NCBI GenBank assembly: GCA_045586505.1
Contig: JAZNAL010000053.1
Location: 30,109-94,108, forward strand
Source: Candidatus Flemingiibacterium sp.
GTDB taxonomy: Bacteria > Bacillota > Clostridia > Oscillospirales > CAG-272
Reading direction: 5' to 3'
Length of the DNA: 64,000 nucleotides
Made by a program: the position numbers and the translations under genes. The notes below the pieces were generated by a model. The model ran no database searches. It saw only the letters and a program-made list of their open reading frames with translations, and had not been told where the DNA came from. Shown here one piece after another: positions 1-64,000 of the stretch (within the stretch, counting starts at the first letter, position 1; each line of letters starts with the position of its first letter).

Positions 1-1835
1 GTAATGCCTGCACGGGTGAGCAGAGCGCTTGCCACGGCATAGTATGTGTAGCAGTTTCCGTAGTGACGTGTAAAGCCGGAATATGCCGCCTTGTCAAAGT
101 AGCCCATTAAATGGCTGGTGCTGGTGGAATATTTGATGTTGACTGTGCACCAGTCATAGATTGCGCGCGCCTTTTGTCGGTCGGACATGGAGTCATTTAC
201 AATCACCGCAAGCACCTCGTCCGCCTTTTCGTTGACTGCCGAAGCTGTGATAGCATTGATGGTAACCGTGGCAGTTGCCGTTGCGGTGTTTCCTTCTGCG
301 TCGGCGGCGGTGTAGGTCACGGTATATGTGCCCGGCTTGGAGGTGTTGACAAGGGAGGCGTTAGCTTTGACCGTTACTTTACCGTCCTTTTCGTCCATGG
401 CATATACGCCGCTTCTGTAGGAGACGGTATCGCCCTCGTAGGCGGTAATATTCTTGATGCCGTAGATGGTGGGCGGTGCATTGTCACGGGATATCTTAAG
501 AGTTGTGGATTTCTCGGCAGTGTTGCCTGCCTTATCCGTACCTATAATTGTTACGATGTAGTTGCCTTCCGCTTCAAAGTTAGGCTCATAGGCGAATTTG
601 AAGTCCACCTCGGAAAAATCCGTATAGCCGGTCACAAAAACGCTGGCAGTCAGCTCGGTTCCGGTGTAAACGCTTATAGGTCGAACCGTAAATTCCGGTG
701 CCACGGTGTCCTCGACTATAATTTCAAGGGGAATTTCGGAATATTCTCCTGTAAGCTCTACCTCATAAGTGCCGACTTCAAGATTAAGAGTATCAAAATC
801 GTCGGGAAACCTTGGGAACTCGTTGTCGATGCCCAGCATCATACTTATATTAGAAGAAAACTCCTCGTAGGGTGTTCCCGCCTCGATAACGATGGAGGAG
901 GGGAGCGTGTAGATATTCACAAACGCAGTGTATTCGGTAAAGTTGCCGCTTTCATCCGTCAGCGTAATGCTTATCTCCTGCTTGCCCGGCTTACCCAAGT
1001 CAATCTCGGGAGTATAAGTCATTGAAACCTCGGAGGTGTCGGAGATATCGGTTACAATATCGTTAATATCCACCGTCTGACCGAGAAGCAGGTCGAGTGA
1101 ATATACAAAGGCAAAGGGAGCGGTAGTGTCGGAAATTTTCACCGCGAACACACAGATCACGCCATCAAGCTCACCGGATACGCGGTATGTACCGCATGCG
1201 CTTGTGTCAACGGAGGAAAGCTCAACCAGGTCAAGCCCGTATTCGACGATTAACCGCGACTCTATAAACTCGCGGGTAATTCCAAACTCAAACTCACGAT
1301 CCTTGATCGTATCGCTTACGGTGTAAGCGGCGGAGGCTTCGGAGATGTTTCCTTTTCTGTCGGTGAGGCGAAGTGTTACGCTTCCGTCGGCAGAGGTGTC
1401 AGGAGACATCACAAATTCCACTGTGCCCTCAGATATGTCAATCGGCTCCGAAAGAAAATCTGTGGGCTCAAGGCTTCCGCCTCGGGGGACGATGATATCC
1501 CTTGGTACCAGTGTTGGCACAGGGGTGTTATTGCTTGGATCGCCGAATCCGAATTTTTGCGGAAGCGCTACGGCGAGAACTACTCCAACAGATATAATGA
1601 GCAGCACGGCGGCAAGTATGACAGACAGAACGGGGAAACGCCTTTTTGCGTTTTCTTTTGTTTCATCTGTTTCACAAGACTCGGTTTCATCACTGCTTTC
1701 ATCTGATTCGGTGCTTTCTGTTGCCGCAGGGGAAGTTTCATCGACCACCGCATTTTCCGCGACGGCTTCCTCGTTTAAGGCTTCGGCAGGCGTCTCGGTC
1801 ACTTCCTCGGCGCCGGTTATTGTTTTTTCATCCAT
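1..1835 (-). CDS. Membrane-anchored surface protein with tandem Ig-like modules and a C-terminal transglutaminase-like Cys-protease core. The C-terminus runs off the window.
   Basis: Absent from the ORF track because there is no stop in the window. The minus frame from ATG 1835 (AGGA 9 nt upstream) is open to base 1 in my translation. It reads MDEKTITGAEEVTE..., with an acidic N-terminus and one TM helix (FPVLSVILAAVLLIISVGVVLAVAL). Repeated beta-rich modules follow, ending ...FTRHYGNCYTYYAVASALLTRAGI, a transglutaminase-core-like Cys motif. Plus-strand ORFs 111-1025, 1126-1326 and 1345-2094 are its antisense shadows. Confidence 0.75.
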   Translation of the reverse strand, partial: MDEKTITGAEEVTETPAEALNEEAVAENAVVDETSPAATESTESDESSDETESCETDETKENAKRRFPVLSVILAAVLLIISVGVVLAVALPQKFGFGDPSNNTPVPTLVPRDIIVPRGGSLEPTDFLSEPIDISEGTVEFVMSPDTSADGSVTLRLTDRKGNISEASAAYTVSDTIKDREFEFGITREFIESRLIVEYGLDLVELSSVDTSACGTYRVSGELDGVICVFAVKISDTTAPFAFVYSLDLLLGQTVDINDIVTDISDTSEVSMTYTPEIDLGKPGKQEISITLTDESGNFTEYTAFVNIYTLPSSIVIEAGTPYEEFSSNISMMLGIDNEFPRFPDDFDTLNLEVGTYEVELTGEYSEIPLEIIVEDTVAPEFTVRPISVYTGTELTASVFVTGYTDFSEVDFKFAYEPNFEAEGNYIVTIIGTDKAGNTAEKSTTLKISRDNAPPTIYGIKNITAYEGDTVSYRSGVYAMDEKDGKVTVKANASLVNTSKPGTYTVTYTAADAEGNTATATATVTINAITASAVNEKADEVLAVIVNDSMSDRQKARAIYDWCTVNIKYSTSTSHLMGYFDKAAYSGFTRHYGNCYTYYAVASALLTRAGI

Positions 1836-1851
1836 ATTGTTAATTCCTATC

Positions 1852-3939
1852 TTATTTCGGCAGTCCGTCGCCGTTAGTGTACAGCACATCCGACTTATCG
1901 GTGCCTGCAATGCACATAAGTCCCACATCAAAGAACTCCATCTTGCGCCAGTTGTATGGATCGCCCGGATTGCCTCCGACTTGACCCGAATAAAGCGCAT
2001 AGGTGCCGTCGGCGCGTTCTGCAATTATAGAGACGCCGCCTGCTTCGATGCGTTTGACATCGCAAAGTGTCTCCACATCGGCAAGACCCAGTGAACGGTA
2101 TCCCTGAACCTCAACCGAGCCGTCCGCAAAGAGCAGGACTGTGCTCTGATTGCACGCCGCTACGTCAACTACATTTCGAAAATGGGACACATCGCACTGA
2201 CCTGCGGTATTTGATCCCACCGCCACGACTGTACCGTCGGTTTTGAGTCCCACGGTGAAGCGCTGCCCTGCGGCAATGGCGGCGATATTCGTCCATTCGG
2301 CGGTATTTGCCTGACCGTAGGTGTTATCGCCATGTACGCTGACCGTACCGTTGTCATGAAGCAGTACGATATGTCTGTCGCCGACTGCTATTGCCACAAC
2401 ATCGGTATACTGCGGGATCCAATAGGTGTTAAGTTTGCCTTGATTTGCAATCGTGCTGACGCTTCCGTTGGTGTGAAGCACCACGGTGACATCGGCGTTG
2501 GTCTCAACCGATACTGCGTTGCCCGTTTTGGTGCCTGCCAGCGTGCCGTCCTTTATACGCTTTATTTCACCGTTCCAGACTGCAAGCGGTTTGGCGTGAT
2601 AGGATCGCTTCTGTGCGGCGGAAAGCATAGGATAAACTATCTCAAGCTCTGCGCGCACACCTGCGTCCTCGGGTTCAACTGTCTGTGCAAGATTTGCGTC
2701 GGCATTTAATGGATAACGGTGAGCGAAATAAATAATGCCCGCATTGTCATTTGCGCTTGAAAAGCATTCCAGTGCCAGAGCGATGATCTCCGCCTTGGAG
2801 CGCTTTACGGTTTTAATATTCTCAATGTCATCAATAAATGATGCCGCCTCATAGTAGCGATGGGAGCTTGAAAAATAGTTGAATGCATTTTTGAAGACGG
2901 TTTTCTCAGAGGCAAGGCGATCCTCCGCACTTCTAATCTCGCTCACCACACGCAGAGCATTGGGGAAATCTCCTTTCGATTCCAGCATACTTACGATGGT
3001 GTGGATGATAGAGTCGAATTTTTCGTCGCTCTCGGACATTTTTGCCACGCGGTATGCGTTTTCGTTGATCTTGCCCGAATCGCTGTCGATCACGCTCTGA
3101 GCGGCATAGTCTATGATTCTTTCGCAGAACGGCTTCGGTGCTCCGTAAGCATAAACATAGGATGACTCAAGATCGCCCTCGGAGAAGTAGTGAAGCGAAG
3201 CTTTTTCACATACCCGCTGAAAAAGTCCCGTGTAACTAGACTCAGACGCGATCTTATAGGCTTCGTTGAAACGCCCATCCTTCATGAGGAATTCCACCGA
3301 ACTGCGTACACCAAGATATTTATAAAGGAAAACTCCGCCGATGGCTTCGGCAATCAGCATAAGAATGAGTACGGTCAGAATTACCGAGCGGCGCAGATGC
3401 TTGCGCTTCTGCTTTTCGGTTTCCTCCATTGCTTTTTTGATTATATCGTCGGTGTTCGGAACATCAGTATTTGCCTCTTTTGCAGTATTATCGGATGATA
3501 TCTGCTTCTTGATGGGGCGGCGGACGTATTTGTACTCCGCGGCTTTAAATGTGAGCACCTGACCGTTTTCCAGCAGAATCTCGCTTATATATGCGGAACA
3601 GCCATTGTATTTGAGTCCCTCAGGGATATTACCGCTGACGGTGATATATTCGGAGGCGTTGATATCCGAAAGAGAGTATTCGAAGGTGTTGAACGGATGC
3701 TCGTTGTCCGGGGCGTATATCGGCATGGAGGAGAAGCGGTATCTGAAGGTGAAGCTCCGTATTGCCATTGACAGGTCGCGCCGCACTATGACACGCATAA
3801 CGTCAGCGCCTGCGGGTTTGTTGATTATAGAGATGGCGTGTATCGACGCGGGAGGCGTGGTGTTCGGCGGCAGGGTCGGCACCGACATATAAACGATGCT
3901 CTCGCCTGCAGAAACGGAATTATTATCGATGTTATTCAT
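1852..3939 (-). CDS. Single-pass membrane protein with a C-terminal RCC1-type beta-propeller repeat domain
   Basis: The track ORF is 1852-3969. I prefer ATG 3939, which has GGAGGAGG 5 nt upstream and an 8-nt overlap with the upstream stop. TM helix SVILTVLILMLIAEAIGGVFLY. C-terminal tandem blades: HIVLLHDNGTVSVHGDNTYGQ, FTVGLKTDGTVVAVGSNTAGQC and STVLLFADGSVEVQG. Confidence 0.8.
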   Translation of the reverse strand: MNNIDNNSVSAGESIVYMSVPTLPPNTTPPASIHAISIINKPAGADVMRVIVRRDLSMAIRSFTFRYRFSSMPIYAPDNEHPFNTFEYSLSDINASEYITVSGNIPEGLKYNGCSAYISEILLENGQVLTFKAAEYKYVRRPIKKQISSDNTAKEANTDVPNTDDIIKKAMEETEKQKRKHLRRSVILTVLILMLIAEAIGGVFLYKYLGVRSSVEFLMKDGRFNEAYKIASESSYTGLFQRVCEKASLHYFSEGDLESSYVYAYGAPKPFCERIIDYAAQSVIDSDSGKINENAYRVAKMSESDEKFDSIIHTIVSMLESKGDFPNALRVVSEIRSAEDRLASEKTVFKNAFNYFSSSHRYYEAASFIDDIENIKTVKRSKAEIIALALECFSSANDNAGIIYFAHRYPLNADANLAQTVEPEDAGVRAELEIVYPMLSAAQKRSYHAKPLAVWNGEIKRIKDGTLAGTKTGNAVSVETNADVTVVLHTNGSVSTIANQGKLNTYWIPQYTDVVAIAVGDRHIVLLHDNGTVSVHGDNTYGQANTAEWTNIAAIAAGQRFTVGLKTDGTVVAVGSNTAGQCDVSHFRNVVDVAACNQSTVLLFADGSVEVQGYRSLGLADVETLCDVKRIEAGGVSIIAERADGTYALYSGQVGGNPGDPYNWRKMEFFDVGLMCIAGTDKSDVLYTNGDGLPK

Positions 3940-5107
3940 ATTGACCTCCTCCCTGATTTCCCAGCTCATCCTCAGCAGGGACGAGCGGGATATCGTCTAT
4001 GGGGTGGTCGGTGGGCAGATAATCCTTGGTGTTGACACACTGGAAATGCCACCATTCGGAGTTTATGTAGGTAAAACCGCAGCCAACCATCACGCGGGTC
4101 ATATAGTCCATGTTGTTACGGGCTGTTTCGGTCATGATTTCGCTGTTTCGCGCAGATTCTTCGGTGAAGGAATGCATGGGAGTCGGCATTTCAAGCTCGA
4201 CGCCGCCTGCATCGCACAGTGACATATCTATAGCTGTGCCGCGGTCATGAATGCCGCCCATTCCTCGAGAGGGGTCTGCGACCCATTTGTGTACACGCAC
4301 CACGTCAAACCAACGCTGCTGTACCGAGGTGGGACGGTATGCGTCATAGATCACAACAGTGTATCCGTCGTTTCGGAATACCTCGATGGCGTTCATCAGC
4401 TTTTGCAGGGTGTCGTACTGCAGAAGGCAGAGATTCTTTTTGTAAAACGGCTCGCCGATAGAGGTGTCGGAGGTGGAGAGCTTCATGGATACCACCACAT
4501 CGTACTGCGACAGGTCAAAGCCCTCGGGTATGGGCTCGGTGGTTTCATATACCCTCAGATATTTCCGAACATCCACGAGATGTGAGTACGCCGGAATCTT
4601 TGTTCCGGCGGCGTTGGGCGCCATTCCCGACTCTACGGGAACCTCGGCGTACAGCTGGGTGTTGTCGCTGAGTGCATGGAGAAAGCCTTCCTTGGTAAAG
4701 CCCAGCGGGGTGCCGTCAATATCGTACACCTTTGCCCAAATGCTGTTGTCCTCCGGCTCGGTAAGGATGATCTTGGTGCCTTCCTTCAACGTATTATAGG
4801 GGTACTGTGAGGTCGTGGATTCATAAATATCCATTTTGCCGTAGACCGTCATAGGGAAGCTCCGGGGCCCGTCCAGTGAGGAGTTGGGCAAAGCTTGCCC
4901 GGGTCTTGTCAGGGATGTGGTGCCCAGCTTACCGAAATCGAATGCCTCGTCGGGAAATTCGAGACCGAGATGCTCTTTAAGGTCAAAATCCTCGTATATA
5001 TGATTTTTTGCTTCGGGTGAGACCGCACAGGAGGTGAGTGTGCTGCCGAGATTCAATATCAGTGACGTCAACAGCACAAGATTTAGCGGTCGTTTGAGAG
5101 TTTTCAT
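3932..5107 (-). CDS. Lipoprotein with an SH3b-like domain and an M15 (VanX/DdpX-type) D-Ala-D-Ala dipeptidase domain
   Basis: Signal peptide with lipobox LTSC. SH3-like segment LKEGTKIILTEPEDNSIWAKVYDIDG. M15 motifs IYDAYRPTSVQ, HDRGTAIDMSL and SEWWHF. ATGA overlap with the upstream gene's stop. Confidence 0.85.
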   Translation of the reverse strand: MKTLKRPLNLVLLTSLILNLGSTLTSCAVSPEAKNHIYEDFDLKEHLGLEFPDEAFDFGKLGTTSLTRPGQALPNSSLDGPRSFPMTVYGKMDIYESTTSQYPYNTLKEGTKIILTEPEDNSIWAKVYDIDGTPLGFTKEGFLHALSDNTQLYAEVPVESGMAPNAAGTKIPAYSHLVDVRKYLRVYETTEPIPEGFDLSQYDVVVSMKLSTSDTSIGEPFYKKNLCLLQYDTLQKLMNAIEVFRNDGYTVVIYDAYRPTSVQQRWFDVVRVHKWVADPSRGMGGIHDRGTAIDMSLCDAGGVELEMPTPMHSFTEESARNSEIMTETARNNMDYMTRVMVGCGFTYINSEWWHFQCVNTKDYLPTDHPIDDIPLVPAEDELGNQGGGQYE

Positions 5108-6201
5108 TCAGGTGCTCCTTCATGGGTTGTATCAGCAGTTGTGCTGCCGATCAGATTTCGCAGATTGCGCTCCGCTATCATTGCGACTACATAGTCGGGG
5201 GAGAAGCTGTCAATAAGTCCGAGGTTGTCGCAGTATGGCGTGGCACGCTCAAATCGTGCCTCGGACACAGATGATGCCGCAAAGGGGATCATCGCGTTGG
5301 CAAAGGAGTCGCGGAACATTAAAAGCTTACCGTTACCGCCGCCTCTGGTGGCAATACGCAGATCCATGGGAGTGGAGTAAGCGGTGGTGTAGATGTAGCG
5401 ATCGGTGAAGTCGTAGCTTATATTATCGTCGAAAACCTGGCGGTCGGGGAAGAGCAGTGTGTCCAGGTCGCCGATGTGGTCGCGCGTGGGTGTGGGAGAA
5501 TAACTGTCAAAATCGGGTATATCAAAGGAGAGCTTGTCTGCGATCGCCTCAAATGCGATATGTGCGCCCTCGTTGTTCCAGTGGGTGTCGCGCTTGTGGT
5601 ATACAAGACGCTGGGTCTTGGCATCCGTCAGTATGCCGCGCAGATCAATGTAAGGCACTCCGCGAGCATCCAGCGCTTCAATAAGACGGTCAAAATCTCT
5701 GCCCTCGGTGTTCATGATATAGCGGGAGGGCATCATCTCGGGGTAGATACTGTTTTTGTTGGGGGCGCAGACAAAGAGGAACTCGGCACCGTGGGCGGTG
5801 GAGTATTCATACATATAAAGGAGTGCATCCGCGGCGGCGGAGATCTCCTCATCGGTCATGAGTGCGCTTCCCATATAGTCGGGCAGGGTGTCAGCGAAGA
5901 ACAGAAAGTCATCGCGTCCGAGAATTACCTGCTCGTTGCCCTCGGAGAAAAAATCGGCTTTCATGGCGGCAAAAACATCTACCACCTTATTTCTGTATGC
6001 AAAGCTCTTGGAGAAATATTCCTCAAACTGATCGCCGAAATCGGAGTTTATGGTGATCACTTGCCCTGAGGTCAGAAGCGACGGCATTGCGGTACCGCCC
6101 TCAGCCGCCTCAGCGGCACCGGGGATAACCATTCCTGCCGAGAAAAACGCGCATGGGATAAGGAAGAGCGCGCAGTATATGATAAGCAGTATTTTTTTCA
6201 T
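5104..6201 (-). CDS. AlgJ/AlgX-like (DHHW-family) SGNH-type O-acetyltransferase partner with an N-terminal membrane anchor
   Basis: The track ORF extends to 6273. ATG 6201 has AGGAGG upstream and begins MKKILLIIYCALFLIPCAFF. Contains the HKRDTHWNNEGA (DxHW) motif. Lies directly downstream of an MBOAT gene. Confidence 0.8.
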   Translation of the reverse strand: MKKILLIIYCALFLIPCAFFSAGMVIPGAAEAAEGGTAMPSLLTSGQVITINSDFGDQFEEYFSKSFAYRNKVVDVFAAMKADFFSEGNEQVILGRDDFLFFADTLPDYMGSALMTDEEISAAADALLYMYEYSTAHGAEFLFVCAPNKNSIYPEMMPSRYIMNTEGRDFDRLIEALDARGVPYIDLRGILTDAKTQRLVYHKRDTHWNNEGAHIAFEAIADKLSFDIPDFDSYSPTPTRDHIGDLDTLLFPDRQVFDDNISYDFTDRYIYTTAYSTPMDLRIATRGGGNGKLLMFRDSFANAMIPFAASSVSEARFERATPYCDNLGLIDSFSPDYVVAMIAERNLRNLIGSTTADTTHEGAPE

Positions 6202-6215
6202 CGCGGCACCCTCCT

Positions 6216-7625
6216 TTAGAAAATATAGTAGATAAACGGATTGAACGAGGTGGAAGCGAGGGTCATCACGCACAGGATAAACAGCGGCAGACTGATAACA
6301 TAGCCGATGCTCTCGCCGACAAGAGTGAGCTTTTCGGTGCGTGAAATGTATTTTTTCAGCATGGGAAGAATCGGCAGTGAGAAGATTATGCCGAAGATAA
6401 TCATCATGCAGGTGTAAGGCGTAAAGAGTGCAGTGGCATCACCGGGAGCGCCCGAGAAGGAGAACATGGCTCCGATATAGTCAAGCGCGAAATTCATGCT
6501 CGGCGAGTTGAACACTACAAAGCCAAGGCAGACTGCAAGAAGAGTGTAAATATGGAAGATAGGCTTAAGCAGAGGCTTTTTTGCCCATTTTTCAATATTT
6601 GTCACCTGCTCGAACATCATGAGGAGTCCGTGCCACATACCCCAGATAATATAGGTGAAGTTAGCGCCGTGCCAGAGTCCGGTCAGGAAGAACACGATGA
6701 GTCGGTTGCACGCGGTGCGTACCTTGCCGCAGCGGTTTCCGCCCAGGGAGAAGTAGACGTATTCGCGGAACCAGGAGGTAAGCGAAATGTGCCAACGCTT
6801 CCAGAAGTCGCGGATGGATACGGCAGAGTATGGATAGTTGAAGTTTTCAAGCAGATCAAAGCCGAACATATGAGCAAGACCGATCGCCATATCGGAGTAG
6901 CCGGAGAAGTCGAAATAAAGCTGAATGCAGTAGCAGATCGCGCCCGACCAGGCGAGGAGCGAGGAGGGGGAATCCGCACCAAACGCCGCTTCGGCGATGA
7001 TAGCGGCGGTGTTGGATACCAGTACCTTCTTGGAAAGGCCGTAAATAAAGCGGCGGATACCGAGTGCGGTCTGCTCAACGGTGACGGTGCGTGCGGCAAT
7101 CTGCTCCTTGATGTCGCCGTATTTGACGATGGGACCTGCGATGAGCTGGGGAAAGAAGGAGATGTACAGAAGCAGGTCGCCGAAGGAACGCTGAGCCTCG
7201 GTCTTGCCGCGGCGTACGTCTACGACGTAGGAGAGCACCTGGAAGGTGTAAAATGAAATGCCGACGGGGATGGTAAGCTGGGGTATCGGGATATCAACAG
7301 CCAGCGCCGTGTTGATGAGTGAAACGAGCCACGGTACATATTTGAAGAAGCCAAGTACGGCAAGGTCGACAACGACGCAGGCGGTACAGATGACCGACTG
7401 TGCTTTCGGTTTGCATTTGGTCATGAGCAGGGTCATAGACCAGTTGAACATGACGGAGCTTAACATGATTATTATGTATACCGGCTCGCCGTAGGCATAA
7501 AACAGCAGGCTGACGACCGCGAGAAGGAGATTTCTTGCTCCCAGGAAGCGCGGCGGAATCAGCGTATAAATAAGCCATACCGCGGGCAGAAAAATAAACA
7601 GAAAAACGGTTGATGAAAATACCAT
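6216..7625 (-). CDS. MBOAT-family membrane O-acyl/acetyltransferase (AlgI/DltB/PatA-like)
   Basis: The track ORF extends to 7694. ATG 7625 (GAGG upstream) gives the typical MBOAT N-terminus MVFSSTVFLFIFLP. Conserved His regions WHISLTSWFREYVYFSLGGNR and TGLWHGANF. The protein is polytopic. Confidence 0.9.
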   Translation of the reverse strand: MVFSSTVFLFIFLPAVWLIYTLIPPRFLGARNLLLAVVSLLFYAYGEPVYIIIMLSSVMFNWSMTLLMTKCKPKAQSVICTACVVVDLAVLGFFKYVPWLVSLINTALAVDIPIPQLTIPVGISFYTFQVLSYVVDVRRGKTEAQRSFGDLLLYISFFPQLIAGPIVKYGDIKEQIAARTVTVEQTALGIRRFIYGLSKKVLVSNTAAIIAEAAFGADSPSSLLAWSGAICYCIQLYFDFSGYSDMAIGLAHMFGFDLLENFNYPYSAVSIRDFWKRWHISLTSWFREYVYFSLGGNRCGKVRTACNRLIVFFLTGLWHGANFTYIIWGMWHGLLMMFEQVTNIEKWAKKPLLKPIFHIYTLLAVCLGFVVFNSPSMNFALDYIGAMFSFSGAPGDATALFTPYTCMMIIFGIIFSLPILPMLKKYISRTEKLTLVGESIGYVISLPLFILCVMTLASTSFNPFIYYIF

Positions 7626-7698
7626 GAAAACCTCATAAAAACAATTATTTGGAATATAATAATAACAGTCTTTCAATAGCACATAATTATTCATTATA

Positions 7699-7727
7699 AT
7701 TATACCACCTTTTTTATGCTATTGCAA
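7699..7727 (-). promoter_or_regulatory. Sigma-A-type promoter for the MBOAT operon
   Basis: The minus strand reads TTGCAA, then 17 nt, then (TGg)TATAAT. It lies about 75 nt upstream of ATG 7625. Confidence 0.45.
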
Positions 7728-7786
7728 TATATTTTTTGAAGAATTCCGCCGAGGGAAATTTATTTTTGCAAATTTGACAAAACCTA

Positions 7787-7815
7787 TTGACAAATGTAAT
7801 GCTATGTGATATAAT
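7787..7815 (+). promoter_or_regulatory. Sigma-A-type promoter for the tRNA-Leu/tRNA-fMet pair
   Basis: TTGACA (7787-7792), a 17-nt spacer, then TGaTATAAT (-10 at 7810-7815). It lies about 45 nt upstream of the tRNA. Confidence 0.55.
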
Positions 7816-7859
7816 GTATAGGCGCTCGAGCGAGAGCGTACAAAAAGGTAACGGAAAAT

Positions 7860-7947
7860 GCCGGAGTGGCGGAATTGGCAGACGCCCGGGACTTAAAATC
7901 CCGTGGGACTATATCCCGTACCGGTTCGAGCCCGGTTTCCGGCACCA
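7860..7947 (+). tRNA. tRNA-Leu (anticodon TAA), class II with a long variable arm and encoded CCA
   Basis: Acceptor GCCGGAG/TTCCGGC. Anticodon stem-loop CGGGA-CTTAAAA-TCCCG. T-loop GGTTCGAGCC. Ends in ACCA. Confidence 0.9.
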
Positions 7948-7961
7948 AAAACCTTATATAT

Positions 7962-8037
7962 CGCGCGGTAGAGCAGTTGGTAGCTCGTCGGGCTCATAAC
8001 CCGGAGGCCGCAGGTTCAAGTCCTGCCCGCGCAACCA
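7962..8037 (+). tRNA. Initiator tRNA-fMet (anticodon CAT)
   Basis: C1:A72 mismatch at the acceptor end (CGCGCGG...CCGCGCA). Three consecutive G-C pairs in the anticodon stem (TCGGG-CTCATAA-CCCGG). T-loop GGTTCAAGTCC. Encoded CCA. Confidence 0.85.
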
Positions 8038-8042
8038 AAGCA

Positions 8043-8106
8043 GGAGGGACTATGTCAAATGCGAGTTTAATTGCATTTGGGGTAGTCCCTCTAATTACAT
8101 TTTTAT
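8043..8106 (+). terminator. Long compound hairpin after the tRNA pair, possibly a terminator
   Basis: GGAGGGACTA...TAGTCCCTC encloses an inner hairpin CAAATGC/GCATTTG. The T-run (ACATTTTTAT) begins a few nt after the stem, so it is not a textbook terminator. Confidence 0.4.
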
Positions 8107-8225
8107 ATGAATTTGTTGCCGGGTTGCTGATTAAATAAGCGTCTTACAAAATCACCAAGGGAGGCGAAATTTTTCAAATATTCGTAAGGAGTTCTAACTG
8201 TCAGCAAAAGGGTAAATTCAATTTT

Positions 8226-11200
8226 ATGAAAGGACTTTTAATTAAAATGAAGAAATTTACTAGTATGTTTCTAGCTCTTGCAATGTTTTTAACATTTGCA
8301 CCTATGACCGTTTTTGCGGCAGACACTGAAGTGTCTGTTGTTGAAACTGAAGAAACAGTAGTTAATACCGAGATGGAAGAAGCCGAGCCTGTCGTAACAG
8401 GTACTCCGGTTGCTTCTCTTAAAGAGGGTACATACGATGAGTCCCAGAAGGTGGCTCTGTCATCGGCTGTTCCGGGTGCAGAGATTTATTACACCACCGA
8501 CGGAAGCGAGCCTACCGTGGAAAGCAAGAAATACACGGGCGAATTCAGAATTTTCAGAACTACTACTCTGAAAGCGATTGCTGTAAAAGACGGTGAGATT
8601 TTAGGTGACGTGATGAGCGTTTCCTACACCTTGAATACAGGATACCTGAAGCTGCTTCTTTGTTTGATAGCTTCTATGATGTCAAGTAAAGATTTAGAAG
8701 CGCCTGAAACTCCCATTGAATCTGCGGAGCTTTGGGTGAATGAAGCTGCCGTTTCCGTTGCAAAAGTTGGCGATACCGTTACACTTGTAACAGTTCCTGA
8801 AGATGCAACAGGAACAATTACATGGTATGTGGGCGGTGCGGAAATAGAAAGCAACGCTGACTCCAAAACATATACCGTTACCGCTCTTGATATGGGCAAG
8901 ACCATTAAAGCTCAGATGGTGGGAACCGGTTCATATGAGGGAACTGCATCCGCCGAATGTACAGTTGCAAGCACTACCACGGTAACTGCCGAAGATATTA
9001 TGAGCGATGAGGTTGGCAGCAGCCCTGTTGTACTTACCAATGCAGATGATACTAAGTTCTTAGACGATAACGGCGATGAGGTGACCGTTGATGCTTCATC
9101 GACTCTTACGCTCACAATCGAAAATTCGGAAAAGGACGAAGAAGAAGTAACCGAAGCTACCACTTTGGTTGTAGAGAAGATCATAGAGGGTACTGATGCA
9201 GATGCCAGTGCGCTTTCCGACGTAACAGCTGTAGCAGTTGACGTTGATCTCCACCTTGACGATACCCCTGTGCATCCCGTAGGTGAGGTTACAGTAACTC
9301 TTTCTGCAAACCAATTAGGTCTTGAAGAGGGAACAGACCTCTCAAATTACGTATTCAAGGCAAAGCACACTAATAAAGAGAACACGGAAGAATATGTCGA
9401 CGGTGTCGTTGTTGAAATCGACGGTGTTCAGTATGTCCGTTTTGAACTTAACGGTCTCAGCACAATCTGGATCGGTAACGTACCCCCGAGAACGGTAAGC
9501 TTCTACAATACGGAAGCTGATGCAGACAATAAGGTGAACAGTATCGGCTCGGTTATCGTTAAGTTCGGCGATTTTACACCTACCTTGCAGATACCTACTC
9601 CTTCCCGTGCAGGTTACCTGTTCTGCGGCTGGAATTATGATATGACCCGCACCCCCATAATCACCAACCTCGAAGTTCACGCACTTTGGGTCGAGGGCGT
9701 AAAAATGCCCGCGGACAATATCGCCGCTGAACTCAGCGAGGCTACGGAAGCGGTGTCAGTTGAAATCAGCGACGGTCTTGTAAGCATTGACGGCAAAAAC
9801 GGCGAAATCGTTCCTGCAGGTCTTTCGGCAGAAATTACCGTAAATGCACCCGAAAATGCGGTTAAATATTATGTAGGCACAGACGCAGCTGAAGTTGCTG
9901 TATTCAACGACGCGGACGGCTATACTGCTGTATCCGATGAGGCAATCGGCTTTACCGTTGACGTAACCGATGATGACGGACTCGTGCTTGCCCTCTCCAC
10001 CACATACTATTATAAGTGGGTTGACGAGAACGGCGAAGTAATTGCGCTTCAGGAAGTTAAGGCGCAGGTTGCAAACGGCTCTGACACTGCAACCTCCAAG
10101 ACATATACCGTTGATGTAAACCGCGGTATCGGTACGTTTGAGGCATACCTCATTGACAGTGATGATCGCACCAAGGACTATGTAGCGTATATCAATAACA
10201 ATTTAATGGGAGACATGTACGGCTACACTTTACGAAACAGCGTCTCTTTTGACGGCTACGAAGTGGATTACGACTTCTCTGCCTATGACGCCTTAAAGCT
10301 TGTGTTCACTCCTTTTGAGGGGGAAACCTTTGATAATACGGACACTATTACGGCAGCGGGTGAATATTATGGCGAGAATGAATGGAACGATAACTGGACC
10401 GGAACATATGCGATCGAAGACGGAAAGTTAATCGTTACATATCCTTTCAACGTGTTAAATATGACCGATGACGGCGCCGATGTAATAATATCGGTTAATG
10501 ATGTTACTCAGGATATATACATTCATTGGGATCACGGCGAAGAAGCTTATACCCAGGAAGACGTAGTAGAGGTCGAGTGTGAAACCTGGGCAGAAGCTCT
10601 TACTGCAATTAAGAATGCTTCCGAGGAGAAGCAGTACAGTATAAACTGCACTGATAGTTCCGCAGTTACTCTTACAAGCTCTCTGAAGATTCCTGCAAAT
10701 GTTGACGTTGGTTTGCCTAATGTACCCAGCTTTACGGTTGCAAGAGGCGCAACACTTACCCTTACGGATGACAGCAACAAGGAGTGCGCATCTATTCTCT
10801 TGTTGGTCAAAGGCGATTTTATTGTTGAGAACGGCGGTGTTGTTACATCATCGTATGTTGGAGATAATGAAGGTGGACGTTGGTATCCGATGCTTGATGC
10901 GTACAACATTACATTCAAGTCGGGCGCAAGCTTAACTCTTCCCGAAGACACCCTGCTGTATATGAACAGCACCCACGGTTACACCGGTGCGGAAGACGGC
11001 GTTTGTACCTTTGAAAAGGGCTCAACCGTAAATAGCTCAGGCAATCTTAACATTCAGAACTTTGATGTTTTAAACCTGAACGGCACATTCAACTCCGCGA
11101 ACTACACATACCTCTATAACGATGAAACAAATATCGGCGGAGTCGTTAAACATACCGTAAACGGATATGGTTATCTTGAACTGTACGGAACTGTAAACGT

Positions 11201-11699
11201 ACTTGAAACCGGTTCGATTACCGTTAACAACACTTCTACGGCTGACCGCACCTATATGAATCTTGAAATCTACGGTCCGTTGACTAACAAAGGTACTATT
11301 GAGATAAAGAGTAAGGCGGCTGCCGTAATAATGAATAACGGATTTGTAAACTACAATATGGGAACAATTACCGTTGCAGAAGGCTGCTCCATTTCCACAA
11401 GCGGAACTAAGCTCATCAATACCGGTGTAATCAGCGGCGAAGGTGTGATATACGCATCACTCGGCGATGATTATACCAACTACGATGACGGTACCGAATA
11501 TGTTTACGTTGAAAACGGCGGACACTGGGATGAAGCTCTTAACAAATTCGTTTATGACCTGCTCAATTACTCTCGTTACAAATATACTCATGATCCCGAC
11601 GCAACGGTAGATGTAATCGTGTACCTTGCCGAGGTAGTAAATATGGGTGATGGCGAGTGTACACTTACTGTTGAGGCGGAAGAATTCCCGGAAATATAA
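8226..11699 (+). CDS. Large secreted protein (1157 aa) with a chitobiase/hexosaminidase-C-like domain, Ig-like modules, a Listeria-Bacteroides-type repeat and a C-terminal beta-helix-like repeat region
   Basis: Signal peptide MKKFTSMFLALAMFLTFAPMTVFA|AD. GTYDESQKVALSSAVPGAEIYYTTDGSEPTVESKKY matches the CHB_HEX_C-type domain. PSRAGYLFCGWNYDMT matches the Flg_new-type repeat. The C-terminal third has periodic G/N/T-rich strands (GATLTLTDD.., GGVVTSSYVG.., GSITVNNTS.., GTITVAEGCSIS..). The start is uncertain (8226 or 8247) because both have weak RBS spacing. Confidence 0.85.
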   Translation: MKGLLIKMKKFTSMFLALAMFLTFAPMTVFAADTEVSVVETEETVVNTEMEEAEPVVTGTPVASLKEGTYDESQKVALSSAVPGAEIYYTTDGSEPTVESKKYTGEFRIFRTTTLKAIAVKDGEILGDVMSVSYTLNTGYLKLLLCLIASMMSSKDLEAPETPIESAELWVNEAAVSVAKVGDTVTLVTVPEDATGTITWYVGGAEIESNADSKTYTVTALDMGKTIKAQMVGTGSYEGTASAECTVASTTTVTAEDIMSDEVGSSPVVLTNADDTKFLDDNGDEVTVDASSTLTLTIENSEKDEEEVTEATTLVVEKIIEGTDADASALSDVTAVAVDVDLHLDDTPVHPVGEVTVTLSANQLGLEEGTDLSNYVFKAKHTNKENTEEYVDGVVVEIDGVQYVRFELNGLSTIWIGNVPPRTVSFYNTEADADNKVNSIGSVIVKFGDFTPTLQIPTPSRAGYLFCGWNYDMTRTPIITNLEVHALWVEGVKMPADNIAAELSEATEAVSVEISDGLVSIDGKNGEIVPAGLSAEITVNAPENAVKYYVGTDAAEVAVFNDADGYTAVSDEAIGFTVDVTDDDGLVLALSTTYYYKWVDENGEVIALQEVKAQVANGSDTATSKTYTVDVNRGIGTFEAYLIDSDDRTKDYVAYINNNLMGDMYGYTLRNSVSFDGYEVDYDFSAYDALKLVFTPFEGETFDNTDTITAAGEYYGENEWNDNWTGTYAIEDGKLIVTYPFNVLNMTDDGADVIISVNDVTQDIYIHWDHGEEAYTQEDVVEVECETWAEALTAIKNASEEKQYSINCTDSSAVTLTSSLKIPANVDVGLPNVPSFTVARGATLTLTDDSNKECASILLLVKGDFIVENGGVVTSSYVGDNEGGRWYPMLDAYNITFKSGASLTLPEDTLLYMNSTHGYTGAEDGVCTFEKGSTVNSSGNLNIQNFDVLNLNGTFNSANYTYLYNDETNIGGVVKHTVNGYGYLELYGTVNVLETGSITVNNTSTADRTYMNLEIYGPLTNKGTIEIKSKAAAVIMNNGFVNYNMGTITVAEGCSISTSGTKLINTGVISGEGVIYASLGDDYTNYDDGTEYVYVENGGHWDEALNKFVYDLLNYSRYKYTHDPDATVDVIVYLAEVVNMGDGECTLTVEAEEFPEI

Positions 11700-11735
11700 G
11701 CAACGACAATTTCCCAACAGTCAAATGACGAAAAA

Positions 11736-11773
11736 GGAACACACACCCTTGTGGGTGTGTGTTCTGTTTTTTC
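11736..11773 (+). terminator. Rho-independent terminator
   Basis: GGAACACACACCC-TTGT-GGGTGTGTGTTC followed by TGTTTTTTC. Confidence 0.75.
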
Positions 11774-11852
11774 GCGTGTTCGTCTTACATTATCAAGTTC
11801 TTTTTGAGGTTTAATATTCTGGCCTTTCTCCCGGAGCATTGCGGAAAGGAGG

Positions 11853-12029
11853 ATGACCTATGCCGCGATTATAAAAGCCGTATGGGGAGAATATCCCCAC
11901 GAGGGCAGCATCAAGAAGCTGCAGGTCAATGTGGCGCACATCCGCAAAATATTCGGCGCACAGCCCATCGAGAGCAGTTATATCGTAAAGGAGCTTGGCG
12001 CGGGATACCGAATGGACGGAGACAAATAA
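11853..12029 (+). pseudogene. Orphan C-terminal fragment of an OmpR/KdpE-type response regulator (winged-helix tail only)
   Basis: The 58-codon ORF is below the track cutoff. It reads MTYAAIIKAVWGEYPHEGSIKKLQVNVAHIRKIFGAQPIESSYIVKELGAGYRMDGDK, matching the VWG...L.V.I..LR.K....P..I.T..G.GYR pattern of Trans_reg_C tails. There is no receiver domain and no kinase nearby. An in-frame stop lies 45 nt upstream of the ATG. Confidence 0.45.
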
Positions 12030-12062
12030 TGCACAATTTCTGAGGCGATTTAATTATATATC

Positions 12063-12111
12063 AAAATAAACGGATGCTCAATACCTTTCGGTAAAGAGCA
12101 TCCGCTTTTTT
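12063..12111. terminator. Bidirectional rho-independent terminator
   Basis: CGGATGCTC...(TACC/GGTA)...GAGCATCCG flanked by an A-run (left) and a T-run (right). It sits between convergent units. Confidence 0.7.
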
Positions 12112-12145
12112 ATATTTGAATACTTCTTGGTGAGATAGCCTCTTT

Positions 12146-14833
12146 TTATCTCGTTTTTCTATTATCTATCGCTCTGTGGATAACTTTGATTATTTCAACG
12201 ATCGGGATAATGAGAATAGCAAGACCGAATGCGATGCCGTACTCCATAAGGTCCAGATGTGCGAGCTCAAATGCTTTTGCTAAGAAGTCAACCTCGATTA
12301 CGAGCGTCGTGAGCAGGAGAGAGAGTATTCCTGCACCCCAGAGCCACCAGTTCTGTCCTTTCATTTTGAAAATCGAACCATGGAGCGATCTCATATTAAA
12401 CGCGTGGCATATCTCGCAAAGGGAAAGCGTAAGGAACGCCATAGACGTACCGAGCATTTCTGCGGAGTATGTTCCCTGTGCAATAGCCTCTGCGTGGTGA
12501 AGGTCTGCGAGATAATATCTGCCTATAAGGTAAGATACCATCGTAATGGCAGTAACAAGTACACCTTGATATGCAACCGCAAAGCCAAGCCCGCCGGCAA
12601 AGATGCCTTCTTTGCTGTCGCGGGGCTTACGCTTCATAATGCTTGCTTCGGGCTTTTCCATACCGAGAGCAAGTGCGGGGAAACAGTCTGTGATAAGGTT
12701 GATCCAAAGCAGATGAACGGGAGCAAAAATCGTAAATCCGAAGAGTGTAGCGAAGAAGATCGTCAGCACTTCCGACAAATTGGAGGCAAGAAGGAACTGA
12801 ATCGCTTTTCTGATATTATCGTAAATTCTGCGTCCTTCACCTGCGGCGGAAACGATAGTTGCAAAGTTGTCATCGGCAAGAATCATATCCGCTACGTTTT
12901 TGGTAACGTCCGTTCCGGTAATACCCATACCGACACCGATATCCGCGTTCTTGATCGAGGGCGCATCGTTAACGCCGTCGCCCGTCATAGCGGTAACCAT
13001 GCCTTTGCCTCTCCATGCGTTTACAATCCTTGTTTTGTGTTCCGGCTGAACACGGGCATAAACGCTGTATTTTTCAACTGCCGACTCGAAGTCTTCATCA
13101 GAAATATTATCAAGCTCAGCACCCGTGATAGCCCCTGAAGCATCCGTAATGATTCCCAGCTCTATTGCGATAGCAACAGCAGTATCCTTGTGGTCACCGG
13201 TGATCATGATGGGACGAATACCAGCATTTCGACACTCGTTGATCGCATCCTTAACCTCGGGACGCACAGGGTCGATCATACCCGCAAGACCGATAAAGCA
13301 AAGGTCACACTCAACGTGCTCCGAGTCATATACGGAAGGCTCGTCTGTAAGCTCCTTCTTAGCTGCCGCAAGTACGCGAAGCGCACGGTCAGCCATACCC
13401 TTGTTTGCAGTGAGGATGTTCGTGCGGATCTCCTCGGTCATTTCTACGATTTCACCGCCAATCAAAGCTTTCGTGCATCTCTTCAAAAGCTCATCGGGGG
13501 CGCCTTTTGTAAACTGAATCAGAGAACCGTCGGCGGTTCTGTGAATCGTTGACATCATCTTTCTGCCGGAATCAAAGGGAACCTCCCCGATTCTGACAAA
13601 TACGTTCTTTTGAGTGTTCTTGGAAAGACCTATGTTTTCGGCATAGTTGACAAGCGCACACTCGGTAGGCTCACCTACGGCAGTTTTTGCTTCGGTGTCA
13701 AATTCTGCGTCGGAGCAGAGGGACATAGCATTTGCAAGAAGGTTTTCGTCATCACCGAAGTGGTCAACGACGGTCATCTTATTCTGGGTAAGCGTACCTG
13801 TTTTATCCGAGCAGATAATCTGCGTACAGCCCAGCGTTTCAACGGCGGTAAGCTTGCGTATGATGGCGTTGCGCTTTGACATGTTGGTGACGCCAATCGA
13901 AAGAACGATGGTTACAACCGTGGCAAGACCTTCCGGAATTGCCGCAACCGCAAGAGAAATGGCGATCATAAAGGAATTGAGGATAGGCTCAAAACCGATA
14001 CCGTCACGAATGAGCTGAATTGCGAAAATGACCACACAAATACCGATAACGAGATAGGTGAGAACCTTGGAAAGACCTGCAAGCTTAATCTGGAGAGGTG
14101 TTTTGCCTTCTTCCGCTTGTGCAAGAGCGTTCGCAATCTTACCCATTTCGGTTTCCATGCCAGTGGCAGTTACAACAGCTTTACCGCGTCCGTAAACTAC
14201 GGTGGAGCCCATAAATACCATATTCTTTCTGTCACCGAGGGCAACGTCACCGCTTGCATCCGCCGTAAGTGCTTCAACCTTTTTGTCAACAGGAACCGAT
14301 TCGCCGGTAAGTGCCGCTTCTTCAATCTTCATAGAAGCACATTCGATAATTCGTGCGTCCGCCGGAACCGAGTCGCCGGCTTCCAGAACTATGATATCGC
14401 CGACAACAAGATCTTCGCTGGAAACGGTGATCTGTTTTCCGTCACGAATGACCTTGCTCTGGGCTTTTGACATTTCCTGCAATGCTTCGATTGCCTTTTC
14501 CGCTTTGCTTTCCTGAAAAACGCCTAAAATGGCATTGATAAGGACAACGGCAAGGATAATAACCACGTCAGACGGGAAGCCCATATGTCCCGAATGAACG
14601 CCCTCGTAGATTTCCACGCCTGCCGAAATTGCCGCAGCAACAAGCAGGATGATTGTCATCGGCTCGCAAAGCTGCTTGAAGAAGCGGTGAATTAACGACT
14701 CTTTCTTCGCTTCCATCAATTTGTTTTTGCCGTTTCGCTCAAGCCTTTCCTGCGCATTGGCGGCACTTAAGCCGTCTTTGCTGCCGTCGACGGCTTGAAT
14801 TACGTCATCGGCGTTGCTTAAATAATGTTTCAT
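12146..14833 (-). CDS. P2A-type cation-transporting P-type ATPase (Ca2+/Mn2+ pump family). The riboswitch context suggests Mn2+ efflux.
   Basis: 895 aa. Motifs CSDKTGTLTQNKM (phosphorylation site), TGDGVNDAPS, IPEGL in M4 and NLITDCFPALALG in M6. Cation_ATPase_N-type N-terminus. Confidence 0.95.
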   Translation of the reverse strand: MKHYLSNADDVIQAVDGSKDGLSAANAQERLERNGKNKLMEAKKESLIHRFFKQLCEPMTIILLVAAAISAGVEIYEGVHSGHMGFPSDVVIILAVVLINAILGVFQESKAEKAIEALQEMSKAQSKVIRDGKQITVSSEDLVVGDIIVLEAGDSVPADARIIECASMKIEEAALTGESVPVDKKVEALTADASGDVALGDRKNMVFMGSTVVYGRGKAVVTATGMETEMGKIANALAQAEEGKTPLQIKLAGLSKVLTYLVIGICVVIFAIQLIRDGIGFEPILNSFMIAISLAVAAIPEGLATVVTIVLSIGVTNMSKRNAIIRKLTAVETLGCTQIICSDKTGTLTQNKMTVVDHFGDDENLLANAMSLCSDAEFDTEAKTAVGEPTECALVNYAENIGLSKNTQKNVFVRIGEVPFDSGRKMMSTIHRTADGSLIQFTKGAPDELLKRCTKALIGGEIVEMTEEIRTNILTANKGMADRALRVLAAAKKELTDEPSVYDSEHVECDLCFIGLAGMIDPVRPEVKDAINECRNAGIRPIMITGDHKDTAVAIAIELGIITDASGAITGAELDNISDEDFESAVEKYSVYARVQPEHKTRIVNAWRGKGMVTAMTGDGVNDAPSIKNADIGVGMGITGTDVTKNVADMILADDNFATIVSAAGEGRRIYDNIRKAIQFLLASNLSEVLTIFFATLFGFTIFAPVHLLWINLITDCFPALALGMEKPEASIMKRKPRDSKEGIFAGGLGFAVAYQGVLVTAITMVSYLIGRYYLADLHHAEAIAQGTYSAEMLGTSMAFLTLSLCEICHAFNMRSLHGSIFKMKGQNWWLWGAGILSLLLTTLVIEVDFLAKAFELAHLDLMEYGIAFGLAILIIPIVEIIKVIHRAIDNRKTR

Positions 14834-14880
14834 GTTATCCCCCTTATATATTTATGTTATTTAATTATGGACAGAAATAT

Positions 14881-15004
14881 ACAAAAAAGACTTTTGTGAC
14901 GCTTCGCCACAAAAGTCTTGCCATCAAAAAAGATCCGCATAACCGGACTAAAAGTCGAGGTGACGGCTATCGGAAATGCAAAGCATTCAGCTACTCCCTT
15001 TTGT
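14881..15004 (-). promoter_or_regulatory. yybP-ykoY-like (Mn2+) riboswitch with terminator expression platform, in the ATPase leader
   Basis: The minus-strand leader reads ACAAAAGGGAGTAGCTGAATGC...GATGGCAAGACTTTTGTGGCGAAGCGTCACAAAAGTCTTTTTT. It has the GGGAGUAGC 5' motif and GCAAGAC 3' motif typical of this class. The 5' ACAAAAG can pair with CTTTTGT. That CTTTTGT is also part of the 5' arm of the terminator AGACTTTTGTG/CACAAAAGTCT plus U6, so the two structures are mutually exclusive (ON-switch logic). Confidence 0.6.
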
Positions 15005-15013
15005 AATACAATT

Positions 15014-15042
15014 ATTATATCATACAAATAAAAGCTTGTCAA
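15014..15042 (-). promoter_or_regulatory. Sigma-A-type promoter for the riboswitch/ATPase transcript
   Basis: The minus strand reads TTGACA, then 17 nt, then TGaTATAAT, ending about 10 nt before the aptamer 5' end. Confidence 0.6.
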
Positions 15043-15122
15043 TACTTTTTTAGATTTTCACAGATTATGAGAGATTATTTAAATAAAAAACAATAGGGCA
15101 GTATTTTCACTTATTTCAATTA

Positions 15123-15151
15123 TTGATAAATATCATCCTATTTGTTAATAT
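15123..15151 (+). promoter_or_regulatory. Candidate promoter for the pel supra-operon
   Basis: TTGATA, then 17 nt, then TGtTAATAT in the AT-rich 400-nt intergenic region. It lies about 95 nt upstream of pelD. Confidence 0.3.
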
Positions 15152-15249
15152 GTAATTAACATTTTGATGATAAAATTATCAATATAATAGGCGTTTTATA
15201 CTCTGCCGATGGTATTTGCAATTAATAGGGTGGTAAGGAGATGTTGACA

Positions 15250-18036
15250 ATGCAAGGTAAGCCGATTCTCATTGATTATTCGGAAAACGATTTGCACAAG
15301 TTAAAAATTGAATACGTTTCCGATGATGCCCTTGATAATGTGCTGAATGGAGAGCACGGCTATCACATTTATCATGTAAGAATGCTCACGGAATTTCTCC
15401 TTCGAGAGTTAAATTCGTACAAGCTCGAGAACACTCTTTCCGAAGAAGATATAGTCGCCATAGCGATGGCATCCGCGCTGCACGATATAGGTAAACTGCA
15501 AGTCCCTCAAAGTATCCTCAATTATCCGGGAACATTGTCTGCAGTTGAATACGATATAATTAAAAAACACTATGTGTTCGGCGAGCAGACAAACCGTGAA
15601 GCTGATTGCGGGGACATCTCTCCCAAAACGGTGGAGTATGCCGCGCAAATTGCCAGATACCACCATGAGCGCATTGACGGCACCGGATATCCCGAGGGAC
15701 TTCGAGGTGACGCCATTCCGCTGTGCGCGCAGGTCGTCGCCCTTGCGGATTCCTACGATGCGCTCACAAGCTCTCGCAGCTATAAGGAGGCATTTTCTCA
15801 GGACGTCGCGCTTCAGATGATTTCAAGCGGAATGTGCGGCGTTTTTGACGCGGGACTCGTTGAATGTCTTATGCGAGTGGTTAATCACCGCACATTGGTC
15901 ACCTTCAGAGAAAATCTACAGAAAAAACGCAGTGTTGTCGGGGAGTACAGCGATATCCGCTTAAAGCGAGTCCTGCTTATCGGAAATACCGAATACCTTA
16001 CCGAGGAGTTTGTTCATACAACCTTCCCGCAAAGTAAGGTCATGGTGGTGGGAAATACAGATCTCGGCGGCTCAGATCGAATAAAGCTCTTCCGCGTGCG
16101 TAAACCGTCTGTCAAGTCTATTCTTGAAACCTACGAATTTGACCTCATCGTCTTCTTCTCGACGGGACTGAAATTCCACTCTACCGATCAAAACGATGCA
16201 GAGGAGCTTCGTGAAGTCCTGCAGTTCTCCGCAGAGATGCAGAAAGGAATCAAAATTCTTTATCTTTCGCCACTCGATTCCTCGTTCAGCGAGCGAACTG
16301 ACAAAGCTATAATGGCATCCGCTAACGAAAAGCTTTGCGAGTTTTACGCAAAGCGCTATTCGCTCGATATTAAAACCGTACAGATTCCGTATCTATACAG
16401 TGCCCTATATAAAGGCGATTTCCTTTACGATGTGTTCGAGCAGGTATATTCGGGCAAAACTGTGTGTATTCCGGAAGCGTCCACTGCAAGGATGCATTTC
16501 CTCTCTCTCTTTGATTTGTCGGATCTGCTTATCCGTATCGTTGATAACTGGAAAGCAGGCAGCGGAGTTCTAAGCGTTGGCGATGAATTTCACCTCACTT
16601 TCGCTGATTTTGCCGAGAGGCTTAAAACAATCGCTCCGGGTGTAACGACGGAATTTACCGAGAGTCATACCGCCGGCATTACCAAAACCACTAACATGGC
16701 TCTGAGAAACGAGTACGGTTGGTTTGCGAAAATATCCGTTCTCGAGGATCTCGAGGATCAGTACGCGCTCTACCTTAACGCAAAAAAGGACGAAACAGAA
16801 ACATTATTTGACGCAATCAGGAGATGGCTTTCAAAGCATTCCTTTGCCATAAAGATCATAGAGCTGTTTCTGCTGTTTTTCCTGTCTGAACTGTTTATAC
16901 ATATAACCGACTCCGCCGTTATCTTTTCCATCGTTGATTTCAGAACGATCTTTATCGTGATCATGGCAACGCTGTATGGCTTGTCCTTCGGTATCGCCGC
17001 ATCGGCACTTGCCAGCGTTTCATATTTCATCGCAAAGGTCATGGCGGGAACAGATCCGTTGACCATATTTTACGAGCCCACAAATTGGCTTGCATTTGTG
17101 TTCTTTTTCCTGGTGGGTGGGCTTTGCGGCTACGTCAATCTGAAAAAAGAGGAGCACGGCAAATACCTCGAGGAGCAGAACAAACTGTTAGAAAACAAGC
17201 TTATCTTCACCGGAGAGATATACGAGGATACCCTTCGTGAGAAAAAGGACCTCAAAAAGCAGATCATCAGCTCAAAGGACAGCTTTGGCAAGATTTTCGA
17301 CATCACTCGAAAGCTAAACACCGTTGCTCCACAGCAGCTCTATCTTCGTACAATAGAAACATTTGAGGAGATACTCGAAAACAAGAGCATCGCGGTGTAT
17401 TCCGTAAACTCAAAGAACGCTTTCGGACGCCTTGAAGTTGCCTCCAGAGATCTTCTTGACATTGCCGCACGCTCCGTTTCTCTGCAGACCTACGCTCCTG
17501 TTGTCGAACAGCTTCGTGAGGGCGGTATATGGAAAAACACCGAGCTTAAAAGCGAATATCCCATGTATGCGGCAGGAGTTTGCCGCGGTGATGAGCTTGT
17601 GCTTATGATATTCCTGTGGCATGCGGATATGGGACAGCGCTCGCTTTACTACGTGAACCTTTTCAAGATTTTGCGTGACCTCGTACAGATGTCTCTTCTT
17701 CGCGCTTACGACTACGGCAATGCACTTATTGAAAAGCAGTATATCTCGGGTACACACATAATGAACGCCGAGAACTTTGAGGAGTGCGTACAGAATTTTG
17801 CCGCACTGGCGGAAAAGAAGGTGTCAACCTTCGTTGTGCTGGAATTTGACCTTAACGGTCACTCCCTGAAAGAAGCAAACGATATGCTTACGGGTAAGAT
17901 AAGGCTTAACGATATTCTTGGAATCACAAACGACGGCAAACTGCGCCTCATTCTCTCTCAGGCAACCGAAAAAGACATCCAGTTTATTTTGCCGCGATTT
18001 GAGGAGCTTGATATTACTGTCACCGTCGTGAAATAA
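15250..18036 (+). CDS. pelD: PelD-like c-di-GMP receptor (degenerate SDR, 4 TM helices, GAF, degenerate GGDEF with I-site) fused to an N-terminal HD-GYP phosphodiesterase domain
   Basis: The track start 15241 abuts the RBS, while ATG 15250 has 9-nt spacing from AAGGAG. HD-GYP motifs are intact: HDIGK (15481), KKH, HHERIDGTGYPEGL (15685) and ADSYDAL. The SDR-like region lacks the Gly motif (VLLIGNTEYL). TM block around aa 540-640. The C-terminal domain has RLND (17902) five residues before NDGKL, which occupies the GGDEF position. Confidence 0.85.
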   Translation: MQGKPILIDYSENDLHKLKIEYVSDDALDNVLNGEHGYHIYHVRMLTEFLLRELNSYKLENTLSEEDIVAIAMASALHDIGKLQVPQSILNYPGTLSAVEYDIIKKHYVFGEQTNREADCGDISPKTVEYAAQIARYHHERIDGTGYPEGLRGDAIPLCAQVVALADSYDALTSSRSYKEAFSQDVALQMISSGMCGVFDAGLVECLMRVVNHRTLVTFRENLQKKRSVVGEYSDIRLKRVLLIGNTEYLTEEFVHTTFPQSKVMVVGNTDLGGSDRIKLFRVRKPSVKSILETYEFDLIVFFSTGLKFHSTDQNDAEELREVLQFSAEMQKGIKILYLSPLDSSFSERTDKAIMASANEKLCEFYAKRYSLDIKTVQIPYLYSALYKGDFLYDVFEQVYSGKTVCIPEASTARMHFLSLFDLSDLLIRIVDNWKAGSGVLSVGDEFHLTFADFAERLKTIAPGVTTEFTESHTAGITKTTNMALRNEYGWFAKISVLEDLEDQYALYLNAKKDETETLFDAIRRWLSKHSFAIKIIELFLLFFLSELFIHITDSAVIFSIVDFRTIFIVIMATLYGLSFGIAASALASVSYFIAKVMAGTDPLTIFYEPTNWLAFVFFFLVGGLCGYVNLKKEEHGKYLEEQNKLLENKLIFTGEIYEDTLREKKDLKKQIISSKDSFGKIFDITRKLNTVAPQQLYLRTIETFEEILENKSIAVYSVNSKNAFGRLEVASRDLLDIAARSVSLQTYAPVVEQLREGGIWKNTELKSEYPMYAAGVCRGDELVLMIFLWHADMGQRSLYYVNLFKILRDLVQMSLLRAYDYGNALIEKQYISGTHIMNAENFEECVQNFAALAEKKVSTFVVLEFDLNGHSLKEANDMLTGKIRLNDILGITNDGKLRLILSQATEKDIQFILPRFEELDITVTVVK

Positions 18037-18048
18037 GAAAGGCGATAT

Positions 18049-18927
18049 ATGCTTTATATCATAGCTGCAGCCATGCATCTTCTTGTATGCCTGCTTGTGT
18101 TTATCGGAATTAAAACCGGATTGCTTTCGGTACATAAATATATGTTTTTCGTGGCGCTGTTGCTTCCGCTTTGGGGAGTGCTGATCGTGCTCATCCTGCA
18201 TTTTCAGATAGCATTTGATGCCACCGATTCTGCTGAGATCGGAGTCGAAAAATTAAAGCTCGAATCCGAGCTTTACAAAAGTGTTACCGTAGACGAAAAG
18301 AAAGCTGACACAGCGGTTCCCATCGAAGAGGCTCTGCTTATCAACTCGGCGAGAGAACGCCGCTCAATCATAATGGATGTTCTTAACGATAACCCCGGCG
18401 ACTACGTGGAATTCCTGCAAAAAGCAGGAAACAATGACGATACCGAGGTTGTACACTACGCCGTAACCGCAATGGTGGAGATATCCAAGGAAAACGACTA
18501 TATGCTTCAAAAGCTGGATGCGGAGCACGCCGCCAATCCGGACGATATAGGTATTCTTTCAAACTACATAGATTTTTTATGGAGTTGCCTCACTCAGAAC
18601 CTTATGCAAGGTCAGGTGGAGGTTATGAACCGCGAGCTTTTCGCACAGCTCATGAACAAAAAAATAGCCGCAGACGGGAATATCAACGATTACTCACGCC
18701 TTGCTGAAAATGAGCTGAAGCGCAAAAACTACGATACCGCAGGGGAAGTTATAGATAGAATTGGCGAAAAATGGCCGGATGCGGAGGAATATATCCTGCT
18801 TAGGATACAGTATCTCGCATCCCTTGGCAGAGGACATGAGATACAGGACTTCGTCAAAGAAACCGAAAACAGTCACACTTATATGTCATCAAAAACGAAG
18901 GAGGCGCTTGCGTTTTGGGCGAGCTGA
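18049..18927 (+). CDS. pelE: PelE-like protein (two N-terminal TM helices and a helical-repeat domain)
   Basis: Called from its position between pelD and pelA. N-terminal hydrophobic helices (MHLLVCLLVFIGIKTGLL, FFVALLLPLWGVLIVLILHF) are followed by an alpha-helical TPR-like region. There is no diagnostic motif, so the call is mainly by synteny. Confidence 0.6.
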   Translation: MLYIIAAAMHLLVCLLVFIGIKTGLLSVHKYMFFVALLLPLWGVLIVLILHFQIAFDATDSAEIGVEKLKLESELYKSVTVDEKKADTAVPIEEALLINSARERRSIIMDVLNDNPGDYVEFLQKAGNNDDTEVVHYAVTAMVEISKENDYMLQKLDAEHAANPDDIGILSNYIDFLWSCLTQNLMQGQVEVMNRELFAQLMNKKIAADGNINDYSRLAENELKRKNYDTAGEVIDRIGEKWPDAEEYILLRIQYLASLGRGHEIQDFVKETENSHTYMSSKTKEALAFWAS

Positions 18928-20771
18928 TAAACGGCATTCGCAGATTCAGCTTTAGGGGAATACTCGTTATCCTACTGGTGTTTTCGCTCATTTCGGCGGT
19001 TCTCCTCGTGGAGCTGAGCGGAATACGGGCAAACCGTTATGACAGAAAACTTGAACTAATGCCGCAGGATAAGATAGTCACAAAGGATGTTGCCTGTGAC
19101 TCTTTAGATAAAAACGCACTTTTATTGCACCATAGCGGCGATGAATCCTCGTGCACAGCGTATGAGCAGTTTACTGTAATCCTTGCCGACATGAAGGTCG
19201 GGTATGCTTCGGTAGACCTTGCACAGGATATACTGCCACCCTTTGACGGATTTGCGCAGGTCATCGTACTTTTGTCCGATCTTACTCCTCTTGGACAGTC
19301 GGTTGCCGATCTTTGCGACTTTGTACATGACGGTGGTGCCGCATGGTTTCCGCTGGTGCTTGAAACCAACGTATATTCCTCCGCGATCTCACAGATAATC
19401 GGAATTGACGATCTTTCGCCCGACTACTATACGGTAGAGAGCATTTATCCCGGAGAGGAGTTTATGATAGGCGGAGGACGTGCGTTTGCCGTTCCCGATC
19501 CCTTTGAATCCTCGCTTACTGTTGTACTCTCGGATGATGCAAAGGTGTATGCCAGCGCAGATGGCCCCGACGGTGTGCCGCTTGTTTGGAAAAAAGAGTA
19601 CGGAAGCGGTGTTTTTGTAGTGGACAATATCGGTATTTACGACAAAGCGATGCGCGGATTTTATGCGGCATCTTATAGCTTGCTTTCGGATGTGTGCGTG
19701 TATCCTGTTATCAACTCGTCCACGTTTTATCTTGACGACTTTCCCTCGCAGATACCGAGCGGCAACAGTGAATACATACAGCGCGACTATCACACGACCA
19801 TCCGTGATTTCTACATAAACATCTGGTGGCCGGACATGATGAATTTCGCCGACGAATACGGCTTAAAATATACCGGACTTGCCATCGAATCCTATGACAA
19901 TAACGTTGACGGAACAGCAGATGCTGCACCCGACACGGGTACATTCCTTAATTTTGGAAATATGCTCCTGCGAAAAGGCGGCGAGCTTGGATACCACGGT
20001 TATAACCATCAGCCGCTCGTTTTGTCGAACAGAGATTACAAGGATCATTACGACTACAAAACCTGGCAGTCTGAGTCCGCAATGAAGGCGGCGTTTGACG
20101 AGCTTATCGAGCTTTGCGACACACTTTTCCCCGATGCTGAGTTTTCGCTGTACGTTCCGCCCTCAAACCTTTTGTCAGACGAGGGCAGACAGTTTTTGAT
20201 AAAGGAATATCCGCACATAAAAACCATTTCCGGAATTTATTTTGAGGATATTGCTGATGCGGAGCTTGATTTTGGATGTATGCAGGAGTTTTCGGTGGAT
20301 GAAAACGGCATCGTCGATCAGCCGCGCGTTATATCCGGTTTTATTTTGGATGACTTCCAAAATTTAGCCGCTGTATCTGAGCTGAATCTGCATTTTATAA
20401 ACAGCCATTTTACCCACCCCGATGATGCGCTTGACCCCGAGCGTGGTGCGGAGCTTGGCTGGGGTGAGATGAAGCGACGTTTTGATGTTTTTCTGTCGTG
20501 GCTCTATGAATCAGCGCCGGGGCTTCGTAATCTTACCGGCACCGAGGCGTCTGCTGCTGTACAGCGATATGCGGCAGTGGCGCCGAAAACAGAGTATACC
20601 GATAGCGGCGTGAAAATAACTATTGGCAATTTCTGCGACGAGGCACAGTTTCTCGTCCGATTTAACGAAAAATCACCGGAAAGTGTTACCGGTGGTGAAC
20701 TCACCCATCTGACGGGTGGTCTTTATCTGCTTCGTGCAACAGCGGATACCGTTGACATTACACTTAAATAG
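18915..20771 (+). CDS. pelA: PelA-like polysaccharide deacetylase of the Gram-positive type (DUF2194-like)
   Basis: TTG start 10 nt after AAGGAGG, with a 13-nt overlap with pelE. N-terminal TM anchor. GGELGYHGYNHQPL deacetylase-type His motif. Position matches the pelDEA(DA)FG order. Confidence 0.75.
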   Translation: MGELINGIRRFSFRGILVILLVFSLISAVLLVELSGIRANRYDRKLELMPQDKIVTKDVACDSLDKNALLLHHSGDESSCTAYEQFTVILADMKVGYASVDLAQDILPPFDGFAQVIVLLSDLTPLGQSVADLCDFVHDGGAAWFPLVLETNVYSSAISQIIGIDDLSPDYYTVESIYPGEEFMIGGGRAFAVPDPFESSLTVVLSDDAKVYASADGPDGVPLVWKKEYGSGVFVVDNIGIYDKAMRGFYAASYSLLSDVCVYPVINSSTFYLDDFPSQIPSGNSEYIQRDYHTTIRDFYINIWWPDMMNFADEYGLKYTGLAIESYDNNVDGTADAAPDTGTFLNFGNMLLRKGGELGYHGYNHQPLVLSNRDYKDHYDYKTWQSESAMKAAFDELIELCDTLFPDAEFSLYVPPSNLLSDEGRQFLIKEYPHIKTISGIYFEDIADAELDFGCMQEFSVDENGIVDQPRVISGFILDDFQNLAAVSELNLHFINSHFTHPDDALDPERGAELGWGEMKRRFDVFLSWLYESAPGLRNLTGTEASAAVQRYAAVAPKTEYTDSGVKITIGNFCDEAQFLVRFNEKSPESVTGGELTHLTGGLYLLRATADTVDITLK

Positions 20772-20780
20772 GAGTAAGCT

Positions 20781-22211
20781 GTGAGGATCTGTTTGGTTTT
20801 GGAAGGATGCTATCCGTTTATCAACGGCGGCGTTTCCACTTGGATGCATCAATACATAAACGAAATGCCCGAGCATGAGTTTGTGCTGTGGGTTATCGGC
20901 GCGAAAGCCGAGGATAGGGACAAGTTTGTCTACACCTTGCCCGATAATGTAGTAGAGGTTGAGCAAGTGTTTCTCGATGATGCTCTGCGTGTTAAAGATA
21001 CGGGCATATTCAATCATCGCTTCACAGACGATGAAAAGGAAGCACTCAGACGTCTTGTATCTTCCGATAAACCAAACTGGGATTTGCTTTTTGAGATGTA
21101 TCAGGTACGACGTATCAATCCTATGTCCTATCTGAAAAGCGAAAGCTTTCTTGAAACGCTCACCGAGACCTGCCGTCGTGAGTTTCCGTTTACTGCGTTT
21201 TCCGATACATTTCATTCGGTGCGCTCACGCCTTTTGCCCGTGCTTTACCTGATGGGTTCAAGGATCCCGCAGGCGGACTGTTATCACGCCATCTGCACGG
21301 GATACGGAGGACTTCTCGCTTCAATGGCGGCTTATATAACCAAAAAGCCCATGCTCCTTACCGAGCACGGTATCTACACAAGAGAACGCGAAGAGGAGAT
21401 CATCCGCGCAAAATGGGTAGCGAGAGCTTTTAAGCCTCACTGGATAGATTTCTTTTATATGCTCTCCGATCTTACATACGAGCGCGCGTTTCGCGTAACA
21501 TCTCTTTTCACCCGTGCCATGCATACCCAGATCGATATGGGATGCGATGCCACAAAATGCAGGGTTATCGAAAACGGCATCAGCTATGAGCGGCTTTGTG
21601 ATATTCCTCTTAAAGAGGACGACGGCATGGTGGATATCGGTGCGGTCGTGCGTCTTGCGCCTATCAAGGATATCAAAACTATGATATATGCCTTTTTCGA
21701 GCTTTGCGCCAGACGTGACAACGTGCGCCTTCATATTATGGGAGGCGTTGACGATCAGGAATACGCTGACGAATGCTATGCGCTCGTAAAACAGCTCGGA
21801 CTTGAGGATAAGATCATTTTCACGGGACGAGTTAACATCATCGAATATTTTGAAAAGCTGGATTTCACTTTGCTTACAAGCATTTCCGAGGGACAGCCGC
21901 TGTCCGTGCTTGAATCCTTTGCCGCAAGACGTCCTGCGGTAACAACGGATGTCGGCTGCTGCAGCGAGCTTCTTAACGGAGGGCCCGGGGACACGCTGGG
22001 CAAGGCGGGATATTTCGCTCCTCCTATGCAGCGTTCAAAGCTTGCTGACGCCATGGAGCCGCTTTGTGAATCAAGAGAGCTTCGTCTTAAGATGGGCGAG
22101 ATTGGTCAGAAGCGCGTATACGAAAATTTCAGATACATTATTATGCTCACGAAATACCGTGATCTTTACAAAGAGGTGGAAAAGGAATGGCCGGAATTGG
22201 CTTCGAACTAA
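20781..22211 (+). CDS. pelF: PelF-like GT4 glycosyltransferase
   Basis: GTG start after AGGAG. N-terminus RICLVLEGCYPFINGGVSTW is the PelF/DUF3492 signature. The C-terminal GT1/GT4 fold has SISEGQPLSVLESFAARRP. Confidence 0.9.
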   Translation: MRICLVLEGCYPFINGGVSTWMHQYINEMPEHEFVLWVIGAKAEDRDKFVYTLPDNVVEVEQVFLDDALRVKDTGIFNHRFTDDEKEALRRLVSSDKPNWDLLFEMYQVRRINPMSYLKSESFLETLTETCRREFPFTAFSDTFHSVRSRLLPVLYLMGSRIPQADCYHAICTGYGGLLASMAAYITKKPMLLTEHGIYTREREEEIIRAKWVARAFKPHWIDFFYMLSDLTYERAFRVTSLFTRAMHTQIDMGCDATKCRVIENGISYERLCDIPLKEDDGMVDIGAVVRLAPIKDIKTMIYAFFELCARRDNVRLHIMGGVDDQEYADECYALVKQLGLEDKIIFTGRVNIIEYFEKLDFTLLTSISEGQPLSVLESFAARRPAVTTDVGCCSELLNGGPGDTLGKAGYFAPPMQRSKLADAMEPLCESRELRLKMGEIGQKRVYENFRYIIMLTKYRDLYKEVEKEWPELASN

Positions 22212-23644
22212 AAAAGCTTTTTGCAAAAAAAGGCGTGCTGAATTCCGCCAAAGCATACGGCTACGCGGCGGTAATATGCACAGGACCTATGCTTCTCGGC
22301 GTTTTATTGCTGCTTGGTATAATGGCGCTCTGCACCTTTTTCGAAGTTGGACTACCCACCAGGGAACTGCTTATATGTATGATCACCTACACTCTCCTCG
22401 CGTCGGTCACGGTATCTTCCTTCTTTTCGATGGTGGTAACAAGATACGTGGCGGATATGCTCTTTGAAGAAAAAAATCAAGCGGTTCTGCCCGCATTTTG
22501 GGGTTCTACCGTTATTATGTTGGGAATCGGCGGTATTCTGTACGGTGTTTTTCTCGTTTTTTCAGGAGCAACGCTTCTTCAGGGAATACTTTGCTTCACA
22601 CTTTTTGGTGAGCTTATTATCGTATGGAACGCCATGAGCTTTCTGTCGGCGATCAAGGACTATAAGGGAATATTCCTATCATTTCTTGCGTCTGTTGCGG
22701 TAAGCATACTCCTGGGTGCATTTCTCTTGTGGCTGAAGCTTCCCATTATCGAATCGCTTCTGTTCTCGGTGAGTGTCGGATACGGAGTTATGCTTATATG
22801 GGACGTTATTCTGCTTCACCGCTATTTTCCCCATACAACGCTCGGGGCTTTCACCTTCCTTAAATGGATAGATGCCTTTCTGCCGCTTGCCCTCTCGGGA
22901 TTTTTTATGAACATCGGTATGTTTTCGCATCTTGTGATAATGTGGTTTTCAGATATCGGAGTCAGGGTACACGGCTTATTTTACGGTGCGCCGTGGTACG
23001 ACGTTCCCGCACTGCTTGCGTTCATGACCGCACTTATGACTACCGTCAATTTCGTAGTGTCGGTTGAAGTAAACTTTTACCCCAAATACCGCAATCATTA
23101 CAGCCTTTATAACGACAAGGGCACCATCGACAACATAAAGCAAGCCGAAAAGGAAATGATCGGCACGTTGAAAACCGAGCTGTTCTATACGGCACTCAAG
23201 CAGCTTTTGTTCACCGCAGCCGTTATTGCACTGGGCGGATATCTTCTAGATCTGCTTCCGCTGGGATTTAACGAGGTCATGCGTGGATATTTCCGTACCC
23301 TTTGTGTGGGATACGGCGTTTATGCCATCGGAAATATGCTTATGCTTATATTACTCTATTTTACGGATTATAAGGGCGCACTTATCACAACAGCAGTCTT
23401 TGCCGCGGCGACAGTTGGTTTTTCGGTGTTATCGCTGTTATTTTCGAATATCTACTACGGCTTCGGCTTTTTGATCGCTGCTATGATATTTGCCGCCGTA
23501 TGCGCCGTAAGGCTTGATTATTTTACAAAACGGCTTCCGTACTATATTCTGTCGGTTCAGCCCCTTGTATCAGAGGACCGGTCCGGAATGTTTACAAGAC
23601 TCGGAGTATTTCTTAGTGATAAGCTGGAGGAAACAAAAAAATGA
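22187..23644 (+). CDS. pelG: PelG-like polytopic exopolysaccharide export protein
   Basis: N-terminus MAGIGFELKKLFAKKGVLNSAKAYGYAAVICTGPM is the PelG signature. About 12 TM helices. 25-nt overlap with pelF. Confidence 0.9.
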   Translation: MAGIGFELKKLFAKKGVLNSAKAYGYAAVICTGPMLLGVLLLLGIMALCTFFEVGLPTRELLICMITYTLLASVTVSSFFSMVVTRYVADMLFEEKNQAVLPAFWGSTVIMLGIGGILYGVFLVFSGATLLQGILCFTLFGELIIVWNAMSFLSAIKDYKGIFLSFLASVAVSILLGAFLLWLKLPIIESLLFSVSVGYGVMLIWDVILLHRYFPHTTLGAFTFLKWIDAFLPLALSGFFMNIGMFSHLVIMWFSDIGVRVHGLFYGAPWYDVPALLAFMTALMTTVNFVVSVEVNFYPKYRNHYSLYNDKGTIDNIKQAEKEMIGTLKTELFYTALKQLLFTAAVIALGGYLLDLLPLGFNEVMRGYFRTLCVGYGVYAIGNMLMLILLYFTDYKGALITTAVFAAATVGFSVLSLLFSNIYYGFGFLIAAMIFAAVCAVRLDYFTKRLPYYILSVQPLVSEDRSGMFTRLGVFLSDKLEETKK

Positions 23645-25404
23645 GAAAAAAGATTTTATCCGCCGCATGCCTGCTTTTGACAGCTATCATGTGTATACCC
23701 GGATGCGATGACACATTTGATTCAGCTGTGAACTCAAACCTCGGCACGACTATTGATAAATCCGAAATACAGACAGAAGAAAACATTCACATACGTGATA
23801 AAGATCTCTTGTATGAACAGCAGAATAATACCGAAATCGTAACGATGTATCTCACTGTTTCCGTGGGCAATTCCGCCGAGAATACCGATCACACATGGGA
23901 GGAAATAAACACCTATTCGGCTTACGATTATGAAGAAATGGGTGTAGAGCGGTATAAAATCGCCGGACTTATTCAGGTAGGCGACGAAAACGGACTGATC
24001 CCAGGTGAGCTTGGCTACGGTCAGGTCGCACCCAACTGCACGGTGCAGATACGCGGTCAGTCTTCCAGCCGAAACGTGCAGAAAAACTATAAAATCAGCA
24101 TCAAAGACAACAAGGGTGACTGGCGTGGGCAGCAGACAATAGCACTCAACAAGCATCAAGGCGACGGTCTTCGCTTTCGCAACAAGCTCGGATTTGATCT
24201 TCTCACGGACATCGACCAGCTGATGAGTCTTCGCACAACCTTTGTACGCCTTTATGTGAAGGATCTGACCTCGGGAGCCGACGCGAAATTCGAGGATTAC
24301 GGAATCTATACGCAGGTTGAACAGCTTAACAAGACTGCTCTCGAGCGTCACGGACTTGACAAGAAAGGGCATCTTTACAAGATCAACTTCTGCGAGTTTT
24401 ACCGTTATGAGGACACGATAGTTGCAAAGGACGATCCAAGATACGATACCACAAAGTTTGAAGAGATACTCGAGATCAAGGGCGATGACGATCACACGAA
24501 GCTTATACGTTTGCTTGATCGCATCAACGACTATTCAATCCCCATAGAAACCATACTTGAAGAGGATTTTGACATCGAAAACGTGGCATATTGGATGGCA
24601 TTTCAGCTGCTCGTCGGAAATGTTGACACCCAGAGCCGAAACTTCTATATGTACAGCGCACAGAACGATAACCGTTGGTACATACTCTCCTGGGACCTTG
24701 ACGGCTCCTTCAAACGGACGGAATACGAGCTTCTCGGACGAAACGACTACAGCGAGTGGGAATCCGGAGTTAGTAACTATTGGGGCAATGTCTTATTCCA
24801 AAGATGCCTGAAATCGGAAACGTTCCGTGGTGTGCTCACTGCAGCAGTGGATGATATTTATGCCAAGCTCTGTGACGGACGTGTGGAGGAATATGCAAAA
24901 GCTTATGCCGATCTTCTGAAGCCGCTGGTTTTCACCGGACGTGATGCTCGCTATATGCCGGTTACAGCCCCGCAGTATGATATTATCGCATCCGCACTCG
25001 TTGATGAAATTAAGGATAACTACCAAAGACTCAAGGATTCATTTGGCAAGCCTATGCCGTTCTACATAGGTGTTCCGGAAAACAGCGCTCAAAAGCTGAG
25101 TGTAATATGGGAAGCGTCGTACACCTTCGATGCCGAGGCTATCTCATACAGCTTTGAGCTTGCGCGTGACTACACCTTTGAAAATCCCATAGTAAAGCTT
25201 GATAACCTCACAATCCCTATGGCGGAGTTTGACGGTCTGTCAGAGGGACAGTATTTCATTCGCGTAAAAGCCTATGACGCCGGCGGTCAGTCACAGACGG
25301 CGTTTGATTCCTATATAACCGACAGCGGTAAGGTATACGGCACAAAATGCTTCTATGTTGACGCACGCGGCAATGTCGTGGAGGATGTTTATGTCGAAGA
25401 CTGA
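23641..25404 (+). CDS. CotH-family atypical kinase, predicted lipoprotein, with a C-terminal Fn3-like domain
   Basis: ATGA overlap with the pelG stop. Lipobox MCIPGC. CotH-type motifs NKLGFDLL, GHLYK and SRNFYMYSAQNDNRWYILSWDLDGSF. Confidence 0.85.
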   Translation: MRKKILSAACLLLTAIMCIPGCDDTFDSAVNSNLGTTIDKSEIQTEENIHIRDKDLLYEQQNNTEIVTMYLTVSVGNSAENTDHTWEEINTYSAYDYEEMGVERYKIAGLIQVGDENGLIPGELGYGQVAPNCTVQIRGQSSSRNVQKNYKISIKDNKGDWRGQQTIALNKHQGDGLRFRNKLGFDLLTDIDQLMSLRTTFVRLYVKDLTSGADAKFEDYGIYTQVEQLNKTALERHGLDKKGHLYKINFCEFYRYEDTIVAKDDPRYDTTKFEEILEIKGDDDHTKLIRLLDRINDYSIPIETILEEDFDIENVAYWMAFQLLVGNVDTQSRNFYMYSAQNDNRWYILSWDLDGSFKRTEYELLGRNDYSEWESGVSNYWGNVLFQRCLKSETFRGVLTAAVDDIYAKLCDGRVEEYAKAYADLLKPLVFTGRDARYMPVTAPQYDIIASALVDEIKDNYQRLKDSFGKPMPFYIGVPENSAQKLSVIWEASYTFDAEAISYSFELARDYTFENPIVKLDNLTIPMAEFDGLSEGQYFIRVKAYDAGGQSQTAFDSYITDSGKVYGTKCFYVDARGNVVEDVYVED

Positions 25405-26113
25405 ACGCTACCGTCACGAGTGGAAGTATCTTATTGATACCGCGCAGAAGGAGCTTATCTGCAAGCGTCTGTCACCCTTTCTCGAGCTTGACAAGCACGC
25501 AAAGGCAGGCGGTTACATGATACGGAGTCTGTATTTTGATGATTACTTCAACACCGCGTACGAGGAAAAGGATGCGGGTGTGCTTGAACGAAAAAAATAC
25601 CGTATACGCATCTACAACTGCTCGGACAGCAGTATAAAGCTTGAGCGAAAAAAGAAATTCGGCGCCTACATCTTCAAGGAGTCGGCAACGCTCACGAGGG
25701 ACGAGGTCTACAAAATTCTCGACGGCGACTACGAATTTTTGCTGCACAGCAAATATCCGCTTTGCCGTGAATTCTATGTGGAAAGTGTCAGTAACGTAAT
25801 GCGTCCGCGCACTATCGTTGACTATGACCGCGAGCCGTGGATTTTGGATGCCGGAACGGTGCGCATCACTTTTGATATGGACGTACGTGCCGCTGTGGGA
25901 AGCTTTGATATTTTCGACGACACGCTTCCCGCACTTTCCGTGCTTGAGCCGGGCAAGTGTGTAATGGAGGTAAAATACACCGAATTTCTGCCGAAGTTTG
26001 TGCGCGACATTTTACCGGACAGGGCATCCGAGTTTACAGCAGTGTCGAAATATGTGCTTTGCTATGAGAAGTCAGAGTATATGCGAAGCTTTAAATATTG
26101 GTATGAAAATTAA
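25391..26113 (+). CDS. VTC-domain (polyphosphate-polymerase-like triphosphate tunnel) protein, cytoplasmic
   Basis: The track ORF starts at 25355. ATG 25391 follows GGAGGA and overlaps the cotH stop by 14 nt. Tunnel-strand motifs RHEWKYLI, IRSLYFDD, KYRIRIY, IKLERKKK, VRITFDMD and VMEVKY. Confidence 0.8.
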   Translation: MSKTERYRHEWKYLIDTAQKELICKRLSPFLELDKHAKAGGYMIRSLYFDDYFNTAYEEKDAGVLERKKYRIRIYNCSDSSIKLERKKKFGAYIFKESATLTRDEVYKILDGDYEFLLHSKYPLCREFYVESVSNVMRPRTIVDYDREPWILDAGTVRITFDMDVRAAVGSFDIFDDTLPALSVLEPGKCVMEVKYTEFLPKFVRDILPDRASEFTAVSKYVLCYEKSEYMRSFKYWYEN

Positions 26114-26127
26114 TATGGAGGATGACT

Positions 26128-26799
26128 ATGAGTGTACAGGACTTTATAAAAAAATCAATTCTTGAGTCAGGCGCATTTGACGGCGTAACCGTGGCGAATG
26201 CCGCTCTCGGACTCCTAATCGCTCTTATCATGGGTGCCGTGATATATTTTGTGTATAGAAGATTTTATACGGGTGTTATTTATTCACGTTCATTTGCTAT
26301 AACGCTTGTAGGTATGACGGTGCTGACCGCGATGGTTACTCTTGCTATAAGTACAAACATCGTAATCTCCCTGGGTATGGTCGGTGCGCTGTCTATCGTA
26401 CGCTTCCGTACCGCCATCAAGGATCCGCTTGACCTGCTATATCTCTTCTGGGCTATTACAACGGGAATCACCGCGGGTGCAGGAATGTATGCGCTCGTTG
26501 CAGTAGCGGCACTTGTTATGACACTTATGATAATTCTATTTTATCATAAGCAGCAGAAGGGACGTATCTACATACTTGTTGTTCACTATACCGGCGATAC
26601 GGCAGGAGATAATGTGATCCGTGCATTTGGTAAAATGAAGTATTTCATTAAATCCAAAACCGCAAGAAAAGAAAAAACTGAAATGGCAATCGAAGTATTT
26701 TGCAAAAATAACGATACGTTCTTTATGGATAAGATCCGCGCGATTGACGATGTTGAGGATGCAACATTAATTCAATATAACGGAGAGTATCATGGATAA
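26128..26799 (+). CDS. DUF4956-family integral membrane protein
   Basis: ATG 26128 lies 6 nt after GGAGGA (alternative 26122). Four TM helices. Contains the signature LGMVGALSIVRFRTAIKDPLDLLYLFWAI. Soluble C-terminal tail. Confidence 0.8.
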   Translation: MSVQDFIKKSILESGAFDGVTVANAALGLLIALIMGAVIYFVYRRFYTGVIYSRSFAITLVGMTVLTAMVTLAISTNIVISLGMVGALSIVRFRTAIKDPLDLLYLFWAITTGITAGAGMYALVAVAALVMTLMIILFYHKQQKGRIYILVVHYTGDTAGDNVIRAFGKMKYFIKSKTARKEKTEMAIEVFCKNNDTFFMDKIRAIDDVEDATLIQYNGEYHG

Positions 26800-28882
26800 A
26801 ATATTAAACGGAGTAAAAGACTTCGCCACAATCAAACGATACCTTGAAGCGATCAATCAGACGACGGATGATTTTCTGTTTGTATATGATATAAAAAACA
26901 ACCAGAATCATTTTTTTGGCTATATAAATGATGTCTTTGACTTATGTAGTGCTAACAAAGACACCGTCACCTCTGAAGAACTGCTTACCATAGTGCATCC
27001 GGCGGACAGGAAAACGGTTACACGGGAATTCGGGGAAATATGCAAAGGCATTAAGGATTCTCACGACCTTAATTTCCGTATGTTCAATAAGCGCGGTGAA
27101 ACCGTTTGGGTCAACTCAAGGGGAAAGATCCTCCACGATGAAAACGGTACTCCCACACTTGTGCTCGGACGTTTGTCAGAGGAGGCTTTGCGTCATCTTT
27201 TCAATCCTCTTACAGGACTGTGGAATAAAACAAAATTGCGTGATGATCTAAAAAACAGGCTTGAGCTCGGTGCCGGATGGCTTATGATGCTTGAAATTCC
27301 AATGCTGGCGGACATCAACTTAAGCCACGGAAGAAGCTTCGGCAACCAGTTGCTCTGCGATGTTGCGGATATTCTCGAGGAGATTGACAAAGTAGAAGGA
27401 TCTTATCATATTGACCACAATAATTTTGCCATCATTCTTGAAGATACATCCCAAATGACAGTGGAAGCAATCTATCGGAAAATCAGTGATACACTTCAGG
27501 ATAAGTGCAGTCTTTTTGCCGGCGTTGTGCCGATAGACACAAGTGTTTTCATTGATGTGTCACAGCTTGTTGACTGTGCAAACATCACGCTGAAAAAAGC
27601 AAACGAAAATCCTATCGGTGGAATTGAGTTCTTCTCCGCCGAGGAGGTTCAGCAAAGAATCACCTCGCTGATGCTTCTCGAAGAAATGAAGGAAAGCGTA
27701 CAGAACGGATTTGAAGGCTTCGAGGTGTACTATCAGCCGCAGATAAAAAGCGGGAACTACGAGCTTCACGGCGTTGAGGCACTGCTTCGCTATGACTCCC
27801 CCAAACGTGGTAGGGTGTTCCCGGACGAGTTTATTCCGCTGCTTGAGCAGTCGGGACTTATTGAGCCGGTTGGTATGTGGGTGCTTGAAACAGCGCTTGC
27901 ACAGTGCAAAAAGTGGCGGGAGAGCATCCCGACACTTCATGTGGCGGTGAACTTTTCCTCCGTTCAGTTTGAGGATCGCCGGCTTGGTGAGAAGATTGTG
28001 GATGCGCTTAAGAGCGCAGAGCTTCCCGGGAATGTACTCACTGTGGAGCTTACTGAATCTGTTCAGCTTAGCGGCAATAAGCATTACTACAACCTCATCA
28101 AATATATAAAGTCGTACGGAGTACGTTTTTCCATCGACGACTTCGGTACAGGCTATTCAAATCTCGGCTATCTGAAGCAGCTTGACGTAAGCGAAATCAA
28201 AATTGACCGAAGCTTCGTGTCCGAGATCGAAAAAAATACCTACAATTACCGACTTATCAGTAACGTAATTGAATTTGCGAAAACCAACTCAATATATGCG
28301 TGCTGTGAGGGTGTCGAAACGGCAAAAGAGCTTTCAATACTTGAGCCACTTCAAGCTGATTTCTTCCAGGGATATCTCTTTGACAAGCCCTGCACTGCCG
28401 ATGAGATCGCACGAAAGTACATTTACAAATCCTCCGATGAGTACAAGGCGCGAATGGCGGCTATCGAGGAGATAGCCCGTTTTAAAGAGCAATTCGGAAC
28501 GATACACTTCGATCCTAAAAACGTCCTTCGTGCAAACGATATCGGACTGTGGATCATTCGGATTGACGAGAAAAATAACCGACGCGAACTGCACGTTGAT
28601 GATGTAATGGAGCGCGTTCTGGGACTTAAGGAAAAGGTATCTCCGAGTGAGTGTTACGACTATTGGTACAGCCGCATTTCTCACGAGGACAAGCAATATG
28701 TGGATAACTCCGTGAACGTGATGATAAATGGCGGAAAGGCAGTACAGCTGGGCTATCGTTGGAATCATCCGGATGTCGGTCAAGTGACCGTACGCAGCAG
28801 CGGAATACGAACACAGGATGAAAGTGGTAAGATAGTGCTTGAAGGATATCATCGTATACTTACCGGAGTTGAAGGCGCATAA
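26792..28882 (+). CDS. PAS, degenerate GGDEF, EAL and PAS domains: c-di-GMP phosphodiesterase
   Basis: 8-nt overlap with the upstream stop. The GGDEF position reads DHNNF, which is degenerate. EAL motifs are intact: EALLRY, ELTES, DDFGTGYSNLGYL, KIDRSF, EGVET and QGYLF. Confidence 0.9.
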   Translation: MDKILNGVKDFATIKRYLEAINQTTDDFLFVYDIKNNQNHFFGYINDVFDLCSANKDTVTSEELLTIVHPADRKTVTREFGEICKGIKDSHDLNFRMFNKRGETVWVNSRGKILHDENGTPTLVLGRLSEEALRHLFNPLTGLWNKTKLRDDLKNRLELGAGWLMMLEIPMLADINLSHGRSFGNQLLCDVADILEEIDKVEGSYHIDHNNFAIILEDTSQMTVEAIYRKISDTLQDKCSLFAGVVPIDTSVFIDVSQLVDCANITLKKANENPIGGIEFFSAEEVQQRITSLMLLEEMKESVQNGFEGFEVYYQPQIKSGNYELHGVEALLRYDSPKRGRVFPDEFIPLLEQSGLIEPVGMWVLETALAQCKKWRESIPTLHVAVNFSSVQFEDRRLGEKIVDALKSAELPGNVLTVELTESVQLSGNKHYYNLIKYIKSYGVRFSIDDFGTGYSNLGYLKQLDVSEIKIDRSFVSEIEKNTYNYRLISNVIEFAKTNSIYACCEGVETAKELSILEPLQADFFQGYLFDKPCTADEIARKYIYKSSDEYKARMAAIEEIARFKEQFGTIHFDPKNVLRANDIGLWIIRIDEKNNRRELHVDDVMERVLGLKEKVSPSECYDYWYSRISHEDKQYVDNSVNVMINGGKAVQLGYRWNHPDVGQVTVRSSGIRTQDESGKIVLEGYHRILTGVEGA

Positions 28883-28919
28883 ACTCGCAATAAATCAAGC
28901 AATACCAAGGAGCAAAAAA

Positions 28920-30476
28920 ATGAGGACTATTCAAAGCAAAATACTGTTAGTTGTAATTTCCGCGCTTATTGTGATTACTGCGATAGTAACCTCCATCGCA
29001 GTCGGTGTAACGCATAATATCATGCATAAGGATGCGGACAGAATTTTAAACAATGTTTCCGAGAAGGAAGCCGCATATATCAATGATATGCTGAACGATT
29101 TTATGCAGTCGTCGGCAATTATGGAGCACTACGCACTACATGAGCTTAGCAGTGTGAGTGCGCTGAATAATGAATCCTACCGTGACGAATATATAGAGGA
29201 AATATGCCACCTTTTTGACGAGGTTGCACTTAATACCGCCGGAACAACCGCATATTATCTCTGCTTCTCACCCGAGGTGACGGGTGGTGTTACTTCCGGA
29301 TTTTACTCAAAATTCAAAGAGGATGGCGTGTACGAGCTTTCAAAAGAGGAGTTTGCGGAGCTTGACCTTTTTAATGCGAACTTTATTAAGGAAAGCGGAT
29401 TTGACGTGATTGGATCCGGCAACATATGGCTGCAGCCCCGAAGGAGTACCTTTGCCCCCGACGATACGGTTGTCTCCTACCTTACGCCACTATACAAGGA
29501 AAATACCTTTTTAGGATTCCTCGGCTTCAACATGGATTTTGAGTACCTGCTGGGTCTGGTAGGCGAAATAACTGTTTACGATAACGGTCATGCTTTACTG
29601 CTGAGCAGCGACAAGCAGACCTGCTACAACCCTGCTGAGGATATCCATATTTCGCAGGATTACGCCGAGGCTACAACAGCTCTTAAAAACGGGATGAACC
29701 TGGAGCTGCGTGCAGCATATGTGGACATCCAAAGCGGCATACGTCCAATGCTGAGCTATATAATCGGCGCCTTTTTGGTGGTACTTGTGCTTGCGATTTT
29801 GTATACCTTCTTTGTAACGGACAAGATCGTTACGCCGCTTAAAAAGCTCACTTCCGCGGCAGGCAGCATCTCATCAGGTGTACAGGACGTGAATCTCATT
29901 GTCGATTCAAATGATGAGATTGGCATACTCTCCCGTGTACTCAGCGACACTTATGGAAAAATTCGAGAGTATTCCACATATATAAACGCTCTTGCATACA
30001 GAGATTCGCTGACGGGCATCAAGAACAGCACGGCGTACGCTGAGGCAATTGATGAGCTCAACAAGGAGATCAATCTCGGCAACCCATCTTTCGGCGTAAT
30101 TGTTGCAGACATAAACAATTTGAAGAAGACAAATGACACCTACGGACACGATGTTGGAAACGAGCTTATCGTTCATTCCGCAAGAATACTCACCGATATA
30201 TTCAAAACAAGCGCTGTATACCGAATAGGCGGTGATGAATTTGCTATTGTTTTAAAAGGAAAGGATCTTGAGCGGCACCGCGTTCTCATTGAAAAAATGG
30301 ATGTTGCGTTCTCTGCCGATTACATAGCGGTAAACGATGAAACCGTACCGGTTTCAATAGCACGAGGAGTTTCTGTATTCGATCCGTCAATCGACCGTGT
30401 ATATGCAGACGTATTTGCTAAGGCAGACCACGCTATGTACTTGAACAAGGAAGATATGAAGGTTGCTTGTGAGTAA
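28920..30476 (+). CDS. Membrane sensor diguanylate cyclase (extracytoplasmic Cache-like domain, HAMP, GGDEF)
   Basis: The track ORF starts at 28839. ATG 28920 lies 7 nt after AAGGAG and gives MRTIQSKILLVVISALIVITAIV (TM1). Second TM helix MLSYIIGAFLVVLVLAILYTFFV. HAMP-like segment. Intact RIGGDEFAIV, and no RxxD I-site upstream of it. Confidence 0.9.
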   Translation: MRTIQSKILLVVISALIVITAIVTSIAVGVTHNIMHKDADRILNNVSEKEAAYINDMLNDFMQSSAIMEHYALHELSSVSALNNESYRDEYIEEICHLFDEVALNTAGTTAYYLCFSPEVTGGVTSGFYSKFKEDGVYELSKEEFAELDLFNANFIKESGFDVIGSGNIWLQPRRSTFAPDDTVVSYLTPLYKENTFLGFLGFNMDFEYLLGLVGEITVYDNGHALLLSSDKQTCYNPAEDIHISQDYAEATTALKNGMNLELRAAYVDIQSGIRPMLSYIIGAFLVVLVLAILYTFFVTDKIVTPLKKLTSAAGSISSGVQDVNLIVDSNDEIGILSRVLSDTYGKIREYSTYINALAYRDSLTGIKNSTAYAEAIDELNKEINLGNPSFGVIVADINNLKKTNDTYGHDVGNELIVHSARILTDIFKTSAVYRIGGDEFAIVLKGKDLERHRVLIEKMDVAFSADYIAVNDETVPVSIARGVSVFDPSIDRVYADVFAKADHAMYLNKEDMKVACE

Positions 30477-30516
30477 GGCTTTGCTTGATATCTTTTTGGA
30501 CTGACTTGCCAAAACA

Positions 30517-30562
30517 AGCCCTTGAAGAGTGCCTGTAAAAAGGCGATTCAAGGGCTGTTTTC
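30517..30562 (+). terminator. Rho-independent terminator ending the 15-kb plus-strand unit
   Basis: AGCCCTTGAA...TTCAAGGGCT followed by GTTTTC. Confidence 0.6.
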
Positions 30563-30665
30563 TATGCAAATCCTCATTCTCTTTTTGACTATCAATGCCG
30601 GTAGAGATGGCGAAAATATGATTTCCCCGGGATGTACAGCGATCGTTTTAGCTGAAAATTCAAGC

Positions 30666-30714
30666 AGAAAAACTCCCAAGGCAAGCGCAATGCAAGCCTT
30701 GGGAGTAATTTTTA
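30666..30714. terminator. Bidirectional terminator
   Basis: CTCCCAAGGC-13nt-GCCTTGGGAG flanked by AAAAA (left) and TAATTTTT (right). It serves the convergent minus-strand lct-like operon. Confidence 0.65.
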
Positions 30715-30788
30715 GTTTTCCGTAACAAATAGATGCTTTTTATCGCACATTAAAACATTCAAAGGGGTTGGCTTTTTGAACACTGTTT

Positions 30789-32183
30789 TCAGAAGCACAC
30801 TTTGCCCGGATTGAGGATATTCTTCTCGTCAAAAACCTTCTTTATACCCTGCATAAGAGCGATGGGAGTATGCCCATACTGCTTCTTAAGGTAGTTTTTC
30901 TTTGCATATCCTATACCGTGCTCTCCCGAAACAAGTCCACCAAGCTCCTCTGCCTTGAGGTACATACGGTCAAAGCAGATATTGAGCTTTTCTTCCCATG
31001 TTTTCTCGTCCAGCTCGTCTCTGCATATGTATATGTGGAGATTTCCGTCTCCTGCGTGACCGAAGCTGGGGATCCTTATACCCATTTCCTCAGAAAGAGT
31101 ATGCGTAAACTTGATGAACTCGGCTATCATATCCTTGGGAACTACAACGTCGCATTCGTCCATTTCTGTAGTTGATGCCTTGATAGCCTCAAGGAACGCT
31201 CCTCTTGCCGACCAAACGGATTTCTTTCTCTCCTCGGTATCAACGATATATGCATCTATTGCACCGATCTCAAGGCAAAGATTTGCAACGGTATTCATAT
31301 CCGCTTCAACCTGCTCGTCAGTATTGCCGTCAAAGGTGAGCAGAATATATGCATCGCTTTTGGTATCGGGGAATTTCTTTCCAAGATAGCTCTCGGAGAA
31401 GAGAATTGTGTCGCGGGACATATACTCGATAGCGGTGGGTGTTACCTTTGAGCGAATTATCTGAGGAACAGCCTCAATGGCGCTCTTCATATCTTTGAAC
31501 GGCACAAGAAGGCTCACGGAAACCTTGGGAAGAGGAACGAGCTTCAATACTGCCTCGGTTATGATACACAGCGTTCCCTCCGAGCCTATAACCAGATCCT
31601 TCAGGCTATATCCCGAGCTGTTTTTTGCGACCTTTGCGCCAAGCTCCAGTATCTCGCCGTCCGGCATAACGACGGTAAGTGCTCGTACGTAGTCTCTTGT
31701 TACGCCATATTTAACAGCTCTCATGCCGCCGGCATTTGTTGAGATATTTCCGCCAATTGTTGCGGATTTTTCACCCGGATCCGGCGGATAAAGGAAATCG
31801 TTTTCCTCGGCAAATGCCGCAAGCTCCATAAGAAGGACGCCGGGTTGAACGGTTACTGTGAGGTTGTTTTTGTCAAGCTCTAAGATCTTGTTCATCTTGA
31901 TGGTTTCAAGAAGAATGCCGCCCTCAAGTGCAACAGCCGCGCCCACAAGACCTGTTCCGCTTCCTCTGACGGTTACGGGAATGCATCTGTTGTAGGCGAG
32001 CTTCATGATCTCGCTTATCTGTTCTGTGGAACAAGCCCGTACAAGCACGTCAGGCATATTTTCTATACCGCCAAGCTCGTCGTGAGCATAGTCGGGGCTT
32101 ATTTCGTCGCCGAAGAGCACGTTGCTCTCACCGACGATTGCGCGCAGGGCAGCCACATCCTTTTCGGTTATTTTATTATACAT
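30789..32183 (-). CDS. FAD-linked oxidase (GlcD/LctD-type), probably the lactate dehydrogenase partner of Etf
   Basis: 464 aa. FAD_binding_4-type N-terminus ([15 protein letters not shown]). C-terminal FAD-oxidase_C motif [15 protein letters not shown]. 8-nt overlap with etfA. Confidence 0.85.
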
Positions 32184-33372
32184 CAGCGCGCACCTCCTTT
32201 ATCTTTTCAATAAGAGCGGGGACTATCTCGGCGGCATCACCTACGACGCAGTAATGAGCCACGTCAAATATCGGAGCATTCTTGTCTGTATTTATTGCCA
32301 CGATACAATCGGATGACTTCATTCCCGCCGCAAACTGAACTGCGCCCGATATTCCGATGCAGATTATGAATTTTGGCTTTACGGTTCTTCCCGAAAGACC
32401 TATCTGTCTTTTTGCATTGAAAATATTGCTTTCGGCAAGAGGTCTTGTGCAGGCAACAACGCCGCCCAGCAGATCGGCAAGCTCTGCCGCCTGTGCTCTC
32501 AGCGTGTCGCTCTGTGCGCCTCTGCCCACAGCAACGATAACGTCTGCCTCTGCGATATCGATGTCCTTGGGCTTTTCCTGTATTTCAAGAACCGATATCT
32601 TTGATGCCAGCTTTTCCTCGGAAGCCTCCATATTTACGATTTCTCCGAAAGCCTCCACCGTGGGCTTAGGCTCTGTAAAGACCTTATAGCGTGCGGTGCA
32701 GAACTGAGGACGTGTATTGGGCGAGATGATCTGTGCCATAATATTTCCGCCGAATGCGGGACGTATCTGCACAAGGTCGGTGTTCTCCTTCATTTCGAGA
32801 ACGGTACAGTCTGCTGTGAGACCTGCATGGCAGCGTGCCGCAACTCTCGGTGCAAGCTGTCTGCCAAGGTCCGTAGCTCCCACAAGTATAGAGGATGGCT
32901 TTACCTTGTGGATGAAATCGCAGAAAGCCGCGGTATATGGCTCTATTCTGAAGCTCTTATAGACCTCGTTATCATAAACGAAAACCTTATCTACACCGTA
33001 ATGGAGCAGCTTTTCTGCACACTTGCCGATATTGCTGCCAATAAGAAGAACATAAACCGGGTGATTTATAACCGAAGCCAGCTCGCGGGCTTTACCGCAC
33101 AGCTCATATGTAACACGGTGAAGCTCTCCGCCCTGACAATCGGCATAAACGCAAACGCCCTTCCAGAGTGTTTTATCAACCGTCACTACTTCCTCTTCAA
33201 CAAATTCGACAGCCCCATCTCCGTTGCGAACGCAAAGCTTGCACATCTTGCACGCAGAGGATATAGCGAGCTTTCCTTCATCATTCGAAATAGCGCCGAA
33301 TGGACACACCTTAACGAGCTTTTCGGCAAGGTCAGGAGTGATTTTATTTTGATTTACAACAAGTTTTCCCAT
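32176..33372 (-). CDS. etfA: Electron transfer flavoprotein alpha subunit with an N-terminal ferredoxin-like Cys cluster domain (LctC-like)
   Basis: N-terminal CPFGAI...[11 protein letters not shown] alpha C-terminal motif [28 protein letters not shown]. Confidence 0.9.
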
Positions 33373-33385
33373 GGTAGCTGCCTCC

Positions 33386-34174
33386 TTATATCATCTTGAG
33401 CTTGCAAACAAGCTCGCAGAGAGATTGCGCCTGCTCACGGGAGGTACCCGTCACGCTGTGCTTTTCGGTGTTCTTTTCGGGCGGGAATATTCTCTCAACC
33501 TGGGTCGCAGAGCCGGAAAGACCGTAATGCCCGGGATCCCTATCGTCAAAATCATCGAAGGTGAGAATTTTTACCACGTCATCCGTGATGCTCTGCTTTA
33601 CCTTATAGGAAGGAAGCCTGGGGGTGTTTATATCATTCTCCATAGAAATAAGGCAGGGAAGCTCAACACTCATCTTTATTGTGTTATTATCAAGAGATGC
33701 AGTAACAGTTGCCTTACCGTCGCTTATTTCGTCGATGGAGATTACGTTTGAAACATTTGGAATATTCAGATTTTCAGCTAACTCTGCGCCAACCTGAGCC
33801 GTATCGCCGTCGGTTGTCTGCTTTCCGCAAATGATCATATCAAAATCTCCGCACTTGCGTATACCCTGAGAAATGGTATATGCGGTAGCAAGAACGTCAG
33901 CACCGGCAAATTTGCGGTCGGAAAGCACTGTACCTTTCTCTGCACCCATGCAGACAGCCTCTTCGATAACAGACTTTGCCTGAGGCGGTCCCATGGTGAT
34001 ACATTCAACACTTCCGCCGTATTTTTCGGTAAGAGAGAGAGCTGCCTCAATGCCATACAGATCGTATGGATTCATCTTACTCCGAATGCCGCTTCTTTTA
34101 AGAACGCCCGTGATCGGATCGACCTCAACGTTGTTGGAGCCCGGCACTTGCTTGATACAAACCAGAATTTTCAT
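33386..34174 (-). CDS. etfB: Electron transfer flavoprotein beta subunit (LctB-like)
   Basis: The track ORF extends to 34216. ATG 34174 follows GGAGGA and gives the canonical MKILVCIKQVPG. Confidence 0.9.
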   Translation of the reverse strand: MKILVCIKQVPGSNNVEVDPITGVLKRSGIRSKMNPYDLYGIEAALSLTEKYGGSVECITMGPPQAKSVIEEAVCMGAEKGTVLSDRKFAGADVLATAYTISQGIRKCGDFDMIICGKQTTDGDTAQVGAELAENLNIPNVSNVISIDEISDGKATVTASLDNNTIKMSVELPCLISMENDINTPRLPSYKVKQSITDDVVKILTFDDFDDRDPGHYGLSGSATQVERIFPPEKNTEKHSVTGTSREQAQSLCELVCKLKMI

Positions 34175-34197
34175 ATATCCTCCAAAGTAAATAATAC

Positions 34198-34216
34198 TTG
34201 CAAATAACATTTGCAA
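34198..34216. promoter_or_regulatory. Candidate operator: perfect inverted repeat TTGCAAAT-AAC-ATTTGCAA
   Basis: 8+8 bp perfect palindrome located between the -10 element and the RBS of the etfB operon. Confidence 0.35.
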
Positions 34217-34233
34217 AAATGTAACTCAGATAT

Positions 34234-34261
34234 ATTATAACATATTTTTTGCCATATGTAA
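34234..34261 (-). promoter_or_regulatory. Candidate promoter of the etfB-etfA-dehydrogenase operon
   Basis: The minus strand reads TTACAT, then 16 nt, then TGtTATAAT. Confidence 0.45.
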
Positions 34262-34513
34262 AAAGCTATACCAAAAAAATTTGGCATTGAATAAGATATC
34301 TTTTTTAGTCGCACTAATTGGTTGCACCACCGACTTGTTGACCTGTACGCGAATGCCGCTGCGCACCGGTAGCGGCAAGAACGCAAGCGTTCTTGCTCCG
34401 AGCTTTTCAATCTACCTACGAATCGAGCAACCAAACAACCACATTGCGGTTACTGTTTTGAAATACAACAAAAAACTCGTCATAAGACGGTTTTTAGCCG
34501 CTCCCACCTAAAT

Positions 34514-34540
34514 AAAAAACTCGTCTTACGACGAGTTTTT
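34514..34540. terminator. Rho-independent terminator after tRNA-Tyr (symmetrical A/T runs)
   Basis: AAAAAACTCGTC-TTAC-GACGAGTTTTTT immediately adjacent to the tRNA 3' end. Confidence 0.7.
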
Positions 34541-34625
34541 TGGTGGGAGCGGGTGGATTCGGACCACCGAAGTCACTGACAACAGATTTACAGTCTGCCC
34601 CCTTTGGCCGCTCGGGAACGCTCCC
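34541..34625 (-). tRNA. tRNA-Tyr (anticodon GTA), class II long variable arm, encoded CCA
   Basis: The reverse complement reads GGGAGCGTTCCCGAGCGGCCAAAGGGGGCAGACTGTAAATCTGT...GGTCCGAATCCACCCGCTCCCACCA. Confidence 0.9.
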
Positions 34626-34630
34626 ATATA

Positions 34631-34705
34631 TGGAGCTGGTGAACGGAGTCGAACCATCAACCTGCTGATTACAAATCAGCTGCTCTGCCATTGAGCCACA
34701 CCAGC
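34631..34705 (-). tRNA. tRNA-Thr (anticodon TGT), encoded CCA
   Basis: The reverse complement reads GCTGGTGTGGCTCAATGGCAGAGCAGCTGATTTGTAATCAGCAGGTTGATGGTTCGACTCCGTTCACCAGCTCCA. Anticodon stem-loop GCTGA-TTTGTAA-TCAGC. Confidence 0.9.
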
Positions 34706-34725
34706 ATCTTTATTCAACGCATATC

Positions 34726-34754
34726 ATTATAACACTTTTATACGCTTTTGTCAA
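34726..34754 (-). promoter_or_regulatory. Consensus sigma-A promoter for tRNA-Thr/tRNA-Tyr
   Basis: The minus strand reads TTGACA, then exactly 17 nt, then TATAAT. It lies about 20 nt upstream of tRNA-Thr. Confidence 0.65.
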
Positions 34755-34873
34755 GGGGTTTTTGAAATATTTTTTATCATTTGACTTCGCAATAGGAATT
34801 ATTTCGCACCATATTAACGGGAACTTTTTTGTGGGAATACTCGTCATATAAGTATCACAAAAGGGGGGATTCA

Positions 34874-35530
34874 ATGCTGACGCGATTTTTCGCGATACTG
34901 ACGCTTGCCACACTATTGGCAGGGCTTACAGCCTGCGATGACAAAGTAGATGAGATGCATGACCACGAAACGGGGGTTGTCATAAACCACCTTGAGGAAG
35001 AACTGACTGCAGATGTAGCGGCGGCGTTTTTTGACGCGCAGAATGTGGCACTGTATTTTTCGGGTTACGGGCGCAATATGTATACCGAGGGAAGCATAGA
35101 TGTGGAGGGCGGCACATATCCAGGTGCTGTATCTACGCAATATGACCGTTTTTCGGTATGCGATACTATGGCAGAACTGCGCGAGGCGGTGGAAGCCGTA
35201 TTCACCGACGAGCTTGCACAGGTGTTTCTTAACAAAACCGCAAGCGGAATGCCGCTGTTTTATGAAAGTGACGGTGTTTTGTACCGTTTCGGCGGATATG
35301 TTGCGCAGTACGGGGCTGATGCAGAGCTCACCGAAATCCTGGAATGCCGCAGGAATGATGATGGAAGCATAACGCTTTCGGTCAGGGCGACCTTCCCGGG
35401 ATTTTACGGCGGAGATGCCCACGTTATTGTGGAGCATGAGTATACCTGCATTAATAGCGATGGGAAATACAAGTTTACGGGTGAGTTTCCGCTGCCAATA
35501 GAGCTTGCGGCATCGGAAATACTTACTTGA
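34874..35530 (+). CDS. Lipoprotein of unknown function (weak resemblance to IseA-type endopeptidase-inhibitor folds)
   Basis: The track ORF starts at 34829. ATG 34874 follows AAGGGGGG and gives MLTRFFAILTLATLLAGLTAC (lipobox). The pattern ...ELREAVEAVFTDELAQVFL...ESDGVLYRFGGY is only suggestive. Confidence 0.7.
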   Translation: MLTRFFAILTLATLLAGLTACDDKVDEMHDHETGVVINHLEEELTADVAAAFFDAQNVALYFSGYGRNMYTEGSIDVEGGTYPGAVSTQYDRFSVCDTMAELREAVEAVFTDELAQVFLNKTASGMPLFYESDGVLYRFGGYVAQYGADAELTEILECRRNDDGSITLSVRATFPGFYGGDAHVIVEHEYTCINSDGKYKFTGEFPLPIELAASEILT

Positions 35531-35548
35531 CGGCGAATTCAAGCAAAA

Positions 35549-35588
35549 GCGCTTTCTTCGACAGACGTCGGAGGAGGCGCTTTTTTTA
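35549..35588 (+). terminator. Rho-independent terminator
   Basis: 12-bp stem GCGCTTTCTTCG/CGGAGGAGGCGC (3 G-U pairs) followed by T7. Confidence 0.7.
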
Positions 35589-35681
35589 TTTGTGTCGTAG
35601 ATATAATGATAAGCGGTATATTTCGTAATGCAAATGCCAAGCCGGAGATGTAAACAATTTGTATACAATCACACGGCATAC

Positions 35682-35710
35682 TTGAATTGATTTAACGATA
35701 GGGGTATAAT
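35682..35710 (+). promoter_or_regulatory. Promoter of the marR-ABC operon
   Basis: TTGAAT, then 17 nt, then TATAAT. Confidence 0.5.
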
Positions 35711-35727
35711 TATAAGGTACCTTATAA
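35710..35727. promoter_or_regulatory. Perfect 18-bp palindrome TTATAAGGTACCTTATAA, candidate MarR operator
   Basis: It overlaps the last base of the -10 element and the predicted transcription start. It lies immediately upstream of a MarR gene. Confidence 0.45.
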
Positions 35728-35779
35728 AAAGGAGCTGGTCTTTATTTTTAGCCATGCGGATTTTTCAGATACAGAGCTG

Positions 35780-36208
35780 ATGGGACGTATGCGCAGATGC
35801 GGGTATATCCTGCACCACCGCTATCCGCTGGGAATGTCTCAGAACCGTATATTGCTTATACTCAAAAACGAAGGTGCAATGAAGCAGCGCGATCTAATGG
35901 AACGTATGCACATACAGGCGGGAAGCCTTTCCGAGATCATTGCAAAGGTGGAAAGTGCCGGATATATCGAGCGCGTGCGCTGCGAGGACGATAAGCGCAA
36001 CTTTGAGCTTCGACTTACCAAAGAGGGGCGTGAGCGCGCCGAGGTGTTCGAGCGTGAGCGCGATGAGATGGCACGGGAGCTGTACTCGGAGCTTAATGAA
36101 GCCGAAAAGGAACAGCTTTTTGAGCTTCTCGGACGCCTGCTTACTAAATGGAGTGAGGGCTTTGAGTGCACACAGCACCAAAAGACGGAGGAAAATACAA
36201 ATGCTTAG
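35780..36208 (+). CDS. MarR-family transcriptional regulator
   Basis: Winged-helix core: QNRILLILKNEGAMKQRDLMERMHIQAGSLSEIIAKVESAGYIERVRCEDDKRNFELRLTKEGRE. The start is uncertain. The frame is open back to 35702, and an AAGGAG at 35729 has no canonical start codon at proper spacing. Confidence 0.85.
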   Translation: MGRMRRCGYILHHRYPLGMSQNRILLILKNEGAMKQRDLMERMHIQAGSLSEIIAKVESAGYIERVRCEDDKRNFELRLTKEGRERAEVFERERDEMARELYSELNEAEKEQLFELLGRLLTKWSEGFECTQHQKTEENTNA

Positions 36209-37919
36209 ACGCTTTTTAGGCTACTACAAGCCACATATGAAGATCTTCATACTCGATATGCTCGCATCGCTTGCGGTAGCTCTTGTGGGCATCGTTTATC
36301 CCATCGTGACACGCACGATGCTCAACGATCTGATCCCAAACAAGAATTACCGCATGATAGTCATATTCGGACTCTCACTTTTACTTTTGTATGTGGTCAG
36401 AATGCTGCTTAACTATTTTATTCAGTATTACGGTCACGTCATGGGTGTGCGGATGCAGGCGGAGATGCGCTCGGATATGTTCAGACATCTTGAAAAACTG
36501 CCGTACAGCTACTATGACAATCACGAAACGGGTAAGATCATGTCCCGCATGACAAGCGACCTTATGGAAATAAGCGAGCTTGCACATCACGGCCCCGAGA
36601 ATATTCTTATTTCCTCGGTGTCGGTCATTACAGCGTTTATTTACCTTATTACGATCAATCTCTGGCTGACGCTTATCATCTTCTTCGCGGTACCGTTCCT
36701 TCTTATCATCGCCACAGTGCTTCGCGGAAAGATGCGTGCCGCGTTCCTTGAGAGCCGCAAGTCTGTGGCACAGATCAATGCGGCGCTTGAAAGCAGTATT
36801 TCGGGCATACGCGTCACCAAGGCGTTCACTAACGCCGACCGCGAGCAGGAAAAGTTCGAGGTGGGCAACGGGCAGTTTGTGGAAGCCCGCCGCAAGGCAT
36901 ACAAGGCCATGGGACAGTTCCACTCCACCACCTCGTTTATCACGGATATTTTCAATGTTATCGTACTTATTGCGGGCGGTCTGTTCCTGTACGCGGGGCA
37001 GATTGAGCTTGGCGACTACACCACCTTTATGGTGTCTGTAGGCGTGTTCATCACCCCTGTCATGACTATGATAAACTTCATGGAGCAGTACCAGAACGGT
37101 GTTACGGGCTTTGAGCGTTTCATCGAGATAATCGATGCCGAGCCTGAGCGTGATGCTCCCGATGCGGTGGATATAGGTAAAGCCGAGGGCAGAATCGAAT
37201 TCAAAAACGTTACCTATGCCTACGACGGAGAGCATGACGTGCTTCACGGTGTGAGCCTTTCGATCGATAAGGGTAAGACCTTTGCACTTGTAGGTCCTTC
37301 CGGCGGCGGCAAGACCACCATCTGTCATCTTATCCCGCACTTCTACAATATCGAGTCAGGACAGATACTTATTGACGGTAAGGATATAAGCACGATCACC
37401 AACGAGTCGCTTCGCCGTAACATCGGTATAGTTCAGCAGGATATTTATCTCTTCAATGCAAGCATCCGGGAAAATATCCTCTACGGCAGACTGGATGCCA
37501 CCGAGGAAGAGGTCGTGGAGGCGGCAAAGCGTGCCAACATCCACGAATGGATCATGACGCTTGACGAGGGCTACGAAACGGTCATCGGTGAGCGCGGTGT
37601 ACGTCTTTCAGGCGGTCAGAAGCAGCGTCTGTCCATTGCGCGGGTGTTCTTAAAGAATCCGCCAATACTTATTCTTGACGAGGCAACCAGTGCGCTTGAC
37701 AACACCACCGAGATAATGATACAGCAGGCGCTGGATGAGCTGTGCCGCGGCAGAACCACCATCGTGGTGGCGCACCGACTCTCCACCATCAAGAATGCTG
37801 ACGAGATAGCGGTTATCTCCGAGGGCACTATAATAGAGCAGGGTACTCATGATGAGCTTGTAGCGGCAGGCGGAATGTATGCAAAGCTTCATTCGGGGCA
37901 GTTCAGGGAGAAAATTTGA
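36201..37919 (+). CDS. ABC exporter with fused permease and ATPase (MsbA/multidrug type)
   Basis: The track ORF 35940-37919 carries an out-of-frame N-terminal extension over marR. ATG 36201 follows GGAGGA and overlaps the marR stop (ATGCTTAG). Six TM helices. Walker A GPSGGGKTT, signature LSGGQKQRLSIAR and Walker B ILILDEATSALD. Confidence 0.9.
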   Translation: MLRRFLGYYKPHMKIFILDMLASLAVALVGIVYPIVTRTMLNDLIPNKNYRMIVIFGLSLLLLYVVRMLLNYFIQYYGHVMGVRMQAEMRSDMFRHLEKLPYSYYDNHETGKIMSRMTSDLMEISELAHHGPENILISSVSVITAFIYLITINLWLTLIIFFAVPFLLIIATVLRGKMRAAFLESRKSVAQINAALESSISGIRVTKAFTNADREQEKFEVGNGQFVEARRKAYKAMGQFHSTTSFITDIFNVIVLIAGGLFLYAGQIELGDYTTFMVSVGVFITPVMTMINFMEQYQNGVTGFERFIEIIDAEPERDAPDAVDIGKAEGRIEFKNVTYAYDGEHDVLHGVSLSIDKGKTFALVGPSGGGKTTICHLIPHFYNIESGQILIDGKDISTITNESLRRNIGIVQQDIYLFNASIRENILYGRLDATEEEVVEAAKRANIHEWIMTLDEGYETVIGERGVRLSGGQKQRLSIARVFLKNPPILILDEATSALDNTTEIMIQQALDELCRGRTTIVVAHRLSTIKNADEIAVISEGTIIEQGTHDELVAAGGMYAKLHSGQFREKI

Positions 37920-37950
37920 CGCGTGACGTGTCACGCGGTGCACAATACAC

Positions 37951-37989
37951 AAAAAGCGACGGGCATTCTTGATGCTTGTCGCTTTTTTA
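37951..37989 (+). terminator. Rho-independent terminator
   Basis: AAGCGAC-17nt-GTCGCTT followed by TTTTAT. Confidence 0.6.
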
Positions 37990-38077
37990 TACCTAAATAA
38001 TTAGGATGTTGAGAAATTTTGAAGTAAACCAAACACAAAATTTACGCAAAAATTACCATATAAATTCGAATAAACTA

Positions 38078-38106
38078 TTGCACAAAAGGGAAAATTGTGG
38101 TATAAT
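38078..38106 (+). promoter_or_regulatory. Promoter of the atp operon
   Basis: TTGCAC, then 17 nt, then TGgTATAAT. It lies about 60 nt upstream of atpI. Confidence 0.6.
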
Positions 38107-38168
38107 TAATTCTAAGGTGTTTTAACCAGATAAAGTACTGTATGTAAGGGGGCGCCAACTTAGATAAA

Positions 38169-38576
38169 ATGAAGAAAATAGATGAGGTCGTCCTGCGTGA
38201 AACGCTGTATATCACCCTGTGGGTCGCTGTTTTCTCTGTGGTTATGGAGGCGGTGTTCCTTGTTATCGGTAGGTGGGACTATACGGTGCTCCTAGGCAAT
38301 CTTCTCGGCGGTGGTGCGGCGGTGCTCAATTTCTTTCTTATGGGGCTTACGGTGCAGAATGCCGTTGCTAAGGAAGAAAAGGACGCTAAGAACCTTGTGA
38401 AGCTGTCACAGACGCTGAGACATTTTATGCTTGTGGCAGTAGCCGCTATAGGCTTTATTGTAAGCTGCTTTAATGTTGTGTCAATGCTTGTTCCGCTGCT
38501 GTTTCCCAGCATCGCGGTCAAGCTCCGTATGATACGATTGAAGGACGAGCATGAGGAAGGTGAAAGTTCAAATTGA
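38169..38576 (+). CDS. atpI: ATP synthase protein I
   Basis: Small protein with 4 TM helices at the head of the atp operon. Overlaps the atpB start. Confidence 0.75.
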   Translation: MKKIDEVVLRETLYITLWVAVFSVVMEAVFLVIGRWDYTVLLGNLLGGGAAVLNFFLMGLTVQNAVAKEEKDAKNLVKLSQTLRHFMLVAVAAIGFIVSCFNVVSMLVPLLFPSIAVKLRMIRLKDEHEEGESSN

Positions 38577-39499
38577 GAAAAGAAAGAGATCTTAAATTCC
38601 GCATATGCGACATCGTGTTTATCCTTATGATGATCCTGCCGTTTGTATTCGGAATGGTTCTGAAGGTGCTCACAAAGCCCGCAAGCGAAGGTATACAGAT
38701 TGCGGGTGCACAGATATATTTCACGATACCCATGCCGCTGCAGGACTTTCCGATCACCGAATCCCAAGTGAATTCCTGGATAGTTATGACGGCGATTTTC
38801 GGGCTCTGCCTGTATTTTACCCACGGCATCAGAGCAGGTGTTGAAACAAGACGCCAGCTTGCCGCCGAATGGGTGGTGGAAAAAACTCAGAATATGGTTC
38901 GCACCAACATGGGTGAGGATAAGTATTTCGGTGCATTCCCGCCGTTTGTGGCGTCGATCATGGCGCTGTCGGCGTTTTCTAGCCTTATCACACTCGTGGG
39001 ACTTTATCCGCCTACCTCGGATATGAATGTGGTTGCGGGCTGGGCAGTTATTGTGTTCGTGCTCATCACCTATTACAAGATGAAGTGCGGTCCCGTACAT
39101 TATGCGGCAAGCTTCTTTGATCCGCCCCCGCTGGCACCGCTCAACATCATCAGCGAAGTGGCAACTCCCGTTTCAATGGCATTCCGTCATTACGGAAATA
39201 TCATTTCGGGAAGCGTCATATCCGTGCTTGTTGCGACGGGACTTCAAGGAATATCGAAGATGGTGCTGGGATGGCTGCCCGGATTCCTCGGGGATATCCC
39301 GTTGTTCCAGATAGGTCTGCCCGCCATACTGTCGATATACTTCGATGTATTCAGCGGATGTCTGCAGGCATTCATATTCGCGATGCTTACAATGCTTTAT
39401 GTCTCGAACGGCTTTGCAGTTGACGATTATGAAGTGCTCAAAGCCAAAAAGGCGGCACAAAGAGCCGCGAAAAGCAAAGCCACTGCGGCTTTAAAATAA
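38573..39499 (+). CDS. atpB: F0 subunit a
   Basis: Contains QIYFTIPMPLQDFPITESQVNSWIVM and the conserved Arg region VSMAFRHYGNIISG. The TTG start overlaps the atpI stop. The N-terminal extension is longer than usual, so the start is uncertain. Confidence 0.85.
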   Translation: MRKERDLKFRICDIVFILMMILPFVFGMVLKVLTKPASEGIQIAGAQIYFTIPMPLQDFPITESQVNSWIVMTAIFGLCLYFTHGIRAGVETRRQLAAEWVVEKTQNMVRTNMGEDKYFGAFPPFVASIMALSAFSSLITLVGLYPPTSDMNVVAGWAVIVFVLITYYKMKCGPVHYAASFFDPPPLAPLNIISEVATPVSMAFRHYGNIISGSVISVLVATGLQGISKMVLGWLPGFLGDIPLFQIGLPAILSIYFDVFSGCLQAFIFAMLTMLYVSNGFAVDDYEVLKAKKAAQRAAKSKATAALK

Positions 39500-39814
<315 letters not shown>

Positions 39815-39835
39815 TTTTACAGTAGGTGAATTTTA

Positions 39836-40333
39836 ATGAACATGGAAGTAATTTCCGTCAACCTGTGGCAGATTTTGGTGTCGCTTGCCAACCTGCTTAT
39901 ACTGTTTCTCCTTATGAAGAAATTCCTGTATAAGCCGGTGACATCGGTACTGGAAAAGCGCCGCGCCGACATCGAGGGCGACTATGCCGCCGCAGATGAA
40001 GCAAAGCGCACAGCTCTTGCAAGCAAGGCGGAATATGAAGAAAAGCTGTCCCACGCCGAGACCCTGGCGGATGAGATGCGAAAGAGCGCCGCTGATGAGG
40101 CTAAGCGCCACGGGGAGAGACTTGTTGCCGAAGCCCGTGAAAAGGCTGACGGTATGGTTCGTGCGGCAGAGGCTCAGATCGAGCTTGACCGCAAGAAGGC
40201 GCAGTCCGAAATGAAGCGAGAGATCGCTGACGTTTCGACCCGCCTTGCCGAAAAGCTCATCGAGCGCGAGCTTAATGCCGACACTCACCGCGATCTTATC
40301 GATTCGGTGATCGGCGAAATAGGTAAAGAGTGA
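39836..40333 (+). CDS. atpF: F0 subunit b
   Basis: N-terminal TM helix followed by a long charged helix (AEYEEKL..., ADEAKRHGERLVAEAREKA). Confidence 0.9.
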   Translation: MNMEVISVNLWQILVSLANLLILFLLMKKFLYKPVTSVLEKRRADIEGDYAAADEAKRTALASKAEYEEKLSHAETLADEMRKSAADEAKRHGERLVAEAREKADGMVRAAEAQIELDRKKAQSEMKREIADVSTRLAEKLIERELNADTHRDLIDSVIGEIGKE

Positions 40334-40863
40334 TGACGCAGATATGTGAAGAATACGCGGCGGCACTGTTTGCGCTTGCCGCAGAGGAAGGGGTAAAGGG
40401 CGAGATCGCCGATTCCGTGAAAACGCTTCGCGCGCTCATCGCCGAAAATCCCCAGTATATCGACCTGCTTGCAACGCCGAGCATTCCCCTCACAGAGCGC
40501 TGTGCCGTTATCGAGGAAGCCTTTGGCGGCAGTCTCCACGAATATGCGGTGTCCTTTGTAAAGCTGCTCTGTGAGCGCGGACACATACGTGAGCTTTCCG
40601 ATTGCCTGGATGAGTTCTTGAAGCTTTATGAGGCATCGGATGGAGTCGCCACGGCAGAGGTAATAAGTGCTGTGCCGCTTTCCGATGGGCAGAAAAAAGC
40701 GCTGTGCGAAAAGCTTGAAGGAAGACTTTTGCGCCGTGTGGAGCTGCGCTGTACTGTTGACGATAGCCTTCTCGGAGGACTTATCGTCTCTGTTGACGGC
40801 AAGGTCATGGACGGAAGCATAAAGCGTCGTCTTGCCGATGTCGGCGAAGTTATCGGCGGATAA
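40333..40863 (+). CDS. atpH: F1 subunit delta (OSCP)
   Basis: Position and size fit. Begins YAAALFALAAEEG and has the C-terminal LGGLIVSVDGKVMDGSIKRRL. TGATG overlap with atpF (alternative GTG start at 40330). Confidence 0.9.
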   Translation: MTQICEEYAAALFALAAEEGVKGEIADSVKTLRALIAENPQYIDLLATPSIPLTERCAVIEEAFGGSLHEYAVSFVKLLCERGHIRELSDCLDEFLKLYEASDGVATAEVISAVPLSDGQKKALCEKLEGRLLRRVELRCTVDDSLLGGLIVSVDGKVMDGSIKRRLADVGEVIGG

Positions 40864-40887
40864 AATTCGAAGAAAGGATTTTTTAAA

Positions 40888-42408
40888 ATGAATCTTCGAC
40901 CCGATGAGATCGGAAATATAATCAAAGATCAGATCAAAAATTACAAATCGCGCATTGAGATGACCGAGACGGGCAGTGTAGTACTGGTCGGAGACGGTAT
41001 CGCGCGCGTTTACGGACTCAAGAACTGCATGGCAAACGAGCTGCTGGAATTTGATGACGGCAGTTTCGGAATGGCGCAGAATCTGGAAAACGAGACGGTT
41101 TCCGTTGCGCTTCTGTCAAACGAAAACAGCATCCGCGAGGGCTCCGTGGTTAAGCGTACCGGAAAGGTTCTGTCCGTGCCGGTAGGTAACGCCATGCTGG
41201 GACGCGTCGTTGACGCGCTGGGTCAGCCCATCGACGGTAAGGGTCCCATCGATTACACCGAAACCCGCCCCGTTGAATCCGAGGCGCCCGGTATAATCGA
41301 GAGAAAGAGCGTTTCAGTACCGCTTCAGACGGGCATCAAGGCTATCGACTCTATGATTCCGATTGGCAGAGGTCAGCGTGAGCTTATAATCGGTGACCGT
41401 CAGACCGGTAAGACCGAGATCGCCATTGACACCATCATCAATCAGAAGGGACAGGATGTTATCTGCATCTATGTCGCCATCGGTCAGAAAAACACCTCCG
41501 TGGTACAGCTCGCAAACGAGCTTTCCCGTCACGGAGCAATGGATTACACCATCATCGTTGCGGCATCCGCGTCCGAGACCGCTCCGCTTCAGTATATCGC
41601 TCCCTATTCGGGCTGTGCCATGGCTGAGCATTTTCGTGAGCAGGGCAGAGATGTGCTTATTATCTACGACGATCTTTCAAAGCACGCGGTTGCATACCGC
41701 GCACTGTCGCTTCTTATCCGCCGTCCTCCGGGCCGCGAGGCATATCCCGGCGACGTATTCTACCTCCACTCCCGTCTGCTTGAACGCGCGGCGTGCGTGG
41801 CTCCCGAATACGGCGGAGGCTCCATCACCGCACTCCCGATCATCGAGACACAGGCGGGCGACGTATCGGCATACATCCCTACAAACGTAATTTCCATTAC
41901 CGACGGTCAGATCTTCCTCGAGACCGAGCTGTTCCACGCCGGCATCATGCCCGCAATCAATCCGGGTATATCGGTCAGCCGTGTGGGCGGATCGGCGCAG
42001 TTGAAGCCCATGAAGAAGGTTTCGGGTGAATTAAAGCTTCTGTATTCGCAGTATCGCGAGCTTCAGTCATTCGCACAGTTCGGAAGCGACCTGGATGCCG
42101 ATACCAAGGCAAGACTTGCTTTGGGAGAGCGCATAGTAGAGGTGCTGAAGCAGGGCAGGAACGCACCTGTTCGCGTCGGTTGTCAGGTGGCAGTCGTTTA
42201 CGCGGTTATCAACGGCTTCCTTGACAAGATCGCTGTCAAGAATGTAAGCGTTTGGGAAAAAGCGCTTTACGAGCTGCTTGAGGCGAAATACGATAAGCTT
42301 CTTCTTCGCATTGAAGGCGGTTCATGGGAGCAGGCGGACATCGACGAGCTTGTGAGCGCTATTAACGAACTCAACCGAATCCGCACCGATCTTGCGGAAA
42401 CGAGGTAA
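40888..42408 (+). CDS. atpA: F1 subunit alpha
   Basis: Walker A GDRQTGKT, plus [21 protein letters not shown]. Confidence 0.97.
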
Positions 42409-42414
42409 AGCGTC

Positions 42415-43230
42415 GTGGGAGCAGATACTAAAGCCCTGCGCACACGCATAAAAAGCGTTGATTCCACCCTGCACTTAACAAAAGCTATGGGACTTGTGGC
42501 TTCATCCAAAATCCGCCGTGCAAACGACGCGATGAAAAAAAGCCGTGAGTACGCCGAAGCGCTTTCCCATATCGTCGGCGAGCTTACAAAGAGCGTGGAA
42601 TGCAAGAAAAGTCCGTATATGCAGGTGCGCGGTGACGAGATGTCCCGTACACGCATAATCGTTATCGCGGGTGACCGTGGTCTTGCGGGCGGCTATAACG
42701 CTAACGTAATGCGGCTTGCTGCGCAGTACAAGGGCGCACAGTTTATTCCCATCGGCAAGCGCGCCTGCGAAAAATTCCACGGCGAGTCCTGCTCATCCGA
42801 GCGGTTTGACTCGGATATGGCGGCAGCTGTTGCAAAAGAGCAGTGCGAGGAGTTTGCCGCGGGTGTATATGACCGCCTTGGCATAATTTCCACCGAATAC
42901 GTGTCCATGATGACACAGAGTGCAAAGATCGACTGGGTACTGCCGCTTACAATGGGAGCGGATGCCACGGAGGGTGCCGGCAGCATTCTTTTTGAGCCGG
43001 ACGAGATCTCTGTCCTCAACGCAGTCGTGCCGGAATATGTGGCAGGAATGCTGATGGGGGCGATCCGCGAGAGCTTTGCCTCCGAGGTGGCAGCACGCCG
43101 TATGGCGATGGATAACGCAGGCAAGAACGCAACTGCAATGATCGAAGAGCTTACGCTCAAATACAACCGCGCACGTCAGGGTGCTATCACGCAGGAGATC
43201 ACCGAGATCGTGGCGGGAGCAGGCAATTGA
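42415..43230 (+). CDS. atpG: F1 subunit gamma
   Basis: GTG start. N-terminal ALRTRIKSVDSTLHLTKAM and C-terminal LKYNRARQGAITQEITEIVAGA. Confidence 0.95.
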   Translation: MGADTKALRTRIKSVDSTLHLTKAMGLVASSKIRRANDAMKKSREYAEALSHIVGELTKSVECKKSPYMQVRGDEMSRTRIIVIAGDRGLAGGYNANVMRLAAQYKGAQFIPIGKRACEKFHGESCSSERFDSDMAAAVAKEQCEEFAAGVYDRLGIISTEYVSMMTQSAKIDWVLPLTMGADATEGAGSILFEPDEISVLNAVVPEYVAGMLMGAIRESFASEVAARRMAMDNAGKNATAMIEELTLKYNRARQGAITQEITEIVAGAGN

Positions 43231-43276
43231 CCTGCGGTAGGTTAAAGTGATGTTTGCCGCTTTGCGGCGAGTTTAA

Positions 43277-44695
<1,419 letters not shown>

Positions 44696-44708
44696 AGGGT
44701 GACACGAT

Positions 44709-44972
44709 ATGAACGTGTTCAAGCTGAAAATTTCCACCCCTGACGGTAATATGTTCGCAGGCGAAGCGGCAAAATTAGATGTACGCGGCATCGAGGGCGA
44801 TCTTGCGGTAATGGCGGGACATCTCCCGTTTATGACAGCGCTTAAGCCTTGCGACTGCAGGATTTTGCTCCCCGACGGCGACGAGCGGGTAGGGAGCGTT
44901 GAAGGCGGTCTGCTGAATGTGGGCGCGTCCGAGGTAGTCTTGCTTGCCGGCGGATTCAAATGGAAAGTATGA
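44709..44972 (+). CDS. atpC: F1 subunit epsilon, short form (beta-sandwich only, 87 aa)
   Basis: Reads MNVFKLKISTPDGNMFAGEAAKLDVRGIEGDLAVMAGHLPFMTAL.... The stop is followed about 10 nt later by the operon terminator. Confidence 0.85.
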   Translation: MNVFKLKISTPDGNMFAGEAAKLDVRGIEGDLAVMAGHLPFMTALKPCDCRILLPDGDERVGSVEGGLLNVGASEVVLLAGGFKWKV

Positions 44973-44982
44973 TGAAAAAGGC

Positions 44983-45031
44983 GCTGCCTCAAATGCTGCG
45001 AGGATTGCATTTGAGGCAGCATCTGTTTATT
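44983..45031 (+). terminator. Rho-independent terminator of the atp operon
   Basis: 14-bp stem GCTGCCTCAAATGC/GCATTTGAGGCAGC, then ATCTGTTTATT. Confidence 0.7.
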
Positions 45032-45135
45032 GACTTCCAAATTTTCGCAAAAAAAGCTTTACCCCCAAGTTGAACAATAACGTCCGCAGGTCATACTGCC
45101 GGTGCGGTTTTTACATTTCCGTAACAAACAATTCC

Positions 45136-45164
45136 TTGCAATTTTGCGTGCAATATGGTACAAT
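45136..45164 (+). promoter_or_regulatory. Candidate promoter of the DUF1538/P-II operon
   Basis: TTGCAA, then 17 nt, then TGgTACAAT. Confidence 0.45.
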
Positions 45165-45288
45165 AATTATAATAGTACAAAAATGCGGAGCGATGGTATG
45201 CCATCGACCGCTTTTTCGTGTGCGAGGATAGTTTCTACGGGGGTGTGTTAAAATTTTCAAGGAGAAAACCAACGAATCCGTCTCCGCT

Positions 45289-46785
45289 GTGCTTCCGATA
45301 GTGGCGATAGTGATGATTCTGAGCATTACTGTCGTACCTATTGCGCCCAGTGTGCTGACTCTGTTTATTTTCGGTGCTATCGCACTTATTTTGGGTATGA
45401 GTCTGTTTACTCTCGGCGCGGGCATGGCGATGCAGCCGCTGGGTGAGGGTATCGGTGTGGAGATGAGCCGTTCGAAGCGAAATGTGATCAAGCTTATTAT
45501 CTGCTTTGTGCTGGGAGTGCTTATCACTATCGCTGAGCCGGACCTCCAGGTGCTTGCGGAGCTGATGCCTGCAGTTGACAACATGGTGCTGATACTGTCT
45601 GTGGCTATAGGCGTCGGCTTATTTATGGTGTTGTCATTGCTTCGCACCAAATTTGGCTGGAAGTTAAGCTATATGCTGATGATCTTCTATGCCATTGTGC
45701 TGGTCGTCGCCTTATTTGCACCTGACAGCTTCGTTCCCACGGCATTTGACTCGGGCGGAGTGACCACAGGTCCTATAACTGTTCCGTTTGTCATGGCACT
45801 TGGTGCCGGTATGGCTTCAGTGAGTGGCAGTCATCACGGTGAGGAGAGCTTCGGTATGGTTGCGCTCTGCAGCGTAGGCCCTATTATGTCGGTAATGGTG
45901 CTGAGTCTGTTCCAGAACTCCTCGGCTGCGCAGGAATATGCGCACGAGGCGTTTGAGGCATCCTTTGCTACCACCAAGGACGCATTCGAGCACATTGCAC
46001 GCGAGCTTCCGCATTATGCCCTTGAGGTGATGGAAGCGTTCCTGCCCATTGTGGCGGTGTTCGTGCTGTTCCAGCTTATATTCAGAAGATTCCACGGTAA
46101 CGAGCTTCCAAAAGCGGTCATCGGCTTCGTCTATACTTACGTCGGACTTGTGCTGTTCCTCTGTGCGGCAAATGTAGGCTTCATGCCCGCAGGTCAGCTC
46201 ATCGGCGCAAAGCTTGCCGAGACCGAGTTTGCTTACATACTTATTCCTGTAGGAATGCTTATCGGTTGGTTTACCGTAACCGCCGAGCCTGCGGTACATG
46301 TACTTAAAAAGCAGGTCGAGGAGATCTCCAACGGTACCATCCGACAGAAGACCATCGGTATCGGTCTTTCTGTGGGTGTTGCGTGTTCGGTGGGTATTGC
46401 TATGCTGCGCGTGCTTACCGGTATTCCGCTGTATCCCTTCATGGTGGGCGGATATGTACTGTCACTTGCGATAAGCTTCTTTGTTCCGCCGCTTTATACG
46501 GGCGTGGCATTTGACTCGGGCGGAGTTGCCAGCGGTCCTATGACCACAACCTTTATTCTCCCCTTTGCAACGGGTGCCTGTGAGGCGCTGGGCGGAAACA
46601 TCCTCACCGACGCTTTCGGTATTGTGGCGATGGTTGCAATAACTCCGCTTATCACCATCCAGTGCATCGGTCTGTTTGCCGAGATCAAGCGCAAGGCAAA
46701 GCACAAGCAAGCTGTTGCGGCACTCGGAAACCTGGACGACTGCATTATCTACTTTGACGACGTACATGAGGAGGTGGCACAGTGA
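45289..46785 (+). CDS. DUF1538-family polytopic membrane protein (internally duplicated, putative transporter)
   Basis: Two homologous halves each carry TI/VAEPxxxVL and AFDSGGV(T/A)(T/S)GP(I/M)T motifs. The track start is GTG 45289 with no RBS. The frame is open from 45232 and the upstream peptide ..KIFKEKTNESVSAV looks like real N-terminal sequence, so the true start is probably upstream and non-canonical. Confidence 0.85.
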   Translation: MLPIVAIVMILSITVVPIAPSVLTLFIFGAIALILGMSLFTLGAGMAMQPLGEGIGVEMSRSKRNVIKLIICFVLGVLITIAEPDLQVLAELMPAVDNMVLILSVAIGVGLFMVLSLLRTKFGWKLSYMLMIFYAIVLVVALFAPDSFVPTAFDSGGVTTGPITVPFVMALGAGMASVSGSHHGEESFGMVALCSVGPIMSVMVLSLFQNSSAAQEYAHEAFEASFATTKDAFEHIARELPHYALEVMEAFLPIVAVFVLFQLIFRRFHGNELPKAVIGFVYTYVGLVLFLCAANVGFMPAGQLIGAKLAETEFAYILIPVGMLIGWFTVTAEPAVHVLKKQVEEISNGTIRQKTIGIGLSVGVACSVGIAMLRVLTGIPLYPFMVGGYVLSLAISFFVPPLYTGVAFDSGGVASGPMTTTFILPFATGACEALGGNILTDAFGIVAMVAITPLITIQCIGLFAEIKRKAKHKQAVAALGNLDDCIIYFDDVHEEVAQ

Positions 46786-47447
46786 GCGAACGTATGATGC
46801 TGCTTTTGACCATCACCCGCCGCGGTGAGGGCTCATATATCGTTGAGTCGCTTACCACACGCGGCGTACCGTGGCATTTCAGAGCCATTGGGCAGGGTAC
46901 CGCATCAAGCGAAATGATGGATATCCTCGGAATCGGCTCCCGTGACAAGGACATTGTTATAAGCCTTGCCACAAGACGTGCCGCAGAAGCGTTTACGGGA
47001 GAGCTTGAATCAAATCCCACTCTCGGACGCGGTCACGGAATAATCATGGTCATACCGCTAACAGCGATCAACAATCTTGCCGCAGTGCTTGCATCGCGCG
47101 CGGCAAGCAAGATCCCAACACAGGAGGCTGATAAAACGATGAAGAACGAATATAAGCACAGTCTGGTGCTCGTAGCTGTCAACCGCGGATGTGCGGACGA
47201 TGTTATGCAGGTCGCACGCAAGGCAGGCGCAACGGGCGGTACTGTAATCAAGGCTAACCTTGCCGACAATGAGTCGGGCGAGCTCCTGGGTATCACCCTG
47301 GAGGAGGAGCGCGATATCGTGGCTATCATGGTGCCCGATACCATCCGCGACACTCTGATGGAGGATGTCAACCGCGAGCTGGGTATACGCACCGATGCTC
47401 AGGCGATCCTTTGCGCTGTCGGCGTTGACAAGGCGATGAGGATATAA
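46782..47447 (+). CDS. Tandem (two-domain) P-II-like signal-transduction protein
   Basis: GTGA overlap with the upstream gene. 221 aa, about twice the size of a P-II domain. Both halves show the pattern beta-alpha-beta ... (I/V)(V/I)xxxxP: LLLTITRRGEG...GIIMVIPL and SLVLVAVNRGCAD...DIVAIMVPD. Confidence 0.75.
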   Translation: MSERMMLLLTITRRGEGSYIVESLTTRGVPWHFRAIGQGTASSEMMDILGIGSRDKDIVISLATRRAAEAFTGELESNPTLGRGHGIIMVIPLTAINNLAAVLASRAASKIPTQEADKTMKNEYKHSLVLVAVNRGCADDVMQVARKAGATGGTVIKANLADNESGELLGITLEEERDIVAIMVPDTIRDTLMEDVNRELGIRTDAQAILCAVGVDKAMRI

Positions 47448-47500
47448 TTACTCCGGTATAGAAAAATCGCTTAGGTTTTATTGATATTGTTAATTCAGTG

Positions 47501-47547
47501 AAAAAACTGCGCATAGACGAGGAATGTTCGTCCATGCGCAGTTTTTT
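47501..47547. terminator. Bidirectional rho-independent terminator
   Basis: AAAAAACTGCGCATAGACGA-GGAATGT-TCGTCCATGCGCAGTTTTTT between convergent genes. Confidence 0.75.
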
Positions 47548-47554
47548 ATTGACC

Positions 47555-48073
47555 TTAAAGATTCGTGATCTTCCTGATGGTGGAACTGCCCTTTTCAAGG
47601 GATACAATACCCGTGCGGCAGATCTCGAGGATGGTGTAGTCTCGCATAAGATTGACGAAATCGTCGATTTTGCGGCTGTTTCCGGTAAGCTCGAAAACCA
47701 TGGCGTCGCGGGAATATTCTACGGTTCTGGCATCGAATGCGGATGCGGCGGTGAGGATGTCATCGCGGGTCGCGGCGTTGTTTTCCATTTTGATGAGCAT
47801 CAGCTCCGAGCTTAGCGAGTTGTCATCCGACAGCTCCCGTATGTAGCACACGTCGGGGAGCTTGTAAAGCTGATTTATGAGCTGTTCCTTGTTTAATTCG
47901 TCGCCGTCGAAGCGGACGGTTATACGGGAATACTCCGCAGATTCGGTCTCGCTTACGGTGAGGGCGCTGATGTTGAAGCGTCTGCGGCGGAACATACTGG
48001 TAACGCGGTTAAGTACACCGAATTTGTTGCATACCAGCACCGCAACGGTATATGTCATAGTTTCGTTTTCCAT
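47555..48073 (-). CDS. ilvN: Acetolactate synthase small (regulatory) subunit
   Basis: ACT domain YTVAVLVCNKFGVLNRVTSMFRRRRFNISALTVSETE. ATG 48073 lies 5 nt after AGGTGA (track GTG start at 48082). Confidence 0.9.
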   Translation of the reverse strand: MENETMTYTVAVLVCNKFGVLNRVTSMFRRRRFNISALTVSETESAEYSRITVRFDGDELNKEQLINQLYKLPDVCYIRELSDDNSLSSELMLIKMENNAATRDDILTAASAFDARTVEYSRDAMVFELTGNSRKIDDFVNLMRDYTILEICRTGIVSLEKGSSTIRKITNL

Positions 48074-48083
48074 ATTTTTCACC

Positions 48084-49742
48084 TCATTTTACGATAATAT
48101 CGTCTTCCGTGCCCTCCGGCGGGCGCATGGGGAATACAAGCTCATCCTTCGATACCTTGCAGTCGATGACATAAGGTCCCTTACATTCATCCGCCCTTGC
48201 AAGCGCCGCTTCAAGCTCGGGGAGCGTGCATACAGCCTCTCCCGTGGCTCCGAAGCCTTTTGCTACGGCCACAAAGTCCGTTTTTCTGTCAAGCTCGGTG
48301 CAGGAATAGCGGCCTTCGAAGAATAAGGTCTGCCACTGATGTACCATACCAAGCACACCGTTGTTCATGATAAGCACGGTGACGGGGATATTGTATGTCA
48401 CCGCAGTCGCAAGCTCGCCTATACTCATTCCGAAGCTTCCGTCACCGGTTATGAGTATGGAACGCTCGCCTGTGCCGACGTAAGCTCCCATTGCCGCGCC
48501 GAAACCGAAGCCCATGGTGCCAAGTCCGCCGCTGGTGACAAATCGCCGCACGGTTTGCTGCTTCAAATACTGCGCCGTCCACATCTGATGCTGTCCCACG
48601 TCCGTAACGACGGCGGTGTTTTTGCCTACGTGGCCCTGAACAGTGGAAATTATATTTTTCGGCGTCATACCGGGACGGTTATCGGTGAATTTTTCGGCTT
48701 CTGACTTGATCTCGGATATCAGCTCTTGCCATTTCGGATGGCGCTTCTTTTTTATAAGCGGTAGCAGCTTCGTAAGAGTGCATTTAAGGTCTGCCCGAAG
48801 TCCGTGAGTATCGTTTAGTGCCTTTGACAGCTCCGAGCCGTCAATGTCGATGTGTACGATCTTCGCATCCTTTGCAAATCTGTGCCTGTCGCCTGTTACG
48901 CGGTCGTTGAAGCGTACACCCAGCGCGATGATGAGGTCTGCATTCTGCATGGCTTTGGATGCGGCGTAGTGACCGTGCATACCCTGCATTCCGAGGAATC
49001 GCGGATGATCGGTGGGGATCGCGGAAAGTCCCATGAGCGAGCATCCAAACGGTGCGTCAATAAGCTCCGCCAGCTTCAGCATCTCGTCCTGTGCCTCGCC
49101 CCGCACCACACCTCCGCCGAAGTATATGTAGGGGCGGCGGGAATTGTTGATGCACTTCGCCGCAGCGGTAATACGCACATCCTTTGCGGCAAATGGCTCG
49201 TCCGCCGTGACGGCATCACGTGGCTCATATTCGCAAAGAGCGGTCTGCACGTCCTTGGGTACATCAATAAGCACCGGTCCGGGACGTCCCGAAATAGCGA
49301 CCCTGAACGCCTCCCGCAGAGTATCTGCCAGCTCCGCAATATTATCAACAAAATAATTGTGCTTGGTTATGGGAAGCGTAACTCCCGTGATGTCTAACTC
49401 CTGGAAGCTGTCGTAGCCGATCTGATAGGTCGCCACATTTCCCGTGATGGCGATAAGCGGCACGGAATCAAGATGGGCGGTAGCGATACCGGTTACGAGG
49501 TTAGTGGCACCGGGGCCGGAGGTGGCGATGACAACGCCGGGCTTGCCGGTAACTCTTGCGTATCCGTCCGCCGCGTGAGCGGCGCCCTGCTCGTGGGAGG
49601 TGAGTATGTGGGTTATTTCGTCCCTATACCTGTAAAGTGAGTCATATACATTAACTATCTGACCGCCGGGATAACCGAATACGGTACGGCATCCCTGTTC
49701 GATCAAGACTTTGATGATTATATCCGCTCCCGAAAGAAGCAT
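48084..49742 (-). CDS. ilvB: Acetolactate synthase large subunit (ThDP-dependent)
   Basis: ATG 49742 follows AAGGAGG and begins MLLSGADIIIKVLIEQG.. (track extends to 49802). Contains GYPGGQIVNVYD and the ThDP motif GDGSFGMSIGELATAVTYNIPVTVLIMNNGVLGMV. Confidence 0.95.
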   Translation of the reverse strand: MLLSGADIIIKVLIEQGCRTVFGYPGGQIVNVYDSLYRYRDEITHILTSHEQGAAHAADGYARVTGKPGVVIATSGPGATNLVTGIATAHLDSVPLIAITGNVATYQIGYDSFQELDITGVTLPITKHNYFVDNIAELADTLREAFRVAISGRPGPVLIDVPKDVQTALCEYEPRDAVTADEPFAAKDVRITAAAKCINNSRRPYIYFGGGVVRGEAQDEMLKLAELIDAPFGCSLMGLSAIPTDHPRFLGMQGMHGHYAASKAMQNADLIIALGVRFNDRVTGDRHRFAKDAKIVHIDIDGSELSKALNDTHGLRADLKCTLTKLLPLIKKKRHPKWQELISEIKSEAEKFTDNRPGMTPKNIISTVQGHVGKNTAVVTDVGQHQMWTAQYLKQQTVRRFVTSGGLGTMGFGFGAAMGAYVGTGERSILITGDGSFGMSIGELATAVTYNIPVTVLIMNNGVLGMVHQWQTLFFEGRYSCTELDRKTDFVAVAKGFGATGEAVCTLPELEAALARADECKGPYVIDCKVSKDELVFPMRPPEGTEDDIIVK

Positions 49743-49905
49743 CCGTGAAGGCCTCCTTTTTAAGATTTTTTGTAATAAGTGCTCTGCACTCCGTGCATCC
49801 AAACTTAATTATGCTATCTCGCATATATAGGCGGTGCGGCAGCCTGCATAAAGATACGCCGAGCGTTTTCTAAAGCATTAGCGGCCTTTTTGTCGAAGCC
49901 TGCTT

Positions 49906-51579
49906 TTATGCTTTCTCCCGCATCATATTTGTAAATGCTGCAAGCAGTGCATTGGTGCTGGCTCTGATAATATCCGTATCCGTACCGACTCCCCAGAACA
50001 TTCTGCCGTCCTCACGTTCAAGACCGATATATGATGCCGCCACGCTCTGAGAGCCCTGACCCTGCAGACTGTGCTGTGTGAACACCTCGAGGGTGTAATT
50101 CTCGCCGGTATATGCCTTCAGCGCGTTGTTTATGGCGCTGAGCGAACCGTTGCCCTCGGCTTCAAGCTCGGTTTCCACCCCGTCACGGCTGAAGGTGATG
50201 TTGATCTTAACCTTATCGTTTTCACGCATGAAGTCGTAATCCGTTACGCTGATGGGGGAATTGTTGTTAAGATAGGTCTCGGTGAAGATGTTAAATATCT
50301 CATCCACCTTAAGCTCCCTGTGCTCGTGGTCGGAGATACTCTTACAGAGATCGGCGAGATGCCCGCGCATCTCAGGCGGAAGAATGTAACCGTAATTCTG
50401 CTCCAAAATATAACCGATTCCGCCCTTGCCGCTCTGTGAGTTGACGCGGATGACATCCGCCTCGTAGGTGCGTCCGATGTCCTTGGGGTCGATGGGAATG
50501 TAAGGTACATTCCAGGTGGGGAGCTTCTTCTTTTGTCTGTATTTCATGCCCTTGGCGATGGCATCCTGATGGCCGCCCGAGAAGGCGGCGAATCCCCCCG
50601 CCCCCGCATCCGGTGCACGCTCGTAAACGTGCATACGGGTGCATTTTTCGTATTTCTCCACAAGATAAGGTATATTTGAGAGATCAAGCCGCGGATCGAC
50701 GCCGTGGGAATACATATTCATAGCAAGGGTAATGATGTCCACATTGCCCGTGCGCTCACCGTTACCGAAAAGCGTGCCCTCCACACGTTCCGCTCCTGCA
50801 AGCAATGCAAGCTCGGTATCCGCAACGCCTGTACCGCGGTCATTGTGGGGATGAAGCGACAGGGTGACGTGCTCGCGGTACTTCAAATTCTCGCTTATGT
50901 ACTCAACCTGGCTTGCGTAGACGTGCGGCAGGCTCATTTCCACCGTAACGGGGAGGTTTATTATGACATTATTGGTCTCCGACGGCTCAAGAATATCCAG
51001 CACCGCATTGCACACCTCAAGCGCGTATTCCGGTTCGGTGCCGGTGAAGCTCTCGGGAGAATATTCGAAGCGGAAGTTACCTTCATATTCGCCGGCAAGC
51101 TTTTTCACCAGCTTCGCACCGTCCACGGCAATCTGCTTGATCTCTTCCTTGGATTTTTTGAATACCTGTTTGCGCTGTGCCGCGCTGACGGAGTTATAGA
51201 AGTGGATGATAGCGCCGGGGGCACCCTTGCAGGCCTCGAAGGTCTTTCTTATGATGTGCTCGCGGCACTGGGTCAGCACCTGAACGGTCACGTCATCGGG
51301 GATCATGTTATTGTCAATAAGGGTTCGCAGAAACTCGTACTCGGTCTCGCTTGCGGCGGGAAAGCCCACCTCGATCTCCTTAAAGCCGACCTCAAGGAGG
51401 ACCTTGTAGTATTCTAACTTTTCTTCAAGGCTCATGGGGATGACAAGGCTCTGGTTTCCGTCGCGCATATCCACCGAGCACCAAACGGGTGCTTTTTCGA
51501 TATGATCCTTGGCTACCCATTTATTATACTCTCCGGAGACGGGGAAGTACCCCACCCGGTATTTGTTTGAATCCATCAT
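49906..51579 (-). CDS. leuA: 2-isopropylmalate synthase (long form)
   Basis: Contains VWCSVDMRDGNQ and HPHNDRGTGVA, plus a C-terminal LeuA dimerisation/regulatory domain. Confidence 0.95.
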   Translation of the reverse strand: MMDSNKYRVGYFPVSGEYNKWVAKDHIEKAPVWCSVDMRDGNQSLVIPMSLEEKLEYYKVLLEVGFKEIEVGFPAASETEYEFLRTLIDNNMIPDDVTVQVLTQCREHIIRKTFEACKGAPGAIIHFYNSVSAAQRKQVFKKSKEEIKQIAVDGAKLVKKLAGEYEGNFRFEYSPESFTGTEPEYALEVCNAVLDILEPSETNNVIINLPVTVEMSLPHVYASQVEYISENLKYREHVTLSLHPHNDRGTGVADTELALLAGAERVEGTLFGNGERTGNVDIITLAMNMYSHGVDPRLDLSNIPYLVEKYEKCTRMHVYERAPDAGAGGFAAFSGGHQDAIAKGMKYRQKKKLPTWNVPYIPIDPKDIGRTYEADVIRVNSQSGKGGIGYILEQNYGYILPPEMRGHLADLCKSISDHEHRELKVDEIFNIFTETYLNNNSPISVTDYDFMRENDKVKINITFSRDGVETELEAEGNGSLSAINNALKAYTGENYTLEVFTQHSLQGQGSQSVAASYIGLEREDGRMFWGVGTDTDIIRASTNALLAAFTNMMREKA

Positions 51580-51661
51580 TTTGGCCTCTCCTTATATTAT
51601 ATCATATTTCTGCGATAACTTCAACCTCTTCGGGCGCATTTTTTATTTTACTCTGAGGCGG

Positions 51662-51955
51662 AAAACAAAAAACCGTCCCAAAGCTTTTGCTTTGAGACGG
51701 GTGTAAGATTATTACACTCGCGGTACCACTCAAATTGCAGATGCAAGACCTGCCGCCTCTTCGGAATCAAACAATTCCTATGCCTTTACGCAGCAATCAC
51801 GAGATCCCCTAATACTTTCAGGTGGGAAAGGTTCAGGTCACCAGCTCGGAAGTGAGAGGTCAAAGACAGCTTCATGCCGATTCACACCACCCATCGGCTC
51901 TCTGAAATGAAACACTCAAGACCGTCTTCGTCACAGCCTTTTATGTAATTTTCAT
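51662..51955 (-). promoter_or_regulatory. T-box riboswitch leader, probable Leu specifier CUC, with intrinsic terminator
   Basis: The minus strand has an AGAGAG bulge and a distal GGTGGTG loop. The specifier region TTGACCT-CTC-A-CTTCCGAGC puts the codon at 51854-51856. The T-box sequence is AATTTGAGTGGTACCGCGAG (51719-51737). The terminator is CCCGTCTCAAAGC-AAAA-GCTTTGGGACGG plus T6 (51662-51701). Confidence 0.8.
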
Positions 51956-51961
51956 GCGAGT

Positions 51962-51990
51962 ATTATAATACATAAAAGTACATTTGTCAA
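51962..51990 (-). promoter_or_regulatory. Consensus sigma-A promoter for the T-box/leuA-ilvBN transcript
   Basis: The minus strand reads TTGACA, then 17 nt, then TATAAT. Confidence 0.65.
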
Positions 51991-52158
51991 GTATAAGAAT
52001 GAAAAATTTTAATAATTTTTACAATTTCGCGAAATTTGTATATCAAGCCGACATGATGATCGCCTGTGTTGGGCAGCTCGGTGCTTAACCGAGTGTGTGC
52101 CGCTATTCTTCAAAGATCAAAGGATGAATCTTGTCGGGCATCATTTCATCGTATGCAC

Positions 52159-53289
52159 TTACTGTGCGCTATCCTTATCCTCTGCCAGACCCTTGACAAA
52201 TTCGCAGATGTCACGAGTGGAGTTGGGCTTTGCGATCATGGAAATAGCATCGCGCATGACCTTGGTGCGATGCGGATTTGCAAGCATCTGATAAACTACC
52301 TCGTCAAGCGGGCTTGTGCTTGATACTGCCATTGCTACGCCGTTGTTGGTGAGAAATTCGGTATTTCTGTCCTCCTGACCCGGAATAGGGTCCACTATGA
52401 TCATGGGGAGCCCCTTTGCCATAGCCTCGGAGGTGGTAAGTCCGCCGGGCTTTGAGATGATGCAGTCGGAGGCATCCATCAGCTTTTCCACGTAGTTGAC
52501 GTAGCCGAGATTCAGAATGCGTTTGTTGGTTTTCATGCCGTCAATGCGTGCTTTTGCTTCACTGTTGTTGCCGCAGACGGTAATTATCTGAAAATCGAAG
52601 GGGAGATTATCCAGCGCGTTTACGGTATCCTCGATGTTACCGTAGCCCATGCTTCCGCTCATAAGGAGCACCGTGCGCTTGTTTATGTCAAGCCCCAACT
52701 CAGCGCGTGCCTGCTCCTTTGAGATGCCCTCGCCGAATTTGGGGTGTATCGGTATACCGAAGGGAAGTACCTGGGATTCGGTGAAGCCCTTTTTCTTAGC
52801 CTGAACGAGAAGCTGTTCATTGGGGGTCACCACATAATCAAGGTTGATGCCCTCCTCCCAATACGGATGGAACATAAAGTCGGTAAGAATACCCACTGTC
52901 TTGGCGCGGAGCTGATCCTTTTCCTTTAATACGTCAAGAATGATTCCTGCGAAGATATGGGTGCAGATAATTACATCGGGGTCGTAGGTGTTTATGTATT
53001 TGATGAGCTTTTTGCTCATAAGATTACCTGTTGCGCGGGTGGGAGAGATCTCGGAGCGGGACTTTTTGCGCTTTTCCGCCAGACGGTACGCGCCCTTGTA
53101 GGCAAGCTTTGCGTTGGTGGCGGCGAGCAGATATCCGCGGGATACGGTCTCACCGAGTATATGGTGCAGATATTCAAGGGTGTCAAGCATCTCGGCCTGA
53201 CAACCGATGGATTCCAGGTATGCGCAGAGCGCCTTGGCGGTGGAGTTATGTCCCTGTCCCGCCGTTACGGATAAAACAAGTACCTTCAT
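52159..53289 (-). CDS. MGDG-synthase/UgtP-type (GT28) diacylglycerol glycosyltransferase
   Basis: N-terminus MKVLVLSVTAGQGHNSTAKAL. C-terminal ISKPGGLTTSEAMAKGLPMIIVDPIPGQE. Confidence 0.85.
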   Translation of the reverse strand: MKVLVLSVTAGQGHNSTAKALCAYLESIGCQAEMLDTLEYLHHILGETVSRGYLLAATNAKLAYKGAYRLAEKRKKSRSEISPTRATGNLMSKKLIKYINTYDPDVIICTHIFAGIILDVLKEKDQLRAKTVGILTDFMFHPYWEEGINLDYVVTPNEQLLVQAKKKGFTESQVLPFGIPIHPKFGEGISKEQARAELGLDINKRTVLLMSGSMGYGNIEDTVNALDNLPFDFQIITVCGNNSEAKARIDGMKTNKRILNLGYVNYVEKLMDASDCIISKPGGLTTSEAMAKGLPMIIVDPIPGQEDRNTEFLTNNGVAMAVSSTSPLDEVVYQMLANPHRTKVMRDAISMIAKPNSTRDICEFVKGLAEDKDSAQ

Positions 53290-54197
53290 TCCTTTTTCTC
53301 CTTGGGTTTGTGGGATGTTGTATCGATCATCTCTGAAAGATGGGTAAATTCGTTAATACTAAAACGTCCGAGTAAGTACAGGCTTTCTTGATCACCGTAC
53401 CGCACGGTGTTGATATGGGCGTCCGTGGTCAGCGTGACGCGCACGCCCGATGAACGCAGTACAGCTTCCGCTGTGGTATCCCATTTCCCGTGAGGATAGG
53501 CGAATACCGTGGGAGTGTACCCGAGATGCATTTCCATAAGCGCGCACATTGCGGCGTGGTCGGCGGCAAACACCGATCCAAATACCGCCTCTGACTCTGA
53601 AGCAAGCCTTGCCGCATATTCGCGGATGATCCCCGATTCATAGGGTGCGTACATATGCATATCATAGCTGTGACTGCCGAAGGTGATAAGTCCCCCCGCT
53701 GCGGCAATTTGTGCCTGCATCCATGAAAAATGGGGGACGATACTATTTCCCGTGTCCTTGTAGGTATCGCATCCCACAAGTGATCCGATAATGCAGATAG
53801 TGGCGGGGATGTTATACTTTTCGAGTATAGGCAGTGCCAGCGTGAGATTTGATTCATAGCCGTCGTCAAATACTATGCAGACCGGCTTTTCGGGAAGCGA
53901 ACCTCTGCCGTCGGCATAAGCGATTATCTCATCAAAGGACACAGCGGTGTAGCCCTTCTCAATAAGCTGCATGAGCTGGGTTTCGAAGGTCTCCGGTGTT
54001 ACAGTGACACTTCCGTCGCCGGTATCGGAAAGATGATGGTACATCAGTATCGGGAGGGAAACGGTTTCCTTTATACTGCTGTGCCTGCAGGCGGATGAGG
54101 GTGCGGCTATAACAAAAATAAGTATGACAAAACAGCAAAGCCGCAGTATGAGCCTGCTACTATAATATATTTTACAACATTTCAAAATAAAAATCAA
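53286..54197 (-). CDS. Polysaccharide deacetylase (NodB homology) with an N-terminal membrane anchor
   Basis: Contains LPILMYHH, CIVFDDGYESN and FGSHSYDMH. ATGA overlap with the downstream GT gene. The start (TTG 54197) is uncertain. Confidence 0.8.
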   Translation of the reverse strand: MIFILKCCKIYYSSRLILRLCCFVILIFVIAAPSSACRHSSIKETVSLPILMYHHLSDTGDGSVTVTPETFETQLMQLIEKGYTAVSFDEIIAYADGRGSLPEKPVCIVFDDGYESNLTLALPILEKYNIPATICIIGSLVGCDTYKDTGNSIVPHFSWMQAQIAAAGGLITFGSHSYDMHMYAPYESGIIREYAARLASESEAVFGSVFAADHAAMCALMEMHLGYTPTVFAYPHGKWDTTAEAVLRSSGVRVTLTTDAHINTVRYGDQESLYLLGRFSINEFTHLSEMIDTTSHKPKEKKE

Positions 54198-54201
54198 TAC
54201 C

Positions 54202-54230
54202 TTGACAAAATCTTTTTATTGTGGTATACT
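54202..54230 (+). promoter_or_regulatory. Promoter for tRNA-Leu(TAG)
   Basis: TTGACA, then 17 nt, then TGgTATACT. It lies about 28 nt upstream of the tRNA. Confidence 0.6.
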
Positions 54231-54257
54231 ATTCTACAGTCGTGATTTTTAAAATAT

Positions 54258-54341
54258 GCGGATATGGCGGAATTGGCAGACGCGCCAGACTTAGGATCTG
54301 GTGTCTCCGACGTGCAGGTTCAAGTCCTGTTATCCGCACCA
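54258..54341 (+). tRNA. tRNA-Leu (anticodon TAG), class II, encoded CCA
   Basis: Acceptor GCGGATA/TATCCGC. Anticodon stem-loop CCAGA-CTTAGGA-TCTGG. T-arm GCAGGTTCAAGTCCTGT. Confidence 0.9.
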
Positions 54342-54349
54342 ACAAAAAT

Positions 54350-54378
54350 CCGCGAGGGCAAAGCCCTTGCGGTTTTTT
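54350..54378 (+). terminator. Rho-independent terminator after tRNA-Leu
   Basis: CCGCGAGGGC-AAA-GCCCTTGCGG followed by T6. Confidence 0.75.
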
Positions 54379-54401
54379 GTTCATGATGATGACAGATCGC
54401 G
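54367..54401 (+). repeat. Outer direct repeat, left copy (35 nt, 31/35 identical to 59219-59253)
   Basis: TTGCGGttttTTGTTCATGAtGATGACAGATCGCG versus TTGCGGaataTTGTTCATGAaGATGACAGATCGCG. Confidence 0.8.
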
Positions 54402-54417
54402 AAAATGCACAGCAAGA

Positions 54418-54483
54418 ACGCAAAGCGTTCTTGTCCCTGCTATGAGAGCGGAGCGAGCATTGCGGGTGCAGGTATCAAGTCCT
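54418..54483 (+). repeat. Inner direct repeat, left copy (66 nt, 65/66 identical to 59149-59214)
   Basis: ACGCAAAGCGTTCTTGTCCCTGCTATGAGA(G/T)CGGAGCGAGCATTGCGGGTGCAGGTATCAAGTCCT. Confidence 0.9.
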
Positions 54484-54496
54484 GTTATCCGCACCA
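54466..54496 (+). other. Displaced copy of the tRNA-Leu(TAG) 3' end (T-arm plus acceptor plus CCA), att-like
   Basis: GTGCAGGTaTCAAGTCCTGTTATCCGCACCA versus the tRNA at 54311-54341, GTGCAGGT-TCAAGTCCTGTTATCCGCACCA. Identical apart from a 1-nt insertion. Confidence 0.8.
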
Positions 54497-54503
54497 AAGC
54501 AAT

Positions 54504-54558
54504 ATAATCCGAACCAGATCTTCCCTGTGGGAGACGGGTTCGGATTATTTGTTTATTT
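54504..54558 (+). terminator. Terminator-like hairpin after the tRNA 3'-end copy
   Basis: ATAATCCGAACC...GGTTCGGATTAT followed by TTGTTTATTT. Confidence 0.55.
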
Positions 54559-54666
54559 CGAGAAGTTTGAGGATACCCATTTCAAAAACGGCATAATCAA
54601 ACGTCCGAACTCCAAGCCAAGAGGACCGAGAAAGAAGAAACAATCTTGATTATGGAGGATTTGATT

Positions 54667-54786
54667 ATGAAAAAACTTATCAGTTGCGGATTTAACTTCG
54701 ATACCGTATGTGTAGAGCTGAAGTTCTCTGACGGCAGTATGATTTCCATTCAATTATCCTTGTTTTACATTTCATATCTCTCATAA
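54667..54786 (+). CDS. 39-codon ORF with a strong RBS, possibly the N-terminal remnant of a truncated gene
   Basis: GGAGGA lies 7 nt upstream of the ATG. Reads MKKLISCGFNFDTVCVELKFSDGSMISIQLSLFYISYLS. The last ~7 codons run into the convergent AraC gene's 3' end, consistent with truncation. Below the track cutoff. Confidence 0.25.
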   Translation: MKKLISCGFNFDTVCVELKFSDGSMISIQLSLFYISYLS

Positions 54787-55562
54787 ATTTCCTGTGCATA
54801 TTCTCGAGGAGTCATTTTCATTCTTCGCTTGAATACATAACTGAAATAGCTTTGAGAAGAAAAGCCACTTTCATAAGCGATTTGTGTTAATGAATTGTTT
54901 GTTGTCAGCAGCAAATTTATAGCCTTTTTTATACGCTGTTCTTCTATATAATCTCGTAATGTTTTTCCCACTGCCGCCTTAAAAGTGTTGTGGAAATGAA
55001 CAGGACTAAGCGACATGGCTTTTGAAACTTTTTCGAGAGTTAAATCTTCGGTTAAATTCTCTTTAATGTAATGCAATGAGTTTTCAATTATTAAGTAACT
55101 ATTAGTCGAATTAATTCTTTTAATTCTTTTTGTTGAATCCTTAGTTATTGTATAAATGAGTTCTAATATAAGACTCTGTAAAATAATTTCTTCGCTATCG
55201 GAAAGTGCATTGTAATGTTTCATCAATTTTTCAAAGATACTTTTGTAAATATCACCTTTGTCAGTTTCAAGAAAATCCGGAATGCACATTAGCGAATCGT
55301 ATAAAAATCCACTGTGCATAATCATATGTACATAGTAGCACTTAAAAGGAAATTTGGTGTGTCTTTCTTGTCCCGGTTTTGCACAGATAATCATATTGGA
55401 GTTGATTCGTTTTGAATTTTTATCAATATAGGAAATACCGCCATCTTCTATTGGCAATTCAATTTCAAACATAGATGTTTTTCGGTTTTTACTGATCTTG
55501 ACATTTTTGTGTGCAATTTGAGAATTAAAAATTCCAACCGCTACAATTTCCGGTAGAAGCAT
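54765..55562 (-). CDS. AraC-family transcriptional regulator
   Basis: C-terminal dual HTH: LTLEKVSKAMSLSPVHFHNTFKAAVGKTLRDYIEEQRIKKAINLLLTTNNSLTQIAYESGFSSQSYFSYVFKRRMKMTPREY. ATG 55562 follows AAGGTGA (track extends to 55640). Confidence 0.85.
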   Translation of the reverse strand: MLLPEIVAVGIFNSQIAHKNVKISKNRKTSMFEIELPIEDGGISYIDKNSKRINSNMIICAKPGQERHTKFPFKCYYVHMIMHSGFLYDSLMCIPDFLETDKGDIYKSIFEKLMKHYNALSDSEEIILQSLILELIYTITKDSTKRIKRINSTNSYLIIENSLHYIKENLTEDLTLEKVSKAMSLSPVHFHNTFKAAVGKTLRDYIEEQRIKKAINLLLTTNNSLTQIAYESGFSSQSYFSYVFKRRMKMTPREYAQEIYERYEM

Positions 55563-55673
55563 GAGAATCACCTTAAAAATAAAATTTCTAATAAATATAC
55601 TAAAATTTTTATATTTATTCAGTAATATATATGATATCATTAAATTACAATTTTGTCAAGGAAAAGTGAATAT

Positions 55674-56348
55674 ATGAAAATTACATTTTTGGGTCAGGCA
55701 GGCTTACTGTTTGAAAAAAACGGTTTTAAAATAATGATTGACCCTTATTTGTCTGATAGTGTTGAAAAAGTAAATCCAAAAAACTATCGTAGAGTAGCAG
55801 TTGATGTAAGTTTTTTAAGCATTATACCGGATGTCATGATTTTTACCCATAACCACCTCGACCACTATGACCCGGAAACTGTCAAACACTTTATTGCTGA
55901 AGATAGTAATATTACTGTTCTGGCACCAAAATCTGTTTGGGATGAGGTGCGAAAGTTAGGCGGAAATAATAACTATGTTTTATTTAACCGTCATACCACT
56001 TGGACAGAAAAGGGAATTAAATTTACGGCTGTTAAAGCAGAGCACAGCGATCCTGCCCCAATAGGTGTTATCATCGAAGACGGGAATAAAAAGTATTATA
56101 TAACTGGAGACACCCTTTGTAATGAGGAAATTTTTGAGGATATACCAAAAGATATTTATGCTGTATTCCTGCCCGTTAACGGTGTTGGAAATAATATGAA
56201 TATGGCTGATGCTTCCCGTTTTGCAAAAAGGATAAACGCTCAAAAAACAATACCTATACATATTGGAATGTTTGATGACATTTCGGCAGATGAATTTGAA
56301 TGTGAAAATAAGATTATTGCAGAAATATATAAGGAGATTAAACTATGA
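55674..56348 (+). CDS. MBL-fold metallo-hydrolase (possible lactonase)
   Basis: Begins MKITFLGQAGLLFE and has the HNHLDHYD (HxHxDH) motif. ATG 55674 (track TTG at 55653). Confidence 0.8.
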   Translation: MKITFLGQAGLLFEKNGFKIMIDPYLSDSVEKVNPKNYRRVAVDVSFLSIIPDVMIFTHNHLDHYDPETVKHFIAEDSNITVLAPKSVWDEVRKLGGNNNYVLFNRHTTWTEKGIKFTAVKAEHSDPAPIGVIIEDGNKKYYITGDTLCNEEIFEDIPKDIYAVFLPVNGVGNNMNMADASRFAKRINAQKTIPIHIGMFDDISADEFECENKIIAEIYKEIKL

Positions 56349-57505
56349 AAGTAACGAATGTAAAAACTTTTACCGTTGACTGTTTTCGGACAAACTGGGT
56401 TTTTGTGAAGGTTTATACCGATGAAGGGATAACCGGTGTGGGAGAAGCTACTCTTGAATATAAGGAAAAAGCGCTCATAGGTGCGGTAGAGCATATAAAG
56501 GAATACCTTGTAGGCAAAAATCCTCTTAATATCGAAAAGCATTTTCATGATATTTACCGCGATGCTTATTGGCGAGGCGGTGCAGTTTTAATGAGTGCAT
56601 TGTCTGCTGTGGAAATGGCACTTTGGGATATTTTAGGAAAGAGCCTTAACGTTCCTGTTTATCAGCTTTTGGGCGGGAAAGTGAATAATAAAGTAAGAAT
56701 ATACGTAAACGGCTGGTTTGCAGGTGCAAAAGAACCGGAGGAATTCGGTGAAAAAGCAAAGATAGCTGTAGAACGTGGCGTTACCGCGATGAAGTGGGAT
56801 CCGTTTGGGAAAAACTATCTAAATATTTCAAATGCGGACCTTGATAAAGCACTCAGGTGTGTTCAGGCCGTAAGAGAGGCAGTAGGTAATAAGGTTGATT
56901 TGCTGATTGAAGGACACGGAAGATTTAATATTCCTACGGGTATAAAGATTGCAAAGGAATTAGAACAGTTTAAGCCGATGTTCTTTGAAGAGCCGGTACC
57001 CCCGAATAACCTTGATGCATTAAAGGAAGTTCGTGATAAATCACCCGTTGCAATTTCAGCAGGTGAAAGACTTTATACGCGTTGGGATTACAGGGCAATG
57101 TTTGACCGCATGGCGGCAGACTACATACAGCCCGATATTTCGCACGCAGGCGGTATAATGGAGCTTAAGAAGATTGCGGCAGAGGCGGAAAGCAGATATA
57201 TTCCCTTTGCACCGCATAATCCGTCAGGTCCCGTTGCAAATGCGGCAACGCTTCAGCTTGCGGCAACGTGTCCGAATTTCGAAATACTTGAAATTATGTA
57301 CAGTGATGTTGAGTGGAGAAAGGACGTTACAAACGAAAGTCTTGAGTACAAAGATGGTTATATTACAATTCCTGATAAGCCCGGTCTTGGTATCGAGATT
57401 AATGAGGATGAGTGCTTAAAGCACCCCTATCAGGTGCATACACTTCGCCACTATACGGGTGCACTTACAGACATAAGACCTGCAAAGACAGAATTTTATT
57501 TTTAA
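56345..57505 (+). CDS. Enolase-superfamily sugar-acid dehydratase (galactonate/mannonate dehydratase-like)
   Basis: Begins MKVTNVKTFTVDCFRTNWVFVKVYTDEGITGVGEATLE. Contains KWDPFG and LIEGHGRF..FEEP, with metal-ligand spacing typical of the MR/MLE family. ATGA overlap with the MBL gene. Confidence 0.9.
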   Translation: MKVTNVKTFTVDCFRTNWVFVKVYTDEGITGVGEATLEYKEKALIGAVEHIKEYLVGKNPLNIEKHFHDIYRDAYWRGGAVLMSALSAVEMALWDILGKSLNVPVYQLLGGKVNNKVRIYVNGWFAGAKEPEEFGEKAKIAVERGVTAMKWDPFGKNYLNISNADLDKALRCVQAVREAVGNKVDLLIEGHGRFNIPTGIKIAKELEQFKPMFFEEPVPPNNLDALKEVRDKSPVAISAGERLYTRWDYRAMFDRMAADYIQPDISHAGGIMELKKIAAEAESRYIPFAPHNPSGPVANAATLQLAATCPNFEILEIMYSDVEWRKDVTNESLEYKDGYITIPDKPGLGIEINEDECLKHPYQVHTLRHYTGALTDIRPAKTEFYF

Positions 57506-57518
57506 TGAGGGTGAGAAT

Positions 57519-58307
57519 ATGAGTAAATATGCATTGGTAACAGGCGCATGCGTTAATACAGGCGTTGCAATAGTAGAAAAATTAGCTTCCGAGGGATGGA
57601 ATGTTGTTTTTACGGGAAGAAATTGCGAGAAAGTACATGCAGCAGAAAAACTGTATAAGGGAAAGTTTCCTGAGATAGATATTATAGGCTATCACATAGA
57701 TTCTCTGCTGGATGAAAGAACCGTAGATGAAAAAGCAGTCGAGGATATGTTTTCTGATCTTGATGAAAAAGGCATCTTTATTGATACGCTTATCCTTAAT
57801 GCGGCAGACCAGGGTCTTGGCATTGAAATCTTTGAAAATCCGCTGACAGATTTTATGCGTGTTATAAATACGAATATGGTCTGGAATTACTGTCTTTCCG
57901 AACACGCCGCAAAAAGGATGAAGGAAAACGGTGGAGGAAATATTATCTTTATTAATTCAAATACTGCATACCGTGCAATTCCAAACAGAATTGCATATTC
58001 TGCATCAAAGGGCGGTCAGCTTGGAATGATGCGTGCAATGGCACTTGACCTTGGAAAGTATAATATACGTGTAAATGCAGTTCTTCCCGGTATGATTAGA
58101 ACGGACAGATGGGAGAATAACCCTGATTTTTACAAGAATATACCGTCAAGATTTACTCCTCTCGGGGATGTAGCAATAGGCGAGGATGTAGCAGATGCAG
58201 TCTGGTATTTTGTAGCGCATTCAAGAAATACCACAGGAGCGGAATTGGTTGTTGATGGTGGAAACACAATTCAGCTTTACCCCATAATTCCCGATGACAG
58301 AGGATGA
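57519..58307 (+). CDS. SDR-family oxidoreductase
   Basis: Rossmann TGACVNTGVAIV, NAAD, and catalytic YSASKGG. Confidence 0.9.
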   Translation: MSKYALVTGACVNTGVAIVEKLASEGWNVVFTGRNCEKVHAAEKLYKGKFPEIDIIGYHIDSLLDERTVDEKAVEDMFSDLDEKGIFIDTLILNAADQGLGIEIFENPLTDFMRVINTNMVWNYCLSEHAAKRMKENGGGNIIFINSNTAYRAIPNRIAYSASKGGQLGMMRAMALDLGKYNIRVNAVLPGMIRTDRWENNPDFYKNIPSRFTPLGDVAIGEDVADAVWYFVAHSRNTTGAELVVDGGNTIQLYPIIPDDRG

Positions 58308-58329
58308 AATAGCGAGGGAATATTACCCA

Positions 58330-58733
58330 GGCATTGATATGTGTATATGGCAAAACCATAAAAAGATATTTCGTCATTAATCAGGATACAGCATTTGAAA
58401 ACATCCACTTTCTTTTCATCCTGGTGGAAAATATCGTTACAGCTTGTGCCATGACGTACTTGGTGCAATTATCGAGGCTGTTTCAGGGCGGAAAAGATGC
58501 TGCAGGGTATGAATACAGATTTGGTGTGCAGACGTTTGTGCATCAATGGATGGGCGGTCAGCTTTCCAATATTGGAGAGTTTGGCTGGCAGGGGGGCTGC
58601 AGTAAGTTATGTAATGATTGACCCGTCTGAAAATCTTGCGATGTTTGCTGCAGAACACGTCAGAAATCCTTATAATCACCAAGCTGCCGCAAGATTTACA
58701 AATGCTATTTATACCGCACTTGGCAATAAATAA
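58330..58733 (+). pseudogene. Degraded serine-hydrolase (beta-lactamase-family) gene with fragments in at least 3 frames
   Basis: Frame a: HPGGKYRYSLCHDVLGAIIEAVSG (from 58417). Frame b: GKDAAGYEYRFGVQTFVHQWMGGQLSNIGEFGWQGG. Frame c after the G6 run near 58590: AAVSYVMIDPSENLAMFAAEHVRNPYNHQAAARFTNAIYTALGNK*. The N-terminal SxxK region is missing, and an internal deletion is implied. Confidence 0.5.
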
Positions 58734-58749
58734 TAAAAGGGGTATTAAA

Positions 58750-59115
58750 ATGCAGGATTTAAGCAAATATGTGGAAATAAGAGAGCATAACACAGAAGGG
58801 TATTCCCGTGTAATTGAATATGACAGCTGGACAGCAGCGCTTATCAATTATGCGCCACGGTTTGATGAAAAGAATTTTGAATATGTTGAACGGCATAATA
58901 AGACTGATGAAGTCTTTATCCTAATTGAGGGAGAGGCAACATTGGTTGTTGGAGAGACAGACGACCTTCAATATATCAATCTTGAAAGATTCAAGTTTTA
59001 TAACGTGAAAAAAGGCGCATGGCATCATGTCTTTCTTAAGGAAAATGCAAAAGTTATCATTGTGGAAAACTCAGATACTGGGAAAGAAAACACTGAGTAT
59101 TATTGCGTGAAATAA
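58750..59115 (+). CDS. Small cupin-like protein, function unknown
   Basis: ATG 58750 follows AAGGGG (track ORF from 58618). Reads ...ERHNKTDEVFILIEGEATLVVGE...YNVKKGAWHHVF...KVIIVENSDT, a beta-barrel pattern. Confidence 0.6.
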   Translation: MQDLSKYVEIREHNTEGYSRVIEYDSWTAALINYAPRFDEKNFEYVERHNKTDEVFILIEGEATLVVGETDDLQYINLERFKFYNVKKGAWHHVFLKENAKVIIVENSDTGKENTEYYCVK

Positions 59116-59148
59116 GGAAAAATAACTATTTAAAGGATTTTTCCAGAT

Positions 59149-59214
59149 ACGCAAAGCGTTCTTGTCCCTGCTATGAGATCGGAGCGAGCATTGCGGGTGC
59201 AGGTATCAAGTCCT
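59149..59214 (+). repeat. Inner direct repeat, right copy
   Basis: 65/66 identical to 54418-54483. It diverges exactly after ...CAAGTCCT. Confidence 0.9.
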
Positions 59215-59218
59215 ACAT

Positions 59219-59253
59219 TTGCGGAATATTGTTCATGAAGATGACAGATCGCG
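59219..59253 (+). repeat. Outer direct repeat, right copy
   Basis: See 54367-54401. Confidence 0.8.
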
Positions 59254-59303
59254 GCGTATTTGCGCTAACAAAAAAATAATCGTATAACCTCAAAGCGGCG
59301 GTA

Positions 59304-59332
59304 TTGACAAGACTGCCGCTTTACTGTATAAT
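59304..59332 (+). promoter_or_regulatory. Consensus promoter for the ASCH/radical-SAM genes
   Basis: TTGACA, then 17 nt, then TATAAT. Confidence 0.55.
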
Positions 59333-59363
59333 TAACGTAAATGTAAAAAATGGGGGTGCGGTT

Positions 59364-59801
59364 ATGACTGCAGAGGAGCTGTGGAACATCTTTATAGATA
59401 AAACAGGTGTCACCGCCGAATATGAGGCATGGGCGTTCGGCGCGGACGCCGATAGTCTTGCACAGCTTGTATTTCGCGGGATAAAGACCGCCACCGCGTC
59501 TGCGTATCCGCTGTATGCCGTGGATGGCGAAGCCTTGCCCGCAGTGGGCGAATACAGCGTGATCCTTGATTCAAGGGACAAGGCGGTGTGCATCATCCGC
59601 ACTACCAAGGTGTTTACGCTTCCGTTCCGCGAGATCGGTACAGAGCAGGCATATAATGAAGGCGAGGGAGACCGCAGTCTCGAATACTGGCGGCGGGTAC
59701 ACCGCGAATTTTTCACCAAATGTATGAGCGAGGCGGGACTTGAGTTTTCGGAGGATATGCCCGTGGTATGCGAGGAATTCGAGCTTGTATATCCCGCCTG
59801 A
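59364..59801 (+). CDS. ASCH-domain protein
   Basis: ATG 59364. Reads MTAEELWNIF...AWAFGADADSLAQLVFRGIKTATAS...AYNEGEGDRSLEYWRRVHREFF. Confidence 0.8.
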   Translation: MTAEELWNIFIDKTGVTAEYEAWAFGADADSLAQLVFRGIKTATASAYPLYAVDGEALPAVGEYSVILDSRDKAVCIIRTTKVFTLPFREIGTEQAYNEGEGDRSLEYWRRVHREFFTKCMSEAGLEFSEDMPVVCEEFELVYPA

Positions 59802-59838
59802 CTTTTGCGAAAATGAGCTTGCCGAAAGGAACAGTGTG

Positions 59839-61440
59839 ATGCCAAATATACTCCTTGTTGCTCTCAATTCATCCTACACACATACAAATCTTGCGGTGCG
59901 GTGCATCAAAAAAAGCCTCACCGAGGCGGGGTATGCCTGCGAGATAGCCGAATTTAATCTGAAGGATAAGCGCCGCCGTGTGCTGGAAGCACTTGCCTGT
60001 GCCGATGCGGACATCTACGGATTTTCCGCCTACATCTGGAACGTGCGGGAGCTTTTTGCCTTTGCCGCAGACTTAAAAAAGCTTCGCCCTCGCGCGACCA
60101 TCGTGTTCGGCGGACCGGAGGTCTCCTTTGACACGGACGAGCGACTCCTTGCGCATCCTTACATCGACTGTATCATCACCGGAGAGGGTGAGCGGGCATT
60201 CTGTACGCTTGCCGAGCTTGTTTCGGAGGGGAAATCGATCCACCGCGTCATCGACGGTGGAATTTACGAGGAGTTCCCACGGCAGGGAATGGTGTACACC
60301 ACAGGCGAGCTTCAAAACGGTTCGCGGGTGGTCTACTATGAATCCTCACGCGGCTGTCCATACCGCTGTGCCTACTGCCTGTCCGCGCTGAGCGGCAAGG
60401 TGCGCGCCAAGAGCGCGGAAGTGACGCTTTCGGAGCTTTTGGAGTTTGAAGCAATCGATAATATCAAGGTTATAAAGTTCGTTGACCGCACATTCAACTT
60501 CGACCGTGAGCGGGCGAAATCAATCTGGCGCGGACTGCTCTCGGAGCGGTACACCAAAAACTATCACTTCGAGATTTGCGCAGATCTGCTTGACGAGGAG
60601 AGCTTCCACCTGCTTTCCCGCTTCCCGAAGGGCAAGGTGCAGCTTGAGATCGGCGTTCAGTCCACAAATCCCCACACACTCAGACGGGTCATGCGCCGAC
60701 CTGAGACCGATAGTCTCCTTCAAGCTATCGAACGGCTTTACCGTATGGGGAATATGCATATCCACGCCGACCTCATCGCGGGGCTTCCCTTGGAGGACAT
60801 GGAGAGCTTTGCCCGCTCCTACGATGCGCTTTACGGTAAATGTGATATGCTGCAGCTGGGATTTTTGAAGCTTCTGCGCGGCTCCGCGCTGCGCCGCGAG
60901 GCTGACAGCTTCGGATGCGTTTACTCCGACGCGCCGTCTTATGAGGTGCTTGCTACCGATAAATTAAGCTACGATGAGCTGTCACTGCTCCACGACATCG
61001 ATGATGTCGCCGACAGATATTGTACCGGCGCCCTCAAGCGCTCCATGGCGTATATTATGGACGGCTGTGAGTCGCCGTTCAAACAGCTTCGCAGGATTGC
61101 CGAAAGGTTTCGTGCCGACGGTGTGCGCGTTGGCGATATCTCCCAACCGAAGGCTTACGAAAAGTTGTACGAGTACATGGACGGCGATACCATGCTTTCC
61201 GAAGCGCTGATTCTTGACTTTCTCACAAGTCAGAGGCTGTCGCCGCCGCATATCGGCGGACGTGAACTCAAAAAGTGCGATACCGGACTTCGCCGCGCTT
61301 TCATGGAGTATGCGGATGCAAAGGGTATAGCATATTTCGCTCCGGCACTGGAGGAGAGGGAAGGCCTTCGCCGCTATGTCATCGACCGGAAGTATATGAA
61401 GGCTTATGAGGTGAGGGATGGCGGTTTCGTCGAAATTTGA
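59839..61440 (+). CDS. B12-binding-domain radical SAM protein with a DUF4080-type C-terminal domain
   Basis: ATG 59839 (track ORF from 59740). N-terminal Rossmann-like ILLVALNSSYTHTNLAVR. SAM cluster motif YESSRGCPYRCAYCLS. Confidence 0.85.
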   Translation: MPNILLVALNSSYTHTNLAVRCIKKSLTEAGYACEIAEFNLKDKRRRVLEALACADADIYGFSAYIWNVRELFAFAADLKKLRPRATIVFGGPEVSFDTDERLLAHPYIDCIITGEGERAFCTLAELVSEGKSIHRVIDGGIYEEFPRQGMVYTTGELQNGSRVVYYESSRGCPYRCAYCLSALSGKVRAKSAEVTLSELLEFEAIDNIKVIKFVDRTFNFDRERAKSIWRGLLSERYTKNYHFEICADLLDEESFHLLSRFPKGKVQLEIGVQSTNPHTLRRVMRRPETDSLLQAIERLYRMGNMHIHADLIAGLPLEDMESFARSYDALYGKCDMLQLGFLKLLRGSALRREADSFGCVYSDAPSYEVLATDKLSYDELSLLHDIDDVADRYCTGALKRSMAYIMDGCESPFKQLRRIAERFRADGVRVGDISQPKAYEKLYEYMDGDTMLSEALILDFLTSQRLSPPHIGGRELKKCDTGLRRAFMEYADAKGIAYFAPALEEREGLRRYVIDRKYMKAYEVRDGGFVEI

Positions 61441-61484
61441 CAAAAACTTACTTTGTATGACGTTATGCAGTACCAAAATAACTA

Positions 61485-61513
61485 TTGAAATTTTTTCTGA
61501 AATATGATATAAT
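61485..61513 (+). promoter_or_regulatory. Promoter for the fusion gene
   Basis: TTGAAA, then 17 nt, then TGaTATAAT. Confidence 0.5.
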
Positions 61514-61598
61514 ATTATAGATTATTATACAGTGTTAAGTATCCGGCACATTTGCAACAGTTTTCTTGTGCCGTCCACATATGAAAGGAAACAAAGCA

Positions 61599-64000
61599 AT
61601 GAAGATTTCATTCTCAACCCTGGGCTGTCCCGATTTTTCATGGACAGATATATGCTCACTTGCCAAGGACTTCGGATTCCACGGCATCGAGCTCCGCGGT
61701 CTCGGCAAGGACATCTTCTCCGTACACGCATCTCCCTTCTCGGAAAAGAATATAGATAAGACAATAGCACAGCTTAAAAAGCAGAAGCTGGAGATCTGCT
61801 GTCTGTCCTCCGGCTGTGCACTCCGTTTTGCAGAAAAGCACGAGGAGACTATCGCCGAGCTTAAAGAGTACATAGCCCTTGCAAAGGCGCTGGGGACTCC
61901 TTACATACGCGTACTCGGCGACCTCACCGCAGGCCCTACTACCGACTTCGATGACGAGAATGTTATCGGTCCCATGAAGCTGCTTGCGCCCATTGCCGAG
62001 GAGGCGGGCGTAACTCTGCTTATCGAGACCAACGGCGTATATTCCGACACAGCACGTCTTGCGGATGTGCTTGCCAAGATTGCAAGCGACAACGTTGCGG
62101 CTCTGTGGGACTTCAACCACCCCTACCGCTTTAACGGTGAGCTTCCCGAAACCACCATCACCAACCTTGGTGCGTTCATAAAGCACGTTCATATCAAGGA
62201 TTCCGTGGAGGAAAACGGCAAGGTAGTCTATAAGCTGGTGGGCGAGGGTGATCTTCCCGCAATGGCTGATTACATGAAGGCGCTCCGTTCTCTCAACTAC
62301 GAGGGCTATATCTCCCTTGAATGGCTGAAGCAGTACGCTCCCGAGCTTTCCGACGCGGGTATCGTGTTCCCCCATTTTGCTCACTTTATGGAGCAGTATC
62401 TTGGCACCGCTCATGCGGCGGGACACCTTATTCCCAACAAGGCGGGCACGGGCATGTATGTATGGCCCAAGAATCAGCTTATTGATCTCACCTTCCCGCA
62501 GGTGCTTGACCGTATGTGCGAGGAGTTTCCCGATCAGTATGCATTCCGCTACACCGAGTGCGACTATACCAGAACCTACACCGAGTTCCGCGATGATGTT
62601 GACACCTTCGCACGTGCGCTTATTTCCATGGGCGTCAAGCAGGGTGACCATGTTGCAATCTGGGCGACGAATGTTCCCGCATGGTACATCACCTTCTGGG
62701 CAACCGTCAAGATCGGCGCGGTGTTGGTTACCGTAAACACTGCATACAAGATCCACGAGGTTGAGTATCTGCTCCGTCAGTCGGACACCCATACACTCGT
62801 TATGGTTGACAGCTATAAGGACTCCGATTACGTAAACATCATAAAGACACTTATCCCCGAGCTTGCGACTCATGAGGCAGGCAAGCCCATACACTCCCGC
62901 AAGCTGCCGTTCCTCAGAAACGTCATTACCGTAGAGTCAAAGCAGCCCGGCTGTATGACCTGGGAGCAGGCGCTTTCAATGGCTGAAAGAACTCCCATTG
63001 ATGCGGTATACCGCAGAGCGGCGATGATAAACAAGCACGACGTCTGCAATATGCAGTACACCTCCGGCACCACGGGCTTCCCGAAGGGCGTTATGCTGAC
63101 CCACTACAATGTTGTAAACAACGGTAAGGCAATCGGCGACTGCATGGATCTGTCCACCGCAGATCGCATGATGATCCAGGTGCCCATGTTCCACTGCTTC
63201 GGCATGGTGCTGGCAATGACCGCATCCATGACCCATGGCGTTACTATGTCACCTATTCCCGCGTTCTCCCCCAGAAAGGGTCTTGCGTGCATCAACAAGG
63301 AAAAGATCACCGCGTTCCACGGTGTTCCCACCATGTTTATCGCAATGCTCGGTCACGAGGACTTCGACAAGACCGACTTCTCGTATATGAGAACGGGTAT
63401 AATGGCAGGCTCCCCCTGTCCCATCAAGGTCATGGAGGAGGTCGTTGAGAAGATGCATATGCCTGAGATCTGTATCACCTACGGTCAGACCGAGGCATCT
63501 CCCGCTACCACCATGAGTAAGACCACCGACCCGCTGGAGCTTCGCTGTACCACTGTCGGACAGTCCATGTTCGCGGTGGAGACCAAGATCATCGATCCCG
63601 AGACGGGCGAGGAAGTACCCGACGGCGTTGACGGTGAGTTCTGCGCCCGCGGATACAATATAATGAAGGGCTACTATAAGATGCCCGAGGCTACCGCAGC
63701 GGCAATCGATGCCGAGGGCTGGCTCCATTCCGGCGACCTTGCAAGACGTACTCCCGACGGATACTATAAGATAACCGGCCGTATCAAGGATATGATCATC
63801 CGCGGCGGCGAGAATATCTACCCCAAGGAGATCGAGGACTTCCTTTATACCAACCCCAAAATCAAGGACGTACAGGTTATTGGCGTGCCCGACAAGCAGT
63901 ACGGTGAGGAGGTCATGGCTTGCATCGTGCTTAATGAGGGCGAGGAGTCAAGCGAGACTGAGATGAAGGAATTCTGCCTTGCCAATATGGCAAAGCACAA
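61599..64000 (+). CDS. Fusion protein of a xylose-isomerase-like TIM barrel (sugar phosphate isomerase/epimerase family) and an AMP-forming acyl-CoA synthetase/ligase. The C-terminus runs off the window.
   Basis: Absent from the track because there is no stop in the window. I checked codon by codon that one frame is open from ATG 61599 across the domain junction (around 62390) to 64000. N-terminal domain: MKISFSTLGCPDFSW...GFHGIELRG...LLIETN...ISLEW. Ligase motifs: YTSGTTGFPKGVMLTH, YGQTE, GWLHSGDL and GRIKDMIIRGGENIYP. Minus-strand ORFs 61656-62894 and 63249-63728 are shadows. Confidence 0.85.
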   Translation, partial: MKISFSTLGCPDFSWTDICSLAKDFGFHGIELRGLGKDIFSVHASPFSEKNIDKTIAQLKKQKLEICCLSSGCALRFAEKHEETIAELKEYIALAKALGTPYIRVLGDLTAGPTTDFDDENVIGPMKLLAPIAEEAGVTLLIETNGVYSDTARLADVLAKIASDNVAALWDFNHPYRFNGELPETTITNLGAFIKHVHIKDSVEENGKVVYKLVGEGDLPAMADYMKALRSLNYEGYISLEWLKQYAPELSDAGIVFPHFAHFMEQYLGTAHAAGHLIPNKAGTGMYVWPKNQLIDLTFPQVLDRMCEEFPDQYAFRYTECDYTRTYTEFRDDVDTFARALISMGVKQGDHVAIWATNVPAWYITFWATVKIGAVLVTVNTAYKIHEVEYLLRQSDTHTLVMVDSYKDSDYVNIIKTLIPELATHEAGKPIHSRKLPFLRNVITVESKQPGCMTWEQALSMAERTPIDAVYRRAAMINKHDVCNMQYTSGTTGFPKGVMLTHYNVVNNGKAIGDCMDLSTADRMMIQVPMFHCFGMVLAMTASMTHGVTMSPIPAFSPRKGLACINKEKITAFHGVPTMFIAMLGHEDFDKTDFSYMRTGIMAGSPCPIKVMEEVVEKMHMPEICITYGQTEASPATTMSKTTDPLELRCTTVGQSMFAVETKIIDPETGEEVPDGVDGEFCARGYNIMKGYYKMPEATAAAIDAEGWLHSGDLARRTPDGYYKITGRIKDMIIRGGENIYPKEIEDFLYTNPKIKDVQVIGVPDKQYGEEVMACIVLNEGEESSETEMKEFCLANMAKH

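Follow-up and report, generated by a model that had tools for sequence, protein, structure and literature searches.

An HD-GYP domain fused to a PelD-type c-di-GMP receptor: a candidate local sink at the Pel synthase of gut Clostridia

A central open question of c-di-GMP signalling is how a single diffusible messenger can give specific outputs, and the current answer invokes 'local' modules, that is, effectors with a cyclase or a phosphodiesterase (PDE) docked on them. In the synthase complex for the exopolysaccharide Pel, the subunit that serves as c-di-GMP receptor is PelD. A gene in the window analysed here (a 64,000-nucleotide stretch of a Candidatus Flemingiibacterium contig) raises the question of whether such a receptor could carry an eraser of its own ligand within the same polypeptide. 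The encoded protein, hereafter HD-GYP::PelD, consists in order of an HD-GYP domain, a degenerate SDR domain, four transmembrane (TM) helices, a coiled coil, a GAF domain and a minimal degenerate GGDEF domain with an RxxD I-site (Table 1). As the initial annotation had described, it is a single 931-aa open reading frame (15241–18036, + strand) without internal stops. The true start is likely to be the ATG at 15250, which would give a 928-aa product, because the Shine–Dalgarno (SD) sequence AAGGAG adjoins 15241 and sits 9 nt 5' of this ATG, and because the homologues are 928 aa long and begin with MQG.

Table 1. Features of the HD-GYP::PelD gene and its locus (window positions)
Feature	Position	Strand	Evidence
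HD-GYP::PelD fusion gene	15241..18036	+	ORF, SD position, full-length homologues
N-terminal ~35 aa, poorly conserved predicted beta-hairpin	15241..15345	+	AF2 strands 7-15, 18-26; mean identity 30%
HD-GYP domain, aa 36-229	15346..15927	+	Pfam, PDB matches, fold, residue conservation
Degenerate extended-SDR/epimerase-like domain, aa 243-518	15967..16794	+	Family profile vs PDB, Foldseek, direct reading
Four TM helices, aa ~534-634, DUF4118-like	16840..17142	+	AF2 helices; weak DUF4118 match E=0.084
Juxtamembrane long helix/coiled coil, aa 635-680	17143..17280	+	AF2 helix 613-677; 78% mean identity
GAF domain, aa 681-835	17281..17745	+	C-terminal model pLDDT 89; 3ci6, 5w10 matches
Minimal degenerate GGDEF-like domain, aa 836-931	17746..18033	+	C-terminal model, fold search, weak GGDEF profile matches
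Predicted I-site R888-L-N-D891	17902..17913	+	Direct reading; orthologue conservation
R919, candidate second c-di-GMP-binding Arg	17995..17997	+	Invariant in alignments; spacing vs B. cereus PelD
pelE-like, 292 aa, two N-terminal TM helices + helical repeat region	18049..18927	+	Position, topology
pelA deacetylase-type gene (DUF2194/DUF2334)	18915..20771	+	Pfam
pelF glycosyltransferase (DUF3492 + GT1)	20781..22211	+	Pfam
pelG	22187..23644	+	Pfam PelG E=1e-133
Accessory cotH, VTC (polyphosphate polymerase-like), DUF4956	23641..26799	+	Pfam; syntenic in all loci
PAS-degenerate GGDEF (DHNNF)-EAL protein	26792..28882	+	EAL and DDFGTG motifs intact
dCache-HAMP-GGDEF protein	28839..30476	+	Intact GGDEF, no RxxD I-site; likely start near 28920

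The fusion occurs in 67 loci of species-representative gut Clostridia genomes (Oscillospiraceae/Acutalibacteraceae, Ca. Flemingiibacterium and Fumia), with locus identities from 93% down to 49%, the same synteny and a single continuous tblastn match that spans both modules; the full-length architecture is found in more than 120 clusters at 90% identity. The initial annotation had named an assembly or sequencing artefact as a possible source of the fusion. That two genes were joined by misassembly, a frameshift or gene calling is exceedingly improbable: a related contig (L069) does encode a protein without the HD-GYP part (P0122), but the 67 loci are independent and come from different studies and hosts, the 61 that hold the whole gene (>900 aa) give a single uninterrupted match in which no stop separates the modules, and the linker is conserved in length. 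Moreover, of the HD-GYP domain L069 retains only the last helix, beside unrelated sequence on a 4.6-kb contig, which suggests secondary loss or a chimera and not the ancestral state. P0122 (714 aa) was likewise rejected as a natural HD-GYP-less member of the clade, and it is uninformative on the ancestral state because unrelated sequence stands in place of the HD-GYP domain.

In a search with the PelD part, among the best 150 of 404 50%-identity representatives (<1e-30), an N-terminal extension of ~227 aa is present only in P0121 and one fragment, and the other representatives begin at the SDR strand. The HD-GYP extension is clade-specific among these representatives, and HD-GYP-less ~700-aa Class III PelDs form a large family. 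An origin by fusion with a neighbouring gene was considered and rejected, as the nearest HD-GYP-less relative (40% identity) has the same pel operon type and no HD-GYP gene nearby.

Pfam and NCBIfam searches of the whole protein recognise the HD-GYP part alone, with no above-threshold match to PelD_GGDEF, GAF or epimerase models, and the PelD identity claimed earlier is therefore drawn from context, family homology and fold. It is backed by the place of the gene in the operon, by end-to-end homology of aa 243–931 to the large ~700-aa PelD family of SDR type, by the GAF–GGDEF fold and by the RxxD motif with a second Arg. No match to Pfam PelD_GGDEF (PF16963) was found at E<=1, which is compatible with PelD membership because this model likewise misses the experimentally proven B. 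cereus PelD (PMC7112168). PelD chains in the PDB were retrieved neither by phmmer nor by a 51-sequence family profile, whose GGDEF matches are weak (6khu and 7e6g, E~0.01–0.02).

Downstream from HD-GYP, the initial annotation had read an SDR-like region with a lost glycine motif, a 4-TM block, a GAF-like region and a degenerate GGDEF domain with RLND five residues ahead of NDGKL, and each of these was recovered. The family profile reaches epimerase/threonine-dehydrogenase folds in the PDB with E-values down to 3.5e-15, and the AF2 model gives Foldseek TM-scores of ~0.65–0.7 for the SDR fold; GxxGxxG is replaced by G248-N-T-x-Y252 (VLLIGNTEYL), and the YxxxK positions read K355 and A359, a mapping that is indirect because it was taken from the consensus alignment of the family profile. 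The AF2 model places hydrophobic helices at 534–555, 559–579, 581–601 and 613 onward, and the DUF4118 match of this block lies below the Pfam cut-off. Because the number of TM helices between them is even, the HD-GYP and the receptor domain are both placed in the cytoplasm. The coiled coil is the most conserved segment of the protein. A separate model of the C-terminal 256 aa was needed because the full-length fold search was swamped by SDR enzymes, and it reveals a GAF plus GGDEF-like fold, with GAF matches at TM-scores of 0.64–0.68 and with P. aeruginosa PelD (4dn0, 4etz, 4eu0, 4etx, 4dmz and 4euv) within the top 15 fold matches, beside the GAF–GGDEF cyclase Dcsbis. At ~96 aa, the GGDEF-like domain is very short; GGDEF itself is replaced by NDGKL, from which RLND is separated by ILGIT. 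R888, D891 and R919 are kept in 66/66 orthologues; in a set of 51 diverse long PelDs, neither D891 nor R919 varies, and R888 is nearly invariant (at least 90%). At a spacing of +31, compared with +32 in B. cereus PelD (PMC7112168), R919 is a candidate second c-di-GMP-binding Arg, equivalent to B. cereus R395 and P. aeruginosa R402. We conclude that HD-GYP::PelD is a Gram-positive 'Class III' PelD with an added N-terminal HD-GYP domain, gained in one gut-Clostridia lineage.

The fusion gene is the first of a pelD-pelE-pelA(DA)-pelF-pelG-cotH-VTC-DUF4956 operon, which is followed by the PAS-dGGDEF-EAL and dCache-HAMP-GGDEF genes. All related loci with sufficient flank share the order from pelD to DUF4956, including the pelE-like gene next to pelD, whose product has no Pfam match; the accessory set cotH/VTC/DUF4956 is carried by SDR-type pel operons (PMC7112168). 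From their intact and degenerate motifs, the PAS-dGGDEF-EAL protein is probably a second phosphodiesterase of the locus and the dCache-HAMP-GGDEF protein probably a sensor diguanylate cyclase. In four related loci (L029, L038, L053 and L055), a GGDEF gene is also the immediate upstream neighbour of the fusion gene, and in a fifth (L033) one is located two genes upstream. No Rfam match to a c-di-GMP riboswitch or other leader RNA was found 5' of pelD (14700–15400, E<=1). The Rfam matches in the window are tRNAs only.

We then compared the HD-GYP domain with characterised enzymes. Pfam recognises HD_5 (E=3e-24) and HD (E=2e-14) on aa 41–196, and the NCBIfam NosR-family HD-GYP model matches at E=1e-24. 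The HD-GYP enzymes matched by phmmer in the PDB are PA4781, V-cGAP3 and PmGH (E~1e-26 to 1e-27; V-cGAP3 E=3.6e-26), the entries matched being 4r8z, 5z7c and 4mcw, and by Foldseek the fold of the AF2 model matches 4r8z (TM-score 0.72) and 4mcw. The key residues are N36, E38, H42, H81-D82, K85, H110, H141-H142, G149-Y150-P151, D170, D173, R179 and K182. PmGH numbering (PMC4159591) was transferred via the phmmer alignment, in which seven of the eight metal ligands are aligned; as the HMMER alignments to PmGH, a short query included, always begin at H42, the E38/E185 and N36/D183 equivalences are taken from spacing, motif and tblastn matches starting at N36. The PmGH metal ligands E185, H189, H221, D222, H250, H276, H277 and D305 then correspond to E38, H42, H81, D82, H110, H141, H142 and D170, and counterparts also exist for K225 (K85), D308, Y285, I294 (I159) and R314/K317 (R179/K182). 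E38, H42, H81, D82, K85, H110, H141, H142, GYP, D173, R179 and K182 are kept in 64/64 orthologues, and D170 in 63 of the 64.

The initial annotation had held every HD-GYP signature to be intact. This is true of the metal ligands, K225, GYP and the substrate ligands, but where PmGH has D183, all 64 orthologues have an Asn (Asn36), so that the second-shell/putative catalytic pair D183–K225 is half present (K85 only); in PmGH, the Ala mutant of D183 is inactive (PMC4159591). The loop motif is also E-S/H-G-x-H, compared with E-T-G-x-H in PmGH. HDIGK does lie at 15481; HHERIDGTGYP, which had been placed at 15685, begins at 15661, and 15685 marks GYP. The domain is conserved like the rest of the protein (71% mean identity), with a dN/dS of ~0.08 that indicates purifying selection. 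Given this selection and the metal and substrate ligands kept in 63–64/64 orthologues, the domain can reasonably be regarded as apparently active, with the caveat of Asn36.

The Asn is common to the fusion and to the closest HD-GYP domains in other gut Firmicutes, which carry an RNGESGxH motif (records from Subdoligranulum variabile, C. difficile ST632 and Collinsella in a plasmid collection; L070, L072 and L073). These are 46–49% identical over the HD-GYP domain, align from exactly Asn36 onward and have the same N-G-E-S-G-x-H loop. In the C. difficile and Collinsella records, the domain lies within larger signalling proteins other than PelD, annotated as a diguanylate cyclase or a phosphorelay-linked HD phosphohydrolase; the Subdoligranulum record is without annotation. 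Present in the nearest relatives, the Asn is therefore older than the fusion and no sign of post-fusion decay, and the hydrogen bond that joins D183 to Lys in PmGH could also be made by an Asn.

Considering the architecture, conservation, residue inventory, folds and operon context described above, we propose that HD-GYP::PelD acts as a covalent local c-di-GMP sink or threshold device at the Pel synthase, a reading from sequence to which we assign a probability of roughly 0.6 and in which catalysis and its substrate, the binding of the ligand and the consequence for Pel output are predicted. c-di-GMP made by the locus-encoded dCache-HAMP-GGDEF cyclase would bind the RxxD I-site (R888/D891, with R919) and license PelF/PelG to make and export Pel, and the tethered HD-GYP domain, with its eight-ligand set of the PmGH-type trinuclear-iron class, would hydrolyse c-di-GMP beside the receptor. 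Because of this hydrolysis next to the receptor, PelD occupancy would follow sustained local synthesis and not the global pool; the sink would raise the activation threshold and allow quick Pel shut-off once the cyclase signal ends. Characterised HD-GYP enzymes often have a Km well above the Kd of PelD, and if this holds here, its action might be confined to high c-di-GMP levels.

An unlikely alternative is an HD-GYP domain that is catalytically slow or dead although it binds metal and nucleotide, serving as a second c-di-GMP/pGpG sensor or as a GYP-based dock for a GGDEF protein, which could be PelD's own GGDEF-like domain or a locus-encoded cyclase. The Asn at a position where Ala inactivates PmGH and the recurrent linkage of GGDEF genes to the fusion gene point this way, and inactive c-di-GMP domains that bind ligands or partners are well known (bioRxiv 10.1101/2021.11.05.467447). 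However, the near-complete retention of metal ligands, K85, D173 and both substrate ligands goes beyond what docking needs, and the Asn predates the fusion and may preserve the bond to Lys. EAL enzymes produce pGpG. We consider it quite improbable that the domain is active on another nucleotide (pGpG from the neighbouring EAL enzyme, or 3'3'-cGAMP) and clears a product or competitor instead of the PelD ligand: the cGAMP-specific V-cGAP3 scores as well as c-di-GMP enzymes, sequence alone cannot tell these specificities apart and an EAL protein is encoded in the same locus, but the residues that contact c-di-GMP in PmGH (R314, K317, Y285 and I294) are all kept, the fused partner is a c-di-GMP receptor, and orthologues at 49–56% identity, in which the downstream EAL gene is absent, still keep HD-GYP. 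Equally speculative is a self-resetting receptor in which I-site occupancy and HD-GYP turnover are allosterically coupled via the SDR, TM and coiled-coil scaffold, so that Pel synthesis would be on for a limited time after each locally produced c-di-GMP burst, which the receptor itself would erase. The full-length AF2 model (pTM 0.41) has low inter-domain confidence and is thus silent on the distance between active site and I-site and on their coupling. A self-resetting receptor would be a trigger-enzyme/timer effector and the first case in nature of a PDE shielding its own effector against the global pool.

The idea of a local PDE sink at an effector is a recognised one, whereas, according to a 2023 review (PMC10211494), PDEs that keep an effector apart from a high global pool of c-di-GMP 'remain to be unequivocally identified'. 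Here, a covalent arrangement of sensor and predicted eraser is kept in at least ~60 species-level lineages of animal-gut Clostridia, and point mutants of one protein (HD to AA, RxxD to AxxA) could separate sink from sensor. Our results also mark hundreds of database proteins that bear no label but 'HD domain-containing protein' as subunits of the Pel synthase and point to c-di-GMP-controlled Pel biofilm in little-studied rumen and hindgut Oscillospiraceae/Acutalibacteraceae.

HD-GYP::PelD is a fifth architecture beside the four published PelD classes (I–IV; PMC7112168, PMC7890745). In agreement with the earlier statement that no such architecture had been described, it is absent from both classification papers and from the running text of the HD-GYP architecture census (bioRxiv 10.1101/2021.11.05.467447). 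Residues 243–931 align end to end with ~700-aa Class III PelDs (28–40% identity, E down to 1e-165), which have in common with it the lost GxxGxxG, the RxxD motif plus Arg, the pelDEA(DA)FG operon and cotH/VTC/DUF4956, but the extra N-terminal HD-GYP domain of ~230 aa is found in none of the four classes. The operon tail also differs, with PAS-dGGDEF-EAL and GGDEF cyclase genes where published operons have DUF4832; a comparable replacement of DUF4832 by a dual cyclase/phosphodiesterase gene is known in bifidobacteria (PMC7112168).

P. aeruginosa PelD (4DN0, 4DMZ, 4ETX, 4EU0 and 4EUV) has the same two-domain fold, a GAF followed by a degenerate GGDEF (Foldseek E 1e-7 to 2e-5 across ~285 columns), and both it and B. 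cereus PelD likewise carry RxxD five residues ahead of the GGDEF-equivalent turn and a downstream Arg; I-site binding is required for Pel in both species (PMC7112168). By contrast, identity to P. aeruginosa PelD is only ~11–13% and the modelled relative domain orientation is different (TM-score ~0.35, rmsd ~16 A). Compared with both proteins, the GGDEF-like domain is shorter and the SDR and HD-GYP modules are extra; Pfam PelD_GGDEF gives no match. The HD-GYP domain resembles the PmGH/TM0186-type, eight-ligand 'E/D-T-G' subgroup (PMC4159591) in all metal ligands, K225, D308, GYP, I294 and R314/K317, but departs from it in the Asn and in E-S/H-G. It is N-terminal with no sensor domain upstream, whereas HD-GYP domains are typically C-terminal output domains according to the census (bioRxiv 10.1101/2021.11.05.467447).

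Among local modules, E. coli DgcC/PdeK on cellulose synthase, a local source and sink (PMC7397504, PMC10211494), also places a PDE beside the part of an exopolysaccharide synthase that binds c-di-GMP; a cyclase is dedicated to it and a PDE gene is linked to the synthase operon, as in the locus described here. In that module, a separate EAL protein serves as the PDE, kept in place by protein–protein contacts, and the receptor is a PilZ domain of the synthase. In HD-GYP::PelD, by contrast, PDE-type domain and receptor are co-located in one polypeptide, with cyclase and EAL genes in the same locus, and the predicted PDE is an HD-GYP domain that is covalently part of the receptor subunit.

The fusion gene is a single open reading frame of 931 codons without an internal stop, as the initial annotation had it, and direct reading recovers every motif quoted for it: HDIGK from 15481, KKH, ADSYDAL, VLLIGNTEYL and RLND at 17902–17913, the last followed by ILGIT and then NDGKL. 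One coordinate needs correction: HHERIDGTGYPEGL begins at 15661, and 15685 is where the GYP inside it begins. Because the Shine–Dalgarno sequence (AAGGAG) directly adjoins ATG 15241, leaving no spacing, but is 9 nt upstream of ATG 15250, and because homologues are 928 aa long with the N-terminus MQG, translation probably starts at 15250 (928 aa) rather than at the annotated-style ATG 15241.

For aa 41–196, Pfam returns HD_5 (E=3e-24) and HD (E=2e-14), the top NCBIfam match is an HD-GYP response-regulator model, and the best solved relatives by sequence are PA4781 (4r8z), V-cGAP3 (5z7c) and PmGH (4mcw), with E values of 1e-27 to 4e-26. The N-terminal part of the full-length AlphaFold2 model (mean pLDDT 70, pTM 0.41) matches 4r8z at a TM of 0.72. 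Residues were mapped onto the characterised HD-GYP enzyme PmGH by sequence alignment to the solved chain (chain numbering equals PmGH numbering plus 6), with roles taken from PMC4159591. In this alignment the metal ligands are present, and all mapped PmGH-equivalent residues are kept in the 64 orthologs covering the domain, the sole exception being one D170Y. E38 is by spacing the counterpart of PmGH E185, an eighth metal ligand that defines the trinuclear ‘E/D-T-G’ subgroup (PMC4159591); the motif reads E-H-G-Y-H here and E-S-G-x-H in most orthologs. The HD-GYP domain matches the rest of the protein in conservation, with a mean identity among orthologs of 71% (SDR, 62%; GGDEF-like domain, 64%) and a rough dN/dS of ∼0.08.

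The next region (aa ∼243–518) had been described as SDR/epimerase-like with a lost glycine motif, and both points are supported. A profile of 51 diverse family members matches extended SDRs (threonine dehydrogenase, UDP-GlcNAc 4-epimerase and NDP-sugar epimerases) with E down to 3.5e-15, and the AlphaFold2 model matches the same folds at TM ∼0.6–0.7. GxxGxxG is replaced by G-N-T-x-Y, and the YxxxK positions read K355 and A359 in the consensus alignment of that profile. By profile and modelled fold, this region is an SDR in degenerate form, of the kind published for ‘extended’ PelDs (PMC7112168, PMC7890745). The model then places four hydrophobic helices at aa 534–634, in agreement with the proposed 4-TM block, and after them a long helix that ends at aa ∼677; a Pfam match of the protein to DUF4118 is sub-threshold.

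The last 256 aa (676–931) give a confident two-domain model (pLDDT 89, pTM 0.85) built from a 24-sequence diverse alignment. The PDB folds closest to it, aligned over ∼285 columns, are those of the GAF-GGDEF cyclase Dcsbis and of Pseudomonas aeruginosa PelD (six entries: 4dn0, 4etz, 4eu0, 4etx, 4dmz and 4euv; E 1e-7 to 2e-5), which bears out the assignment of a GAF-like region and a degenerate GGDEF domain. Isolated GAF domains match at TM 0.58–0.68, and the global TM is low (∼0.35) because the angle between the GAF and GGDEF-like domains differs. At ∼96 aa the GGDEF-like part is short. RLND lies just before the strand entering the NDGKL hairpin, which is the I-site position in diguanylate cyclases; the RxxD geometry first proposed from the five-residue spacing holds. 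R888, D891 and R919 are kept in 66 of the 66 orthologs covering these positions; across 51 long PelDs (23–39% identity), D891 and R919 are among only nine invariant columns and R888 is nearly invariant (≥90%). The spacing from RxxD to the second Arg is +31 here (R888 to R919) and +32 in Bacillus cereus PelD.

Positions of the fusion gene, its mapped HD-GYP residues, neighbouring genes and features of related loci
Feature	Position	Remarks
HD-GYP::PelD fusion gene	window 15241–18036 (+)	
Metal ligands	H42, H81, D82, H110, H141, H142, D170	PmGH H189, H221, D222, H250, H276, H277, D305
Second shell/putative catalytic	K85	PmGH K225
Conserved, supports metal centre	D173	PmGH D308
GYP motif	G149-Y150-P151	PmGH G284-Y285-P286
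Conserved, implicated in c-di-GMP recognition	I159	PmGH I294
Substrate ligands	R179, K182	PmGH R314, K317
pelE-like		292 aa, two-TM helical protein; no Pfam match
PelA deacetylase type		DUF2194/DUF2334
PelF		DUF3492+GT1
PelG		Pfam E=1e-133
cotH, VTC, DUF4956	window 23641–26799 (+)	contiguous with pelG
PAS-GGDEF-EAL protein	window 26792–28882 (+)	GGDEF reads DHNNF; EAL and DDFGTG intact; ∼150 unassigned C-terminal residues
dCache-HAMP-GGDEF protein	window 28839–30476 (+)	intact GGDEF, no RxxD; directly after pel locus; likely start Met near 28920
Upstream GGDEF-motif genes in related loci	L029 8123–9745; L038 2201–3340; L053 6404–8719; L055 7421–9748; L033 5768–7522	same strand as fusion gene
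Nearest outside HD-GYP matches	L070, L072, L073; 3001–3534 of each	Subdoligranulum variabile; C. difficile ST632 plasmid protein annotated diguanylate cyclase; Collinsella
MBOAT gene beside AlgX-like SGNH gene	window 5104–7694 (−)	7.5 kb upstream of pel operon, opposite strand
1157-aa protein	window 8226–11699 (+)	CHB_HEX_C_1 and Fn3-associated domains; just after two tRNA genes (7860–8034)
Sigma-70-type promoter match	window 15042–15014 (−)	perfect; TTGACA-17-TATAAT with TG
15-bp terminator-like hairpin and T-run	window 14919–14887 (−)	after promoter, upstream of P-type ATPase start 14833

The fusion gene heads a Pel synthase operon, and the genes directly 3′ of it overlap or nearly abut. The locus comprises a pelDEA(DA)FG core and a known accessory set, both of which Whitfield et al. 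described in clostridial and streptococcal operons whose PelD is of the SDR type (PMC7112168). In every related locus the cotH, VTC and DUF4956 genes keep their synteny, and they are more conserved than pelD (VTC, 79–95% identity). The PAS-dGGDEF-EAL gene follows DUF4956 in most loci of at least ∼59% identity with enough flank and is absent there in loci of 49–58%. From the motif state of both downstream genes, the locus probably encodes a sensor cyclase and an EAL phosphodiesterase (both predicted) besides HD-GYP::PelD; the dCache-HAMP-GGDEF protein, a probable sensor diguanylate cyclase by its motifs, could feed c-di-GMP to PelD. Four related loci (L029, L038, L053 and L055) also have a GGDEF-motif gene directly upstream of the fusion gene, and a fifth (L033) has one two genes upstream. 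As such genes occur upstream in several species, cyclase linkage is recurrent but variable in position. An Rfam search of the fusion-gene leader matched no known RNA family, c-di-GMP riboswitches included.

Other features of the window were also recorded. The MBOAT and AlgX-like SGNH genes are the kind of pair that O-acetylates polysaccharides, and the 1157-aa protein is probably secreted or surface-located. On the minus strand, the promoter and hairpin (14887–15042) look like a leader attenuator; this leader matches no Rfam family.

A protein search yielded >120 clusters (90% identity level) of 924–955 aa from many assemblies, with end-to-end query coverage and 60–100% identity, for which ‘HD domain-containing protein’ is the most specific name given. 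Scanning bacterial genomes, one for each species, gave 67 loci with the fusion. Nearly all are in metagenome-assembled genomes of gut origin (sheep, goat, roe deer, buffalo, cattle and other animals), and their labels are Ca. Flemingiibacterium, Fumia, Acutalibacteraceae, Oscillospiraceae or just Clostridia; wherever the flank is long enough, the genes from pelD to DUF4956 come in the same order. When aa 230–931 were searched against 1.84 billion cluster representatives, 1104 matches were obtained (404 below 1e-30). Nearly all of the best 150 of these are ∼700 aa long and begin at the first SDR strand; among these 150, the ∼227-aa extension occurs only in one 930-aa protein (P0121) and a fragment (P0123). 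The nearest HD-GYP-less relative (P0124, 40% identity) is in the same type of pel operon, in which no HD-GYP gene adjoins it. At locus L069 (224–2701; P0122, 57% identity), unrelated sequence replaces the HD-GYP domain and only its last helix (ERLVDCLEKV) is left; the locus lies on a 4.6-kb contig, and either secondary loss or an assembly chimera is indicated. With an extension limited to one clade, no HD-GYP gene beside P0124 and an exception that is secondary or chimeric, it looks, from these sequence comparisons, as if this clostridial clade gained HD-GYP once, at its base. The closest outside HD-GYP domains (46–49% identical) come from Subdoligranulum, Collinsella, Monoglobus and C. difficile records in a plasmid collection and, in annotated records, are part of larger signalling proteins.

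The HD-GYP domain and the I-site are in one polypeptide and both under strong constraint; with four TM helices between them, both face the cytoplasm. We consider that the tethered HD-GYP domain acts as a covalent local c-di-GMP sink at PelD, with a probability of about 0.6. c-di-GMP from the sensor cyclase would fill the I-site and, as in P. aeruginosa and B. cereus, license polymerisation and export of Pel, while the tethered domain would hydrolyse c-di-GMP at the receptor; PelD would then be activated only by sustained nearby synthesis and switched off fast. That the fusion is an artefact has practically no probability and is excluded: each of the 67 loci gives one continuous match that spans both modules unless cut by a contig end, down to 49% identity.

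The initial annotation held all HD-GYP signatures to be intact, which stands for the metal and substrate ligands and the GYP motif but not for the position of PmGH D183, which is Asn36 in 64 of 64 orthologs and the only departure from the PmGH residue set. The D183 alanine mutant of PmGH is inactive (PMC4159591), and a slow or dead domain serving as a second sensor or a GYP-mediated docking site is an unlikely alternative. The R-N-G-E-S-G-x-H loop with Asn at this position recurs in the relatives from Subdoligranulum, C. difficile and Collinsella, while the sequence in examples from Raoultella, Vibrio and Deinococcus is (R/K)-D-N/D-E/D-T-x-x-H; Asn36 is thus a subfamily trait predating the fusion. 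RNGESGxH-type HD-GYPs apparently form an uncharacterised Firmicutes subfamily. Less probable still is that the domain acts on pGpG or cGAMP instead.

Over its C-terminal 700 aa the protein belongs to Class III Gram-positive PelD. PelD classes I–IV as published contain no domains other than TM, GAF, GGDEF and SDR (PMC7890745; S2 Fig legend of PMC7112168), as repeated in a 2024 preprint on streptococcal Pel (10.1101/2024.04.20.589940). The text of an HD-GYP census (bioRxiv 10.1101/2021.11.05.467447) gives the domain as typically C-terminal and lists MASE9-HD-GYP-GAF-GGDEF enzymes, with no mention of PelD or epimerase partners. No description of the fusion came up in a full-text search combining PelD and HD-GYP, in line with the initial annotation. 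With a Class III core and an extension outside classes I–IV, HD-GYP::PelD amounts to a fifth PelD class. It holds real interest for local c-di-GMP signalling, though it is made wholly of known parts. Hengge's local-signalling scheme includes a ‘local sink’ (PMC10211494, PMC7397504); here the proposed sink would be covalent.

Follow-up and report, generated by a model that had tools for sequence, protein, structure and literature searches.

The cotH-VTC-DUF4956 trio behind pelG in an uncultured Clostridia bacterium: a pel accessory set with a possible role in phosphate transfer

What do a CotH-family kinase, a VTC-domain protein and a DUF4956 membrane protein contribute to the Pel polysaccharide genes that they follow? 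The question is raised by a 64,000-nucleotide stretch of DNA (the window) from the uncultured gut bacterium Candidatus Flemingiibacterium sp. (Clostridia). A sequence-only reading of the window had proposed a bacterial analogue of the eukaryotic polyphosphate (polyP) synthase and translocase, with a kinase facing outwards, and knew of no bacterial example tied to Pel or c-di-GMP. The latter statement is wrong, since such examples were published in 2020 (PMC7112168) and 2025 (PMC12345266). The window trio is almost certainly a new instance of this Gram-positive pel accessory set.

The pel operon and its accessory genes

The trio is present as the sequence-only reading laid it out, with each open reading frame at exactly the position given and on the + strand. 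The genes of the region are:

15241..18036, +, operon's first gene, PelD-like, with an N-terminal HD-GYP domain (HHERIDGTGYP)
18049..18927, +, PelE-like protein, from position and phmmer matches to the second pel-operon gene of about 60 loci
18915..20771, +, PelA deacetylase-like protein (DUF2194; PF09960, 1.5e-148)
20781..22211, +, PelF glycosyltransferase (NCBIfam PelF NF038011, 4.7e-93, above cut-off)
22187..23644, +, PelG (PF16933, 1e-133)
23641..25404, +, cotH, CotH-family kinase, predicted extracytoplasmic lipoprotein
25391..26113, +, VTC-domain gene, soluble triphosphate tunnel protein, putative polyphosphate polymerase
26122..26799 (likely start 26128), +, DUF4956 membrane protein (PF16316)
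26792..28882, +, PAS, degenerate GGDEF and EAL protein (Pfam EAL 1.7e-58, PAS_3, weak GGDEF match)
28839..30476 (likely start ATG 28920), +, dCache-HAMP-GGDEF diguanylate cyclase (Pfam GGDEF 1.4e-26, HAMP, dCache_1)

The HD-GYP domain of the PelD-like protein (Pfam HD_5, 3e-24) covers residues 62-196, and residues 244-931 align with the first pel-operon gene of comparison loci L085-L087 and L096 (E=1e-96 to 1e-44). The PelE-like protein has no Pfam match, and PelF contains the Pfam domains DUF3492 and GT1.

The cotH ATG (23641) lies within the pelG stop (ATGA), leaving zero intergenic space. The VTC ATG (25391) is preceded by GGAGGA and overlaps the cotH end (25404) by 14 nt; this start is supported by the length of the homologues, 240 aa. 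The VTC stop (26113) is followed after 8 or 14 nt by two candidate DUF4956 starts, 26122 and 26128, of which the second is likelier because GGAGG stands at 26117-26121 and the homologues have 223 aa. The PAS-EAL ATG (26792) overlaps the DUF4956 stop (26799) by 8 nt. All four junctions are as previously read, and the description of the trio as welded to the pel operon, through overlapping or near-abutting codons, holds; the VTC gene is translationally coupled on both flanks. The search for a signal splitting the trio from pelG gave no convincing terminator at the pelG-cotH junction, only weak stems of 5-8 bp, all within coding sequence, and one weak promoter-like site at 23522-23550 (9/12 matches). 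Co-transcription and translational coupling of the trio with pelD-E-A(DA)-F-G are predicted with near certainty.

After DUF4956 comes the PAS-EAL gene and then the GGDEF gene. The PAS-EAL protein has both the EALLR and DDFGTGYS motifs and is likely a c-di-GMP phosphodiesterase; among the loci compared, its gene is found only in the window and in the closest relative (L001). The GGDEF motif of the diguanylate cyclase is intact, and its homologue in L001 has 519 aa.

Published relatives and distribution

Whitfield et al. described in 2020 cotH, a "polyphosphate polymerase" gene and DUF4956 contiguous with the Gram-positive pelDEA(DA)FG (PMC7112168). The window shares with this set the three families and their order right after pelG, the secreted CotH, a middle gene annotated as polyP polymerase and a multi-pass third protein with an ACT domain (PMC7112168, PMC12345266). 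It also resembles the bifidobacterial variant, where a DGC/PDE gene follows DUF4956, replacing DUF4832 (PMC7112168). On the other hand, a PelD epimerase domain correlates with the published set (PMC7112168), whereas the window PelD carries the N-terminal HD-GYP domain and no Pfam-recognisable epimerase domain. Two c-di-GMP genes follow the window trio instead of one, and the host belongs to an uncultured Clostridia lineage.

In Streptococcus intermedius the three genes (SIR_1594/1593/1592) were each deleted in 2025. Loss of the CotH gene lowers Pel and loss of the DUF4956 gene raises it, aggregation in 10% ASM being cut by >50% in both cases, while deletion of the VTC gene (SIR_1593) has no Pel or aggregation phenotype (PMC12345266).

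The neighbourhood census supports a conserved trio, which is kept together with pel in 80/80 of the closest genome loci. In 15/15 diverse loci, VTC is directly followed by DUF4956 with small gaps or overlaps, which argues for a stoichiometric pair. The trio spans phyla and different polysaccharide systems. Contrary to the 2025 paper, which reported no trio outside Pel (PMC12345266), the trio or the pair is found here also in non-Pel loci: beside a chitin-synthase-like GT2 (L092, L099 and Clostridium perfringens NELoc-2), in a heteropolysaccharide locus (L091) and in a capsule locus (L097). NELoc-2 (CP4_0460-0468; PMC2879425) and L092, on a Planococcus maritimus plasmid, have the VTC gene, a membrane protein of roughly 225 aa and an adjoining CotH as the window does, but with a hypothetical protein, a HEAT-repeat protein and the GT2 instead of pel, and with CotH after the VTC-membrane pair rather than before it.

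The third partner is always extracytoplasmic, with a signal peptide, lipobox or membrane anchor. It is usually a CotH with intact catalytic Asp, in some cases fused to carbohydrate-binding modules (L088). Two contexts have a beta-helix or Cthe_2159 carbohydrate-binding protein in place of CotH. The pair stands without CotH at L094 and at L098 (none within 10 kb). The 80/80 synteny, the 15/15 pairing, the non-Pel loci, the extracytoplasmic third partner and the MgtC-like character of DUF4956 are additions to the published picture.

The three proteins

The family calls of the sequence-only reading all lie above the Pfam cut-offs: CotH (PF08757, E=9e-67), VTC (PF09359, E=5e-32) and DUF4956 (PF16316, E=5e-10). 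CotH consists of a signal peptide with Cys22, a kinase domain (roughly residues 135-462) and, at the C-terminus, an Ig/FN3-like domain, the latter seen as weak fn3/Ig matches. In 83/83 orthologues D329, N334 and D352 are invariant. The two Asp among these line up with the CotH pair spaced 23 residues apart, as in Bacillus subtilis D228/D251, whose mutation inactivates the kinase. With both catalytic Asp kept, CotH is predicted to be a catalytically intact kinase. It shares the Pfam family, the two Asp and the Asn with the Bacillus spore-coat kinase (5JD9/5JDA) at low identity (E=3e-5 to B. cereus CotH 5JD9), and differs from it in the lipoprotein signal, an extra N-terminal region, the C-terminal domain and a vegetative polysaccharide context instead of the spore coat. 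The lipobox previously cited, IPGC, is itself non-canonical, with Pro at -2; the lipoprotein call stands because Gly21-Cys22 is invariant in 78/78 aligned orthologues and the orthologues' boxes are canonical (LLLSGC, FTGC, MTGC). The outward orientation also stands: every orthologue is a lipoprotein or secreted, and CotH would therefore sit in a compartment where no ATP supply is expected.

The VTC protein contains all the strand motifs ascribed to it (RHEWKY, IRSLYFDD, KYRIRIY, IKLERKKK, VRITFDMD and VMEVKY), and a profile built from 56 diverse homologues matches yeast Vtc4 (3G3Q) at 3e-11. Residues K12, R71, R73, K87, K96 and Y145 correspond to Vtc4 K200, R264, R266, K281, K294 and Y359, and R147, R158, E193, K195, S219 and K220 to R361, R373, E426, K428, S457 and K458. 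The tunnel thus aligns with the catalytic Vtc4 residues: all eight triphosphate ligands, whose mutation in yeast lowers polyP, and the Mn ligand E426 are kept, as are the exit-side basic residues R196, K294, R373 and K428. Across the 56 bacterial homologues, the tunnel residues, including the K458 equivalent, are either invariant or conserved to at least 90%. The yeast complex (Vtc4/Vtc3/Vtc1; 3G3Q, 8I6V) likewise has an obligatory membrane partner with basic residues at the cytoplasmic face. Unlike in yeast, the catalytic domain in bacteria stands alone as a soluble protein without SPX, and it is paired with an MgtC-like, ACT-containing membrane protein instead of a 3-helix DUF202. Among the 10 long forms scanned from 150 diverse representatives, there was no VTC-DUF4956 fusion and no second membrane domain. 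Activity and translocation are putative for the bacterial VTC.

DUF4956 carries the signature SIVRFRTAIKDP, as claimed, and the conserved motif SLGMVGALSIVRFRTAIKDPxD. Four transmembrane helices had been read, the number also given in the 2025 paper (PMC12345266); the AF2 model (pLDDT 75) predicts five. The basic loops and an ACT-like domain (residues 147-218) are placed in the cytosol by the positive-inside rule. Foldseek matches this C-terminal domain to ACT domains, the MgtC C-terminal domain (2LQJ) ranking 20th, and 10/12 family members have weak Pfam MgtC matches (best 2e-5); the window protein does not reach that model. DUF4956 appears to be distantly related to MgtC. It shares with MgtC of Salmonella and Mycobacterium a multi-pass membrane domain followed by a cytosolic, ACT-like beta-alpha-beta-beta-alpha-beta domain, whereas RFRTAIKD is DUF4956-specific and a VTC gene accompanies DUF4956 in every case. 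Neither sequence nor fold searches gave a resemblance to the Vtc1/DUF202 channel.

A possible phosphate-transfer module and its rivals

The reading preferred here, tentatively and at somewhat less than even confidence, is a three-compartment phosphate-transfer module, in which polyP synthesised at the membrane is passed to the other side and there serves a kinase. The cytosolic VTC tunnel enzyme would polymerise phosphate from ATP while docked on an oligomer of DUF4956, whose loop with the invariant Arg94, Arg96 and Lys100 would face the cytoplasm. The polyanion would then be passed across the membrane, and the ACT-like domain may gate the module by a cytosolic ligand. Outside, the CotH lipoprotein would act on the nascent polysaccharide or on a wall or matrix component, with the exported phosphoanhydride chain as a possible phosphoryl donor. 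Alternatively, Pel being cationic and partly deacetylated, the chain might cross-link it as a counter-ion. In favour of the module stand the overlapping codons of the operon, the conserved tunnel residues, the constant VTC-DUF4956 pair, the extracytoplasmic third partner, the spread over unrelated polysaccharide loci, the cytoplasmic placement of the DUF4956 basic loops and ACT domain, and the changes in Pel and aggregation after loss of CotH or DUF4956 (PMC12345266). The VTC-DUF4956 pairs that lack a nearby CotH and the CYTH-like beta1 motif of VTC count against it. We infer polyP synthesis, its export, the VTC-DUF4956 contact, and the substrate and donor of CotH; polyP export and cross-linking by the trio are plausible by analogy. 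We know of no CotH-fold or protein-kinase-fold kinase that uses polyP as donor. The analogy with VTC and its attached channel holds for the tunnel residues; it is weakened by the MgtC-like character of DUF4956, by the missing Vtc1/DUF202 match, by the absence of fusions among the long forms scanned and by the silent VTC deletion. A simple linear pathway is argued against by the deletions, since loss of VTC is silent, loss of CotH lowers Pel and loss of DUF4956 raises it.

MgtC has been described as a regulator and not a channel; it binds other membrane proteins, and in Salmonella it decreases both ATP and c-di-GMP and acts as a repressor of cellulose. DUF4956 could similarly be a membrane regulator rather than a conduit, one that binds the Pel synthase complex or another membrane machine and lowers polysaccharide output when its ACT domain senses a ligand, with VTC locally making or using (poly)phosphate or ATP in the cytosol as a control and CotH acting separately outside. 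This is a doubtful explanation. The MgtC and ACT matches and the position of the operon amid c-di-GMP genes (HD-GYP-PelD, EAL, GGDEF) are consistent with it, and the Pel increase after DUF4956 deletion is that expected for a repressor (PMC12345266). However, a regulatory role leaves unexplained the constant pairing of DUF4956 with a VTC tunnel that is fully catalytic, and equally the finding that third partners lie outside the cytoplasm in all cases and often bind carbohydrate; streptococci carry the trio but cannot regulate Pel by the canonical c-di-GMP mechanism (PMC7112168), and the window protein falls below the MgtC model.

It is unlikely that the functions are independent, with CotH an ATP-dependent Ser/Thr kinase, VTC-DUF4956 a general phosphate or polyP store and the linkage only co-regulation. 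The suggestion of Whitfield et al. that CotH phosphorylates the Pel machinery or surface proteins (PMC7112168) would fit such a kinase, as would the alignment of its Asp with D228 and D251; the different phenotypes of the CotH and VTC deletions (PMC12345266) and the pairs without CotH point the same way. Against this stand the location of every CotH orthologue away from expected ATP, the joint travel of the trio across phyla and polysaccharide systems, and the VTC gene's coupling on both sides.

Least probable is that VTC is another tunnel metalloenzyme (triphosphatase, polyP or nucleotide hydrolase, or cyclase) whose exported or sensed product is not polyP: such an activity is possible because the RxExK beta1 motif, in which Glu10 is invariant, is nearer to the ExExK of CYTH hydrolases than to the RQTTK of Vtc4, the protein has neither SPX nor a fused membrane domain, and the searched literature holds no biochemistry of a bacterial VTC protein, but VTC is the sole Pfam assignment, with no CYTH match at E<=0.01, the whole basic tunnel is conserved, exit side included, and Lys220 is invariant at the position of K458, which separates active Vtc4 from Vtc2 and Vtc3, where it is Ile/Leu.

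Conservation of the pel operon and its accessory genes

The three genes that follow pelG, encoding a CotH kinase, a VTC-domain protein and a DUF4956 membrane protein, make this locus a genuine new case of a type of gene cluster that is already published. In streptococci and clostridia, pelDEA(DA)FG was described with a contiguous set of accessory genes (cotH, a poly-phosphate polymerase gene, DUF4956 and DUF4832), and bifidobacteria carry a DGC/PDE gene instead of DUF4832 (Whitfield et al. 2020, PMC7112168). In S. intermedius, deletion of the CotH gene lowers Pel, deletion of the DUF4956 gene raises it, and in 10% artificial sputum medium either deletion reduces aggregation by over 50% (PMC12345266). 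Deletion of the VTC gene or of the DUF4832 hydrolase gene gives no phenotype (PMC12345266). The statement in the sequence-only reading that no Pel-linked example was known is therefore incorrect, because the group was described in 2020 (PMC7112168) and deleted gene by gene in 2025 (PMC12345266). The mechanism put forward in that reading, a coupled polyphosphate synthase and translocase together with an outside-facing kinase, is absent from both papers; the sole proposal of the 2025 authors is 'a role in phosphate metabolism' (PMC12345266). The searched literature contained no biochemically characterised bacterial VTC-domain protein and, beyond the papers cited here, nothing linking CotH to polyphosphate.

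In the ORF map, ten head-to-tail genes occupy the plus strand between 15241 and 30476:

From 15241, plus strand: PelD-like protein with an N-terminal HD-GYP domain
Second gene, plus strand: PelE-like protein
Third gene, plus strand: PelA-deacetylase-like protein (DUF2194, 1.5e-148)
Fourth gene, plus strand: PelF (NCBIfam equivalog, 4.7e-93)
Fifth gene, plus strand: PelG (Pfam, 1e-133)
23641-25404, plus strand: CotH (PF08757, 9e-67)
25391-26113, plus strand: VTC-domain protein (PF09359, 5e-32)
26122 or 26128-26799, plus strand: DUF4956 protein (PF16316, 5e-10)
Ninth gene, directly after DUF4956, plus strand: PAS, degenerate-GGDEF and EAL protein (Pfam)
Tenth gene, after the EAL gene, plus strand: dCache-HAMP-GGDEF protein (Pfam)

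The trio is thus contiguous with pelDEA(DA)FG, downstream of it and on the same strand (ORF map, Pfam/NCBIfam). The three family assignments proposed from the sequence were all recovered by Pfam profiles, and every peptide motif quoted for them is present in the translated sequence. The tight junctions described for these genes also hold: an ATGA overlap joins pelG to cotH, cotH overlaps the VTC gene by 14 nt with GGAGGA preceding ATG 25391, 8-14 nt separate the VTC gene from DUF4956, and DUF4956 overlaps the EAL gene by 8 nt. For DUF4956, ATG 26128 is the likelier start because GGAGG is better placed there and the homologues have 223 aa. Between pelG and cotH no credible terminator and no strong promoter were seen. 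A recent insertion of the trio was rejected, the GC content at 22-28 kb (0.44-0.49) being like that of the neighbours. An Rfam scan of the window for c-di-GMP or other riboswitches returned tRNAs only.

The locus shows minor variations on the published arrangement, namely an HD-GYP domain fused to PelD and PDE and DGC genes downstream. An N-terminal epimerase domain of PelD correlates with the accessory set in the Gram-positive pel clusters (PMC7112168), and three relatives with the same trio (L085, L086 and L096) carry a PelD with the Pfam Epimerase domain. In the window PelD, on the other hand, Pfam finds no Epimerase domain and the N-terminus (15241-15950) is HD-GYP (HHERIDGTGYP; HD and HD_5, the latter at 3e-24). 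Counting the EAL and GGDEF genes at 26792-30476, the operon itself encodes three domains for c-di-GMP turnover. The fourth accessory gene is the PAS-GGDEF(degenerate)-EAL gene, followed by the GGDEF gene, where the published alternatives are DUF4832 or DGC/PDE.

A scan of GTDB species genomes gave at least 599 VTC matches, of which the closest 80 (68-91% identity) were examined; these are mostly Collinsella and gauge conservation in the Pel-linked clade, not in the whole family. Among these closest 80, the order pelD-E-A-F-G-cotH-VTC-DUF4956 is kept wherever the contig is long enough, and the co-occurrence of the trio is conserved. The hosts are Clostridia MAGs, Ca. Ornithomonoglobus, Blautia, Roseburia, Faecalibacterium and about 65 Collinsella. 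What comes next to DUF4956 on its downstream side differs between hosts: Faecalibacterium and others have DUF4832 there, Collinsella and Ornithomonoglobus have no related gene, and the PDE and DGC pair occurs, among the compared relatives, only in the window and its nearest relative. The VTC protein is 68-70% identical to those of Collinsella (Actinomycetota; L012-L083), and gene order is kept there over the entire operon, pel genes and trio alike. This similarity between a Clostridia lineage and Collinsella suggests that the complete operon moved horizontally between gut phyla. In L096, a locus on a 609-kb contig, pelF and pelG are broken into several short ORFs (5374-8640), which are pseudogenes or else the result of indel errors in long reads; the reading frames of VTC, DUF4956 and an N-terminally shortened CotH stay open.

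Predicted properties of the three proteins

The VTC protein gave only noise in a single-sequence phmmer search of the PDB. A profile built from 56 diverse bacterial homologues (34-57% identical to it) was needed for a match, and it recovered the catalytic domain of Vtc4 with E=3e-11. The correspondences below, window residue first, were counted through the profile alignment to the yeast structures 3G3Q and 8I6V:

K12: Vtc4 K200
R71 / R73: Vtc4 R264 / R266
K87: Vtc4 K281
K96: Vtc4 K294
Y145 / R147: Vtc4 Y359 / R361
R158: Vtc4 R373
E193: Vtc4 E426
K195: Vtc4 K428
S219 / K220: Vtc4 S457 / K458

Across the 56 homologues, each mapped tunnel residue is either invariant or conserved to at least 90%. 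The triphosphate ligands of Vtc4 are K200, R264, R266, K281, R361, K458, S457 and Y359, whose mutation lowers polyphosphate, and E426 is the Mn ligand (bioRxiv 10.1101/2023.01.27.525886). Vtc2/Vtc3 depart from this set at K458 alone, where they have Ile/Leu, and polyphosphate also falls when Vtc4 carries K458L or K458I (bioRxiv 10.1101/2023.01.27.525886). The alignment of tunnel residues with Vtc4, on which the sequence-only reading depended, is therefore borne out, all triphosphate ligands and the equivalent of E426 being kept. Since these conserved ligands match functional Vtc4 residues, the protein looks like an active Vtc4-type enzyme with every residue for polymerase activity present.

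There are also differences from yeast. In the first strand the motif is RxExK, its Glu being invariant, instead of RQTTK, and this is nearer to the ExExK of CYTH hydrolases. The protein (240 aa) is the VTC domain alone, without an SPX domain in Pfam, and is soluble without a membrane segment, whereas the yeast VTC has an attached DUF202 membrane domain and forms a channel with Vtc1. N-terminal extensions of 140-390 residues without a Pfam domain are present in many bacterial VTC proteins, and the four long-form extensions inspected (P0136, P0146, P0175 and P0229) are disordered, with a high content of Pro, Gln, Arg and Lys. VTC-DUF4956 fusions were sought among 150 representatives and rejected: ten long forms were scanned, none is a fusion, and nine of them have an N-terminal extension without other Pfam domain. 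In the tenth, P0121, a database protein of 332 aa, the VTC domain (residues 12-216) is followed by the C-terminal domain of trigger factor, probably as a chimera produced by assembly or gene calling and not as a real fusion.

The DUF4956 protein contains the motif SLGMVGALSIVRFRTAIKDPxD, common to 12 diverse members, with R94, R96 and D104 invariant and K100 near-invariant. An AF2 model from a shallow alignment of 60 sequences (72-92% identity) reached pLDDT 75, against 51 from the single sequence; the RFRTAIKD loop stays below 50 even in the alignment-based model. Five helices are followed by a beta-alpha-beta-beta-alpha-beta domain (residues 147-218), for which Foldseek returned ACT domains at E=1.4e-3 and the MgtC C-terminal domain (2LQJ) at rank 20; the ACT-like domain characteristic of the MgtC family is thus present. 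Pfam MgtC weakly matches 10 of the 12 diverse members (best 2.2e-5) and the window protein not at all at E<=10. The MgtC/ACT picture agrees with the 2025 description (PMC12345266). Judging by the distribution of charge, the 46-56 loop, the RFRTAIKD loop and the ACT domain lie on the cytoplasmic side. The membrane part has no Foldseek match in the PDB, the DUF4956 profile no meaningful match among PDB sequences, and neither profile nor fold search gave a match to Vtc1. A P-type cation ATPase (E1-E2, Cation_ATPase_N/C) is encoded on the minus strand at 12146-14833, divergent from the pel operon. Classically, MgtC shares a transcript with MgtB, a P-type Mg2+ ATPase, and the nearness of the window ATPase to an MgtC-like DUF4956 may be a coincidence or a lead.

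CotH aligns with the B. cereus CotH structure (5JD9), and D329 and D352 match two Asp residues placed 23 residues apart. The B. subtilis counterparts of these two, with the same spacing, are the catalytic D228 and the metal-binding D251, whose mutation inactivates the kinase (PMC7821199). D329, N334 and D352 are invariant in 83/83 orthologues. The lipobox assigned to CotH is atypical in the window (IPGC), yet its Gly-Cys is invariant in 78/78 orthologues and the relatives have canonical boxes. Because the catalytic Asp and the lipoprotein Gly-Cys are invariant, CotH is probably an active kinase that faces outward. The Clostridia orthologues have lipoprotein signals of Sec type. Those of Collinsella (L012-L083) carry a twin-arginine-type lipoprotein signal, SRRRL...LLLSGC (MSRRRL.EAAAGALLLSGC), which suggests export in the folded state by Tat. 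In contrast to the spore-coat CotH, whose substrates are CotB and CotG, the window protein has a lipoprotein signal peptide and does not belong with the spore-coat proteins; the Collinsella and streptococcal orthologues show no link to sporulation.

The VTC-DUF4956 pair outside Pel loci

The non-Pel census comprises about 10 loci and is not a systematic count. A CotH HMM built from Pel-linked orthologues missed distant CotH genes known to Pfam/NCBI annotation and was therefore not applied to distant loci. The arrangements are:

L084, hydrothermal-vent MAG: VTC-DUF4956 with convergent CotH, no polysaccharide genes nearby
L091, Pseudobutyrivibrio plasmid pNP95: GT2-CotH-VTC-DUF4956-GT4-acyltransferase, with pyruvyl transferases
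L092, Planococcus plasmid: VTC-DUF4956-CotH-hypothetical-HEAT-chitin-synthase-like GT2
L093, Nonomuraea: VTC-DUF4956-CotH
L099, contig: GH16-GT2-VTC-DUF4956
L097, capsule locus with Wzz, CpsD, CpsB and LytR: contains the VTC-DUF4956 pair
L088, 520-2964: large CotH fused to LTD, Fn3_assoc and CHB_HEX modules, upstream of the pair
L089/L090 (L089 192-2849) and L094 (9455-11353): beta-helix or Cthe_2159 carbohydrate-binding lipoprotein or secreted protein in CotH's place beside the pair
L098: the pair, no CotH within 10 kb

DUF4956 lies directly after VTC in 15/15 loci, including L098, whose VTC protein is extended (2059-3348), and every third partner has a signal peptide, lipobox or anchor. VTC and DUF4956 form the core of the module, and the extracytoplasmic partner is exchangeable. 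The 2025 authors found no synteny of the trio outside Pel loci (PMC12345266); the non-Pel examples contradict this. The gene order of L092 is that published for C. perfringens NELoc-2 (PMC2879425). The module is not Pel-specific and recurs in several polysaccharide systems, including NELoc-2, and this wider distribution makes the question of its biochemical function broader than Pel.

Two further proteins were observed. A very large protein at L091 1-234 (record 34348-40560) is annotated 'phosphodiester glycosidase family protein', which hints that the polysaccharide of that locus may carry phosphodiester-linked sugars. In the window, 8226-11699 (plus strand) encodes a protein of 1157 aa in which Pfam recognises nothing but CHB_HEX_C_1 and Fn3_assoc modules, two modules that L088 carries in fusion with its CotH domain.

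Possible functions of the module

The combination of cytosolic enzyme, obligatory membrane protein, partner outside the cell and polysaccharide setting finds its simplest interpretation in a trans-envelope system, a reading that is plausible but of less than even probability. An active kinase outside the cell would need a phosphoryl donor, and a putative polymerase with an intact tunnel would make the one high-energy phosphate compound able to be threaded out. Since Pel is cationic when deacetylated, exported polyphosphate could also serve as its ionic cross-linker. In its specific form, doubtful to unlikely as it stands, the VTC/DUF4956 pair would be a bacterial polyphosphate synthase-exporter, made of a Vtc4-like tunnel enzyme and an MgtC-superfamily protein, sending phosphoanhydride chains to the surface for CotH, or beta-helix partners elsewhere, to phosphorylate or cross-link nascent exopolysaccharides. 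If true, this would be a general answer to ATP-free phosphorylation outside bacterial cells, common to Pel, GT2-synthase, Wzy-type and capsule loci. With the present results, what had been a curiosity of Pel loci becomes a hypothesis of general reach on the extracellular phosphate chemistry of bacterial matrices, one open to direct testing.

Several results count against the trans-envelope model. The kinship of DUF4956 is with MgtC, a regulator, and the protein has no match to the yeast channel; an MgtC-style regulatory role is a doubtful possibility, set beside a VTC tunnel that keeps its polymerase residues. Were the module merely regulatory, the MgtC superfamily would still gain a new, conserved enzymatic partner. 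The absence of a phenotype on VTC deletion also weighs against the model and would suit independent functions with an ATP-dependent CotH, an unlikely alternative. The CYTH-like beta1 motif likewise counts against it, and a tunnel activity other than polymerase, which overlaps the other alternatives, is quite unlikely in a protein that has the full set of Vtc4 ligands.

Elsewhere in the window, the segment 54001-58400 has a low GC content (0.36-0.40 versus about 0.50 in its neighbours) and starts beside tRNA-Leu(tag) at 54258-54341. With genes for an AraC regulator, an MBL-fold protein, an enolase-superfamily (MR_MLE) enzyme and an SDR, it may be an acquired sugar-acid catabolic island.
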